Shown here: one piece after another, positions 1 to 64,000 of the stretch
Layout: each line of letters opens with the position of its first letter
Numbering within the stretch: position 1 is the stretch's first letter
Assembly: GCA_951406725.2 (NCBI GenBank)
Contig: OX597830.1
Location: forward strand, 62,124,001 to 62,188,000
DNA: 64,000 nucleotides
Direction of reading: 5' to 3'
Source of the DNA: Octopus vulgaris
Lineage: Eukaryota
Program-made: the position numbers and the translations under genes
Notes under the pieces: model-generated
Databases searched by the model: none
The model's input: only the letters and a program-made list of their open reading frames with translations
Told to the model about the DNA's origin: nothing

Positions 1-598
1 TCTAGCTGTGACCATCCTGTCTTTTTCTTTTTAAGAACATTTAGGACCACATTATCTAACGTGTCCTTTATTTATAATAAGAGTGTGATTTTTCGGGAGA
101 TTTGACTGCTATTTCTAGCTGGTTGAGTGACTATATAGAGGCTCTCATTCATCACCATCATTTAACATCAGTTTTCTCTGCTGGCATGGGTTAGACAGTT
201 TAACTGAAGATAGTAAGCTTGAGCACCATTCAAGCATGGTTGATGCTAGTACCGCATGACTGGCCCTAGTGCTGGTGGCACATAAAAGGCACCATTCAAG
301 CATGGCTGATGCCAGTACAGCGTGACTGGCCCTAGTACTAGTGGCATGTTAAAAGCACCCACTACCCTCTGAGTGGTTGGTGTTAGGATGGGCATCTAGC
401 TGTAGAAACCTTGCCAGATCAGATTGGAGCCTGGTGCAGCCCTCAGTCAAACTGTCCAACCCATGCCAGTATGGAAAGTGGATGTTAAAACGATGACGAT
501 AATGCTGATGAAGAATCTGATGCTTAAGTAAAAGAAATTCCTTATTAGAAAATCAATCAGAAATTTTGGTCATTTAACGGAATTTTAATATTTTACAG

Positions 599-675
599 GG
601 ACGTCTCTGATGTTACAAAATGTCCCGAGATGTTGAAAGGTCGGGTGAAAACTCTCCATCCTGCCATACATGGTG
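599..675 (+). CDS. ATIC: ATIC exon ([25 protein letters not shown])
   Basis: ttttacag|g ... ggtg|gtaagt; 77 nt. Confidence 0.95.
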
Positions 676-3600
676 GTAAGTGGTCATTTATGTTAATGTT
701 GCTTAAGTGTGTGTCATTTTTTTCGCTTGTTTCAGTCACTGAGTAATGTTACAGGGATGCAAACAAACCTACACCAGTTGTTAATGGGTGTTAAGAAACA
801 AATGGCAAAAACCCATGCATGCATACATGTGTATACACGCTCACAGATAATGGGCTTCTTTTCAGTTTCCATCTACCAAATCCACTCACAAGGCATTTGT
901 ATAAGGCCCTTGCCCAAGGTACCACACAGTGGGACTGAACCCTTTCTGACAACATAGCCATGCCTGCACCTGTGATTGTGCATAAATTTTGTCATTAATG
1001 AAATTATTTTAGAATAAAAATAATTAGGTTTCTCAATTTATTTGCTATTGTTTTCAGATTTGACCAGATTATGGAATTGAGTTGGGTTTTCATCATCATC
1101 GTTTAACGTCCATTTTCCATGCTAGCATGTGGGTCTATAATCCCTAATCCTTTTCTTTATTATACTTCACCCAAAATCTTCACCCACCCCTTTTCTCATG
1201 TTCTTTTGGTTGCAGCAGGGTGACCTCACAAGTGCAGGACCCACAAAAACCTTCAACTCCTCCCACCAACAGTAACTATCCTCTTACTGTTCCCGCTACT
1301 ATATCCACACAAAGGGTGGCGAGCTGGCAGAATCGTTAGCACGGCAGGCGAAATGCGTAGCCGTATTTCGTCTGTCGTTACGTTCTGAGTTCAAATTCCG
1401 CCGAGGTCGACTTTGCATTTCATCCTTTCGGGGTCGATAAATTAAGTACCAGTTACGCACTGGGGTCGATATAATCAATTTAATCCGTTTGTCTGTCCTT
1501 GTTTGTCCCCTCTATGTTTAGCCCCTTGTGGGTAGTAAAGAAATATATGTCCACACATCAATAATTTTGTGTTCGCCCCCCACCCCCCTACTACATGATA
1601 ACAAATGTTGGTTTGTTTATTTCCCTGTAACTTAGTTTGGCAAAAAGAGACCAGTAGAATAACTAAGAACCTGAGTTTAATAAGTATTAAGGTTGAGTTC
1701 AACTGAAACCCTTCAGGGAGTGTGCCCCAACATGGCCACAGTTCAGTGAGTGAAACAATTAAAAGATGTAATAATAATTCTAATTAACATTTGCTTGCTT
1801 TGTATGTCAATGGTTGATTAGATGCTATTAACCGTTTACTCTCTCTCTCTCTCCCTCTTCCCCTCTCTCTCTCTCTCTCTTCTCTCTCTTTTCCTCTCTC
1901 CCTCTTCCTCTCTCCTCTTTTTCTCTCTTTTTCTCTTTTCTCTCTCTCTCTGTTGTTACCAGCAGTGACTTGTGGTGTTATTAAAGAAAGAATTTAACCT
2001 GCTTTCATTACTTTATTCTTTAATTTCCAGGAATTCTGGCCAAGCCAACCCCTGAAGATGTGAAAGAAGTTGAAGATCTTAACTTCAATTTGATCCGGTA
2101 TGTTTTTGTGTCATTGTCACTTTAATGGATTTTGTCTGTTGCTCTGAGGAAGCCATATTCTGTAGCCTGGTGGAATTATAGTGCAATGAACTCTAAGTGA
2201 TTTACTTGCTGGAGCCAGGAAAGTTTATACTCGCCAAAAGTATAAAACGATTGTAAGCCATGTTAGGTATTATTGTGTGGAATAGTTTTCTTTGCTCTCC
2301 TAGCCTGGGGGGTTCTCAACCATATTTTGTCTAAGGACTGCTTTGATTACTATTTGATCCTGCTGGACCTACTTAGACATTCAATGTATCATCATCATTG
2401 CTTAACGTCCGTCTTCCATGCAGGCATGGGTGGGATGGTTTGACAGAAGCCTGCACTAGACTTCTGCAACTGTTTTGACAGGATTTTTACAGCTGGATAC
2501 CCTATATAGAAAAAAAATCCTGTACTTTTATAATTATATATTACTAGGAATTGTATAAATTCTTTTCTACTCTAAGAATAAGGGCCAAAATTGGTACTTA
2601 ATTTATCAACCCCAAAAGGATGAAAGGCAAAGTCAACCTCAGCGGAAATTGAACTCAGAACAAAAAGACAGACAAAATACTGCTAAGCATTTTACCCAGC
2701 GTGCTAATGTTTCTGCCAAATCACCGCCTTAGGAATTACTCCCTTTTTACTTGTTTCAGTCATTTAACTGTGGCCATGCTGGAGCACCACCTGCAGTCGA
2801 GCAAATCGACCCCAGGACTTATTCTTTGTAAGCCTAGTACTTATTCTATCGGTGTCTTTTGCCGAACCGCTAAGTTACAGGGACGTAAACACACCAGCAT
2901 CGGTTGTCGAGCGATGTTGGGGGGGGGGCAAACATATACAAATTCTATATAAATTTTTTCAAAATATTTGTGTTGAAGAAATATAACCAATTTGTTGTTG
3001 ATAAATTTTAACATCAAAATCTTATTTGGGCACTCGAGAGTTGTGTGGACCTTAATTGAGAACCACTATCCCAACCCATGCTTCTGAACCTGAGGAACAG
3101 CATTCCCGTTCAAGGAAAATAAGTTTTAGAAGTAGGAGGCAAATATTATGGGGATGCTAAAAGCTTAGAGGCATGAGAATTTTTCTTAGAAATGAAATAT
3201 TTGATCCTTTAATAATTAACCCTTTCATTACCATATTTCTGTTGAGATGCTCTGTGTTTCTTTCAATTTTAAATATAACAAAGAATTTAGTAAAATAACT
3301 TAGTTTATCATTCAGCTAGTGTTAGGAACATAAATTGTGACCAAGGTTTGGTGGAAGATTTCAATTCAGAACTTTTGAAAGCAGGACATTTGTACTCAGA
3401 GCCAGAGCCAGTTTCAGCCGGGTTGGTATCGAAAGGGTTAACCCCAGCAATATCCAGCTTATTTCATCTACCTTATAATGTCATTCTAAAACAAGCAATC
3501 ACTGGAACGTCCAAGCTATAATACATGATTAATTCAAAACGATGTGAATGACTAAGCATTACGTTTGATGGAATAATTCGAATGCTAAAGGGTTAACCCA

Positions 3601-6600
3601 AATACGAGATTTATATTTTATGTGAATTTCTTAAATATTTTGTTTAGTATTACAATGTGATAAACTTTGTCATCATTTGAACAGAAACACAATTGGGGAT
3701 GTATTGACATCAAGTGTTATTTCATTATGTTAACCCTCCATAGAGGGCATTAGTTCACACAAGGATCTGAAGAAGCACATCTTTAGAACATTGTAAGGAT
3801 ATTTTTGGTAACAATTGCATCAGTTTTTTTTTCTCATGTTTTCAGTGTTATTTTCCTCTTTATGTTTCCAAATCTGTACATATGTATGTATCGAAATCGA
3901 TCAACATCAATGGAAATTGTAGCTGTGATACCAGTGCCGGTGGCACGTAAGAGTGCCATCCGAACGTGGCCGTTGCCAGCGCCGCCCCGGCTGGCTTCCG
4001 TGCCAGTGGCACGTAAAATGCACCATCCGATTGTGGCCATTGCCAGCCTCATCTGGCCCCTGTGCAGGTGGCACGTAAAAAGCACCCACTACACTCATGG
4101 AGTGGTTGGCGTTAGGAAGGGCATCCAGCTGTACAAACACTGCCAGATCAGACTGGGCCTGGTGCAGCCCTCTGGCTTCCCAGACCCCAGTTGCACCGTC
4201 CAACCCATGGAAAGCGGACGCTAAATGATGATGATGATGGTTCTACTATAATAATACTCTTGTGTTTTTCTCTGTCACAACATTTGAAAGAAAGAAAGGG
4301 GTGATGGCAAACTGGTAGTGGGAGCATTTCAACTCTGTGTAATGGAAGGGGGATGGTGAACATTCAATGCTGAAAAGAAAAATCAAACAGCGTTTCAACT
4401 CTGTAGTGTTCCTTCAGTTACAAATGATGATTGATGTCACATCTCAAAAGACAACCAATAGATAACATTGACAAGTGTATTAATTTGATTTACCATCCAT
4501 ATTTATATATAAAATACTACAATTAGCTGTCATTTTTTGATGGCACGGGGCCAGCTAGTATACATAATGTTTTATCTTTATTTTATTTTTTTCTTCCCTA
4601 GTGTTGTTGTCTGTAACCTGTATCCATTTGTGAAAACGGTTGCCTCAGACGATGTCACTGCTGAGCAGGCTGTGGAACAAATTGACATAGGTAAGACTTT
4701 GTATTTAACATACTAAAATCTGCTTTAAAATATCACAAAAATTAGGATGTTAATCAGTCTGATTGGCACAGGGGTCGGTAAAATTGCTAATGAGACACAC
4801 AAATGTTTTATGGTGTTTACATTGTCATGCTACATGTACCAGTAATATACTGTGATGGCTTGGTTACTTTAGGTTTTCTTATTTCTTTATTGCCCACAAG
4901 GGGCTAAACATAGAGGGGACAAACAAAGACAAAGGGATTAAGTTGATTACATCGACCCCAGTGCGTAACTGGTACTTAATTTATCGACCCCCAAAGGGAT
5001 GAAAGACAAAGTCGACCTTGGCGGATTTTGAACTCAGAACGGATGGTGACACGTAAAAGCACCATCCGTTCGTGGCCGTTTGCCAGCTCTGTCTGGCACC
5101 TGTGCAGGTGGCACGTTAAAAACACCCACTACACTCACGGAGTGGTTGGCGTTAAAAAGGGCATCCAGCCGTAGAAACACTGCCAGATCAGACTGGGCCT
5201 GATGAAGCCTTCCAGCTTCACAGACCCCAGTTGAACCGTCCAACCCATGCTAGCATGGAGAACGGATGCTAAATGATGATGATGATGATGATGATGAACA
5301 TAACAGCAGACGAAATACCGCTAAGCATTTCACCTGGTGTGCTACTTTAGGGTTTCTGTTGCCAGATAGCCTTCATGTCACTAACATTCCCTTGTTTTTA
5401 TTTCCCCATGGTCAGTTAGGTTTTCACAGAATATTGGAAATGGACACAGCTTGTTTCACAATTGTGATGCTAAGGCCAGCAGACACAGACAGGTGTGTGT
5501 GTGTGTGTTTAACATCTACTTTTTCATGCTTGCATGGGTCAGATGTCATTTGCTTCCCTTTCTGTTGCCAGTCCTCTTCAGTTTCCAAGCAAAATATTTT
5601 CTCACTGCCAGACATTTACAGAAGCTGGAAACAAAAAAACCTTGCCTGTATGATAATGTTAATTTGCAACTATTACATTATATTTAGACAAGGGTACACC
5701 ATGCTGGTGCCACGTGTATAAAGCACCCAGTACACTCTGTGAGGTGGTTGGCATTAGGAAGGGCATCCAAGCATAGAATCCACGCCCAAAACAAATGAAG
5801 TTTGGGCAGGTCTCCAGCTGACCAGCACCTGTCAAATTGTCCAACCCATGCCAAACATTATATGATGACCGTGTTTGTGTGTGTATGTGCATGCATGCAA
5901 TGAGCTTCTTTCAGTTTCCATTTACCAAATCTATTCACAAAGTTTTGGTCAACACGGCCCTCTAACAGAAGCCACTTACCCTAGGTGTCACACAGTGGAA
6001 CTGAACCAGAAACTCCACGGTTCTTAACCACACAGCCATCCTTCCTGTACCCATGTAATACCAGATAAAACGAATGTCACCATAAATTTGATCATTGAAT
6101 TACTTTGAACGCAAAGCCTCATTAGATCCCATGTCATTTAATAAGTTTAATCAGATGCTGCTTAATCCCTTAACTCAAATACACATGACAAAATTGAAAT
6201 CGATCAACATCAATGAAAATTGCAGCTGTGATACCAGTGCCGGTGGTATGTAAGAGAACCATCCGAACGTGGCTGTTGCCAGCGTCGTTCCAACTGGCCT
6301 CGTGCCGGTGGGATGTAAAAAGCACCATCCGATCGTGGCCGTTGCCAGCCTCGCCTGGTCCCTGTGCCGGTGGCACATAAAAAGCACCATCTGATCATGG
6401 CCGTTTGCCAGCATCATCTGGCACCTGTGCCGGTGGCACATAAAAAGCACCCACTACACTCATGGAGTGGTTGGCGTTAGGAAGGGCATCCAGCCGTAGA
6501 AATATTGCCAGATCAGACTGGGCCTGGTGCAGCCTTCTGGCTTCCCAGACCCCAGTTGAACCGTCCAACCCATGCTAGCATGGAAAGTGGACGCTAAACA

Positions 6601-9600
6601 ATGATGATGATGATAATGAATTATGACATTAATTAACGCTTCCTTCCTTTCTCTCCAGGTGGCGTTACTCTCCTCCGTGCTGCTGCAAAGAACTTTGCAC
6701 GTGTTACTGTCATTTGTGACCCTAATGACTATAATGGGTAATGTAGCAATATTAATATAAAATTCTATATTATATAAGTAAATACTTGATGAAGGATTTT
6801 GCACAGTTACATGAGAACCTGTTTCCAAAATGATCCTCTAGTTGCCATGATTTTAAAATTTCGTTTGTATTGATTATAGTTGTTAAGAAGTAAATATATG
6901 GAGTATATTATTGCTGTTGTTAAATATATTATTAGTGTTATGAAGTGTATTAAAGAGTAAAGATTGTTTGCCATCATAACCTGGCAGTCCTGGTTTAGGA
7001 CTAATGTTGCTGTAATTTAGCCCCAGGAGGCATCGTCTCCAGCTGGCTAAACCAGGACTGCCATGTTATGTTGGGAAACAATCTTTACTACAAGGTACTG
7101 TTGCTGAATATCTCACATGAGATTTAAAAATAGTAATTTTGTATTAATGAGGTCCTGACTATTCAGCCAAACAAGTGAAATAGTGAATAGAAAAACTTAG
7201 TAAAGTTTTACTTTGCTGTAAAGACAGAACTCTTCATCGGAAAGAAATGAAATGTTTAATACACTAATGCGTCAATATTCAAGTTTAATTTGTTCCCAGA
7301 GACTGCTTGTAAAGCAGAGCAATAATTTCCCATGATAACAATGATATAAATCGTATTTTGGTCCCAGAAAAATATTTTACTTATAAAATTTATAGTACTT
7401 GTAAATAAATGGCAATAAAACAACAGTAGAATGTAAAGAATATCTTGTGTAAAGCAAAAAGAATGTCAAGATCATTCATAATAAAAAAATATTATAATTA
7501 GAATTGTTTTTTGAATCACATTCCCTTGCACTAGGCTCGTGCACACCATCGCTTGTAGATGCAATTGCCGACTCACAAACATCTGTTGATTTCTTTTTGA
7601 TAAACAATTCTAAAGTTGCTTGCTTAGCTTTTTTCTTTTGCTCTCTATAAATTTCTCGGTAACATGCAGAAGCATTTGTTATGGTTGTAGAAACTCTTGC
7701 ACTTCGTTCGAAATTTGGATCTTGTGCTTGAAAAATTTCCAAGGCTTTATCCAAATGTTGAAACGCTTCCTTGAGTCCTTTAAATGTGAATGCATTAACT
7801 GGCGCTTCTTCAACAGTGTCCTTCTCTTCTATCGTTTCCTGTTCTTGCATTGCAATGAGGTCTTCGTTGGTGAGTTCATCACTATGTGATTGAAGCAGCT
7901 CATCAATATCGCTTGCCGACACATTGAAATTCAATTCATTTGCCAGTTTTACAATTTCTTCTATCTCTTTTTCTACATTTTCTTGTAGTGATTCAAAACC
8001 CTCAAAATCATTAAGAAATTGAGGGCAAAGTTTTTTCCAAATGCCCTTCATATTCTTTTGACTGATATTATCCCAAGCTTTACCTATGATTTTCACTGCA
8101 GTGTAAATATTGTGACTCTTCCAGAATTCCATTAGAGTCGGTCCCCCTTCTTTGACCGTTTCTTCGTTCAACATTGCAAATGTGAGACGTAAATAATGGG
8201 CCTTAAAAGCTGCAATAACCCCCTGGTCCATTGGTTGCAAAAGTGGGGTTGTATTTGGAGGCAAAAAAATAACTTTGACATTAGGATGAAGATGTTTCAG
8301 AATTGGAGGGTGGCTGGGTGCATTGCCAATAAGTAACATTGCATGAAATGGAAGTTGGTTCTTATCGCAATATTCCTTGACTTCCGGCACAAAGTGATAT
8401 GAAAACCATTCTTCAAATAATGTTGCTGTAACCCAAGCTTTTTTATTAGATTTCCATATAACTGGAAGGGTACTTTTTAAGATGCCTTTAAGTGCCCTAG
8501 GGTTCTCCGCTCGATAAACTAGCATTGGTTTCAATTTCAAATCCCCGGATGCATTTCCTCCAAATAATAACGTCACTCGATCTTTTGCAACTTTAAAACC
8601 AGGCCGCGCAGATTCTTCCTTCGCTATGTAACTTCTGGAAGGCATACGTTTCCAGAAAAGTCCGGTTTCATCGACATTAAAGATTAGTTGTGGCACGTAA
8701 CCCCCTTCTTTAATCATTTCTGCCAATGTTTCTGGGAATTTTTCTGCTGCGTCGACATCAGCGCTTAACACTCCTCCTTGCACTTTGATGGAATGCCACC
8801 TGTGGCGATTTTTAAATCGCTCAAACCATCCTCTGCTCGCGACAAAAGTTTCGTTTGTGTCACCTTTCATTTCTTTAAGCATAGTGAAAAGGGACAAAGC
8901 TTTGCTACGAATCGCCGCTCGGTTGACATTCAAATGCATGCGTTGAGTTGTGTCACCTATCCATACATTTAAAAGTTTTTCCATTTCCGGAATAATGCTT
9001 CCAGAATCTCTTTTACGAGACCACGTTGAGTACAAAAGCTGCGCATTTCTCACTTGAGATAAATATTTTTGTTTTTCTTTGAGAATTGTGCAGACAGTTG
9101 AGGAATTAAGTGAAAATTTGTCACTAATGTTCTTCACAGTTGTACCACCATCGTGCATTTTTACAATTTCATACTTCGTTTCCAAAGTGATCGCTTTTCG
9201 TTTCTTTTTCTTCCCGTCGGTGTCCGTTGTACACTTTCGTTTAAGCATATTGGCTGGGCTTAAAAAATGCCGAAAATAATAGTGTAAATAAACGCATACA
9301 ATATAAATATGTGGTACAAAGAATTAGCTTATAATCAAACTGGGGCACCGGACCGTTAATCCATTAATTAACGAAGTTAACATTTTCGCTAACGATTTAA
9401 CTTTTAAGTTAATTCTGGAAATCATTATCGGACTAATTGACTTTCGTTGACTCATGTTAACTTCTGTTGAATTGAAGCTAACGGATTTTATAGTTTTGCC
9501 ACTTTTTAAAGGTGTTTGTAGGTCGTTTTAGAGCCAAAACTCATATTTTTTTTTTCTATAATGGAAATTAACGTTGACGGTTTATCGATAACTTCCGTTA

Positions 9601-12600
9601 CATTGCGAAATAATTAACTGATTAACGGTTATGGAACTTAACTTTTTGGTTAACCGATTAATGATTAATGAAGTTAACTTTCCGATCAACGGTGGGTACG
9701 AGTATCGTAGACTGGTACCCAACGGTGTCCACCTTTGCTTATAATTAATCTCTCAACAATCGCACGCACCGACTCTGAAATTTTAGGCCGTCGTTAACTC
9801 TGTAGTTATTATATGCAGCTGTTAAGACTCGTCAGAACCAGTTTTGCCACACATACACACACACAAAATGGTTAATTAACCTTTTTTATATTTATAAAAT
9901 AAAACTCGTAAACCTGGGGTCTCGTAAAGCGGGTCCTCGTGAAGTGAGGTATTACTGTGCTTCCATAGAATAAGAGAATAAAATAAATTGTGATAGAGAA
10001 AACAATGGCAGGGGAGATAACAAACGAAAATATGTTTTAGGGAGATTATCTCCCTTTCCTTATTTTCGTCCGTATTCCGTTCACTTTGGCTCGGAAGCAT
10101 TTCGGTTCTTTACAACCAAGTGTCGAACCCGTTGTGCGTGCATGTGTGTCTGTGCACGCACGCACACACATATACGCCCGGAAGAACTTTGGGAAAGGCT
10201 TCCGCCCTGTTTTTTTTTTGGGGGGGGGGGACAAAAGGAACTCTTGCCGAACTTTGGATCCCAACCATGTTTCGGTTTCAATCTGACAGTGGTACCTCGG
10301 GCAAGTGGCCTCTATTATAGCCTCGGGTTGACCAAGGCCTTGAGTGGATTTGGTAGATGAAAACTGGATTAAGGTTTAATCTAACACCCGGCCACCAAAG
10401 CAAAAAAAACAAAAAAACAAAACAAGAGTAATAAGTGTAAAAAAAATGTATTAAACAAATATGAAAATAAAAAGTTGTGCTAACGAACTGGAGTGGGGTG
10501 GGACTTTCGGAAAATTCACAAGATCCGATTTTTTCCTTTATAACTTTTAAGAAAATTTTTTTTGATGAAATATTATATAAATATATTTCAAACGGCATAG
10601 ATTACGATTATAAAGAAATTTGTGAGGGAAAATTTTTTTCTGGGGGAGAGGATTTTCGAAGACAAAGCGATTTTTTTTTTTTCACTGCTTGAGTGTAATA
10701 GGAAAAAGTTCGAAAATTTTTTTACATTAATTTATTTTACGTTTGAGTAATAGAAAATTGTTTTGAAAAAGATCCCATGTATCATGATGAGAGAAACAAA
10801 TTCATAAATACGGTGTTAAATATGGTTTCACTATGGAAAAAAGTTAAAGGCGATTTAGCTGTTGTTTTTAGCACGTTTCCACTGCTAGGCAAGAAGAGCT
10901 GTGTTGAAATGATTTTCTGTATAAAAAAAATATATGCGCCTACGTACCCCTCAGAAAAAAAATTTTCAGCCATAAACTTCCTTATAATCGTTATCCATGC
11001 CGTTTGAAAGGTAGTTATATAAAATTTCATTAAAAGATATCCATTTTCCTAAAAGTTATGGAGGGAAAAATTGGATCGTATAAATTTTTTGAAAGTCCTC
11101 TCCTTACCCTCTCAGAAAATAATTTCCTCCGCAAATTTCTTTATAATTGTAAAAGTTATAAAGGGAAAAATTGGATCTTGTGAATTTTCCAAAAGTCCTC
11201 TCCCATCCATTTTGTTAACGCAAATTTTTGTTTTCATATTCGTTTAATACACATTTTTTTACACCTATTACGCTTTTCGCCCCGTTTCGTGTCCGTTGCC
11301 AGCCTTGCCTGGCTCTCGTGCCGGTGGCACATAAAAAGCACCATCCGTTCGTGGCCGTTTGCCAGCTCTGTCTGGCACCAGTGCGGGTGGCACGTAAAAA
11401 GCACCCACTACACTCACGGAGTGGTTGGCGTTAGGAAGGGCATCCAGCCGTAGAAACACTGCCAGATTTGACTGGGCCTGATGAAGCCTTCTGGCTTCAC
11501 AGACCCCAGTAGAACCGTCCAACCCATGCTAGCATGGAAAGCGGACGCTAAACGATGATGATGATGATGTTAAAGTAAACTCTCTTTACTCTTTTATTTG
11601 TTTGTTTACTTGGCCATGCTGGAGCACCACCTTTAATCAAGGATCTCGACCCCGGGACTTATTCTTTTGTAAGCCCAGTACTTATTCTATCGGTCTGTTT
11701 TGCCGAACCGCTAAGTAACGGGTACATAAACACACCAGCATCGGTTGTCAAGCAATGCTAGGGGGACAAACAGACACGCAAACATATACACACACACACA
11801 CATATATATACATATATACGACGGGCTTCTTTCAGTTTCCGTCTACCAAATCCACTCACAAGGCTTTGGTTGGCCCGAGGCTATAGTAGAAGACACTTGC
11901 CCAAGATGCTATGCAGTGGGACTGAACCCGTAACCATGTGGTTGGTAAACAAGCTACTTACCACACAGCCACTCCTGCGCCTACAATAACTGTAAACTGA
12001 AAGAAGCCTATTGTGTGTGTGTTACAGCTTCCTTGCCTTGTTATCGCATGATAGCTGTAAACAAGCCTCACTGTTATGCAGGCGGTGTCTCTTGTTTTCT
12101 TCTAGTCTTCTGAGACCTGTCTTGTCATGGAGAAACATTACTTCGAAACAGGTGGGGATTGACAACAGGTAGGGCTTCTGATTATAGAAAAACTGCCTCT
12201 ACAAATTCTGCACGACCCGTGCTAGCATTGAAAAGTGGACATTCAAACAGGGATGCTGATTCTATCTCAACACTTTTAGGTACTCGATTACTCTTCAATA
12301 TTTAACCATTCCAGTATAAGGCAGCAAGCTGGCAGAATCATTAGCACACTGGACAAAGTGCTTAGCAGCATTTTCAACTTTTGGGGAGGTGGAGTTAACA
12401 AAACATGGACCAGTTGACCTCTATCCCCATCCCCCAAAATTTCTGGCCTTGTTCCAAAATTTAAGCCCAATATTTTACCATTCAAACAGAGTGTCTGTTG
12501 CCAAAAGTTAAGGACAATTGTTTCAGAGATAAGAACTCTGTGCTCCTTTAAAAATGCGCTACTTAGCTCGGTATTCACAACTGGATTGCACTTTTATCTT

Positions 12601-12902
12601 TTAGCTGAGGTGTTGATGTTAGATTATCCTAGTTTGTTTCCCCAGTTTCTCTTTGTGTCTTTGGTTCCTCCCTGAAATACATGCCCAGACCTGGTTGTGT
12701 GGTTAGGAAGCTTGCTTCCCAACCATGCGATATTGGGTTCAACCCCACTGAACAGAACTCTGGGTCAGTATCTTCTGCTGTATCTCTGGGTTGAATAAAG
12801 CCTTTTGAGTGGATTTTGGTAGGTGGAAACTGAAAGAAGTCTGTCATGTGTCTGTCTATATGGGTTCTTTATGTGTGTGGGTGTGTAATATAATATATAT
12901 AC

Positions 12903-12940
<38 letters not shown>

Positions 12941-15900
12941 GGCAAAATGTCTATGTGTGTGTGTCCTTTATACAAATCCACAATTTTTCAGTTAGAGGGC
13001 TCGCACTTTCTATGGTCATTCAAAACCGTCCAAGGGTGGTCGTGCACATCTTTACATTTCCCCAGTCACCCCGCAAAGCCATTAAAAAATCAATAAAGTG
13101 ACTTTTTTGTGAATTTTCTATACAAAACCCAATCAAAATGCCCGAAACTTGATACGCCAATTGAATGCCAGCTAACTGTATGTGATTGGTCGGAGATTTG
13201 GACAGTACTCGCGTGTATGTGCGCACGCACGCAGCTGTATATGCATGCACTAGCACTATGACCCGGCAACACCGGGTCACAGTGCTGGTATATGTATATA
13301 TGCATAAAATTTCACACCCAACTTGTGCCAGCATGGGAAATGGACTTTAGATAATGATTTTGCATATCATGTCTGTCTGTGGGAAATATCATCTACCATC
13401 TTGCTTAGAAACAGGTGAGGCTTGACAACAGAAAGGCACTTGACCATATTAAATTTACCTAAAACAAGATCCATCTGATGCATGCAAGCATGAAAAAGTG
13501 GATGTTAAAACAACAATGATGCTGGTAAAACCTTGAGAGCAGTAAGACAAATAGAACTGAACTAACAATGAATTATTGTTCCTTAGATTTTTTTTTTTTT
13601 AATCCTTTTCCAGAATAATTGAAGAAATGAAGAACTCTCCAACTAAAGATTCAACCCTTGAAACCAGAAAAAGACTTGCTGTGAAGGTGAGACATTCCTC
13701 CTTTATTCTTTTAGTTGTTTCAATCATTTGACTGCGGCCATGCTGGAGTATCGTCTTTCGTCGAGTAAATCAATCCCAGGATTTATTCTTTGTAAGCCTA
13801 GTACTTGCTCTATCGGTCTCTCTTGCCGAACCACTAAGTGACGGAGGCGTAAACACACCACCATCGGTTGTCAAGCGATATTGGAAGGACAAACACCGAC
13901 ACACAAACATATACACACACACATATATATATCGACAGGCTATTTTCAGTTTCCGTCTACCAAATCCACTCACAAGGCTTTGGTCAGCCCAAGGCTATAG
14001 TAGAAGACACTTGCTACTTACCACACAGCCACTCCTGCACCTGTTGGCGTTTATTTAAAGATGTTGCTAGGTTTAAGTATTTCGTTTCCCAAACTTGTGG
14101 TTTCAGGTTCAGTCCTACAGCATGGTACTTTGGGCAGAGTGTATTCTGCTGCACTCCTGCACTGACCAAAGCCTTCAACAAAATACTTCATTTTATATAG
14201 CTCTGCGATCACTTCACCTGATGCATGGTACACAATGCAACCATTCAGACAATGTCACTTTTGATGGACAGAGTGACCTAACATGTGGCACAAACATTTG
14301 ACCACAAATCACAGGTCATTCAGCAAAAGCTGATCGCTCGTACATTGTCTTCGACAGGAGAGTCCATCATGAGTGTGTGTGGATGTGTGTCTGGACATCT
14401 TCATTATGATGCAATCAATGTCATTCATTCCCAGTCTTCCATGAAAGGCATGTCCAGCTGTGGAAATTATTACCTTGCTTGGAAACATGTGAGGGTTGAC
14501 AACTGAAAGGCCCATCGAAGTGTTGAAAATCTGCCACAACAACTTTCACCTGATTCTTATTTCTTTATTGCCCACAAGGGGCCAAACATAGAGGAGACCA
14601 ACAAGGACAGACAAAGGGATTAAGTCGATTACATCGACCCTAGTGTGTAACTGGTACTTAATTTATCAACCCCCGAAAGGATGAAAGGTAAAGTTGACCT
14701 CGGCGGAATTTGAACTCGGAACACAAAGACAGAGAAAATACTGCAAAGCATTTCACCCGGCTTGCTTACGTTTCTGCCAGCTCACCACCTTTCACCTGAC
14801 TCTTGCAAGCATGAAAAAGTGGGCATGAAATGATGCAGATGTTCCTAAATTTTATGCATGCCTTCTTTATTTGCAGGCTTTCAACCATACAGCAGATTAC
14901 GATGCTGCTATTTCTGATTACTTCCGGAAGCAGTTTAGCCAGAATGTTTCCCACTTACCCCTGCGCTATGGTATGAACCCTCATCAGAAACCAGCACAGC
15001 TCTTTACCAATTTGTCAGAATTACCTTTGAAAGGTAAATGTTCTTCAATCTATCCAAAAACCTGTTTCAGTTGGTGATTCTCTCTTGAAGATTTCAGTCT
15101 CAATTCTAAAATAACATGGCAAGGCTATCCCTGCCATCATTGCACTTAAGTTCTACGCTCCCTGTAGAGCATATGCCATTAGCTTTTCTCTACTGTTCTT
15201 GACTCTGAGTTGTTGGGAGCCACACCCTCAGTATGTGGGAGTCCCTGAGAGAGTGATCCTTCCTCTCCCAGGTTTTGGTTTTGATTTATCTTCGATGCTC
15301 CTCTACCTTTGCCTTTTTACTAATTACAGGTATTCATCTTATGCAAATGCAATTTATCACTTCAAAAGGGTGGTCTCTCTTAGACTGGCCTCTGTTTTTT
15401 TACCTGTCCTGTATGGGAGACCCTACTAGGAGCTGACACTCTGCTGGCATGTATCTCAGGTATTATTTGGCCATACAAGCCACAACATCACAACAAGCAC
15501 TGGTAGGGATGTTGGCTGTATGTAAACTCATTTTTACCTCTGGAAAGGGATGGGCCATATTAGCATGGCTTACAGGCCCACCACACCACAGCAAGGACTT
15601 GTCCTTGTGGTCAGCCCACCGTCATCATCACTACCCTCTAAACCCCCTGAATTAGTGTTTGGGAATCTAGGACTCTAATTATAAATAAAATATTCTAATC
15701 TTGTGTAGGATACTCATTACAGGTGGTATTATGTAGACACCCACAAACTCTTCCTTCACCCCAATTATTTTCTACAGGTCATTCAGCCTACAAGGAATAA
15801 CTGAAGCCCTTTCAATTCTTCTATCTAGAAATGTCTCCTTTTTATTTCAGTTGATTTAAGAAATAATAAAGAAAATAGTGATTTTGTTGTTAAGCTCATT

Positions 15901-18900
15901 TTAGAAATTTTACCTGTGCTGGTGGCACGTAAAAAGCACCAACCGATCGTGGCCGCTGCTAGACTCCCCTGGCACCTGTGCCGGTGGCATGTAAAAAGCA
16001 CCCACTACACTCATGGAGTGGTTGGCTTTAGGAAGGTCATCCAGCCATAGAAACACTGCCAGATCAGACTGGAGCCTGGTGCAGCCTTCCTGGCTTCCCA
16101 GATCTCCGGTCGAACCATCCAACCCATGCTATCATGGAAAATGGACGTTAAACAATGATGATGATGATGAGAACGGAGAGGTGGGTTGTTATCAAAATGG
16201 TTCGATTACATCTTTTCTAAAAGATATGAATAAAATGACACACATTGGATAATACAGTCCTAGATACATTGTGCCTGAATAATAAACAGGAGAATCATGA
16301 ATAGATTGTCTTTGGTGGTAGATTTGCATTCCTAAGACTGATTTGGTGATAAATTTAGGATCTGGAATTAATGGAGTTTCTTTTTGTTGCAGTTGTAAAT
16401 GGCTCCCCTGGATTTATCAATCTCTGTGATGCTTTAAATGCTTGGCAATTGGTGAAAGAACTGAAAAATGCTCTTGGTTTGCCAGCAGCAACCTCGTTTA
16501 AACATGTCAGCCCTGCAGGTATGATCTTTGGCTCTACTTAGAATTTGCTCAATAATAGCTGTGCGTGTGTGTGTATGTATTCATTTTTATCTTGTGTTAA
16601 CATTGAAAAAATTGTAAAAGCATTTCATTATTCAAGCAGAGTCCCTCATTTGCAGTCTTCCCTGTAAACTAAACATATCTGATCAAGTATATTATTTACA
16701 TTTGATGGATATTTGTCCTCGTCTTGTTTGTTGTTAACACGTTTCGGCTAATATACCCTCCAGCCTTTGTCAGGTGTCTTGGGGAAATTTCGAACCTGGG
16801 TTCTCATTCCAAAGGTATTTTTCGATGTTGTTGCTGCTGCTGTTGTTCAAGTCACTGCCTGGAATTGAACTCGGAATATTGGGGTTAGTAGCCCACATTC
16901 TTAACCACCATACCATATGTCCATCAGCCGAAACGTTGTGTTAACAACAAACAAAATGAGGACAAATATCTGTCACAAGTTAATAATGTATACAATTCCT
17001 CATCTCTTAAATATAGAACTGTATTATGTGTGATCTAGGACAAATATTATCTTCCTTGGGAACAGATGAACGCTGGCAATAGAAAAGGCATTTAGCCGTA
17101 GGAAATCTGCTTCAACAAATTCCATCTGACCAATACAAAGATGGAAAAGTGAATGTTAAAATGAAAAAGAGAAGACAAAAAAAACAGAAGCCATATGTCT
17201 GTGTTGTAAAATGCCTTCCTTGTCTTCAGAAAGTTTATTGAATTTCAAGGACTGAAATTTTCTTTGTAATAAATACAGTGTAACCTAAGGAGGGTTCAGT
17301 TCTCACCAAATCAAGTCTCCAGGTTCCATATCAGTTCCTGACTGTTCTATTGATATCATTATTGATCCTAAAGAGAAGGCATGATGATCATCCCTTCCCA
17401 ATTCTTCTGAAACCTCTAATCTGTGAAATTTCTTTCGGAGTTTTATATTCTTCTGAAGGACTCTCATAATGCTTCTCTAAGCAGGATCTTCTGTCTTATG
17501 AAGATCTTGTGTAGAAGAACCACGAGATCTAAACATGTAAGAATCCATTATACCCAAATGATTGTGTTTTGGTCTTCTTCTTTTTTTCTTTTTCTTCTTC
17601 AATGTTGTTTGTCTATTTTATCCTCAGGTGCTGCAGTAGCCACACCCCTCAGTCCAGAACAGGCTCAACTGTGTATGGTAGATGATCTGAAGGAACTGAG
17701 TCCCCTTGCTGTTGCTTATGCAAGGGCCCGTGGTGAGTATATTAAACAAGCCCTGATATATTATATCAGGGAAATCCAAACTCTTGTAGAAGGGCCCCAT
17801 GTATATTTATGTTCAAGGGCTACAAGACATGTTTATGTCTTGTTGTTCTTCAGGGGTTATAGGTTTAAAATTAGGAGTAAGAAAAGACAACTCTGCATGA
17901 AGGTTGGTACATAATTCAGTTTCTTTCAACAAATTTTATTCAACAAAATCAATAACATCATCATCATCATCATCATTTAGCGTCCGTTTTCCATGCTAGC
18001 ATGGGTTGGACGGTTTAACTGGGGTCTGTGAAGCCGGAAGGCTTCATCAGGCCCAGTCAGATTTGGCAGTGTTTCTACGGCTGGATGCCCTTCCTAACAC
18101 CAACCACTCCGTGAGTGTAGTGGGTGTTTTTTATGTGCCACCTGCACAGGTGCCAGACAGAGCTGGCACAACGGCCACGAACGGATGGTGCTTTCACTTG
18201 TCAAAAAACTTTAAATGATTATTCTGGAGCATATTCACCATCTACTTCAATTACTGCTCCCATTTGCTTGGCAGACTGTCAGGCCATCATTTAAAGATGT
18301 TTTTGTTGAATAAAATTTATAGAAAAAAATTCGCAGTAATTCTGCACCAACCGAATAGTTTTGCAGGCTGAACTAGATTGGTTAATCTCTACTTATTGAA
18401 GGTCTTTGACTTTGTTGAGTCTGAATTTTCACAGCTAATTCTTTGAAATCTGGCTGGTGTGATATGAAAGCCATTTCCAAGTAATGTAGTTCTGCAAAGA
18501 CATTCATTGGGTTTCTTTTAGTTCCCATCTACCAAATCTACTCACAAGGTTTTGGTCAGCCCAGGGCTATAGTAGAAGGCACTTGTCCAAGGTACCTTGC
18601 AGTGGGATTGAACCCAAAGCCATGTGACTGGGAAACACACTTAACTATACTGCCATTTTACTATAATAGAAAAAATTCTATTCAACACATACTTCGGGCA
18701 TGAAGTTAAGATGCTGAGTATTTAATCACATGATTAGGAGTTCAAGCCAACCTATCTCAATTTGCCAATCTGATCTTCTTAATTCATTGAACTGTTAACA
18801 ACAACAGGAGTCGTAGGTGAATTTCCAATGTTTCCTTCTCCTGCACAAATCACTGTGACCAATCCTTCGTCAGATCTTCCTACTCTCCCACTGGAATCTT

Positions 18901-19833
18901 CTCCCTGCAGGGGTTGCCCAGCAACAGCTTAAACAAAATGTAAACAGCCTCAAGTTTACCAATCTTAAAGGGTCAGCAAGTGCCATGGGCCCTGCCCCTG
19001 TCTTCCACACACAGCAACTTAAGAATAAATAATTCTGTTTGATTTCTCCAACCAAATTCTAACTTTGATTCCGTTTACGTTCTTTATAGGAGCTGACCGC
19101 ATGTCATCATTTGGGGACTTCATTGCCCTTTCTGAACCCTGTGATGTCCCAACAGCTAAAGTCATATCAAGAGAGGTATTTGCGTCTTTTTTTTTTTTTT
19201 TTTTGTTTTTTTTTTGTGTGTGTGTGGAATGACTTTAAAACAGGAATTCTAATTTAAAAAACCACCCTTTAAAATTTTTTTGCACCCCCTCACCCTCTTT
19301 TCAGCTACGGAGAGTACAAATCAGCAAAACAAATTGGCAAAAGTCTGCATTTTTAAATTACCCCCCACCCCCATTTTTAAGAATTGTTTTTTTTTCTAAA
19401 TATGCGAGAAAATTGGACATTATGATTCAGACAAAAATTTCAAAACATTTGGGGGGAAAAGTCAAAATTGAAGGAAGGTGGGTAACGATGCTGATTTTTG
19501 GCAATTTTGTACATACTTAAATCTATACGTATATATGCATATGTCGGCACAGGATGTCACAAAAGTGCCAAACAAAATAGTACGAAGCACAACTATTCTT
19601 TTGAACAATGAAAGACTCAAATGGAAAACAAAGCAAACAACATAATGAAGGGACCCTTCATCAGTTGTTGGCTGTTTTTCTAGTCTCATATTTCAAGTAT
19701 TTAACAACAATATACGCTTTCAATAAAACATTTGGCCCTGCAAAGCAAATTAAATAAAATTGGGGATTTTGCCGAGGGTCAAAATAGGTAACATAAACAG
19801 GACAGTGAAAACAAATATGTGTGTGTGTGTAGG

Positions 19834-19871
<38 letters not shown>

Positions 19872-22800
19872 ATCCGTTAGCTATGAAACCTGTCTAGCCT
19901 GGATTTTATCTATTCCAGTCTCTAAAATATGTTATAAATAAATTGAAACATTTTCATCACTCTGAAATCCTTAAACATTTTTCATGTTTTTATTTTATTT
20001 TTTGTCTGGTGGGGAGTTGGTATATAAATTTTTATTTCGTTGTTTGATTCAGAATTGTCAAAGTATGGAATTAAACTACTGTTGTTCTCAGGACATTGCC
20101 TCCTTCAAATTCCCCAAAATTCCTCTTGTTACACCAAAGCCCTTTCTCCCCTAAGACTCTTTTACTGTTCCCTTTTCTCTATTTTTATGTTTTATTCTGT
20201 GTACGTGCTTTTGGCTCTCACTGCTGCCTTTATTTCCTTGACTTTATATCTCTGCTTTCTGTTCCCTCTTTTTGAACCTTTCTAATAATTTGGAGCACAC
20301 CAAAGAACTACATATAATAAACTCAATATTATTAACCTCGAGTTCAAATTTTGCCGAGGTCGATTTTGCCCTTTATCCTTTCAGGGTCGACACAATCAAC
20401 TATAAACCTCCGCCAAATACAGGTTTTGTATCCATAGTAGAAAGGGTTATTAGTGGTAACCTTCAAAATCTCATGGCCCTCAATTTAAAATGCAGAGTTA
20501 CCTGCTCTTTGAAAAAAAAATTGCTGTTTTCTGCGCATGCGTCAGTCTACAGTCCTCGGTCTCTTCCTGTCTCCTTTGGCTATATAAAGCCTCGTCTCCC
20601 TTCTTTCTCTCTTTCGCGATCTCTCGACCGGTGAGTAAACGTCTCCTCTGACTCGATTTCTCAGAACACGTGGGATATTTCTTTGCTTCACAGTATTTAG
20701 TCCCTGGAATTCTGAGAATCAGGCGATAAAACACCTCGTTTCTCATTTCATTTTGCTAACTACAATTATATATGCATACACGTGTATTTCTCTGGAATAT
20801 ATTGCGTATGATAAATAAGTGGTTTACATAAAAAAGATCTTGGGGAGTATTTTTTTTTTAAATTAGGAAAAAAAATTCATACGTGTTTTATACTAATTTT
20901 TTTTTTTATTTTACGGGTATATGTGCATGTTTTGGTGCATTTTATTATAAATAAAAAAGATGCCGAGAAGCATTTTTCGAGGGTGTGGATTACGACTAGA
21001 AGGCTAAAAATCGGGAAAAGATATTCTGGAGAATGCTCGGAATCATTCTCTCATTTTACTCGGATTTATGCGTTCATCTCATTGATATCCATCTTCGAGG
21101 GTAGACTACGTAATTTTCATATTTCAAACAGATCTAAAGGGTGAGGAGAGTAAAAATAAAGTTTGATGGCAACGAGATCGATTGAAGGGTTTTGATAATC
21201 CGAAACCTTTTTCCCTCCAAATTTTATTCGTCCGATTATAATCCTGCATCTTACCACGTTGTATCTACCAAATTTGATGAGTAAATATGCAGATTATCGG
21301 ATATGTGTGAGGAAACTACCAGTGGGGCACTAAACTGTAGTTAGACACTTTACCTTGTATATTTAGGTTAATTTACTGGTTCTTTCCATATATAAAGTTT
21401 AGGAGCGTGAAAACAAAAAGGCACCATGATATTGTTTCAGTCTCTTCCCATCCAATTCCCATTTTATAAGTTTGGTATCAATTTGTTTTTTCTTTTGATC
21501 AATGTTTGTAACATTATTAAAACATCAGCTTTATTGTAAAGCGAACATAGATGATTGTTTTCCGACCTCGTGGTGACCACCCGCTTTGAGATTTTCGACT
21601 TGGATGTTTGCTCGATGCTCTACCAACCATCTGTCGCTTGTATAGTTTATTGCAAATCCCATTAAATGATTAACAATCATTGTTTTAATTGAGAAGTTTA
21701 ATTTTCTTCCATGATTTTTAAAGCGACCGGGCGGGGTGAACCCTGCTTATAAATACTAATCTACAGTTTAGTCCTAAGTGCTAAAATATTTAGGCCAAAT
21801 CTGATGGTCGAGTGGGGCATTGTTGTCTTTGCTCTGTTTTACGACGCTGAGATGATTGAAAATTCATTCAAACGTAGTGTTCATTCTTGTTTTGGCGAAG
21901 GTAAGGAATACGCACACTCGGTATTTAGGGTTAGGGGGTGCTGTTTAAGAAGAGTGGTCCCGGTGCGCGTAGTCGCGCATCCGCTAGCTAGTCCTGACTA
22001 ATTGATACTACGACTACCTAGCAAAGTAAATAAAACACAAAAATAATTTTTTTACACAAAGGATCGACTAGACATGACTAGGTAGCGCGGATGAGCGAGT
22101 GCGCGCACCGGGACCACTCTTAAATAGTACCGGGTGAGGGATTTTGTTACGCTGAAAACTTGTGGTGTGCGTATTCTTTACCGCCGCCCTTGTTTTTTTT
22201 AATATTTTCTAACACGTTTCCTAGCTTTTATCAATCACTTTAGTAACTGGGGCCTTATAAAAAGGTTTTGTGTTTCTCACCGTATGAAGCAGGGATATTT
22301 GAGACTGTTAATCTGCATGGGTAGAGGGCTTAAGCTGATTTACCACTGTAACCCTCCAGGTGATTATTGGCATCTCACTGTTCTGAAGCAGCTACTTGTA
22401 TAAACTTTTTTTTCACGGATATATATATATATATAAAACTTTAAACTTCCAAATTGATTTCAGTAATTCTTTCTCTCTTTCTAAGGTCTCAGACGGTGTC
22501 ATCGCTCCTGGATACGAGGCTGATGCGCTTGCAATTCTCAAGAAGAAAAAGGGTGGCAACTATTGTGTGTTACAGGTAGGGGATATTGTTTTACCTGTTC
22601 TTCTGATTGACGTCTATATTTCAGGTGTGGGGAGATGATGATATTCTACATGCGTGTCAACTGACCCCTCGTGTCACAGAAATGTGGTCAGTTCTTGGCT
22701 GCATTCCCTGTCCACGGGTGGCTGATCATAACACATTATTCTGATCCCCTTTGCTATTAATTTCTTGCTTAATTGTTAATTAGTTTGTAAGGTAAATCCT

Positions 22801-25800
22801 ATTTTCTACAGCTTATTTAGTTGCTGGTGTGGTGCCGTTTCGTTATTACCTTAATTTTTCTGTTCTTTAGAACTTTATTTTTTTTTCTTTTCACTTTGGC
22901 TGATCCTGTGATTATTGCTTTTCAGATTGACCCCAACTATGATGCCCCTCCTGTGGAAACCAGAACTTTGTTCGGGTTGCAGATGCAGCAACTCCGTAAT
23001 AATGCTCCTATTACTAAAGATCTCTTCAATAACCTGGTGACCAATGGTAAGACGGTGAGTGTTATTTTGCGCAGTGCAGCTTTATTGGATTCTGAGCACT
23101 TTTGTCTCAAGACTTGGAAGTTTGCATAGGGGTTAATGAAATCCTTGAAGGATATTTCCTTTCATGTAATGGTATTGAAACCAAATTTCTAAAGCTGGAG
23201 GTGTTGGTAGGGCCTGCTCTATCGATTGAAAAGGAAAAAAATTTTTATAAGAAACAATTTCTTGGATCCCCTGACCTGACCCCTCTTGATTTCTAACTTT
23301 GGGGTGCATTTGAAAGGTATGGAGTTTCGCAGAAAGATAAGACCAATCGTTTGAAGGAACGCATCACCACTTCATTGCAAGTTGTTACAATGGTGTTTCG
23401 TGCCTATTCTTGAAAAATGCTTTTGAGTTGCATGTGCTTGTTAGTTCGCTGAGGTCTGTAAACAAAATCAAAAATTTAAATTATAGAGTGGGGTGAAATA
23501 AAACAAAGAGGAGAGATGCAGAACTGCATTACCCCCATTAAAAGAAAAATTTTTCCTATGTAAAGCGACCTTTGAATCACCCTGTAGAATGTAGTTGTAA
23601 GAGTGAAAATGTCCATTTTAAGAAAATTGTGTTCATTTGACAACTGATCCATGCTAGAATGAGTTGGACGTTGTGGCAAGATCTGGTGAGTCACAAGTCA
23701 TACTCGGTGTTAGTTGTTGTGCTGGCATGGATGGAGTTGCCAAGTGATTTGCAAATATAACAATGGAAGGGGACTCCTGGTCAGAGTGACCTTTGGTGTG
23801 GTGAGGGATGAGTGCTTTACGTTCCTGTTTAATATGTTTGGTGAGGATTTTGCCTTCCCTTCATAGTTATCGTGTCCCTTTCTCTCTGCATGTTGCAAGA
23901 TGAGATTAATAATGGTCAGTTTCTTGTTGCAGCTTCCTGATTCTGCTATCCGTGATTTGTTGGTGGCTTCCATCGCTCTGAAGTATACCCAGTCTAACTC
24001 TGTTTGCTATGCTCGTGACGGACAGGTACAGTTGCTTTGCTCTTTCTCTTTCTCTTTCTGACTTTCCTCCTCTTTGATAGGCTGTGTCAATCTGGGTATT
24101 CAAAACGGGTTTCTCTGGTTAATTTTTTAGGTGATAGGCATCGGTGCTGGCCAGCAATCGCGAATCCATTGTACACGGTTGGCTGGAGACAAGGCTGACA
24201 ACTGGTGAGTATCAGTTTTCTGGTTGATTTCTTTGGAGAACTGTGATGATTTCTTCTTCTGATTTCATTATGGAGATATGTGAAGAGGCTGTATCTGAGT
24301 TCTGACCAAACCTTATATTATTCCAATTGTTTGTTGTGGTTTCACCCCGTCATTCATCTACTGTAGGCATTAATTTCTTATATTTCTGTTCCCCCAGGTG
24401 GTTGCGTCAGCATCCTAATGTTCTTGGCTTGAAATTCAAGAAGGGTGTGAAACGAGCAGAAATGTCCAATGCTATTGATTGTTATGTTCTTGGAACTGTT
24501 GGAGAGGTATGTTGAGATCTTCAGCTTATTTAGTCATTTGGGATTTATGACTCAAAGCCTATGTTTTGATGTGCATTTGAAACCATCTTTTCTTTTTTTG
24601 TCTTGTTGCAGGATATGAAACTTTCAACTTGGGAAGATCTTTTTGAAGTCCGTCCACCAGAGTTGACAGAGGTTTGTGTATATTGCTTTATTCCACCGTT
24701 TTAGAGATTTTGAGGCAAGGTAGAATTCCTGTGGATTCTTTCTGATTCAACACTCTTGGACCATTTTGCTGTCTTTCAAACAGTGTCATAGAATCAGGTG
24801 GATTACTCTTACTTGTTTCAGTCATTTGACTGCGGCCATACTGGAGCACTGCCTTTAATCGAGCAACTCGACCCCGGGACTTATTCTATCGGTCTGTTTT
24901 GCCGAACCGCTAAGTAACGGGGACATAAACACACTAGCATCGGTTGTCAAGCAATGCTAGGGGTACAAACAGACACACATGCATATATATATATATATAC
25001 GACGGATTGGTATTAAAAGGATCAAAACACTAATCCTAGAAGCTGAATTCTTGCTATGTCTGTTTTACAAAGCTACAATTTCACTTTGCTTCTTAGCTGC
25101 CATACTGAAACATTTCACTAGAAAGTATTTTTGCCTTTATTATTGTAACAAGATGGGTTTTCTAGTCTCTAGTTACTGCGTTGTGACTGTCATTGTTGAT
25201 CTGGGTCACATTTTAATTGTTTAGGTTGTTTCATTATCCATCAAGTTCTGACTGTCAGTTAACTGGAGGCTACCCTTGCTTGTTGTTTGCAATCACCTGA
25301 AAGCCTTCTATCAAGATTTTATGTTTTGGTTCCTACACTCATTTTGCTAAATTTTCAAAGACAGCATGTTTTAGGAGCTGGATGCTTAGAAAGGGGTGAG
25401 TTTTGGAATCCAAACTTCTAGGCTAGGTACACTGTTTTCAGTTATTGATAAGCAGAATGGATGACAGGATCAGATGCATTTTCATTGTATGTCCTTGCTT
25501 TCTTTAATTTGTATATATTTTGGGGTGGGTAATGAACCCCTATTCAGTTAAGGGGAGTTTAGGACTTCAAAAGTACACAACTTGAAAATTTCTGATTGTT
25601 TTAATGGTGACTTTTTTTGCTCTAAATTTCAGAAAGATCGTATTAATTGGATAGCAAGCCTAGACGGAGTCTCTCTGAGTTCTGATGCCTTCTTCCCTTT
25701 CAGGGACAATATAGATCGTGCCTACCGGGTATGTAATAGCATATATTCCACATTCGTCTCATTTAAGTGAACTCATGATGAAAGTTTAGTCTCGTTCGTG

Positions 25801-26065
25801 TGACGGTGATTCTTCTGGAGTTGCCTCTGAACACACTTATCATTTCTGAAGTTTACTCAAATATTTTTGTTGATTTCTGGAATTTTCTTTTTAAGATGCA
25901 GTTAATTTTGTTTTAAACTTTTTTTTTTCTTCTTGTTTGTTTCAGAGTGGAGTGAGGTACATTGCCTCTCCTGCTGGTTCTGCTAACGATGCGGTCGTTA
26001 TTGAAGCTTGCGACGGCCTTGGCATTGCTTTGGCACACACCAATCTGCGTCTGTTCCATCATTAA
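599..26065 (+). CDS. ATIC: Bifunctional AICAR transformylase/IMP cyclohydrolase (ATIC/purH), multi-exon gene, 5'-partial (17 coding exons in window, 1630 nt)
   Basis: GT-AG exons join in frame and translate to hallmark motifs [96 protein letters not shown] and HTNLRLFHH*. Confidence 0.98.
2031..2097 (+). CDS. ATIC: ATIC exon ([23 protein letters not shown])
   Basis: tttccag|ga ... cg|gtatgt; 67 nt; phases match neighbours. Confidence 0.93.
3220..3437. mobile_element. piggyBac-like MITE
   Basis: TTAA|CCCTTTCATTACC ... GGTATCGAAAGGG|TTAA. Confidence 0.75.
4602..4690 (+). CDS. ATIC: ATIC exon ([29 protein letters not shown])
   Basis: ccctag|t ... atag|gtaaga; 89 nt. Confidence 0.96.
6190..6615 (+). 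mobile_element. Retroposon with (GAT)n tail and ~55-nt internal tandem units; copies at 3895-4240, 5040-5295, 11280-11570, 15910-16170 and 17958-18195(-)
   Basis: Repeated gtgccggtggcac(g/a)taaaaagcacc units followed by GGCGTTAGGAAGGGCATCCAGCCGTAGAAA...GATGATGAT. Confidence 0.75.
6659..6737 (+). CDS. ATIC: ATIC exon ([26 protein letters not shown])
   Basis: ctccag|gt ... gg|gtaatg; 79 nt. Confidence 0.95.
7476..9248 (-). CDS. Tigger/pogo (CENP-B-like, TIGD-like) transposase-derived protein, 590 aa, nested antisense in an ATIC intron
   Basis: Uninterrupted ORF with N-terminal KKKRK and CENP-B-type HTH motifs ([11 protein letters not shown]; [15 protein letters not shown]). DDE_1 motifs [33 protein letters not shown] and [25 protein letters not shown]; spacing is DD32D-type. 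Confidence 0.95.
   Translation of the reverse strand: MLKRKCTTDTDGKKKKRKAITLETKYEIVKMHDGGTTVKNISDKFSLNSSTVCTILKEKQKYLSQVRNAQLLYSTWSRKRDSGSIIPEMEKLLNVWIGDTTQRMHLNVNRAAIRSKALSLFTMLKEMKGDTNETFVASRGWFERFKNRHRWHSIKVQGGVLSADVDAAEKFPETLAEMIKEGGYVPQLIFNVDETGLFWKRMPSRSYIAKEESARPGFKVAKDRVTLLFGGNASGDLKLKPMLVYRAENPRALKGILKSTLPVIWKSNKKAWVTATLFEEWFSYHFVPEVKEYCDKNQLPFHAMLLIGNAPSHPPILKHLHPNVKVIFLPPNTTPLLQPMDQGVIAAFKAHYLRLTFAMLNEETVKEGGPTLMEFWKSHNIYTAVKIIGKAWDNISQKNMKGIWKKLCPQFLNDFEGFESLQENVEKEIEEIVKLANELNFNVSASDIDELLQSHSDELTNEDLIAMQEQETIEEKDTVEEAPVNAFTFKGLKEAFQHLDKALEIFQAQDPNFERSARVSTTITNASACYREIYREQKKKAKQATLELFIKKKSTDVCESAIASTSDGVHEPSARECDSKNNSNYNIFLL
9336..9737. mobile_element. hAT-like MITE inserted upstream of the Tigger ORF
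   Basis: Imperfect TIRs CAAACTGGGGCACCG / CGGTGTCCACCTTTG; perfect 8-bp TSD CTTATAAT (9328-9335, 9738-9745); internal GTTAAC subrepeats. Confidence 0.8.
10477..11222. mobile_element. Foldback MITE with long TIRs
   Basis: ggactttcggaaaattcacaagatccgattttttcctttataactttta (10501-) is inverted at ~11150-11198; internal subrepeats. Confidence 0.65.
12930..13288 (+). mobile_element. Non-autonomous Helitron-like element (second copy)
   Basis: High identity to 45307-45682; hairpin tgacccgg/ccgggtca, ends CTGG|T. Confidence 0.72.
13614..13686 (+). CDS. ATIC: ATIC exon ([24 protein letters not shown])
   Basis: ttttccag|a ... aag|gtgaga; 73 nt. Confidence 0.93.
14877..15033 (+). CDS. ATIC: ATIC exon ([20 protein letters not shown]...[24 protein letters not shown])
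   Basis: ttgcag|gct ... aaag|gtaaat; 157 nt. Confidence 0.97.
16393..16518 (+). CDS. ATIC: ATIC exon ([41 protein letters not shown])
   Basis: ttgcag|tt ... gcag|gtatga; 126 nt; contains the catalytic Lys-His pair of the transformylase domain. Confidence 0.97.
17628..17732 (+). CDS. ATIC: ATIC exon ([35 protein letters not shown])
   Basis: cctcag|gt ... cgtg|gtgagt; 105 nt. Confidence 0.96.
19090..19175 (+). CDS. ATIC: ATIC exon ([29 protein letters not shown])
   Basis: tttatag|ga ... gag|gtattt; 86 nt. Confidence 0.96.
20532..20636 (+). promoter_or_regulatory. Intronic TATA + TCT (5'TOP) promoter with ~20-nt non-coding first exon and 5' splice site
   Basis: TGCGCATGCG (NRF1-like) at 20532; TATATAAA at 20581-20588; pyrimidine tract with CT-C(+1)TTTC ~30 nt downstream (20609-20615); exon ends ...GACCG|GTGAGT at 20630/20631; locally CpG-retaining. 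Confidence 0.75.
21894..22188. mobile_element. Palindromic MITE, Merlin-like (GG termini, 8-bp TSD)
   Basis: GGCGAAGGTAAGGAATACGCACAC / GTGTGCGTATTCTTTACCGCCGCC; inner IR aagagtggtcccggtgcgcg/cgcgcaccgggaccactctt; CTTGTTTT duplicated at 21886-21893 and 22189-22196. Confidence 0.7.
22280..22390 (+). ncRNA. Candidate orphan box C/D RNA with long internal hairpin
   Basis: C-box variant ATGAAGC 22284-22290 and CTGA 22383-22386; internal stems GAGA.TGTTAAT/ATTGGCATCTC and GAGGG/CCCTC; ends 99 nt upstream of the 3' splice site; weak terminal stem. Confidence 0.4.
22486..22575 (+). CDS. ATIC: ATIC exon ([30 protein letters not shown])
   Basis: ttctaag|gtc ... cag|gtaggg; 90 nt. Confidence 0.96.
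22629..22749 (+). ncRNA. SNORD10: Box C/D snoRNA, SNORD10/mgU6-77-like (guides U6 Cm77 and the 28S Cm3808-equivalent)
   Basis: Terminal stem GGGGA/TCCCC; C box ATGATGA 22635-22641; D box CTGA 22741-22744. Guide CATGCGTGTCA(A) before D' CTGA (22661-22664) is complementary to U6 UGACACGCA (5th nt lands on C77) and to 28S UGACGCGCAUG. Confidence 0.88.
22926..23054 (+). CDS. ATIC: ATIC exon ([26 protein letters not shown]...NGKT)
   Basis: tttcag|att ... acg|gtgagt; 129 nt. Confidence 0.95.
23641..23868 (+). ncRNA. Candidate H/ACA-like structured intronic RNA
   Basis: Hairpins CAACTGA/TTAGTTG (with TTGTGGC/GTCACAA) and TGGCA/TGCCA; H-box-like ATATAA 23755-23760; 8-bp stem GAAGGGGA/TTCCCTTC followed by ATA; ~65 nt upstream of the 3' splice site. 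Confidence 0.4.
23933..24025 (+). CDS. ATIC: ATIC exon ([31 protein letters not shown])
   Basis: ttgcag|ctt ... cag|gtacag; 93 nt. Confidence 0.96.
24131..24204 (+). CDS. ATIC: ATIC exon ([24 protein letters not shown])
   Basis: tttttag|gtg ... tg|gtgagt; 74 nt. Confidence 0.96.
24237..24303 (+). ncRNA. Box C/D snoRNA, predicted guide for the 28S Am2815-equivalent (human SNORD95 target)
   Basis: Terminal stem AGAAC/GTTCT; C box GTGATGA 24243-24249; D box CTGA 24295-24298. AGAGGCTGT is antisense to 28S ACAGCCUCU with D+5 on the A. Lies 94 nt upstream of the 3' splice site. Confidence 0.78.
24398..24506 (+). CDS. ATIC: ATIC exon ([36 protein letters not shown])
   Basis: cccccag|g ... gag|gtatgt; 109 nt. 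Confidence 0.96.
24612..24671 (+). CDS. ATIC: ATIC exon ([20 protein letters not shown])
   Basis: ttgcag|gat ... gag|gtttgt; 60 nt. Confidence 0.9.
25633..25728 (+). CDS. ATIC: ATIC exon ([32 protein letters not shown])
   Basis: tttcag|aaa ... cgg|gtatgt; 96 nt. Confidence 0.96.
25764..25839 (+). ncRNA. Box C/D snoRNA, predicted guide for the 18S Am1383-equivalent
   Basis: Stem TAAGTG/CACTTA; C box ATGATGA 25775-25781; 12-nt guide AGTCTCGTTCGT (25788-25799) antisense to 18S ACGAACGAGACU; D' GTGA; C' GTGATTC; D box CTGA 25827-25830. Confidence 0.87.
25946..26065 (+). CDS. ATIC: ATIC last coding exon ([39 protein letters not shown])
   Basis: tttcag|agt ... TAA at 26063-26065; 120 nt. Confidence 0.97.
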
Positions 26066-26143
26066 TTCTCCACCAATACTGAATCTCTCTCTGTTCGTGT
26101 TTTTCTAACCAATGATTTCCATAACTTTTTTTTTTCCTTTTCA

Positions 26144-26149
26144 AATAAA
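26144..26149 (+). terminator. Polyadenylation signal of ATIC
   Basis: AATAAA ~80 nt after the stop codon, followed by T/GT-rich sequence. Confidence 0.7.
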
Positions 26150-26299
26150 AGTATTCAAACTCATTAATGTTTGAATTTGTAGACTTCATTTTGCACTTTA
26201 AACGAGTAGTCTCCCTTAGCTATGCTGTAGTTATTTCCCTTGGATTAGAAACCAGGAATCTGGTGCCATTGGCCTTCACAATTTGTCCAACGACAGCTG

Positions 26300-27480
26300 A
26301 GAACACATGACTTCACTTAATTATTCCTATGACATGACTAAGGCTGTCTTCAGAGTGATATCTTTGAGAAATTCTTGAAGCGTCCCTTTCTCGAATGGAC
26401 CAAATAGCGAGGTCCGAAGGGTTGGCGTCTGGGGTGGAAGTGTTGTCCCAGGACCCACTGAAGTGGCTTCTGTATGACTGCTGTGTTGCATCTGACATAG
26501 GTTGACTGTCATTTTGTGCGAACACAATTGTCTACACATTTTTCGGCCATCTGCGGCAAAATGTCTTCATGTAAATTGACTTCCATTTTCTCTTAACCCT
26601 TTCATTACTATATTTCTGACCAAAATACACCCCTTATGTGTTTCAATTAATTTCTAACATAGTCATAAATTTAGTCTGGTTTCATTAAACAACTATAGCT
26701 TTTTTATTTATCAATATATTAATCTGATTTTTGGAAGATAGTTTAATGAAATGTTCTCAACCAGTTCTATACAATTTTTGTCACAAGGTGACTCTAATTG
26801 CAGGTAGATACAGGTAAATTCAACAAAACATAAAATTATTAAAATTTTGTTCAAACATCGCTATAGAAAATGGGTTATTAGCTAATATTCAATTGTCAGA
26901 ATTACAAATTTTGAAAACACAATAGGAACAAATTTCGGGAAAAAAAATCTCCCAAAATTCACGGAATTAAAATTATACTTCGATCGTTGTACTAAACTGT
27001 AGATGAACTGTTTACGAAGTATAATCACGTGTTTTCACGAATGTACTAAAGAGATTTGCTCTGATATTCTCATTTAAATATGAATAGGTAAATACGGGCG
27101 GCTTGGTCACATGAACCAAAATTTTGTTTGGGCGGTTTGGTAACGAAAGGGTTAGTGAACACCAGAGATTTTTGAGTATTGGATGATACTGCCATCACTC
27201 CGGGTTTCATTCATTGAAACACCTTGGAGGTGCCTTCAGGAACAGCATCCAGCTTCATAGACAAGATCTTGTTCTGGTTTGCTATAGCCTTCACAGTGAA
27301 TGTCTTTTTGTCCAGCTAGATGGAGACATTGTCACTGATGTTCTGAATCTCCTCTGCCAATTCCTTGCACCTTGTCTGGAAGCAGTTGAAATTAGGTGTT
27401 GACAATTTTGATGACTTACAACCCATTGCATGATTGTCTGGGAGATATTGAGACTTTTAGCCATTTGCCTTGTGTTTCTC
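26300..27480 (-). pseudogene. Degraded Tc1/mariner (maT/DD37D-like) transposase
   Basis: - strand remnants LDKKTFTVKAIANQN (cf. SDEKIFTV), KPGVMAVSS..KSLVF and SHFSGSWD..TPDANPSDLAIWSIRE (cf. SPDLNPLDFAIWSILE); stops and frameshifts. Confidence 0.7.
26597..27151. mobile_element. piggyBac-like MITE inserted in a transposase relic
   Basis: TTAA|CCCTTTCATTAC ... GTAACGAAAGGG|TTAG; same termini as the 3220-3437 element. Confidence 0.7.
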
Positions 27481-30400
27481 TGGATTCTGTGACTTTTTCT
27501 AACGGCATCCTATGAGCTGGATGTCATTTGAACCTGTCACACTAGTGTTTATTAGTTATTGCAACAGGATGGGTTTTCTAGCATCCAGTTACTGCGTTGT
27601 GGCTATCATTGTTGATCTGGGTCACATTTTAATTGATTAATCTGTCAGTGTCATCTGGCTAATTATGGGATAGTCTTACATCTCTACAAATTACTCATTT
27701 TCCTGCATTTATCTATTTTTCTGTAATTTCCTCTGTAAACAATTTAATTGATGTCTGTTGGTGAGATAATGACTTACTCAGCTGGTATTCGTTAGTATTT
27801 TATTACCATTTTGGGGCTTGTTGCAGCAGAACCACGCATTTAATTTCCTGTATTCTTTATCCCTTCTGCCATCATCTAATGTCCATTGTCTATGCTGGTG
27901 TGGGACAGTTTGTGTGGAGCTGCCTCAGACTCCCGGTCTGATTTGGTATGGTTTCTACAGCTGGATGCCCTTCTTAACACCAACCAATCTGCAGGGTATG
28001 CTGGGTGGTTTTATATGGCACCACCAGAGGGACTGGTCTTAACTATTCTGTTGCAGAATACATGTCTGGAACATGAAAATTTGAAGGAGTCTTAATTTAG
28101 ATCACTTTAGGCAGGGTAGCATCAAATGGATTATCCCTTTCTAGGACACTATTTGATATGGTGTTTGTAAACAGATTTTTTTTACATAATTGCAGCTTAT
28201 CCCTAAGTAAGTGCATTTTTCAGCTGTGGCTGTATGATAAGTAGCTTGCTTAGGAACCACATGGTTCTGGGTTCAGTCCCACTGCATGGCTACTATAGCC
28301 TTGGGCCGACCAAAGCCTTGTGAGTGGATTTGGTAGATGGAAACTGAAAGAAGCCCTTCGCATATATATGCTGGAGTGTTTACGTCCCTGTAACTTAGCG
28401 ATCTGGCAAAGGAAACCGACAGAATAAGTACTGGGGTTGATTTCCTCGACTAAGACTGCTCCAGCATGGCCGCAGTCAAATGACTGAAAAAGAATAGGTG
28501 AAATGCCATCCTCTTAAATAAGATAAGTATTGGCATTTGAATGTGAAGCCGGTTGAATTAGTAGTTGTAAGAATGCTGGATTAGTGACAAAATGTATAGT
28601 ACTAATAGGGTGTGGCTGGTTCTGGATTCACTTCCTCTGCATCACACTTCTATAACCTCGGTCTGGATGTCTTGTGAGTGATGGAAACTGAAAGAAGCCC
28701 ATTGTATGTATATGTCCTCTGCCTCAAGTGTTGGTTTGTTTTTGTTTCTGTAATTTAGCAGTTTGGCAAAAGGGGACCAATAGCATAAGTACCACTGTGG
28801 TTGGTTCACAGAAACTGAAAGAAGCCCAACATTGTGTCTTTGTCCACAGCCATACACTGATAACTAGTATTGGTTTGTTTCTTTTTCTTGTGATTCAGCA
28901 AAAAGCGTACAGGTATCAATTTGTCTAAAACAGGTTTCATATATAAGATTTTGGGGGACTCTCATTTGTATTTTAAGGGCCCCTGATAATATTTTGCTTC
29001 AGTTGTATGTATTGCAAGGAACAGTTAGGTTTCACTCTCTGAAATTTTACATAATTTCTTACACAAGTTCATGTGTGGGAAACAAAATAGTTTCTATAAA
29101 ACTAGGTTTTCAACAGCAAAAAGCTATAAAATGCAATATTGGGTTGGTGCATAATTGTGGCTTTTTTCCAATAAATTTTATTCAACAAAAACATCTTTAA
29201 ATGACCATCTGCCAAGCAAACAGGGAATAGTAATTGAAGTAGATGGTGAAAATACTCTGGAATAATCATTTAAAGATGTTTTTGTTGAAAAAATGGTTAA
29301 GAATCCCTAATCAAAACCCTTTGTAAAAGTACCCCAGAGTAAGGTAAATGGGTCTTAGGTGGCTTTCTTTTGACAGGTTCTCGCTTAGATATAGGCAGAA
29401 TGGTTGTAGAAGTCTTATTTGCAAACGGCCTCATCTGATTCTACTGCACAATATCAAGAATGAACGTCATTTTCTATGGCTTTTGGTCGATGTATACTTC
29501 ATGATACTGGATAGAAGAGAACTTCAGAATCTTCGGGTTGTTTTTTAGGTGCAGCCCTGGCTGTGTGGTTTAGAAGTTTGCCTCCCATCTACACATGGTT
29601 CCATGTTTAGTTACCCCTGAAACTGCAAGTTGAAAGCTTTGTGAGTGGATTTGGTGGAGGGAAACTGAAAGAAGCTTGCGTGTATAGATATATCAGTGAA
29701 TCTTTGGTCCCCCACCAGTGCTTGACAGTTGGTGTTGGTATATTTACATCGTTGTAACTTAGCAGTTTTGCAAAAGAGACTGACAGAATAAGTACTGGGG
29801 TTGATTCGTTTGTCTAACAATTCATCAAGGTGTTGCCCCAGCATGGCCGCAGTCTAATGATTGGGTCAAATAAAAGACAATCCCGTCAGATTGTACATGT
29901 AATTCAAAACCTTGTGACTGACTGAGAATTTCATTAAAAGTAAACATGTCTGGAATACTCGACCAATTACATATTAATTCAGGGGCAGATAATTCGGTTG
30001 ATCAAACGACCGAATCCCTCATCGAACGACGAAACTGGTAGTTCCTGTGTCCAAGATGTGCGAGGAGTTGAATCAGGGATGAAGTGTCCTCTGTCCTTGA
30101 ACAGAAAAATTGATCTTTTCGGAGCTGGATATGAGAGGCCGCTTGTGTAGTGACTAGAGAGGGGTTTAGGCTTGTTTCATTATCTTTTGCAGGAGTTTTT
30201 TTCGCTGTTGAGCAATGATATAGGTTGATATATGTATATTAACTTCTAATATACAATTTAGCATATATATATATAAAATTATAAATTAGGGCATCTACGA
30301 GATACCTCCGTGGTGAAAATAGCAGCCATGATCTGACTCTAAAACCACCTTAATTGTCCATATCGCAAACACGGAGAGAAAGCAAAGAGACAAGATGAAG

Positions 30401-32311
30401 CTAGTTAAAAAAATTACTGGATAATTCTAGATCTCGGATTTCTGACTTTGCATTTAAGGTTTTGCCTCGTCAGTAGAATACACACAGAAAAGAAACATAA
30501 ATACAACATACGAATACTTACGATGTAGTTTTGCTTTCAGTTCGTGGAAATAGTATGTGTAGTGTGATGGAGGGAAAAGACAACAGAAAAAGAAGTAAAC
30601 GAGAGAAAGAAATACAGAGACCTTACCTGTTGACCTAGGCGGGGTGAGCAATCACTCACAAAAAGTAAACACACGTCCTTGCACGCTGCCGTTTCTCATC
30701 GAACTGCCCGCACGTTCTTCCGGCCCACGCATGCCCCATGGCTGTTCTGCCGGCCCCTGCAGTCTTCACTTCCGTCTACCTCATCTGCAACCCTCTCCAC
30801 CAACACCACATAGCTCATCACAGCCCATAACACCACACTATGTTTAGATTATAAGTGGATTATTTACGTACAGTACGATGATACTACCTGGCCTGGACTG
30901 AAGACCAGGGGTGTAAGAGAAAATGCTTAAAATACAGTGCAGGAAGAAATACAACTAAGTTCAAATTCTACTAAAGCCGTTTCTAGCTTCTTTTGGGTCG
31001 ATATAACAAAGTACCTGTCAAATATTGAGGTTGATATAATTGTTTACTCTGCTTCTAAAATTACAAGGTTTGTACCAAAATATGAAACCATTATTTGTCG
31101 TAGAATTACGAGTGTTGGGCAAAATATTCCAACTCTTGTGCTGAAGATGTCTTTCGTCCCATTGGAGATGGATAAAATAAGGTACCTTTGGTTCAATATA
31201 TTCAACTGCTCCCTTCGTTCAAATTCCTTGTTTTGTACCTGTGTAAGAAACAATTACAAGTCTCCTGGAGAATTTGTGTAATTAACTGGCATTCCATCGG
31301 TTGTTATAATCAGGGTTCCAGTTAATCTGATCAACGGAACAGCCCGCTTGTGAAATTAACTGTGCAAATGGCTGAGCACACCTCAGACATGTGTGCACAT
31401 GACGTAGTTCTTAGGGAGAACTTTCAGCGTGACACAGTGTGACAAGGCTGGCTTTAAGAAATACAGGTACCTGGAGCAACGTGAAATGAAGTTTCTTGCT
31501 CAAGGTCACTACGAGCCGCCAGGAATCGAACTCATGATCTCACGATCGTGAGCCGAATACCCCCAACTACTACGCCACCCGCCTTCACTGTATGACTAGA
31601 AGCAATAACGATATATAAGAATTATTGTACGGAACACAACCGGGAAGTATTGGTGTTGGAAGAATTTGTCGGACTTTATGATGGCGCAACTTGACAACCG
31701 CTTCCGTCGTTTTTGCGATGTTGGGGTGGAGGCTAGTAAATGCCAGGGTCAAAGCTGTTGCACTTCTTGGAAAGCAGATGCCATAACATGATTCTCCAGG
31801 TAGGAATCTATCTAATAAATGCTACCGTTGTTCATGGTTGCCCCAGGTGTCTGCACCTATGTGCGCATGTCTGAGATGTTCGGTTTTGTTTTTAAGACTA
31901 GCAGTTGGTCATACATGCAGGTCTTCCCTCCCTTATGTCACCGATATTGTCCAGATGTGAAATAAGGACCAGTGATAGACGCCAGATTCTACAACACCAA
32001 TATTGTTCATTGCAAGCGTTGTGGTCAGAACACAAAAGAGTCGAGAATATATCGTAAGGCATCCAAACCAAGACAAATTGTTCTATCAATCCATGACCCT
32101 TAAGTCGTTTTTTTATTTTTTCGACCCTCAAAACGATCAAAAGCGAAGTTGCTCTCGTGGGATTTGAACTCGGGACAAAAAAACTGAAACGGGTGTCGTA
32201 TTCTATGCGATACCCTAGGCAATTGTTCTCAACCTTTTTAATACCCGAGCCAGATTCAAAACCTGGATTTTTGTAGGGGTCCACCCCCCCACAATAAAGT
32301 AAACCACAAGC

Positions 32312-32728
32312 TAAAGGTAATATTTATCCCAACTAAAAAAGAAGTCGTTGTGTTAAAACACAGAGTATTGCGATATTTACCAGCGAAAGAAACTCTCATA
32401 TTGTCTTTTGGTGCATATAAGCACTCTTGTTTACATCGCTAGCGGGAGACATCTTCGCCACCGCTGAGGCTACCTGGTCATGTGATATAGGCCTCCCCTG
32501 GCCTTGTCAATGGTAGACGTTCGGACGCTGGAGATAGCAATCGCCGAAATCACGTGATCTGGTAGTCTCGGCGGTGCTATGGTGGGTGATTATCTCCCTG
32601 CTAGCGATGTATACAAGTGTTTATATGCACCAAAAGGCAATACGGAAGGTCCTCTCGTGGTAAATAACGCAGTATTCTGTGTCCTAAACACAACATTCAC
32701 TTTTAAGTGAGGATAAATATTACCTTTT
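32312..32728. mobile_element. Foldback MITE (~180-bp arms), nested in a hAT-like relic (~32215-32862)
   Basis: aaaggtaatatttatcc...ttttggtgcatataagcact...tacatcgctagcgggaga is inverted as tctccctgctagcgatgta...tatatgcaccaaaag...ggataaatattaccttt. Confidence 0.65.
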
Positions 32729-33940
32729 GGTATTATACTGTTTCTTTCGCTTATTTAAAACACAAGTCAAGGAAAAAATTGTATTTATCGAGAGGTTGCT
32801 AGAAGGATACTTGAGGGCCGCATGGCGCTCTGGCAGCCACAGTGGTGAACCACTGCTCTAGCGATTCCACCAGCTCACTGACTCTATAGAGAGAAATGTA
32901 TTTAAGGGTTTTACAAAAACATAAGAGGGGACAGTTTGTAAGCAATGAAAGCGACAACATGGTTATTTTGTTGGGCTGGAGTGAGTGGAGATTTTGCATT
33001 TAGAGGTGACGTGCGTTAAGTGTTTGACAATTTATATCAGTTGAGACCCTACATAAAACTGAGGGCAATAATGTGAGATTGGTTCAAGACTTATATTTTC
33101 TCCTCTAAAAGACCAATAAGTGTTTATACTAAATACGTATAGGCTTGGCTTGGCTAACAAGTCCGCTTTACAATCACGTGGTTTTGAGTTCAGTCCCAAC
33201 TGCAGTACTTTGGGTGAATGTCTTTTTCCGGTGGATTTGGTTGACAGAAACCGCAGGAAGCACTTCGTGTGTGTGTCTGTATATGTGCATACAAGTATTG
33301 TGACAGAAGCAGTGCTTCAATCATAGGAAGAATCAGACATGAAGGAAGCTGCAAGAAAGCAAGCCCCTGATATGTTCGATTAAATGGCCTCTAAGCTAAA
33401 TTGACCATCTGCATAGACAAAAAGGGCCAGTTGGTGTGTTTGTGTGTGTGTGATGATGACATCTGTTTTAATGTCGTTCAATTTTTTTCAATCGATCAAC
33501 AGACCGATTGAGTAAACAGAACTATGAGCGCACCTATAATGAATATCGGAAACAGCTGTAAGTCAAAATGTATAAATAAAGAAATATGTAATGCTCAATT
33601 ATATATGCCTCTCCTTATATATGCACCAGTGTGCAAGAATGTTGATACTTTATACTGGTCACCACTTGAGCAAAATGTTTATGATGTTGACATTATGACC
33701 GATCACTCTAAAATTTCAAAGAACACTGGAATAAAAATATTTCTTGCTAAAAAAACAAGAGTTGGTGACAGGAAGAACATCTGGGCATAAAATATTGCCT
33801 CATATGTGTGTGTGTGTGTGTGTGTGTTATGTGTGTTTACATTGAATTTGATGCTGTAATTATGACTGTATTATGAAACAGCTGTAACCTCTACAGCAGT
33901 ATTAAAATTCTTGCCTCTTACCTCTTCTTGTTCTATTTGG

Positions 33941-34031
<91 letters not shown>

Positions 34032-34124
34032 TATTTAAAATGAGGGTGAGAAATTTGATATTAATTTAATTAACAACAATTTCACACCAGTGGTCTAGCA
34101 TATAAAAATCTGAAGGTTCAGTAA

Positions 34125-34156
<32 letters not shown>

Positions 34157-34182
34157 GAGGGATGACCACTATGTGGACAACC

Positions 34183-34238
<56 letters not shown>

Positions 34239-34247
34239 AGATAGATA

Positions 34248-34300
<53 letters not shown>

Positions 34301-34857
34301 GATAGATAGATAGATAGATAGACGCACGCATACACGTATGTGTGTGTAATTTTTCGCAAACTCATCAGCTTTGGATTCGTAAAAATATCGTGACCTTCTC
34401 CCCTAGAGTCAAGGTATGTCAATATGGCTCCCAGTCCAACAGAGAAGATGGTATCACCATAAATAGCTTTCAATCAAGTGTCAAAATGTGATAACATTTC
34501 ATGAGATATTACGCATCGCTTTAATTCCTGGAATTTTTCCTCTTCTCTTGTTTACCATCCTACTGATACTCTCTCCCCACAACATTTTCCCTTTTTTCGC
34601 TTTGTCTTTCTTTCATTTTTTTTTTTTGCCAGTTTCCGTGGGACGCCTGTCGTTATGATTAAACGTGACATGGAGCAACCCAAGGAAGATGAATAATCCT
34701 CATTAATTTCTTAATTAAATCCGTGTTGTTAGACTTTTTGAAGTGAGTCACATCGCTGATTTAATTCCGCGTCGGTTCAATTCCAAGATTAAAAACAAGG
34801 AAGCTAAACTGTTCAATCTGCCTCGTTCTGTACTAAAAGTACGTTTCTACCGATTTA

Positions 34858-34901
<44 letters not shown>

Positions 34902-35997
34902 AATGATGTGCAATATCTTTAATCAGATGCCTAGAGTTATGTTGAGGTCTTTCTTTAACCCGCCACCATCTTTTATCTTTGACTTGTTACAGTTATTAGA
35001 CTGCGGCCATGCTGGGGCATCGTCGTGAAGATGTTTTTATGCAAATTAATTGACCACAGTACTTTTTTTTAACCCGTTACTGATTTTGTCCGTCTCTTTT
35101 GCCAAACCGTTGAGTCATGGGTACATAAACACACCAACACCAGTTGCCAAGCGGGGGCGGGACGGACACACACACAATATTTGTTTTTATGTTGAGTTAT
35201 AATTCATTCTACTAAACGTAGAAGGCCTGGAGTTTAGAGGCAAGGGACTAATCGATAACATCGACCCCAATGCGTAACTGGTATTTATTTTATCTATCCC
35301 CAAAGGATGAAAGGCTAATTCGACCTCGGTGGAATTTGAACTCAGAACGTAAAGACAGACGAAATACCTCTCAACATTTCGCCCGGCGTGCTAATGTTTC
35401 AGCCAACGCGCAGCCTTAATGGCAACTTATAATCTTTTCTACTCTAAGCACAAGGTCCGAAATTTTGGAGGAGGGGACCAGGCGATTAGATCGACCTTAG
35501 TATGCAACTGGTACTTAATTTATCGACCCCGAAAGAATGAAAGGCAAAGTCGACCTCTGCGGAATTTGAACTCAGAACGTAGCGGCAGACGAAATACCTA
35601 TTTCTTTACTACCCACAAGGGGCTAAACACAGATGAGACAAACGGATTAAGTCGATTATAATTGGTACTTAATTTATCGACCCCGAAAGGATGAAAGGTA
35701 AAGTCGACCTCGGTGGAATTTGAACTCAGAGCGTAACGGCAGACGAAATACGACTACGCATTTCGCCCGGCGTGCTAACATTTCTGCCAGCTCGCCGCCT
35801 TGATGGCGACTTGTAACAAAAATGATTTTACATTAAACATTCAGTTTAATGTAAAATGAAGATTACTTTTTGTAGAGAACATATTTATTATACTTTTAGA
35901 AGAGAAGCGATAGTGACTTCGAAGTTTCAGCCTGGTTGTCCAATGAAAGCAAGCAGCTCAAAGCTTCGAAGTCACTGTCACCACTATTCTTGTAAAA

Positions 35998-36057
<60 letters not shown>

Positions 36058-38169
36058 TGTGATCACGTGACCGACCAGTCCATCAGATGTAGTTACACAT
36101 CGCTGGTCACAATGCGTTCGCATTGTTTTAGCCTTCGAATGACGCCACCCCGCTGGCTAAGCGAGCAGGCCAATATATATATATATATATATATATACAC
36201 GACGGGTTTCCACAGTTTACATCGACCAAATTCACTCTCAAGGCATTGTGATGTCCAAGGGCTACAATAGAAGTCACTTGCCCAAAGTGCCACGCAATGG
36301 CACTGAACCCGAAAACATTCGTTTGCAAAGCAATCTTCTTAAGCAGGTTAACAAACGTCCAGTTTTCTTTTTCGTCTTTTTTTTTTCTTTTTTCCCTTTA
36401 TATAAAACTGTCTTTGTGTCACTGGTTTCATTATTTGTTTTATATCACGGTTGAGCGATAATTCTAACATAGTGTCTTTTAATTTAGCCATGGGTGTCTT
36501 TGAATAGTTAAGGAAATTCTTTAGTAACGGAATCGTCTTTTACTGTTGAGAGGGAATGATGACGTAGTTTATTTTAGTCAAACCAAATGGTGAAACGATT
36601 TCGAGGTCTAATAAATGGTTTCTAGTCATAGGTCTGACAATAAATATTCTCTGAATATGGGGAATCAAGCGAATTTTGAGTGGGTTTTGAATAAATATGA
36701 CTCGAGTGGGACCTGAATAAATTTAATTCGGGTGGAACCTCAATAATAGGACCTGAGTGGGATTGAATAATTTTAACTCGAATGGATTAATGGCCAAAGC
36801 ATTTTCTTAGGTTTGTCTTAAACGTCCGTGTTTGTTTTAAGACTGTTAGCCCTTGTTTCGTACGTTCTTAGTAATGCAAAGTTTTCCGTTCATAAGTCCC
36901 AAGTTACTCAGGTGCTTGAAGCAAAAATTGAGAATCTATATCAGATACGATGCACAAAAACCAAGGAAATATGTCCTGTGTGTATTACATATGAGACACA
37001 GGACAAGCAAAGTATTAAGCAACAAGGTAAGGTACATGTTGGACCGCTGACCTCTACAAGCTTTCTTCATTCTCTCTCTCTCTGTTTATTTTCTCTTATT
37101 CCTTTCTGTTGAAGAGCGTAGGCTCGAAACGTAAAAGACTTTTTTCATTTTCCCGAGCGTCAAACTAATACACTTGCTTTCTGGTCATTCACCTGCCTTC
37201 GTCTTTTGCTTTTCTATAAATTTCAACTAAAGTACATAACACTAATGCAGTCTTTGATACACTATATCTAAAAAAAAAAATGATCATGTTGGACCACCTT
37301 TGATTATTGGTTCGTGTGGTCATGCTGGTCTACGGTTATCCCTTTGCCTGTCAAAAATATTTTCATAAGTTTGTCCTGAAACGTCCATGCTTGTTTTCAG
37401 ACTTTTAGTCTAGCCCCTGTATCATTCGTTCTGAATAGTGCAAACCTTTCCTTTCATAAATCCCAATAAACACTGATGGGTAAAAAATAAACTGAGAATG
37501 TGTATCCTGTATGATGCATGAAACTAAGGAAATATGTCCTGTCTATCACAAGTGATACGCAGGACAGGTAAAGGATTAAGTTAAATGAATATTCATTATC
37601 TTCATCGTGACTAATAGATATACCTCATCCACGTATCTTGCTTGCTGTTCAACAAGTTCATACGTCTTACGCTATTTCTATCAACTAACGATCATGTTGA
37701 ATGACTGCAGTACACAATTTTATTCTCACGGTGTGATTTGGTTTCCCGATAAATTGATCTACTGTTGCACTATCGGTAACATACTTATCAAAATACCATA
37801 TATATATATATTTTTACACCTTTTTTTTTTTTGACATAAAATATAATCAAGTAGCGATTTTTTAAAAGATTTTTTCTTTTTCTCTCTTTTTTTTTCTGAG
37901 ATTAAATCGTCTGGAACATATTACTCTCATAAATCAAATAATTTTCTGGGATGAAATAAAACGTTTGTAAATTTATTTGCATTCGCATAAATTTGTTCAT
38001 CGTCATAAAAGGTATGATACACATCAAAAAAGCCCCACCCCACCCCACCCCCACCTCACTCTCGTCGCTTTCCTACAAACCATCTTTTACAGTAAGCTCA
38101 AAGTACATTTCTAAAGCAAAGAGTTAATTATGTTACGTTGTAATTGGTAAAGTTGTGGTGGTGAGTTGT

Positions 38170-38555
38170 GGAGGCGCAATGGCCCAGTGGTTAGGGCAGC
38201 GGACTCGCGGTCATAGGATCGCGGTTTCGATTCCCAGACCGGGCGTTGTGAGTGTTTATTGGGCGAAAACACCTAAAAGCTCCACGAGGCTCCGGCAGGG
38301 GATGGTGGTGATCCCTGCTGTACTCTTTCACCACAACTTTCTCTCACTCTTACTTCCTGTTTCTGTTGTACCTGTATTTCAAAGGAGCCGGCCTTGTCAC
38401 TCTCTGTGTCACGCTGAATATCCCCGAGAACTACGTTAAGGGTACACGTGTCTGTGGAGTGCTCAGCCACTTACACGTTAATTTCACGAGCAGGCTGTTC
38501 CGTTGATTCGGATCAACCGGAACCCTCATCGTCGTAACTGACGGAGTGCTTCCAG
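38170..38555 (+). mobile_element. tRNA-derived SINE (OR-like family); other copies at 39480-39860 and 57322-57703
   Basis: Head GGCGCAATGGCCCAGTGG (A box)...GGTTTCGATTCCC (B box); the 57322 copy has a 13-bp near-perfect TSD TATAGCT(G/A)CCTTC. Confidence 0.8.
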
Positions 38556-39277
38556 TGTGGTGGTGAGTGCTGAGAGTGGTGGACCATACCATTATCATAA
38601 ACCCAATAATCTGGTTGTTCAAAATCTAACAAAGTGAAGTGTTTATCCAAAAACGAAACCATAATTGCAAAAGGCCCCTGAAAGCCTTCTTCAACCAACT
38701 TAACTAAAATTCTTTCATTGAAGTATATTTAAATATTCTTTTCTACTCTAGGCACAAGGCCCGAAATTTTTTGGGAGGTGGGGGCAGTCGATTAGATCGA
38801 CCCCAGTACGCAATTGATACTTAATTTACCTACTCCGAAAGGTTGAAAGGCTAAGTCGACCTCGGCGGAATTTGAACTCAGAGCATAAAGACAGACGAAA
38901 TACTGCTAAGCATTTCACCCGGGGTGCTAACCACTCTGCCAGCTCGCCGCCTTTGTATATTTAAATATTATTAAGCCTCTGTACGAGTTAAATAATAATA
39001 GTAACATAGACACCTTCCTTCTATACTACTGGGGTGCTGAAAAAGAGGTAGAGAATCTCCTGCTGGACCGTTCCACGGTTTGTTAACAGCTCCTCAGAGA
39101 AGTTTATCTAGCTTCCTTTCCCAATCAATAGTATAGATCAATTGATTGATTTATATATCTAATAATCTGTGCTATTGGTTTCAGGAAAGAAACTGATTTC
39201 GTCTTCTCTGAGGAGCTGTAAAGAAACCGTGAAACGATACGTCACCCGCTTTTCCACACATCAGTAGGATGAAAGGC

Positions 39278-39477
<200 letters not shown>

Positions 39478-39860
39478 GCGAAGGCGCAATTGCCCAGTGG
39501 TTAGGGCAGTGGACTCGCGGTTATAAGATCGCAGTTTCGATTCCCAGACCGAGCATTGTGAGTATTTATTGAGTGAAAGCACCTGAAGATCTTCGTGGCT
39601 CCGGCAGTGGATGGTGGCGAACCCTGCTGTACCCTTTCACCACAACTTTCTCTCACTCTTACTTCCTGTTTCTGCTGTACCTGTATTTCAAAGGGCCGGC
39701 CTTGTCGCACTTTGTGTCACGTTGAATCTCCCCGAGAAATACATTAAGGGTACACGTGTCTGTGGAGTGCTCAGCCACTTACGCGTTAATTTCACGAGAA
39801 GGCTGTTCTGTTGATTGGATCAACTGGAACCCACGTCGTCGAAACCGACAGAGTGCCACG

Positions 39861-39925
<65 letters not shown>

Positions 39926-40239
39926 CAAGCAGAGAGATACCCGCCCTTGCTCGGGATTAAAATGGCATAGTTTTTTGTTGTTTCACTGGCTTCAGTCATG
40001 TGACTGTGGCCATGCTGGGGCACCGCCGTTGGTCGAACAAATCAACCACAGAATTTATTCTTTGTAAGCCTAGTTCTTCTTCTATCAGTGTCTTTTGCGG
40101 AACCGCCAAGTTATGGGTACGTAAATCCATTAAGATGCCTGTCATGTCTACAAGAGATGTGGGTTCGTGTCCCACAGACAGTCATCAACAATTTCTACCC
40201 CAAAAAGGTTTTTCAACTGTATCTTTCTTTTCTTTTTCT

Positions 40240-40439
40240 TGTTTTTACTTGTTTCAGTCATTTTGACTGCGGCCATGCTGGAGCACCACCTTTAATCGAG
40301 CAACTCGACCCCGGGACTTATTCTTTGTAAGCCCAGTACTTATTCTATCGGTCTCTTTTTGCCGAACCGCTAAGTTACGGGGACATAAACACACCAGCAT
40401 CAGTTGTCAAGCAATGCTAGGGGGACAAACACAGACACA

Positions 40440-40484
<45 letters not shown>

Positions 40485-40682
40485 ACACACACACACATAT
40501 ATATATATATACATATACACGACGGGATTCTTTCAGTTTCCGTCTACCAAATCCACTCACAAGGCTTTGGTCGGCCCGGGGCTATAGTAGAAGACACTTG
40601 CCCAAGGTGCCACGCATTGGGACTGAACCCGGAACCATGTGGTTGGTAAGCAAGCTACTTACCACACAACCACTCCTGCGCC
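40240..40682 (-). mobile_element. tRNA-derived SINE (OK-like, with internal microsatellite); copies at ~11580-11982, 13700-14040, 41817-42192(+), 47200-47598, 49625-50008 and 58150-58550
   Basis: Head GGCGCAGGAGTGG(C/T)TGTGTGGTAAG...GGTTCAGTCCC, CORE-like CCTTGGGCAAGTG, shared 3' tail; many copies in window. Confidence 0.8.
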
Positions 40683-40712
40683 TATGTATATTTATATGCT
40701 GTTATTTATAGC

Positions 40713-40770
<58 letters not shown>

Positions 40771-41114
40771 AGAGAGAGAGATAAGAATAGCGACGAGAGG
40801 TGTGTGTGAGTGTGTGTCCCGCTAGAAGGAGGTGACGGCCGCCATGCTGATTTGATACGTGGTACGAAGTCAACAAATGTACCCTGAATAACCCCAAGGG
40901 GGATAGGTGGCATTTCAATTCCAGTACACACATACACACAAACAAACTCTCCATCTCTCCCCTCCAAAATGAATTATTTTACTTCCCAAAATTATTATCA
41001 TGACATCATAGTTACAACAACGCCCGTAACAGGATATGCACAATGGCGGCGATGATTTGAATCTAATGCGGGATATCCTACACTAGGATAGAGAACAGCA
41101 CCAAAGATGGGATC

Positions 41115-41185
<71 letters not shown>

Positions 41186-41470
41186 GTTGTTAAAGGAATT
41201 GATAAACATGTGTAAGGGAAAGGGGTTAGCGTACAGCAGTGGCCTTTTTGGGAACAAAACAAGGTCATTTCGTCTATTTATTGCATCTAATTGATAATGG
41301 TTCCGAGAAATGGTAACGTGATGATGCTGATGCTGATGTTGCTGCTGCTGATGGTGGTGGTGGTGGTGTTGGTGGTGGGGAACGTGGTAACGGTGGTTAA
41401 TTGCAGTGGCATTGATTCATTGGTTTGGACTTAGAACTTAAAGAATTCGAATAAATGTGCGTACGCATGT

Positions 41471-41567
<97 letters not shown>

Positions 41568-41586
41568 GTATGTAATGTATTTACAA

Positions 41587-41622
<36 letters not shown>

Positions 41623-42656
41623 CATTACATATATACACACATTATATTTGTAAATACATTACATACATACATACATATACATACATCATCATCATCATCA
41701 CGGACGCTAAACGATGATGAGAATGATGTATGTATATGTATGTATGTAATGTATTTACAAATATGTGTGTATATATGTAATGTATTTACAAAATTTACAA
41801 ATATATATATATCATAGACGCAGGAGTGGCTGTCTGGTAAGTAGCCTGCTTACCAACCACATGGTTTCAGGTTCATTCCCACTGCGTGGCACCTTGGGCA
41901 AGTGTCTTCTACAATAGCCTAGGGCCGACCAAAGCCTAGTGAGTGGATTTGGTAGACGGAAATTGAAAGAAGCCCGTCGTATATATGTATATATATATGT
42001 GTTTGTCCCCACCAACATCGCTTGACAGCCGATGCTGGTGTGTTTACGTGCCCGTAACCTAGCAGTTCGGCAAAAAGAGACCGATAGAATAAGTACTAGG
42101 CTTACAAAGAATAAGTCTGGGGTCGATTTCGTCGACTAAAGGCGGTACTCCAGCATGGCGGTAATCAAATCACTGAAACAAGTAAAAGAGTAAAGATATA
42201 TATATATATATATATATATCCAGCATAGCCACAGCCTTAGGCTGAGACATATAAAAGAATGAAAGTATACGGAGAGAGGGAGAGAGAGAGAGAGGGAGAT
42301 GTGGACAGAAGAACGGAAGAATTTGAAATGAAAGACTAGCACAAACGTATAAAGACAGATTAAAGAGAGAGGAGAAAATACAACTGGATGAAAAAGGTTT
42401 TAATTATATGTCAGTAATTAACTCAGATAATCTAATTACCATTGTCAGTAATTAAAAGAGAAAAGCCACCCATTTTTATAGCTGATATTAAAATATTTAA
42501 TGATGAAATTCAAAATTTTTAATTGAAATTTGTTATCTTGAAAAGTAACTGTAAACAGATGCTGGTTTAAATTAATATCAGAGAGTAATTACTTTTGAAG
42601 ATAATGGAGTGTATATACGTGCGGGAGGAGGGTGGGTGAGTGGATGCATTTTATGC

Positions 42657-42716
<60 letters not shown>

Positions 42717-42756
42717 GGAGACTGACAGAGAGGGAAATAGACAAATATGTATACAT

Positions 42757-42860
<104 letters not shown>

Positions 42861-42863
42861 TAT

Positions 42864-43150
42864 AATATTCATTAGAGACAAAACCACTATTATGCAAATC
42901 AAACAAAGAAAGACTTAATCCAATACATAAAAATTTTTATATAAATTAAATTAAATTAAATTCGCCACTACAATTGTTTCGTGTCTCTTCTAAGGACATT
43001 CATCAGGTGGTATTCAGATCTTCTATTCAATTTTAAGTTATGAAGTCATTTTAATTTTATTTAATTTATTTATTTATATAAAATTTTTTATGTATTGGAT
43101 TAAGTCTTTCTTTGATTTGATTTATAATAGTGGTTTTGTCTCTAATTAAT
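42864..43150. mobile_element. Penelope-like relic with long inverted arms around the hammerhead
   Basis: ~95-bp imperfect inverted repeat (ttagagacaaaaccactattat...aagaaagacttaatccaatacataaaaa / ...tatgtattggattaagtctttctt...ataatagtggttttgtctctaa). Confidence 0.55.
42965..43010 (-). ncRNA. Type I hammerhead ribozyme motif (Penelope-like element type)
   Basis: - strand: CCAC CTGATGA ATGTC cttagaaga GACAC GAAA CAATTG TA GTGG. Stem I CCAC/GTGG, intact core, stem II TGTC/GACA, palindromic stem III ACAATTGT, GUA cleavage triplet. Confidence 0.75.
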
Positions 43151-43235
43151 ATTATATAATATTTTACTATAAAATTGGATTCAGTCCTAAATCTGATTTT
43201 TCCCTGTAAATTTGGATTTATTCCCTAATATTTAT

Positions 43236-43373
<138 letters not shown>

Positions 43374-44287
43374 TGCCTGCTCGAGGAATTTTACCTTTTC
43401 CCGCTTTATTTCTAGCCCCAAATGGCTTTTTATCATTATTTTTTTTTTTTTTATATCTAGCACTATGTCTTTCTCCATTTCTAAGTCAAAGGTAAAAGTA
43501 AAGCAACCCTGCAAAACCGACCTTTATGCACAGATGCACAGAATAACAGCAATCAAATAACGACATCGGAGTGCACAATAAACATCAGTGATCTGATTGT
43601 TGCCTGTACTCTCGACAAGAGACGACAGTTAGTCTTTTACACCTACCACGCTCGTCAGTATCAGCCCGAACTGCTGGATAATTTTTCGTTTCATTAAGAA
43701 CATTGTAGAATGGAAACTTTTCCTAGATTGGAATTTAAATCCCTTTCTCTAAAGAAATTTATTGTTTCAAGAAAACATTGAATTTGGATTACTTTTTATT
43801 TTTACAATCATAGAAAACAACTCGGCCTGTAACTTCTGAGCCCGAGTCAGGCACGTGTGTACGATGTCGAGAGAACGTCTGCTACGAATGACAGGCCTAT
43901 TTTCCTATGTCAGTGTCGACGAATTTTTCCTTGTTATGCCGTAGCAGCAGGTACAAGATAAAACCAAAAAATACTGATGAAACGTAAAATAGCACCGAAA
44001 TGAGCATCTGGCATTCCCGCCAAGACTGCAGGGCGATTTTCGTCTGCTACCAATATAATTTTGCGTTACTTAATACGTCATTTACGAACGAATGCCGCAG
44101 ATAGTTCGGCTTTTTCGTGATGCACTTACATTAAGCATTATAAACTGGTAAGTGTTTTTAATCTATTACTGCTTTTGTTACATACAACGAATATATAAGT
44201 ACATATACATACATACATACAAATATATATATATTTAATATGTGTGTGTGTATACATACATATATATATATGTATGTATAAATATAC

Positions 44288-44413
<126 letters not shown>

Positions 44414-45306
44414 ATGTATATATATACACACGCACGTGCGTGTGTGTGTGTGAAGGGCCGATGGTCAAGGCTGGAATGTCTTTGATTAAAGAGATGCCCT
44501 GCGGCTAACAACTTAACACACACACACACTCACACATCTCCATATATATATATATACATACATATATACATACACACATATATGTATATATATATATATA
44601 TGTACATACACACATATATGTATATATATATATATATACATACATACATACATATACATAAGTATTATGCTTTCAGCTTGGTGTCGTAACTACTAGTATT
44701 TTCTTTAAGTATCCCAAATGCGTGACCTAAAACATTTTTTTTTTCTAGGGTGGGAGACCTTTATGTAGCTGAGGTTGGTGGATTAACGTTGACAGATCAG
44801 CCAGTCTCCCAGGAAATTGTTGTTTAAAGTAGACAAAACACAAGACAGAGAGGACGAAGGAAAGAAACAGCCGACAACGAGAAGCCATATCGTGGGAAAG
44901 ATTTTCTTCGACTTAACATCTTTTCTTTCCTTTTCTCTCTCAAAGCTAAAAAAAAACTATTTATTCTTTCTTTACTACGATGAATATAGTCACACTGAAG
45001 AGGCAGATAGGGAGATCGACAGATAGAGGGATAGGTAGAGAGACACATGGGGGATCGACAGAGATACAGAGATAGATTCAGAGGCAATTATATGTATATA
45101 AATATATACATATATATATGTATAGAGAGAGAAAGAAAGAGAGAGAGAGGGAGAGAGAGTGTATGAAAGGAATCAGAGGGACAGAGAAATACGACGTAAA
45201 TGAATAGCATATGTATGTATGTTTTTGTGTGTGTTTGCGTGTGCGAGTGTGTGCGGGCGTGCGCGTATGCATTTACACGCACACACACACATAATATATA
45301 ATATAA

Positions 45307-45682
45307 TCTCTATATATATAAACGGCAAAATGTCTGTGTGTGTGTGTGTGTGTGTCCTTTATACAAATCCACAATTTTTCAGTTAGAGGGCTCGCACTTT
45401 CTATGGTCATTCAAAACCGTCCAAGGGTGGTCGTGCACATCTTTACATTTCCCCAGTCACCCCGCGAAGCCATTAAAAAAATCAATAGAAGTTACTTTTT
45501 TCGTGAATTTTCTATCCAAAACCCAATCAAAATGCCCTAAACTTGATATGCCAATTGAATGCCAGCAAGCTGTATGTGACTGGTCAGAGATTTGGACAGT
45601 ACTCGCGTGTATGTGCGCACGCACGCAGCTGTATATGCATGCACTACCACTATGACCCGGCGTTGCTGAGTCATAGTGCTAG
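45307..45682 (+). mobile_element. Non-autonomous Helitron-like element
   Basis: A|TC start, subterminal hairpin tgacccggc/gctgagtca, CTAG|T end; near-identical copy at ~12930-13288. Confidence 0.75.
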
Positions 45683-45695
45683 TATATATATATAC

Positions 45696-45745
<50 letters not shown>

Positions 45746-45911
45746 TATATTTGTGTGCTCGAAATGAGGAGTAGATAGACGGCCGACAACTGATGAAGAG
45801 TCGTTCTCTGCGTTATTTGTCCTGTTTTCCATGTTTTCTCTCGTTGTTTGTGTATTTAACTCGCTTGTATCCGTACTTCATGTTGTTTACACAGTTGCTA
45901 ACGTCCTGTAC

Positions 45912-46049
<138 letters not shown>

Positions 46050-46159
46050 CATACATATACACTTCATCATAGTATCGCGGGGGTGGCACACACGAACATA
46101 TATATATATATATATATATTATATTCTGTGTTCCAATTCCATATATATATACACACACA

Positions 46160-46194
<35 letters not shown>

Positions 46195-46228
46195 TCATAA
46201 GTATATAATTCCATAAGGTATTTTTCGA

Positions 46229-46300
<72 letters not shown>

Positions 46301-46379
46301 CTGCTTGGAATCGAACTCGGAATCTTGGGGTTAGTAGTCCGCGCTCTTAACCACTACGCCATATGCCCTTGGGCATATG

Positions 46380-46780
46380 TCCCAAAATGCTACTGGCCTC
46401 TCCACCATCTCACTGACCCAATCTTTTCTCTGCTTGATATTGGCTGCTCTGCCATAGTAACCAAGTTCGTGGAGATACCCGACAGCTGTTCTGGGACTGA
46501 CAACCACTTGTTCTGCTACGTCAGAGGCCTTACAACAAGGATTATCTTCCACACTTCTCTTAACAAAGCGAAGGGTCCTGTCAGAGGACCCTGGTTGATC
46601 TCTGCGAGGTGATGCGGACTCCTTCCGCTCTCTAGTGAATTGCACAATCACCCTGTTAACTATAGAAAGCGAGATCCCAAGGTTTCATACGATTTTACGC
46701 TGACCATGTCCACCTTCAGAATGATTTCCGAGGTTTGTTTTGTACATGGCGTAATTAAACGATCACACATAGAAGATGAA
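46380..46780 (-). pseudogene. Tc1-like transposase fragment
   Basis: SDRTLRFVKRSVEDNP...VSPRTAVGYLHELGYYGRAA remnant typical of the Tc1 HTH region. Confidence 0.55.
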
Positions 46781-46890
46781 ACGTAGAAATGTCAAATAGT
46801 AAAGAATGTATACCTTTACACGATAGAATAAACATAAAACGATGTTTTATGGGGTGTCTATTTACTTCTGTGATGTCTTTGTATATGTGT

Positions 46891-46973
<83 letters not shown>

Positions 46974-48229
46974 CCTAAATTTTGAAATTGGTGACTAAAA
47001 TTTTTTCATAAAATAAAGTTTTTATCAAAATAATAATAACGAGCTTATTCTATACTGTACTGAAGCCGTCGAAAAACTTTATAAGAGGAGACAAAAAGCA
47101 TAAGAACAACGTTTCCGAAAGTTATGGGTGTTGCATAGCTTTTTGTTTTATTGTCTGTTTTTTTTTTTTATTTCGTACGTGTATCGATGATAGGTCTTTT
47201 ATCTTTTACTCTTTTACTCGTTTCAGTCATTTGACTGCGGCCATGCTGGAGCACCGCCTTTAATCGAGCAACTCGACCTCTGGACTTATTCTTTTGTAAG
47301 CCCAGTACTTATTCTATCGGTCTCTTTTTGCCGAACCGCTAAGTGACGGGGACGTAAACACACCAGCATCGGTTGTCAAGCAATGCTAGGGGGACAAACA
47401 CAGACACACAAACATATACACACTTATATATATATACATATATACGACAGGCTTCTTTCAGTTTCCGTCTACCAAATCCACTCACAAGGCATTGGTCGGC
47501 CCGGGACTATAGCAGAAGACACTTGCCCAAGATGCCACGCAGTGGGACTGAACTCGGAACCATGTGGTTGGTAAGCAAGCTACTTACCACACAGCCACGA
47601 TATCAAATATTAAATTTAAGATATCAAATTTAAAATCGTCCTGTCTCGCAGAAACGCAGGATATTTCCACGGAGCCGTGGCTGTGTCTCGCGACCCTATT
47701 TCAAGGCATTGTTACTGCTGTTATGCAGTGAGAATTTTTAAAGGAGTGAAATCGCCATTCATGGGGGGGGGGGTGTGCGCGCGCGCGCGTGTGTGCGTAC
47801 GTATGTATGTTTTTGTGTGTGAGTGTGTATGAATGCGTGTGTGTAATGTGAATGTGAGTGTATAGCGTGTGTGTGGTGTAGCGTGTGAAAGTGTAATATG
47901 CGGTGTGTGTGCGTGTGTGTGTAAGAGAGAATATGTATGTGAAAGAGAGCGTGTGTGTGTATGTATGCATGAGAATGTAATGTGCGTGCGGCGTGTGTGT
48001 GTATGTGCGTGTGTTTGTGTGTATTTGCGTGCGTGTGTGTGTGCGTGTGTGTGTTTGTGTGTGTAGTGTGGTATTATTTAGACAATGTAAGACAGATTTG
48101 CGTGAGAGAGAGATAGGTTAAATATTAGGATGTGAATGATAGGGGGAGGGAGAGAGAGAGATCGACAGGGAAGAGGAGTAGAGAAATAGAGAGAGGAGAA
48201 GCGGGAAGATATTGGAGACAGAAGAGGCA

Positions 48230-48235
48230 GAAAGA

Positions 48236-48297
<62 letters not shown>

Positions 48298-48301
48298 AGG
48301 A

Positions 48302-48332
<31 letters not shown>

Positions 48333-48980
48333 GAAAGAAGAAAAAAAAGGAAAGATAGAAAGTGACGGAGTAAGTGGAGAGATCAAAAATCGATTTCGTG
48401 AAAAACAAAATCGCGAATAATTAGAACTCTTTAGTGAAGGAGGGAGAAAAATAAAGGAACAATGAGGAAGATATCTACCAAGAATAGTGAGTGGTGGTGG
48501 GGTGGTAGTGGTGGATGAGGTGGTGGTGGTGGCGACGGCAGCGGTGGTGTTGAAGGTGGTGGAGGTGTTGGTGGTCGTGGTAGTGGTGGTTGTCGTAGTG
48601 ATAGTAGTTGTGGTGGTGGTGGGGGGCGATGGTGGGAGAGGAGTTTTCTTAGTAGAGGTGATGGTATTTGTTGCGGTACTGTTAGTGATTATGATGATGA
48701 TGATGATGAAGTTGGTGGTTGACGTTATGGTGGCAGAAGGTGGTGGGGGAGATTACCACGATGGTAGTGGCGGTGGTTGTGGTGATGATGATGATGATGA
48801 TGTTTATGGTAGCGGCTTGTCGTCGCCGTCGTCGCCATCTTGGTCGTCACCATCGTCGTCGTCATCGTAGTGTTAGTAGTGGTGGTGAGGATGGGGGCGG
48901 CTGTGGTGACGAGGGTGATAACGACAGCAGTTCTAGTCATAGTGGGATGGTGGTGATGGCGATGGTGGAGGTGGTGGTGT
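48230..48980. repeat. (GA)n/(GAAA)n followed by GGT/GAT low-complexity triplet repeats
   Basis: Directly visible; explains the poly-V/M/H/T ORFs. Confidence 0.85.
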
Positions 48981-49393
48981 GTAAACGTGTAAAATGTATC
49001 CATGTATCTGTGCCAACAGATTGCTGCCAAAGAGACAAAAAAAAAAGAAGAGAAAAGAAGAGGAAGAGAGAGAGAGAGAGCGACAAAGAGATAAAAGAAT
49101 ATAGAGAGAAAGAGAGAGAGAGAGATAGAGAGACAGAGAGAGAGAGAGAATGTGAGAGTTTACACTATCACAGAGAATACACATGCTGATGTTTCGATGT
49201 GTGTACGTGCGTATGAGCATTAGTGTGCTTATGCACAATACTGTACGTGTGTGTGTGTGCGCGTGAAAGATTAATCGATAAAGATGTTCTTTTAGTAATT
49301 TCACCGCACGACACATTCCTACTGTCATTGACCTCACGTGTATCTGACAACAACCAGACATGGAGCTGTGTGGGCGGTGCAGCGTACAAACGT

Positions 49394-49450
<57 letters not shown>

Positions 49451-49582
49451 TACATACATACATACATAAATATATTTATAAATGTGTATATATATATATA
49501 TGTATATATCTACGTATATTTATAAATGTATATATATATATATATATACATATATTTATAAATGTATATATATAAATGTATG

Positions 49583-49621
<39 letters not shown>

Positions 49622-50417
49622 ATTCTTTTATTTTACTTTTTTCAATCATTTGACTGCGGCCATGCTGGAGCACCGCCTTTAGTCGAACAAATCGACCACA
49701 GGACATATTCTTTGTAAGCCTAGTACTTGTTCTATCGGTCGCTTTTGCTGAACCGATAAGTTACGGAGATGTGAACACACCCACATCGGTTGTCAAGCGA
49801 TGTTGGGGTGGACAAACACAGACACACAAACATATACATATATACGTAAATACACGACGGGCTTCTTTCAGTTTCCGTCTACCAAATCCACTCACAAGGC
49901 TTTGGTCGGCCCGTGCTATACTAGAGGACACTTGCCCTTGCCCGAGGTGCCACGCAGGGGGACTGAACCCGGAACCATGGGGTTTGGAAGCAAGCTACTC
50001 ACCACACCTCTGTATGTGTGCATATGTATAGGTGTGTACGTGTGCTTGTCTATATGTGCATGTGTGTGTTTGAGTGTAAGTGTATGTGTGTGTATGCATA
50101 TGTCTGTGTACACGTGTATATTTCCACACACACAAACATATGCACAGGCGTGGCTGTGTAGTAAGAAGCTCGCTTCCCACTCACATGGTTCCGGGTTCAG
50201 TCCCACAGTGTGGTACCATGGGCAAGTGATAAGGCAAGGGCCTATACAGCTTGAACCTGTGACGTTGCAACTCATTTCTACAGCTGAGTGAACTGGAGCA
50301 ACGTGAAATAAAGTGTCTTGCTCAAGAACACAACACGCAGACCGGTCTGGGAATCGAACTCACAACCTCACGATCGTAAGCTCGACGCTCTAACCACTGA
50401 GTCATGCGCCCTCGCTC

Positions 50418-50511
<94 letters not shown>

Positions 50512-51480
50512 ACGGGAAGCTTTATGAAAATAAACAAAAGACGAAGGCAGGTGGAATATAAACAAACAATTGTATGAGTATGGCGCTCAGGAATATAAAT
50601 AAAAGAAGTCTTTTACGTTTCGAGCCTACGCTCTTCAACAGAAAGATACACAGAAAAGAAACACGGAGAGAAACAAGGAGAGAAAAAAAATGCGTGCAGA
50701 AGCTAGCGAATCAAATGTATGTATGTATGTATGTATGTATGTATGTATGTATGTATGTATGTATGTATGTATGTATGTATGTATGTATCTTTGTATATAT
50801 GTGTGTGCGGATGTGTGTGTGTATAAATTTCCAACTTCACTCACAAAGCTTTGGTCCGCCTTACACATACACACACACATAATATATACATATAAACATA
50901 TGTAATTGTTCTAGTCAAAAGGGGCCGCGGCCATTCTGCTGCGCCTCATTCGTTATTCCTAACTATTACGCACTTCAGTCTGTTAATAATTTCATTGTCA
51001 TCAATTTGACGAACTGCAAAGCTAACGACCTTAGCGGGCAACACCATAAACAACAACAAATGCATGTTTATATATGGATGTAAACATAAACAGAGACACG
51101 GCCACAGACAGACAGATATGTACGGAGGACTTCCGCACAGTTTCCTCCTGCGAAATTCCACTTACAAGATGTCGGTCAAGCCGAATTCACAGCAGAACAT
51201 GTTTCCTAAAGATGACACGCACACATGGATATACATTCATGTATGTATGTATGTATGTATGTATGTATGTATGTATGTATGTATCTATGTATGTATGAAT
51301 TTGTGTTGTGTAGTTATGGGGAATGAGAGATGAATAATGTATATTAAATGGCATACTAGATAAATTCTTCACTGTATTTATATACATGCACACATACATA
51401 CATAGATAATACATACACTCACACACACACATTCATATATATATATATATAGTATGTGTGTGTGTATGCATGCATGTATG

Positions 51481-51624
<144 letters not shown>

Positions 51625-51740
51625 TAGATAGATAGACACACACACACACACACATAGATAGATAGATATATATATACACATATATATATATATATATATA
51701 TACATACATGCATGCATACACACACATATACTAGACTAGA

Positions 51741-52330
51741 CTAGAGTAGATTACCCGTTACACCGAGGAAGTCTGAGTTTCCCAGCAACAGAGTTTTGTT
51801 TCGTAATATCGAAATCATGCATAAATGGCTCCTTTCCCACCGAAGTTACGAACGGGTTTTTTACGAAATATTTACCATATTTTTAAAGTCATTTCCACTT
51901 TAAAATATTTTGCCTATCATATTCAACGAATGTGATATCGAAATCACTTGTAAATGTCTCCTTTCCCCAGAAAAGGAAAGGTTTGGTTACTATTTCTTGC
52001 ATACCCTGCTACCACTTAAAATATTTTGCCTATCGTAATGATGTTCTAATGGAAAGGTTACAGTTTCTTCCCTTTCAGGGTGAAGTTAACTTCAAAGTAT
52101 TTTCCTAATATGCACCGATTTGGGTATTTATACCCCCAAATCCCGAATATCATAATAACTACTGGTCCGATTTACGCGAAACTTGTTTTATTCCGTTCGT
52201 TTTCACATTTCAGGGGCACTTTACTTTCAAAATATTTTCCCTTTATGTGCCAATTTGGCTGAGTAACATTGCAAGCAAACAAGCAAGCAAGATTGAACTT
52301 CACTTTTGATAGTATATATATATATATAGA
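51741..52330 (-). mobile_element. Helitron-like element on - strand
   Basis: - strand TCTATATATATATAC start at ~52330; GC hairpin and CTAG end at ~51741. Confidence 0.45.
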
Positions 52331-52438
52331 TGGAATGATGGATATATTTCGTGTGTGAGCGCGAGCGTGTTTTTTGTATGTCTGGGTATATATATTTATA
52401 TTCATATATGTATGTATATATAAATACACACACACATA

Positions 52439-52865
52439 TACACGTCACTAAAGTGAACAAGGGCACTAATGAGCACCAGTATTGCTAGAAATATCAGTCA
52501 AAACGACCCAATAGCCAACAAAAGCACTATCTCAGTAAGGTGGCAGATAGTGGCAGATCCCCAATGAGTTCGCATTGTGATGCTTAACGCATCATAATGC
52601 TCATCAGTAACTCTCACCGCACCTAGGCTTAAACTCATCTCGCCTTGTCAGCTCATAAGATCTCTGTTGAAATCCGTTTATGAAATAAGCAATATGATCA
52701 GAATGCGAACTCACCGGTGATCTCGCTCTATCTGCCACCCTGGGGAGCTTGTCTCCTTTGTCAGCTCACTAAGATAGTGCTTTTGAGTCTATTGGGTTGT
52801 TTTGACTCTTATTTCTAGCTATACTGGTAGCCATCAGGGCCCTTGTTCACTTTAATGACCTGTGT
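52439..52865. mobile_element. TIR MITE flanked by TA
   Basis: gtcactaaagtgaacaagggc...ccagtattgctagaaata / tatttctagctatactgg...gcccttgttcactttaatgac. Confidence 0.65.
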
Positions 52866-52931
52866 AATTCTGCCTTTAGGTTGTAAAATTTCGAATTAGC
52901 CACCCATATAATTTTTAAAAAAAATTTATCC

Positions 52932-53028
52932 TTATATATATATATATATACATGCATTTATATACATACATACATACATGCATACATACATGCATACATA
53001 CATACATACATATATATATATATACATA

Positions 53029-53069
<41 letters not shown>

Positions 53070-53085
53070 GTACATATACATATAC

Positions 53086-53148
<63 letters not shown>

Positions 53149-53149
53149 C

Positions 53150-53211
<62 letters not shown>

Positions 53212-53218
53212 GTACATA

Positions 53219-53268
<50 letters not shown>

Positions 53269-53293
53269 CGTACATATACATATACATATATAT

Positions 53294-53337
<44 letters not shown>

Positions 53338-53379
53338 GTACATATACATATACATATATATATACATATATATATATAT

Positions 53380-53414
<35 letters not shown>

Positions 53415-53422
53415 CGTACATA

Positions 53423-53470
<48 letters not shown>

Positions 53471-53485
53471 CGTACATATACATAT

Positions 53486-53538
<53 letters not shown>

Positions 53539-53549
53539 CGTACATATAC

Positions 53550-53618
<69 letters not shown>

Positions 53619-53630
53619 CATTCGTACATA
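52932..53630. repeat. Compound (TA)n/(TACA)n microsatellite with higher-order units
   Basis: Recurrent (TA)n-CGTACATATACATATACA units. Confidence 0.97.
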
Positions 53631-53865
53631 CGTGTGTTCGTGTGTAGTTATTTTGTAAATAATCACGCCGGAAATAACTCATAAACAAACCGGAAGCAAC
53701 CGATACTTAACCGGAGATGACTACTACTTGACCGGAAGAAAATTGCAATAAGATATAAAGCCATAATGTTATTGTTCCTTCTTTTACGCGTTGTCATTGT
53801 CAATGTATATACAACGTATCTGGAGAGGGGGATGTGAAGGGTTATGTCTAGAAATTGGTTTCATA

Positions 53866-54890
53866 GTGTTGGGTTTGCCCAAAAGTTCGGTTTTTCCGTT
53901 CGGTTTTTCAAGCAAAAATTAAACAAGTTTTAAATACAGAGCAATTTATTCAATCAAGAATTGAATTACCGTTTCGTTCCAATATCTTGAGTCATCTTTT
54001 AGGCACATCTATCATTCTCTGCTCAAAGAATTTCCTGCATTTACTGGCGGAAAACTAGTAGAAGGTCAGTCCGTTCAAAGAATTTTGAAGAGACTGAAAT
54101 AGGTGGAAATCTGAAGGTCCGAGTTCGGGCGAATATTGAGGGTACTGCAAAACTTCCCAGCCAAGCCCCAGTAAATTCTGCCGTGTTTTCAAAGGAGTAC
54201 GCGGTCAGGCATTGTCGAGATGAAAGACGATGCCCTTACGATTAGCAAGTACTGAACGTTTCTGGTGGGTCGCTGCGTGTAATTTGTCCCAGCTGAACAC
54301 CGTACACATCCGAATCGATGGTCATGTCCGTGGGAAGATGCTCATAAAAGACAACATCCTTCCAATTCTACCAAATTGAAAGCATGACATTCTTTGTGTG
54401 AAGTCCTGCTTTGGAAGCTGTTTGTAGTGGTACATCGCATTTCTTCCACGATCGTTTGTGCTTCACATTGTTATAAACGATTCATTTTTCATTCTCTGCT
54501 ACCATTCTCTTAAAAAAATGGATTGTTTCCTTCACGTTTCCGCAACGAATCACGGACAGAAATCTGTTGAACCAGGATAGCCTGATTCAATCGATGTGAG
54601 ACCCAAACATCGACCTGCTGACCTGACCAAGTTGATGCAGTTAGTTTTGAATATACGACCACACTTGTTGTATAATGGGAGATGATGTCACTGTTGGGCT
54701 GCCAGAGCGAGGTGCAACTTGAACCGAAGAATTTCCCACTCGAAATCCAGAACACACATTCCGTGACAGCATATTCTCCGTGCACAGTGCAAACCTCGCT
54801 GCAGGTTTTTGACGCTTTCTTACCATTTTTAAAAATAAAAAACAGTATGAGGTATCGATAATGCTCGTTTTGGTTTTCCATTCTCAGAGT
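53866..54890 (-). pseudogene. Degraded mariner (Hsmar1/SETMAR-like) transposon
   Basis: N-terminal remnant EHYRYLILFFIFKNGKKASKTCSEVCTVHGEYAVTE; mariner-like TIR tgttgggtttgcccaaaagttcgg at ~53867; multiple disablements. Confidence 0.75.
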
Positions 54891-54899
54891 GATCCGAAA

Positions 54900-55605
54900 C
54901 GTACTGGGGTCGATCTAATCGACTGGCCCCCTCCCCCAAAATTTCGGGCCTTGTACCTAGAGTAGAAAAGATTATTTAAGGCGGCAAGTTGGCAGAAACG
55001 TTAGCATGCCGGGCGAAATGCTTAGCGGTATTTCGTCTGCCGTTACGTTCTGAGTTCAAATTCCGCCGAGGTCGACTTTACCTTTCATCCTTTCGGGGTC
55101 GATAAATTAAGTACCAGTTGCGTACTGGGGTCGATATAATCGACTTAATCCGTTTGTCTGTCCTTGTTTGTCCTCTCTGTGTTTAGCCCCTTGTGGGTAG
55201 TAAAGAAATAGGTATTTCGTCCGTCGTTACATTCTGAGTTCAAATTCTGCCGAGGTCGACTTTGCCTTTCATTCTTTCGGGGTCGATAAATTAAGTGCCA
55301 ATTGCGTACTGGAGTCGATTAATCGACTGGCTCCCCTCTCCCAAAATTTTGGGCCTTGTGCCTAGAGTAGAAAAGATTATTTAAGGTGGCGAGGAGGCAG
55401 AAACGTTAGCAGGCCGGGTGAAATACCGCTAAGCGAAATGCTTAGCGGTATTTATCCCGTCGCTACGTTCTCAGTTCAAATTCCGCCGAGGTCGACTTTG
55501 CCTTTCATCCTTTCGGGGTCGCTACATTAAGTACTGGGGTCGATCTAATCGACTGGCTCCCCTCTCCAAAAATTTCGGGCTTTGTGCCTAGAGTAGAAAA
55601 GGATA
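54900..55605 (+). mobile_element. Tandem cluster of Meta-domain-like tRNA SINEs; similar clusters at 35195-35800(-), 63680-64000(-) and 1315-1545(+)
   Basis: Repeated GAGTTCAAATTCCGCCGAGGTCGACTTTGCCTTTCATCCTTTCGGGGTCGATAAA units. Confidence 0.75.
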
Positions 55606-55985
55606 AATTTGTCTTTTACGAACCCCATGTACCATATCTGTATGTAACCGTGCATCGTTAGAAGCAAAGAAAGCAATGAGTGGTTTATTCTATAGCTAGA
55701 GTACACGTGGCTTAGTGGTTAGGGTATTCAGCTCACGATCACAAGGTCGCCAGTTCAATTCCTGGTGGCGTGTTGTGTCCTTGAGCAAGATACTTTATTT
55801 CATATTGCCCCAGTCCACTCTGCTGACAAAAATGAGTTGTACCTGTAATTCAAAGGGGGCCAGGCTTATTACATTCTATGTCACGCTGAATCTCCCTCAG
55901 AACTCCGTTATATCGGTTTCTTTTGCCGAACTGCTACGTTACGGGGACGTTAAAACACCAACACCGGTTGCCACGCAGTTGTGAG

Positions 55986-56050
<65 letters not shown>

Positions 56051-56113
56051 TATATATATACACAAATACACACAATTGTCACTAATCGTTTTCATTCCTA
56101 AGGTATTTTTCGA

Positions 56114-56152
<39 letters not shown>

Positions 56153-56251
56153 GATTATTATTAACCACTATGCCATATGCCCATGGCGTAGTGGTTAAGA
56201 CCGCGGGCTACTAACCCCAAGATTCCGAGTTCGATTCCAGGTGGTGACCTG

Positions 56252-56293
<42 letters not shown>

Positions 56294-57034
56294 GATAATA
56301 ATAATAACATCGAAAAATACCTTAGGAATGAGAACCCAGGTTCGAAATTTCCCCAAGACACCTGACGAAGGCTGGGGGGTATATCAGCCGAAACTTTATG
56401 TTAACAACAAACAAGATGAGGACAAATATCCGTCAAATGTAAATAAAGTACATAATGTGAAGAATGTACATAATTCCTCATCCCTTAAATATAGAACTTT
56501 ATTATTTCAAATACTTCGAAAGGATGAAAGGTGAAGTGGATCTGGGAAGAACTTCAACTCAGAGCTTAAAAGCTGGAAATAGATGCCGTTAAGCATTTTA
56601 TCCGGTCTGGTAACGGTTCTGCCAACTCACCACCTTCCGAACTGCCAATAATGACGAAGCGATTCTTCAAAAATGTAAAATGCGGAAACTTGTCTGAAGA
56701 GGATGGAAATAGAAATATGAAAATAACAGGAAAATAAGAAAAATTATGCTTTCCACTCGTCAAATAAGATAAGGATTTGATGACACGTAATGTCTTTTAT
56801 CTTCCACTTGCTCCAGTCATCAGACTGCGACCATGCTGGAGCATCGCCTTGAAGAATTTCTAGTCGAATGAATAAACTCCAGAACTAACGCGTTTTCAAG
56901 CCTGGTACTTATTATATCTGTTTCTTTTGCCGAACCGCTACGTTACGGCGATCTTAAAACACCAACACCGGTTGCCACGCAGTGGTGAGATACACACACA
57001 CACACACACGCACACACACATACACACGCACACA

Positions 57035-57069
<35 letters not shown>

Positions 57070-57070
<1 letters not shown>

Positions 57071-57930
57071 TGTCCCTAATCGTGACTGACAGGGCTGGGT
57101 AGCACGTATATTGCTAGAAATAAGAGTTAAAACGCTTACAACTGCAAGGATGCACATTTTCATATGTTGACAGGGGAGATAACCGCCCCGTAAGCGAAGC
57201 TAGATCACTAAGGGTTTTAACGCTTATTTCCATCAATATAAATGCTACCCAACCCCGTCAGTTACAATTAGTGACAAATGAACTTTTCCTTTTTGGTATT
57301 ATATTGCGTATAGCTGCCTTCGGAGGCGCAATGGCCCAGTAGTTACGGCAGCGGACTCGCGGTCGTAGGATCGCAGTTTCGATTCCCAGACCGGGCATTG
57401 TGAGTGTTTATTGAGCGAAAACACCTAAAGCTCCACGAGTCTCCGGCAGGGAATGGTGGTGATCCCTGCTGTACTCTTTCACCACAACTTTCTCTCACTC
57501 TTACTTCCTGTTTCTGTTGTACCTGTATTTCAAAGGGCCGGCCTTGTCACTTTCTGTGTCACGCTGAATATCCCCGAGAACTACGTTAAGGGTACACGTG
57601 TCTGTGGAGTGCTCAGCCACTTACACGTTAATTTCACGAGCAGGCTGTTCCGTTGATTGGATCAACCAGAACACTCGTCGTCGTAACCGACGGAGTGCTT
57701 CCATATAGCTACCTTCGTTAATTTGTAATTTTCACAAAAGCATTTCACTAAATCAGCCATAAATTTTACAAGCGAAACTGATTTAGTCTATTGATCTAGC
57801 TTCGTTTATGGGGCGGTTATCTTCCCTGTCAGTGCATGAAAATGTGCTTCCTTGCAGCTGTAAGTGTTTCAACGCGTATTTCTAACAAAATAGGTACCAC
57901 CCAGAACTCTTAGTCATTATTAGTAAGAAT
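57070..57930. mobile_element. Inverted-repeat element interrupted by a SINE
   Basis: 57110-57207 (ctgcaaggatgcacattttcat...gataaccgcccc..aagcgaagctagatca) is inverted at ~57792-57890. Confidence 0.55.
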
Positions 57931-58550
57931 GCAATTTTTCCTTTTTGGTTTTATTTTGCTTTTAGCTGCCTTCCTTATCATATATATACAGTGGGGGGAA
58001 ATAAATATTCGTACATGTCAAACTTCTTTATTTATTTAATTTCTACTGAACATAAATGGAATATAATAATACTATATTAGCATACACATGCATAAACTAA
58101 GAATATGTAAAAGAAACTAATAAATTATAGTAACTATATATATATATATACTCTTTACTCTTTTACTTGTTTCAGTCATTTGACTGCGGCCATGCTGGAG
58201 CACCGCCTTTAGTCGAGCAAATCGACCCCGGGACTTATTCGTTGTAAGCCCAGTACTTATTCTATCGGTCTCTTTTGCCGAACCGCTAAGTGACTGGGAC
58301 GTAAACACACCAGCATCGGTTGTCAAGCAATGCTAGGGGGACAAACACGGACATACAAACACACACACACACACATATATATATAAATACGACAGGCTTC
58401 TTTCAGTTTCCGTCTACCAAATCCACTCACAAGGCATTGGTCGACCCGGGGCTATAGCAGAAGACACTTGCCCAAGATGCCACGCAGTGGGACTGAACCC
58501 GGAACCATGTGGTTGGTTAGCAAGCTACTTACCATACAGCCACTCCTGTA

Positions 58551-58594
<44 letters not shown>

Positions 58595-58776
58595 TTACAG
58601 AAACACAAAAGACGAAGTGACGTGTACGAACACCAAGTAGGTGTATTACTTTAACGCTGGGGAAAGTCAAAAAGTCTAAGAGAAAATAAACAGAGAGAGA
58701 ATAAAAACAATAAAAGAACTCGTGCATACAGCGATCAGGCATGGCGACTGGTTAGAAAAAAATGGTTTGACACACA

Positions 58777-59829
58777 TATGTATGTATGTATGTATGTATT
58801 TATGTATTTATGTATGCATGTGTGTATGTATGTATGTATGTATGTATGTATTTATGTATGTATGTATGTATGTATGTATTTATGTATTTATGTATGTATG
58901 TATGTATGTATGTATGTATGTATGTATGTATGTATGTATGTATTTATGTATTTATGTATGTATTTATGTATGTATGTATGTATTTATGTATGTATGTATG
59001 TATGTATGTATGTATGTATTTATGTATGTATGTATGTATGTATGTATATATGTATGTATGTATGTATTTATGTATTTATGTATGTATGTATGTATGTATG
59101 TATGTATGTATGTATGTATGTATGTATGTATGTATGTATGTATTTATGTATTTATGTATGTATGTATGTATGTATGTATGTATGTATGTATGTATGTATG
59201 TATGTATGTATGTATGTATGTATGTATATTTTGTATGTATGTATGTATGTATGTATGTATGTATGTATGTATGTATGTATGTATGTATGTATGTATGTAT
59301 TTATGTATGTATGTATGTATGTATGTATGTATTTATGTATGTATGTATGTATGTATGTATGTATGTATGTATGTATGTATGTATGTATGTATGTATGTAT
59401 GTATGTATGTATGTATGTATGTATGTATGTATGTATGTATGTATGTATGTATGTATGTATGTATGTATGTATGTATGTATGTATGTATGTATGTATGTAT
59501 GTATGTATTTATGTATGTATGTATGTATGTATGTATGTATGTATGTATGTATTTATGTATGTATTTATGTATGTATGTATGTATGTATGTATGTATGTAT
59601 GTATGTATTTATGTATGTATGTATGTATGTATGTATGTATGTATGTATGTATGTATTTATGTATGTATGTATGTATGTATGTATGTATGTATGTATGTAT
59701 GTATTTATGTATTTATGTATGTATGTATGTATGTATGTATGTATGTATGTATGTATTTATGTATGTATTTATGTATGTATGTATGTATGTATGTATGTAT
59801 TTATGTATTTATGTATGTATGTATGTATG

Positions 59830-59878
<49 letters not shown>
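58777..59878. repeat. ~1.1-kb (TATG)n microsatellite with TATT variants, then (TA)n
   Basis: Directly visible; explains the MYVC ORFs. Confidence 0.98.
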
Positions 59879-59880
<2 letters not shown>

Positions 59881-60044
59881 CAAATAAGAAAATGGAGAAA
59901 CAAATTCATTTCAATCATCAACTTACAGATATTACCAATTCATATTATTTATTAACTACTTAAATAGGAACATCCAAATCCAACAAAACAATATAAATCA
60001 ATATGCAAGATAATAATACCATAAGAATAATACACATAAAATGG

Positions 60045-60170
60045 ATCTTACAGCTGTTTCAGCCTGTAGATAAAGGTATCTCATTCTGCCTTTATTAGTC
60101 TGATGTATTCAGGTAATATGCAGTTAAAAATGAGTTCCTTATATATATATCTCAAGGCCTCGTCAGGGAT
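60045..60170 (-). ncRNA. Hammerhead-like motif with expanded stem II (Penelope-like relic)
   Basis: - strand: ATCC CTGACGA GGCCT...(~90 nt)...AGGCT GAAA CAGCTG TA AGAT; palindromic stem III ACAGCTGT; stem I imperfect. Confidence 0.5.
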
Positions 60171-60493
60171 AACTGATATCCCATAGTGGGTTACACTCAT
60201 AACCCCTATCTCACTTTATATATATATATTTTTTTTTTTCGATGGGTTTATTTCAGTTTCCGTCTACCAAATCCACTCGCAAGGCTTTTGTCAAATTGTG
60301 GCTATAGTAGAAGCCACATGCCCAAGGTGTAACGCAATAGGACTGAACCTTGAAACCTGTGGTCGGAAAGCAGGCTTCTTACCACACAACCACGCATGCA
60401 CCTATGTCCAATATGTTGAAATTAACGATTCACCCGTTAGTCTATATTATAGTATTTTCTACAATAAATTCTCAACATAATTACACAAATATT

Positions 60494-60553
<60 letters not shown>

Positions 60554-61331
60554 AACTACCAAAACATATGCGTACTTACACGTGGGTAACATGACCTTAA
60601 AAACAGGTTACATGCAATTTCGAAACGTGTTCAAGGGACTGCAGGTTTAGCTTATGCAAAAGCTGCGTATTTCCTGCGTATTCTACACTTTCAGGGCAAA
60701 AGCCACAAATGTATATAATAAATATTATTATAGACTTTCGCTTCAAAAGCTCCCGAAGAACAATATTTCTGGTAGAGACATGAGGAGGCACCAACACATG
60801 ATGGTCTTCTGAATTTCCAGTCTGTAATTTTAGATTATTTGTTACTAGTACTTCAGCTGAAATCAAGGAATTTTACATGTCTGCAGTGTGACAAATAATT
60901 GGCTAAAGTGGAAAACATGAAATGTCTCTGTAACCTGAATATAACAAGTAGTATTGAAATATATTGGAATATATGAAGCAGAATAATTAATAGCGAAATA
61001 AGTGCAAATACAAATATATAGAGCGTAGTGGATATATATCGATGACAGCGTTTTATATATATATTGATTAGATTTGCCAATGAGAAAAAGGGAGAAATTT
61101 AATTTGATAAAAGCTTTAGTTGAGCATTATGAGATGAAAAAGACAGCAGAGTGAGGTTTCGAATACAAAATAAACAGAGTGACTCCAGCCCACGTCGAAT
61201 AATTTAGAGGTTGTGACGGATGATTTACAAAGTAAATCATATGAAATGGAACGAATTCAACAGCATCAAATGGTGAAGTGTAAATCACGAAAAAGAGTAT
61301 ATATATATATACAAAATTATGAAGCGTATTA

Positions 61332-61583
61332 TCTATATATATAAAACTGAGAATGTGTGTCTGTCTGTCTGTCTGTGTGAATCTCTAAAACTTGAGAACT
61401 ACACAACCAATTTCATTCAAATTTTACACATGCCTTACTTAGGGTCCATGGAGTGTCAGGGGCACAAAAAAATCTTTAACTTCTTGCATAGGGCGAGCCC
61501 ACAAGCAATATCATATCTTCTCCACTATTTCAGTATTACGTGTTAAAAGTGAAACAAAAACATCTCTCTATTGTATGTATATG

Positions 61584-61643
<60 letters not shown>

Positions 61644-61686
61644 TAAACTCTATATATATATGAATAAATATATATATATATATTTA

Positions 61687-61737
<51 letters not shown>

Positions 61738-61756
61738 TCATACTATATATATATGA

Positions 61757-61810
<54 letters not shown>

Positions 61811-62477
61811 AGATGTATTTCTATAGATATACATGTAAATTTATTCTGTCCAGTTACGTATCACTATAGTGGTCATTTGCAAACTCCAGAGGTGACACTT
61901 TCATTTCTCCTTAGCCCTCACATCACACAGTTGTTAATGTTTATTTCAGTTGGGTCTCACCCTTCCAATTGCTATAGATTCATAATGCATCTTACGTCTG
62001 TGCCTGTCACCTGCATGGTAAGGAATACTACATTGGGAGTGGTAACGACTGCTGACTGCTTATTGTGATCATTCGTCTTTTGGTTTCCTGTAGCTTTGCT
62101 CTCTTTTACAAACCCAGTGAACATATATTTCCTATCTCAAAGAAATTCAAACAATAGATATAAGATCCAAGTTAAAAAGATTCTCAACAATCCAACTTCT
62201 CTGGTTGACATTAAGATGCCCACCCCCGATAGGGGCCTTAACTCTCACATTTTAGAGCTCCATGACCTCCATTTTTCAGGAGCAAAATCCTTTTAACAGG
62301 TTCTATAAGACTGGAATTTTGGGATATGCGCATAAAAATCAGTAGTGTGGGATACATGTGGCACGATTGCAATTTTGATGAAATTCGAAACAATTCCAGT
62401 TCATTAGAGAAAATATAACAGAAAAGTCTAATTCTTCAATTGTATGTAACTCGGGCAACGCCGGGTAACTCTGCTAA
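61332..62477 (+). mobile_element. Helitron-like element (different family)
   Basis: A|TCTATATATATAAAA start with (GTCT)n; 3' ctcgggcaacgccggg hairpin then CTAA|T. Confidence 0.55.
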
Positions 62478-64000
62478 TAAATATATATTGATAGTTTGGT
62501 GATTGCTCTCCATTCATTTGCTACCAGCCATTATATGTATATATAACGAAAGACAGCCTGTGTATTTAATGTTTTTAATGCAACCTTTTCAAAATGAAAA
62601 TGTTTTGAAATATGAAATTATCTAACTTAGCTACATTAATTTTCCATAATAAACAAAATTATTCTTATTCAAAAGTAATTTATTTTCATACTTTTCATAA
62701 ATATATTTTGTGATCAACACATCAACGTATTTCCCGAAAGACAGAACGAAATTTAGATGGGTATGGAAATTAATGGCGAGTAAAAAATATATATATCTAT
62801 ATAAATATAATAAAAATAAATGAACAAAAACTAATTTATTTAAGTTTCAAAAATGCCATTAATTACAAATTTTAATTTCGTGGAACCAATTATTAAACCT
62901 GATTTTAAACGATCAGCGGCTTAATTGGTTGTGAAAGAGGATTTGGCATTGATCGCTTCTGATATAATAAAACGAAAATGCTTGGTCAAATAAATTCGTA
63001 CTGGAAGACGGTGAATAAACAGAATTGTTAAAGCAGCGTATAGAAACGTGTGCTTTGTGGTAATTATAACGGTCCTTTGTGTTATGAGTTCAAATCCTAC
63101 CGTAATCGAATTTGCCTTTCATCATTTTGAGGTCGATAAAATAAAGTAACAGTGCCATATTGGTTGGACCCATGTGTACAGAAACTCTACTTTTTCCGTT
63201 GAGAGCTTATATGCCCCGTGATTAGATTATTTTCTCAAGTCATTACACGGTGGTCGCTTATGAGCTTTGAGCTTATGAAATATTATTATTATCATTCATA
63301 TATATATAGGGTTCAGCAAAATTTGCTTCACCACATACCGAAGTTTAGAAATAGCAGTCAAACTACTATTTTTCTACTACTATAAGATATCTCCCAGACA
63401 GCAATACTCAACAACTCACGCAGGTAAAGAGAAAAAATAACGAATATACCCGGCTCTGATTAACGTGCAAGTGGCTGAGCACTCCACAGACACGTGTACC
63501 CTTAACGTAGTTCTCAGCGAGATTCACCATGGCACAGGGTGTGAAAAGGTTGGCCCTTTGAATTACAGGTACTACGCATTTTTGCCAGCTGAGGACACAA
63601 CGCACTACCACTGGGAATCGAACCATCGGCCTTACCCTAACCACTAAGCCACGCATCACCACCCACATATAATAAGCCTTTCTATTATAAACACAAGGCC
63701 TAAAATTTAGGGGAGGGGAACAGCCGGTACTTAATTTATTGACCCCGGAAGGATGAAAGGTAAAGTCGACCTCGGCGGAATTTGAACTCAGAACACGAAG
63801 ACAGACGAAATACCTATTTCTTTACTACCCACAAGGAGCAAAACACAGAGAGGACAAACAAGGACAGACAAACGGATTAAGTCGATTATGTCGTAACTGG
63901 TACTTATTTAATCGACCCCGAAAGGATGAAAGGCAAAGTCGACCTCGGCGGAATTTGAACTCAGAATGTAGCGGCAGACGAAATACCGCTAAGCATTTCG

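What the first reader, a model, noticed from the sequence alone, without database searches (positions are those of the whole stretch)
7476..9248. Probable domesticated, catalytically dead Tigger transposase gene nested antisense in ATIC
Seen: a 590-codon intact ORF in a window where every other transposase is shredded. The second catalytic Asp is Gly (LLIGNAPSH; codon GGC at 8327-8325, one change from GAC), while the HTH DNA-binding region looks intact. The TIRs match only ~14/22, and a hAT MITE with diverged TIRs sits in the leader, so the insertion is old. Known: pogo transposases were repeatedly domesticated (CENP-B, JRK, TIGD genes), often losing DDD residues. Inference: a lineage-specific CENP-B/TIGD-like DNA-binding protein under purifying selection.
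Basis: partly seen in the sequence, partly recalled or inferred. Interest (0 to 1): 0.7.

Follow-up and report, generated by a model that had tools for sequence, protein, structure and literature searches.

The report
Tamed Tigger transposase inside octopus ATIC
An old jumping gene sitting backwards in an intron of an octopus purine-synthesis gene has kept an intact, conserved protein-coding frame while its sister copies decayed, and has lost one of three catalytic residues, so it is likely a young host gene for a DNA-binding protein that is predicted to no longer cut DNA; such tamed pogo/Tigger genes are a known kind.

Summary
Observation confirmed. A 590-codon Tigger (pogo) transposase ORF lies antisense in ATIC intron 6738-13613, inside a 2.7-kb element (7262-9957). 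Its second catalytic Asp is Gly. The family is old: no near-identical copy was found, and 7 full-length sister copies carry 14-23 stops or frameshifts each. This ORF is under purifying selection. dN/dS against the family consensus is 0.19-0.28 (dead copies 0.7-1.2), about 0.3-0.37 on its own branch. It departs at 3 of 156 conserved residues, against 283 of 1474 in dead copies. RNA-type runs cover it; strand and level are not shown. Against: one DNA run holds a frameshift allele at codon 51, no orthologous protein was found in other octopuses, and function is untested. Its nearest sister copy is a separate insertion shared with O. bimaculoides that lost a different catalytic Asp. Verdict: probably a young, catalytically impaired domesticated Tigger gene, a new member of the TIGD/JRK/CENP-B kind. 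The scan had not noted this sequence before, but it noted other tamed transposases in this genome.

The parts
7262..9957 (-). Full-length Tigger (pogo superfamily) DNA transposon copy
   Evidence: TIR positions in family copies; genome search
7476..9248 (-). Intact 590-codon transposase-derived ORF under purifying selection; two in-frame deletions (3 nt near 7823, 12 nt near 7589) and a 1-nt insertion four codons before the stop
9054..9209 (-). First HTH (CENP-B_N-like, aa 14-65)
   Evidence: Pfam E 3.5e-4, below cut-off; match to CENP-B 1HLV
8799..8990 (-). Second HTH (HTH_Tnp_Tc5, aa 87-150)
8037..8585 (-). DDE_1 catalytic-fold domain (aa 222-404)
   Evidence: AF2 model pLDDT 86.6; weak Foldseek matches to Mos1/SETMAR
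8670..8672 (-). First catalytic Asp, D193, kept
8325..8327 (-). Second catalytic position is Gly (D308G); no variant listed at this codon in the six RNA-type runs whose listed contigs span it
8226..8228 (-). Third catalytic Asp, D341, kept
9936..9957 (-). 5' TIR (1 change from the family 5' consensus); flanking TA target site reads CA at 9958-9959
7262..7283 (+). 3' TIR (5 changes from the family 3' consensus, including the third base); TA at 7260-7261
9336..9737 (.). Nested MITE (probably hAT) in the leader; 8-bp TSD at 9328-9335 and 9738-9745; 6.7% from its family consensus at non-CpG sites; absent from the loci of the sister copies checked
   Evidence: (16 of 19 sister loci compared)
9959..10205 (-). 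Single-copy host DNA just upstream of the 5' TIR, in a CpG-rich patch of a CpG-poor gene: candidate promoter (inferred)
   Evidence: one match in the genome; CpG o/e 0.9-1.7 at 8500-11500, against 0.2-0.7 per kb over most of window 1-19000
7284..7289 (-). ATTAAA on the minus strand, made by a 1-nt insertion private to this copy: candidate poly(A) signal (inferred)
   Evidence: contigs of X1 and X2 (one study) end at 7269
9097..9098 (.). Site of a 1-nt deletion allele (frameshift at codon 51) in one contig of DNA run X4
   Evidence: none of 12 sister copies has a gap there, and all differ at 5 or more of 65 nt
6659..6737 (+). ATIC exon upstream of the host intron (intron 6738-13613)

Best explanation
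A Tigger transposon copy sits antisense in an ATIC intron with its whole transposase frame conserved, and was likely adopted by the host as a single-exon gene for a DNA-binding protein that is predicted to no longer cut DNA. Shown: the insertion, the decay of the sister copies, the constraint on both HTH domains and on the DDE fold, D308G, and cover by RNA-type runs. Inferred: transcription on the minus strand from single-copy, CpG-rich host DNA next to the 5' TIR, ending near a newly made ATTAAA. Also inferred: translation, and binding of the paired HTHs to the family's own TIR sequence (216 exact matches genome-wide), with the dead DDE domain kept as a fold or dimer scaffold. The protein would then act as a regulator or repressor at those sites, as TIGD/JRK-type genes are thought to. 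The binding target and regulatory role are the weakest step (about 0.4 on their own).
For: (1) Old family: best other copy 84% over 1.9 kb, none near-identical among 40 of 1929 candidates scored. Seven full-length dead copies carry 14-23 lesions each (mean 18); neutral survival of an intact frame is 6.5e-7 at 6% divergence. (2) dN/dS against the leave-one-out consensus is 0.19-0.28, pooled dead copies 0.72-1.21, Fisher p about 1e-10. After the split from sister L002: 29 synonymous and 33 nonsynonymous changes, against 145/572 in dead copies (p 9e-6) and 77/240 in the CpG-retaining dead copies (ratio 0.37, p 6e-4). (3) Departs at 3 of 156 columns conserved across 93 homologs, dead copies at 283 of 1474 (p 3e-10): 0 of 29 in the DNA-binding part, 1 of 77 in the DDE domain, namely D308G. 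(4) Long residence: 7 changes in 48 TIR and TSD bases; nested MITE 6.7% and 3' non-coding part 7.0% from consensus, like dead copies. (5) Present-day variation: in long contigs 5 synonymous and 2 nonsynonymous differences (p about 0.01). In two DNA runs, 2 differences in 1393 ORF bases against 21 in 2395 non-coding bases (p 0.004; hand count of listed contigs). (6) Contigs of 6 RNA-type runs from 5 studies cover most of the ORF; 4 of them also hold spliced ATIC joins, so they contain mRNA.
Against: One contig (depth 17.6) of DNA run X4 has a frameshift at codon 51: probably a segregating null allele in 1 of 8 runs laid. No orthologous protein (90% or more identical) from any octopus in three homolog searches or the exact look-up, although the sister copy is annotated in O. 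bimaculoides and O. sinensis. Synonymous divergence (0.15-0.20) is about twice that of the element's own non-coding parts (0.03-0.07), with an AT-to-GC excess (24 vs 8), so part of the low dN/dS may predate insertion. With non-coding DNA as the yardstick the ratio is only about 0.6 (p 0.05). In aa 1-155 the raw N:S ratio is neutral-like (9:3), although no conserved column is hit. The leader carries 9 upstream ATGs. Strand, level, protein and binding are not shown.
Confidence: 0.7

Rival explanations
1. Once useful, now dispensable: the copy was under host selection for a long time (for example as a dominant-negative repressor while the family was mobile) and is now drifting towards a pseudogene, as its sister L002 has done in this lineage.
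For: Frameshift allele in X4. The sister L002 is constrained (dN/dS 0.34-0.49) yet frameshifted near codon 106 here and intact in O. bimaculoides. The family shows no young copies.
Against: Present-day differences are still mostly synonymous and sparser in the ORF than in its flanks. Only 3 of 156 conserved residues are changed.
Confidence: 0.15
2. Never domesticated: this is the last, late-inserted copy of an autonomous sub-lineage. Its constraint was earned while it was still jumping, D308G is a recent accident, and the frame has not yet had time to break.
For: Excess synonymous divergence over non-coding divergence. It forms a separate clade with L002 (95% bootstrap). TIRs and one TSD are still recognisable, so it fails the 'no TIR' filter of PMC7386202 and PMC4231638. 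Constraint is strongest in the DDE domain.
Against: Seven changes in 48 TIR/TSD bases, including a terminal base, are too many for a recent insertion (p 5e-4 at 3% divergence). The nested MITE is as diverged as the dead Tigger copies and is absent from the 16 sister loci checked. Even at 2.5% divergence an intact frame has P 0.002. Present-day variation is skewed to synonymous changes.
Confidence: 0.1
3. The RNA cover is ATIC-sense intronic RNA, or the locus works in cis as an antisense promoter that tunes ATIC, and the protein is not the selected product.
For: Contigs show no strand. A plus-strand AATAAA lies at 9977, 14 nt before the X1 contig end at 9991. X3 has a low-depth contig running from the exon into the intron.
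Against: It cannot explain codon-level constraint on the minus-strand frame. No contig joins the ATIC exon to the element.
Confidence: 0.05

Closest known systems
Vertebrate Tigger-derived genes TIGD2-7, JRK, JRKL, CENPB (PMC7386202, passages read)
   Same: Same CENP-B_N + HTH_Tnp_Tc5 + DDE_1 layout from a whole transposase; DDE fold kept while the triad is partly lost; Ka/Ks below 1 (JRK 0.21, TIGD5 0.18, TIGD2 0.09 in their table).
   Different: Independent origin from an octopus Tigger family. TIRs and hundreds of related elements are still visible. No broad orthology shown. No added domain.
O. bimaculoides XP_014781176 / LOC106876935, listed as a TE-derived HTH-Psq factor (PMC10027918, supplementary table rows read)
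   Same: Same Tigger family, 81% identical protein, nearest sister lineage; it also lacks a catalytic Asp.
   Different: It is the ortholog of the other insertion (L002, G000:C21:40.75 Mb): 23 derived residues shared with L002 only against 5 with this copy only, and its cDNA 5' end matches the L002 flank (compared by eye). It lost the first Asp (D193S), not the second.
Drosophila obscura-group LOC26532114, a recent Tc1/mariner domestication (PMC13548663, abstract and sections 10 and 17 read)
   Same: Lineage-restricted, mild constraint, lost catalytic triad, intact HTH, expression by borrowing host regulatory DNA.
   Different: Tc1/mariner, not pogo; its DDE domain is fragmentary and it has a 5' UTR intron and shown synteny, whereas here the full fold is kept, no intron is seen and synteny is untested.
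Tigger DNA transposons (PMC9219625, passages read)
   Same: About 2.3 kb without the MITE, one ORF, TIRs of about 22 bp, TA target site.
   Different: Incomplete triad, decayed 3' TIR, no young copies: not a working transposon.

Membership tests
Tigger/pogo transposon (origin) | CENP-B_N + HTH_Tnp_Tc5 + DDE_1 domains | tested here: met
   (CENP-B_N just under cut-off); top homologs named Tigger-derived
Tigger/pogo transposon (origin) | Short TIRs and TA target-site duplication | tested here: met
   22-bp TIRs; TA on one side, CA on the other; TA in several sister copies
Active Tigger transposase | Complete DDD triad | tested here: not met
   D193, G308, D341
Active Tigger transposase | Young, near-identical copies | tested here: not met
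   best other copy 84% (40 of 1929 candidates scored)
Domesticated transposase gene (six criteria as given in PMC4231638) | No TIRs flanking the gene | tested here: not met
   both TIRs still recognisable, the 3' one decayed; expected for a young event
Domesticated transposase gene (six criteria as given in PMC4231638) | Sequence and domain similarity to a transposase | tested here: met
Domesticated transposase gene (six criteria as given in PMC4231638) | Intact frame under functional constraint | tested here: met
   one frameshift allele
Domesticated transposase gene (six criteria as given in PMC4231638) | Conserved synteny in related species | tested here: inconclusive
   no relative genomes offered; one run of a second organism label covers parts of it (X20); no orthologous protein found
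Domesticated transposase gene (six criteria as given in PMC4231638) | Expressed | tested here: inconclusive
   covered by contigs of 6 RNA-type runs, 4 with spliced ATIC joins; strand and level not shown
Domesticated transposase gene (six criteria as given in PMC4231638) | Biological function in vivo | not testable with these tools
   needs knock-out or knock-down
CENP-B proper | Centromere binding and C-terminal dimerisation domain | tested here: inconclusive
   no CENP-B dimerisation Pfam hit; similarity to 1HLV only over the DNA-binding domain; localisation untested; not filed as CENP-B

The most novel reading that the evidence does not exclude
Domestication caught twice in one small transposon clade. 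Two separate insertions of the same Tigger sub-lineage (this one and L002) were each kept as expressed genes, and each lost a different catalytic Asp. The host would have recruited disarmed transposases to occupy the family's several hundred TIRs. One twin has since been lost in this lineage and the other carries a segregating null allele, which gives a natural experiment on the first steps and the reversibility of domestication.
Probability: 0.25. Interest if true: 0.62.

Novelty: new member of a known kind. Interest (0 to 1): 0.42.

Why it matters
Pogo domestication is common and already reported in octopus, so the kind is not new. This case is useful because it is young: the parent family, its TIRs and matched dead copies are all still readable, so the selection test has an internal control and the likely binding site is predictable. 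It adds an apparently unannotated nested gene. With its twin, it would allow a test of whether loss of catalysis is selected early and whether such genes persist.

Tried and rejected
Orthologs: three homolog searches (near, shorter, longer) and an exact look-up found no ortholog. The two octopus hits first looked like orthologs, but they belong to the C21 copy. Run search: no RNA holder listed on record; 'RNA' is a guess, supported only by spliced ATIC joins in X1, X3, X12 and X20. Uncovered flanks in RNA-type runs (for example 6747-7254 in X1) are not counted as evidence: contigs show presence, not absence. The shared end at 7269 comes from one study, and the upper ends differ (9991, 9960), so the transcript limits are a weak hint only. 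Read variants at 9087-9210, 7963-8005 and 7686-7706 (including a stop at codon 515) were dropped from polymorphism counts because 22 of 23 match L002. Two mixed contigs (records 11 and 14) were dropped from the ORF versus flank count, and 1062 pieces were not shown. Three T>C differences seen only in RNA-type runs could be A-to-I editing of a minus-strand RNA or SNPs; they could not be separated. Foldseek gave only weak matches (best E 4e-4, Mos1) and did not map the triad; triad identity rests on homolog conservation. Literature searches: octopus+pogo+domesticated+transposase, octopus+tigger+transposase+expressed and ATIC+octopus+transposase (0 papers) listed nothing on this locus; subscription papers are not covered. 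The O. bimaculoides cDNA in the supplement is cut short, so no cross-species dN/dS was computed for L002. No complex prediction was run.

Full report
Observation. The ORF is as described: 7476-9248, minus strand, 590 codons. It has two HTH domains and a DDE_1 domain, and its DNA-binding part matches CENP-B 1HLV. Position 308 is Gly; 111 of 120 homologs have Asp there, and D193 and D341 are kept. The host gene is ATIC on the plus strand. Spliced contigs join exon 6659-6737 to exons at 4674 and 13614, so the element lies in intron 6738-13613. The organism is an octopus very close to O. sinensis: the sister copy's protein is 99% identical to an O. sinensis RefSeq protein.

Anatomy. The element spans 7262-9957. 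The family has two slightly different TIR types (216 exact matches of a joint pattern, 0 for the reversed control). Against its own consensus the 5' TIR has 1 change and the 3' TIR has 5, and one TA reads CA. A 402-bp MITE with an 8-bp TSD sits in the leader. It is 6.7% from its family consensus at non-CpG sites and is not in the 16 sister loci compared. Upstream of the 5' TIR lies single-copy DNA in a CpG-rich patch of a CpG-poor gene. In the ORF, ancestral CpGs are kept at 17 of 20 sites in the first 1200 nt but at 5 of 14 in the last third. That pattern fits an unmethylated promoter at the 5' end (inference).

Family age. The genome search gave 70 matches from 40 of 1929 candidates; the best long match other than self is 84%. 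Seven full-length dead copies carry 14-23 stops and frameshifts. This copy has none in aa 1-586; its own indels are 3 and 12 nt in frame and 1 nt four codons before the stop. Neutral survival of the frame is 6.5e-7 at 6% divergence and 2.4e-3 at 2.5%.

Selection. Against a leave-one-out consensus of 19 sister loci, dN/dS is 0.19-0.28 under four settings; pooled dead copies give 0.72-1.21. A tree of the 14 longer copies is star-like except that this copy pairs with L002 (95%). On its own branch it has 29 synonymous and 33 nonsynonymous changes outside CpG codons. The ratio is 0.29 against all dead copies (p 9e-6) and 0.37 against the five CpG-retaining ones (p 6e-4). At columns at least 80% conserved in 93 homologs it departs at 3 of 156 (E159G, D308G, L441F, read from the listed departures), dead copies at 283 of 1474; the DNA-binding part has 0 of 29 and the DDE domain 1 of 77. 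The whole protein is therefore conserved except for the catalytic Asp. Caveat: its synonymous divergence is about twice that of its non-coding parts and is AT-to-GC biased, so some constraint may predate insertion. The most cautious ratio is about 0.6. TIR decay and the nested MITE argue for long residence.

Present-day variation and RNA. Twenty of 24 listed runs hold half or more of the words; none is on record as RNA. Six RNA-type and two DNA runs were laid. The six RNA-type runs (5 studies) cover most of the ORF, four contain spliced ATIC, and none joins ATIC to the element. X1 contigs run from 7269 to 9991. A private 1-nt insertion makes ATTAAA on the minus strand 15-20 nt before 7269, but a plus-strand AATAAA at 9977 exists too, so strand is inferred, not shown. 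Long contigs show 5 synonymous and 2 nonsynonymous differences from G000; with short contigs 7 and 2. Two DNA runs show 2 differences in 1393 ORF bases and 21 in 2395 non-coding bases (hand count). Against this, X4 has one contig with a 1-nt deletion at 9098 (codon 51) that matches none of 12 sister copies. It is probably a null allele.

The twin. L002 (G000:C21:40.75 Mb) is a separate insertion with its own TIR, TA and flank. It is constrained (dN/dS 0.34-0.49), and its variants appear in the same RNA-type runs (22 of 23 match). It is frameshifted near codon 106 here but intact in O. bimaculoides as XP_014781176. The cDNA start of that gene in the supplement of PMC10027918 matches the L002 flank (by eye). 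So the family was active before the split from O. bimaculoides, given as about 34 My in PMC10700109 (passages). The L002 lineage lost D193; this copy lost D308. Whether this copy's own insertion predates that split is untested. No orthologous protein was found.

Mechanism. Most likely this is a single-exon antisense gene using host DNA beside the 5' TIR as promoter. It would make a protein whose paired HTHs bind the family's TIRs and whose DDE fold is kept without catalysis (confident AF2 model; weak matches to Mos1 and SETMAR). That loss of one Asp of the metal-binding triad abolishes cutting is established knowledge (recalled), not tested here. Binding and regulatory role are inferred.

Comparison. 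It works like the vertebrate TIGD/JRK genes (PMC7386202, passages). Of the six domestication criteria given in PMC4231638 (passages and section 4) it meets two, fails the no-TIR one, and leaves three open. Pogo domestication in Octopus is already reported (PMC10027918, passages and supplement rows), and this genome has four other long stop-free Tigger-like ORFs. Three literature searches and the scan's sequence look-up found nothing on this locus.

Verdict. Probably a real, young, catalytically impaired domesticated Tigger gene (0.7). New member of a known kind. Interest 0.42.

Noticed in passing
L002 = G000:C21:40746896-40751816 (ORF in L060 2483-4113): Sister Tigger insertion shared with O. 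bimaculoides (LOC106876935). Constrained and covered by RNA-type reads; D193S and D308N; 2-nt insertion near codon 106 here, leaving a 106-aa HTH frame and a 444-aa downstream frame; O. sinensis XP_029648908 starts after the break.
   Followed up: partly
L003-L016: Dead copies fall into two classes: CpG-depleted (o/e 0.15-0.28, 7 copies) and CpG-retaining (0.76-0.97, 5 copies). The CpG-retaining class has more non-CpG substitutions per codon (0.21 vs 0.15), which fits mosaic methylation with a lower non-CpG mutation rate in methylated regions.
   Followed up: partly
L031 = G000:C23:19218471-19222619: Stop-free 609-aa Tigger-like ORF with all three catalytic Asp kept (36% to P0001); copy number not checked.
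   Followed up: no
L028 and L030 (G000:C21:3.30 Mb and 23.03 Mb); L024 (G000:C13:73.94 Mb): Other long intact Tigger-like ORFs with degenerate triads. L028 and L030 look like a near-identical pair whose N-terminus matches O. bimaculoides LOC106867769 (by eye).
   Followed up: no
window 9720-9753: 34-bp deletion in DNA run X4 removing the MITE's right TIR and TSD; the window's MITE also has an extra stretch of about 33 bp near this end relative to sister MITEs.
   Followed up: no
window 8069, 9078, 9201: T>C differences seen only in RNA-type runs; they would be A>G on the minus strand, so possibly A-to-I editing, or SNPs.
   Followed up: no
window 6956-7089 and 10424-11275: Two further inverted-repeat elements in the same intron: a 134-bp hairpin with very high read depth and an element of about 850 bp with long arms.
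   Followed up: no
L060 8632-9645 (-): 337-aa C2H2 zinc-finger array ORF about 4.5 kb from the sister copy.
   Followed up: no

Follow-up and report, generated by a model that had tools for sequence, protein, structure and literature searches.

An intronic TCT-type promoter candidate that may turn the 3′ half of octopus ATIC into a snoRNA host

The levels of snoRNAs often diverge from those of their host mRNAs, for which the mechanisms offered in the literature are NMD-linked alternative splicing, paired starts within a single promoter, and alternative promoters of an unspecified kind. A stretch of 64,000 nucleotides from Octopus vulgaris (contig OX597830.1, positions 62,124,001 to 62,188,000; the window) raises the question of whether an ATIC intron (19176-22485, + strand) holds a candidate internal promoter by which the 3′ half of this enzyme gene serves as a snoRNA host. 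We lean toward the view that an internal TCT promoter drives a snoRNA-releasing, probably NMD-sensitive isoform, as predicted from a unique motif composite, the top-ranked donor, a CpG-undepleted island, a likeness to ribosomal-protein promoters, and the location of all three snoRNAs downstream.

The host gene has an open reading frame of 584 aa, its exon at 14877 matches Pfam AICARFT_IMPCHas, and spliced full-length ATIC is present in transcript contigs. The putative first exon of the main transcript is ∼5.9 kb upstream of the window and 26.5 kb from the TCT site. The last eight coding exons (22486..26065) are common to full-length ATIC and the predicted short isoform; six of their seven junctions were seen as GT..AG joints in contigs, and the last was placed from sequence.

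22486-22575, 22926-23054, 23933-24025, 24131-24204, + strand: last eight ATIC coding exons, part 1
24398-24506, 24612-24671, 25633-25728, 25946-26065, + strand: last eight ATIC coding exons, part 2
26144..26149, + strand: AATAAA poly(A) signal, the sole one within 26000-26600
20532..20541, + strand: motif TGCGCATGCG, which we take to be NRF1-like; sole copy in the window
20581..20588, + strand: TATA box TATATAAA, one of 33 copies in the window on both strands
20601..20615, + strand: TCT (polypyrimidine) initiator, a consensus match with predicted +1 at C20607 or C20609
20609..20630, + strand: predicted 5′TOP first exon, ATG-free, 22 nt, without a match among the contigs listed
20631..22485, + strand: predicted first intron of the short isoform, the 3′ part of ATIC intron 19176-22485

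The motifs that the sequence-only reading had placed at 20532, 20581, and 20609, together with the donor at 20631, were all recovered, and the short exon 20609-20630 indeed lacks an ATG. CTCTTTC begins at 20609, the donor GT is at 20631, and the TATA box precedes the TCT matches at 20607 and 20609 by 26-28 nt. The TCT consensus for human (YC+1TYTYY) was matched perfectly with +1 at 20603, 20607, and 20609, and the fly consensus (YYC+1TTTYY) was matched at 20603, using the definitions in PMC5580651. A C start had been proposed at ∼20609-20611; position 20609 fits the consensus perfectly, but 20611 misses its last base. The TATA-TCT-donor composite, a pattern written after the site was seen, occurred once in 83.7 kb on both strands and in none of 60 gene-wide or 3,000 local shuffles. 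Among the 181 GT dinucleotides of the intron the donor at 20631 ranked first, with a score inside the range of true ATIC donors, and the acceptor at 22486 ranked first of 89 AG. The concern that the cluster belongs to a dispersed repeat was not borne out, the DNA at 20480-20760 matching the genome once. A genome-wide NRF1-TATA-TCT pattern gave 35 matches versus 7 for the reversed control and yielded no positive control, since the 30 inspected by eye mostly resembled microsatellite or SINE edges.

The cluster stands at the start of a CpG-undepleted island of ∼1.5 kb.

20453..21936, no strand: CpG-undepleted island (CpG o/e 1.04), likely an unmethylated promoter region

The island value of 1.04 compares with 0.22 in the non-repeat introns at 11600-20339 (Fisher p 3e-15) and with 0.38 over the 5′ half of the intron that contains it (p 1e-5); the ATIC gene body has 0.22-0.29 and the main ATIC promoter region 1.03. 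Island segments 20480-20760 and 20720-21900 gave one genome match each. According to passages of PMC9476566, octopus methylation is found in gene bodies and is scant at promoters. At three of four ribosomal-protein loci of this genome a pyrimidine initiator lies in a CpG-undepleted island, although these control starts are themselves predicted and island likeness is a proxy for promoter context. A short exon lacking an ATG, with the donor GTGAGT, is present at RPL13 as well; in the RPL13 copy on C29 no candidate first exon was found. As judged from composition and motifs, the context of the putative internal promoter appears to resemble that of other promoters of this genome, including three of the four ribosomal-protein loci. 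The NRF1-like motif did not hold up as a ribosomal-type promoter feature, being found at none of the four loci scanned, and we counted this against the internal-promoter reading.

The snoRNAs were sought with target sequences taken from this genome itself, the guide search covering rRNA, U2, and U6 and leaving out U1, U4, U5, and the minor snRNAs. Exactly three guide-bearing C/D snoRNAs were found in 83.7 kb on both strands.

22630..22748, + strand: C/D snoRNA, SNORD10 homologue (Rfam RF01290, 34.3 bits, E 3e-4)
24238..24302, + strand: C/D snoRNA, 28S guide (D guide with 10 Watson-Crick pairs to 28S A2484)
25768..25856, + strand: C/D snoRNA, 18S guide (D′ guide with 11 Watson-Crick pairs to 18S A1890)

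They occupy one intron each (22576-22925, 24205-24397, and 25729-25945), and no shuffle of 1,000 yielded three. All lie 3′ of the promoter site, in agreement with the claim that every convincing snoRNA is downstream of it; the chance of three falling in the last 7-8 of 18 ATIC introns is 0.04-0.07 by itself, which we counted against the internal-promoter reading. The D′ guide of the SNORD10 homologue, identical to the Rfam consensus guide, forms 11 bp with 28S C3400 and 9 bp with U6 C77; because its 34.3 bits fall under the RF01290 gathering score of 37, it was filed as a homologue and not as an Rfam-grade member. The second snoRNA has a D′ guide that aligns with the SNORD36 consensus and lies 100 nt before the acceptor. 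The third has an 8-bp terminal stem, lies 97 nt before the acceptor, and shares its guide word with the Rfam snoZ43 consensus. An Rfam search of the window at gathering level returned no snoRNAs, and none of eight structural candidates was a convincing H/ACA snoRNA.

On the joined sequence, the first ATG of the predicted isoform (22523) is out of frame and opens 55 codons ending at TGA 23038-23040, exactly as had been proposed.

22523..23040, + strand: 55-aa ORF of the predicted short isoform, out of frame and crossing one junction
22983..22985, + strand: first in-frame ATG, the fourth ATG of the predicted short isoform, opening a 207-aa C-terminal ATIC frame

The stop had been said to lie upstream of several junctions, and six follow it, the first only 14 nt away and five more than 50 nt away. 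The predicted geometry fits the 50-nt rule for NMD at these five; our literature search found no paper on NMD rules in molluscs. The weak context of the first ATG and the 207-aa in-frame ORF that follows were counted against the reading as a snoRNA-releasing, NMD-sensitive isoform.

The events on this model would run as follows. The TATA-TCT-donor cluster would act as a second promoter in the intron before the snoRNA-bearing introns, Pol II would start at C20607 or C20609 to give a short 5′TOP transcript, and the 22-nt exon would be spliced to 22486, joining the eight terminal ATIC exons. The snoRNAs would be freed as the seven downstream introns are spliced out; ribosomes would open the 55-aa ORF and stop five junctions early, after which the remaining spliced RNA would be broken down, probably by NMD. 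In this way the cell could adjust its snoRNA supply through a promoter of ribosomal-protein type while ATIC enzyme does not rise, and the short transcript would bypass 26 kb of introns rich in transposons. Full-length ATIC pre-mRNA likewise releases the three snoRNAs. More tentatively, a snoRNA host may have been built inside a working enzyme gene, the intronic TCT promoter supplying most of the three conserved guides and the ATIC exons serving as an out-of-frame, disposable scaffold.

Transcript contigs from four studies (runs X1, X2, X5, and X12), presumed to be RNA, contained 10 GT..AG joints that span ATIC introns. In each of the four studies unspliced contigs cover parts of 20623-21516, so this stretch is transcribed, from a promoter that contigs do not distinguish. 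The joint 20630-22486 was not among the 15 of 377 joints listed, where the ordinary 19175-22486 joint was absent too; an exon of 22 nt is shorter than the assumed 31-letter contig-building word and may be invisible in contigs. In three of the four runs (X2, X5, and X12) a single unbranched contig traverses exon 22486, which was counted against the internal-promoter reading. Exon contig depth in X1 was 39.6 upstream versus 71.5-152.7 from 22486 on, and in X2 it was 303-331 and then 576-623, with one flat contig each in X5 and X12; the rise was discounted, as the depth of contigs is no basis for ranking the parts of a gene. The unspliced X1 contig ends at 20623, with at most ∼57 nt of equal depth remaining in the bin; this stop was seen in one study only, and X12 stops at 20660. 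The 21 non-exonic pieces listed comprised 18 in 20623-25945, one upstream (with 9% mismatches), and two beyond the gene. Three upstream repeat-free bins had residual depths of 0-1.5, and bin 19142-19575 had 6-20 in all runs; none of these depth, end-point, and distribution patterns was taken as evidence, a hole in contig cover proving nothing.

These data bear on three other accounts of the locus. ATIC could be an ordinary one-promoter snoRNA host whose motifs arose by chance or remain from an old insertion, an account we consider unlikely. A pyrimidine run near GTRAG is common (1-3 per 6-8 kb), the composite was fitted after the fact, and exon 22486 shows no branch in most runs. A transposon block in ATIC has a CpG o/e of 1.02, equal to the island value, and octopus transposons are likewise unmethylated in the passages of PMC9476566; DNA inserted long ago could thus pass for the island. 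Yet the island is single-copy and starts at the motif cluster, and coincidence would have to explain the TATA-TCT spacing, the donor rank, and the resemblance to ribosomal-protein promoters alike.

It is also improbable, to our mind, that the promoter is real and its RNA mostly remains unspliced at 20631, uses another acceptor, or ends in the intron, leaving the snoRNAs to come mainly from full-length ATIC pre-mRNA. Consistent with this, the contigs listed in the stretch, such as X1 20623-21516, are all unspliced, the interval 20631-22485 contains five AATAAA/ATTAAA words, another acceptor, at 20694, reaches a score of 8.6, and passages of PMC4233243 describe multi-snoRNA hosts as often retaining introns; the rank of the donor and acceptor and the possible invisibility of the tiny exon argue the other way. 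Least probable of the three is a stable mRNA in which ribosomes scan past three out-of-frame ATGs to make the 207-aa fragment, the snoRNAs being a by-product. The frame is open from 22983 and the ATG at 22523 is in a weak context, but one of the three preceding ATGs has A at -3 and their frame overlaps the in-frame ATG. The fragment would begin at ATIC residue 378 of 584 and would include neither the cyclohydrolase domain nor the catalytic Lys-His motif.

The preferred internal-promoter reading invites comparison with known snoRNA hosts. U17HG/SNHG3 shares splicing into RCC1, but its host exons are upstream and noncoding, whereas in octopus ATIC the predicted TOP exon is internal and coding exons flank the snoRNAs. 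Passages of PMC7601244 describe it as a noncoding TOP host tied to the protein-coding gene RCC1. GAS5 and UHG/SNHG1 combine a TCT/TOP start, a short first exon, and several intronic C/D snoRNAs with a short ORF and NMD, and TCT starts and NMD are known in snoRNA hosts (passages of PMC6954239 and PMC4233243). The predicted isoform has a TCT/TOP-type start, a short first exon, and three snoRNA introns as well; those hosts, in contrast, are stand-alone genes with noncoding exons, whereas here eight of nine exons are coding and lie inside an active ATIC. The label GAS5/UHG-like serves as a working analogy but does not make the isoform a member of that class, given that its exons code for ATIC protein; as to the absence of a long ORF, the first ORF is 55 aa and a 207-aa in-frame ORF follows from the fourth ATG.

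In dual-initiation (YR/YC) snoRNA-host promoters (Nepal et al. 2020; Fafard-Couture et al. 2021), a TCT start uncouples snoRNA output from that of the host protein, and both starts mostly lie within 30 nt in one promoter and share the same exons. Entries in the tables of the dual-initiation paper give zebrafish atic as YR-only and human ATIC as dual but YR-dominant. The octopus TCT site, unlike these, is ∼26.5 kb inside ATIC, covers only the snoRNA-bearing half, and does not form one promoter with the putative main start. Host-exon nonsense isoforms that are NMD-sensitive and give snoRNA without protein appear in passages of Lykke-Andersen et al. 2014 (PMC4233243); they arise by alternative splicing from the normal promoter, whereas an internal promoter is proposed here. 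SCARNA28, an intronic guide RNA, is made both from its host and from an intronic promoter (PMC13736004), but that promoter serves one RNA, whereas a spliced multi-exon host for three is proposed for ATIC. We found no published case of an internal TCT promoter driving a snoRNA-releasing isoform, and the locus is likely a variant of known host/snoRNA uncoupling whose internal-promoter form is new.

If the internal-promoter reading is true, a separate TCT promoter midway in a metabolic gene would add one more uncoupling mechanism, and one that is easy to test. It would account for mobile snoRNAs settling in hosts without a TOP start, as an undescribed route by which snoRNAs, after moving into a housekeeping gene of unrelated function, return to ribosome-type control. 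Similar hidden promoters may then be common in snoRNA-bearing genes without a TOP start, with a predicted genome-wide signature of an internal CpG island and a TCT initiator upstream of the snoRNA-bearing introns, and 3′ exon counts of such genes would overstate enzyme mRNA.

The SNORD10 homologue shares with RF01290 a C box, the very same D′ guide, target sites on 28S and U6, and a long internal hairpin, and its layout of C box, guide, and D′ recurs in 55 metagenome loci. The SNORD10 host is eif4a1a in zebrafish as against ATIC here, and the neighbors in other eukaryotes are cyclophilin, RPS8, BET, DEAD-box, or vigilin exons (from 140 of 304 ORF pieces representing 8 of 11 loci, six of the eight giving a family). 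ATIC was the host in none of the 55 metagenome loci, many of which are short. Elsewhere in the octopus genome the SNORD10 guide has one other match, on C9, as a candidate only.

Other elements of the locus were set aside. The element at 17381-17457, upstream of the promoter site and single-copy, has C, D′, and D boxes; it was rejected as a snoRNA for having no 10-bp rRNA/U2/U6 guide and failing the stem filter. Candidates with 10-bp pairings at 21847 and 22900 lack a C box and were likewise rejected. The MITE-like element and the in-frame ATG at 22983 had gone unmentioned in the sequence-only reading.

21894..22188, no strand: MITE-like element with 24-nt terminal inverted repeats, repeated in upstream DNA
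21711..21804, + strand: possible decayed C/D snoRNA copy, with a bulged guide to 18S C2449

The possible decayed copy had no Rfam snoRNA match, and intact copies of its guide to 18S C2449 are present on C11.

The gene at G000:C17:62124001-62188000 in the 2.8-Gb genome was identified as ATIC by the open 584-aa frame of its joined exons and a Pfam AICARFT_IMPCHas match on one exon, and in contigs assembled from public runs, GT..AG joints span ten of its introns. Read by eye, the second exon lies at -214..-88 relative to the window and the putative exon 1 precedes the window by ∼5.9 kb, giving 18 introns in total. The sequence-only reading had proposed a TCT/5′TOP promoter in the intron 19176-22485, and every motif was found where it had been placed: an NRF1-like word at 20532, a TATA box at 20581, CTCTTTC at 20609, and a donor at 20631, with no ATG up to 20630. 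The published TCT consensus (PMC5580651) is perfectly matched with +1 at 20603, 20607, or 20609, the last two lying 26-28 nt behind the TATA box. A matrix derived from the donors of ATIC itself, which score 5.6-11.3, gives 20631 a score of 10.1, the best among all 181 GTs of the intron; of the 89 AGs behind it, 22486 is the top-ranked acceptor. The second- and third-ranked donors are both inside a MITE (21894-22188; inverted repeats of 24 nt at its termini and 35 nt inside), which supplies the intron with two strong cryptic donors, 21901 and 22134. A single TATA-TCT-donor match is present in 83.7 kb (both strands searched), and none of 60 gene-wide or 3,000 local shuffles yields one; these figures overstate the pattern's rarity because it was composed after the site was seen. 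The DNA of the candidate promoter is single-copy and thus not part of a dispersed repeat.

Measured in non-repeat intron DNA, the CpG o/e ratio stays at 0.22-0.29 along the ATIC gene body and reaches 1.03 near the putative main promoter and 1.04 across 20453-21936 (p 3e-15 versus the gene body; p 1e-5 versus the 5′ half of intron 19176-22485, o/e 0.38). Because expressed octopus genes carry methylation on their bodies, and promoters and transposons have little of it (PMC9476566), the island looks like a promoter that has long been unmethylated, although a block at ∼7400-11600 in a long ATIC intron, containing by eye a putative minus-strand DNA transposon, likewise scores 1.02. Four ribosomal-protein loci of this genome served as promoter controls. 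A pyrimidine initiator lies inside a CpG-undepleted island at RPS3A, RPL13 (contig C27), and what we take, from its peptide, to be RPS23; RPL13 additionally shows a TATA-like run, plus a short exon that lacks an ATG and ends in GTGAGT. The second RPL13 copy has no pyrimidine initiator in such an island, and the NRF1-like word is at none of the four. We consider it probable that the internal promoter works; that there is no promoter is unlikely.

A scan of the 83.7 kb on both strands returned three elements that combine a C box, a D box, and a terminal stem with a guide forming 10 or more pairs to 18S, 28S, 5.8S, U2, or U6 from this genome. All three sit in introns of ATIC downstream of the candidate promoter, as the sequence-only reading had held:

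22635-22744, snoRNA 1, SNORD10 homologue (Rfam 34.3 bits versus a gathering score of 37)
24243-24298, snoRNA 2, pairs with 28S A2484; D′ guide aligns to the SNORD36 consensus
25775-25849, snoRNA 3, pairs with 18S A1890, presumably the human A1383/SNORD30 site; guide word also in the plant snoZ43 consensus

Among 1,000 shuffles of the 5.4 kb behind the promoter, no element turned up in 979, a single one in 20, two in 1, and three in none. By intron count, the chance of all three lying downstream is 0.04-0.07, which is suggestive and not decisive. The SNORD10 homologue pairs with 28S C3400 (11 bp) and U6 C77 (9 bp); through the common guide, C3400 would equate with human C3787, the SNORD10 target (PMC5027482). 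Its layout was found again at 55 metagenome loci, ATIC appearing at none, and adjoining exons in six of eight loci tested came from cyclophilin, RPS8, BET, DEAD-box, or vigilin genes, so ATIC is probably a lineage-specific host.

A transcript from the internal promoter would be spliced onto exon 22486, release the snoRNAs from its introns, and leave an unstable spliced remainder; we lean slightly toward this model as a whole. Joining 20630 to 22486 reproduces the 55-codon ORF described earlier (first ATG 22523, stop 23038-23040), followed in the predicted transcript by six junctions, five of them >50 nt downstream, so that NMD is plausible from the sequence; our literature search found no publication on NMD rules in molluscs. 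A stable mRNA encoding a 207-aa fragment is quite improbable: its ATG, 22983, is the first in frame and is preceded by three out of frame. RNA data were assembled contigs from four studies, and contig depth and coverage patterns favouring an internal start were not counted as evidence. Unspliced contigs cover parts of 20623-21516 in all four, and at exon 22486 one contig runs through unbranched in three runs. That the promoter is real and its RNA unspliced or otherwise processed is improbable. The 20630-22486 joint is absent from the 15 joints listed of 377, as is the ordinary 19175-22486 joint. Two 3′ introns contain strong, unused donor-like sites, at 23686 (9.8) and 25396 (10.4), each lacking a good acceptor on its upstream side; the stretch 23558-23840 is covered by contigs of three runs.

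The likeness to GAS5/UHG that had been drawn holds for the predicted way of working and not for membership, because the ATIC exons are coding. The architecture is also distinct from that of dual-initiation promoters, where the two starts are mostly no more than 30 nt apart (PMC6954239, PMC8176728), and from that of NMD splice isoforms (PMC4233243). Reviews treat alternative promoters in general terms and give one intronic promoter, for SCARNA28 (PMC13736004, PMC11028025); further related literature is PMC1821038, PMC13532657, PMC7601244, and PMC6619189. Searches of the openly accessible literature, among them ones directed at this architecture and at ATIC or mollusc snoRNA hosts, found no published description of it; supplementary host-gene tables could hold ATIC or similar internal starts.

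Several other snoRNA-like elements were seen. Upstream of the promoter, the single-copy element 17381-17457 has C, D′, and D boxes that are all perfect, a weak Rfam snoR1 match, and no rRNA, U2, or U6 guide in our search, possibly an orphan snoRNA or chance. The C/D-like 21711-21804 has two guide-like segments, each pairing with a one-base bulge (18S C2449; U2), and is possibly a decayed snoRNA copy; 56151-56252, outside ATIC, has a C/D-like structure with a 10-bp stem and is without a guide. On another contig (G000:C11:40632000-40646000), a gene for a ribosomal protein, presumably RPS23 from its peptide, starts with a TOP-type exon and is followed by three snoRNA copies guiding 18S C2449 and three pairing near 28S 3410, apparently duplicated blocks. 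A further 18S C2449 guide copy (G000:C15:68487506-68487530, minus strand) ends in an A-run, adjoins a SINE, and looks retroposed.
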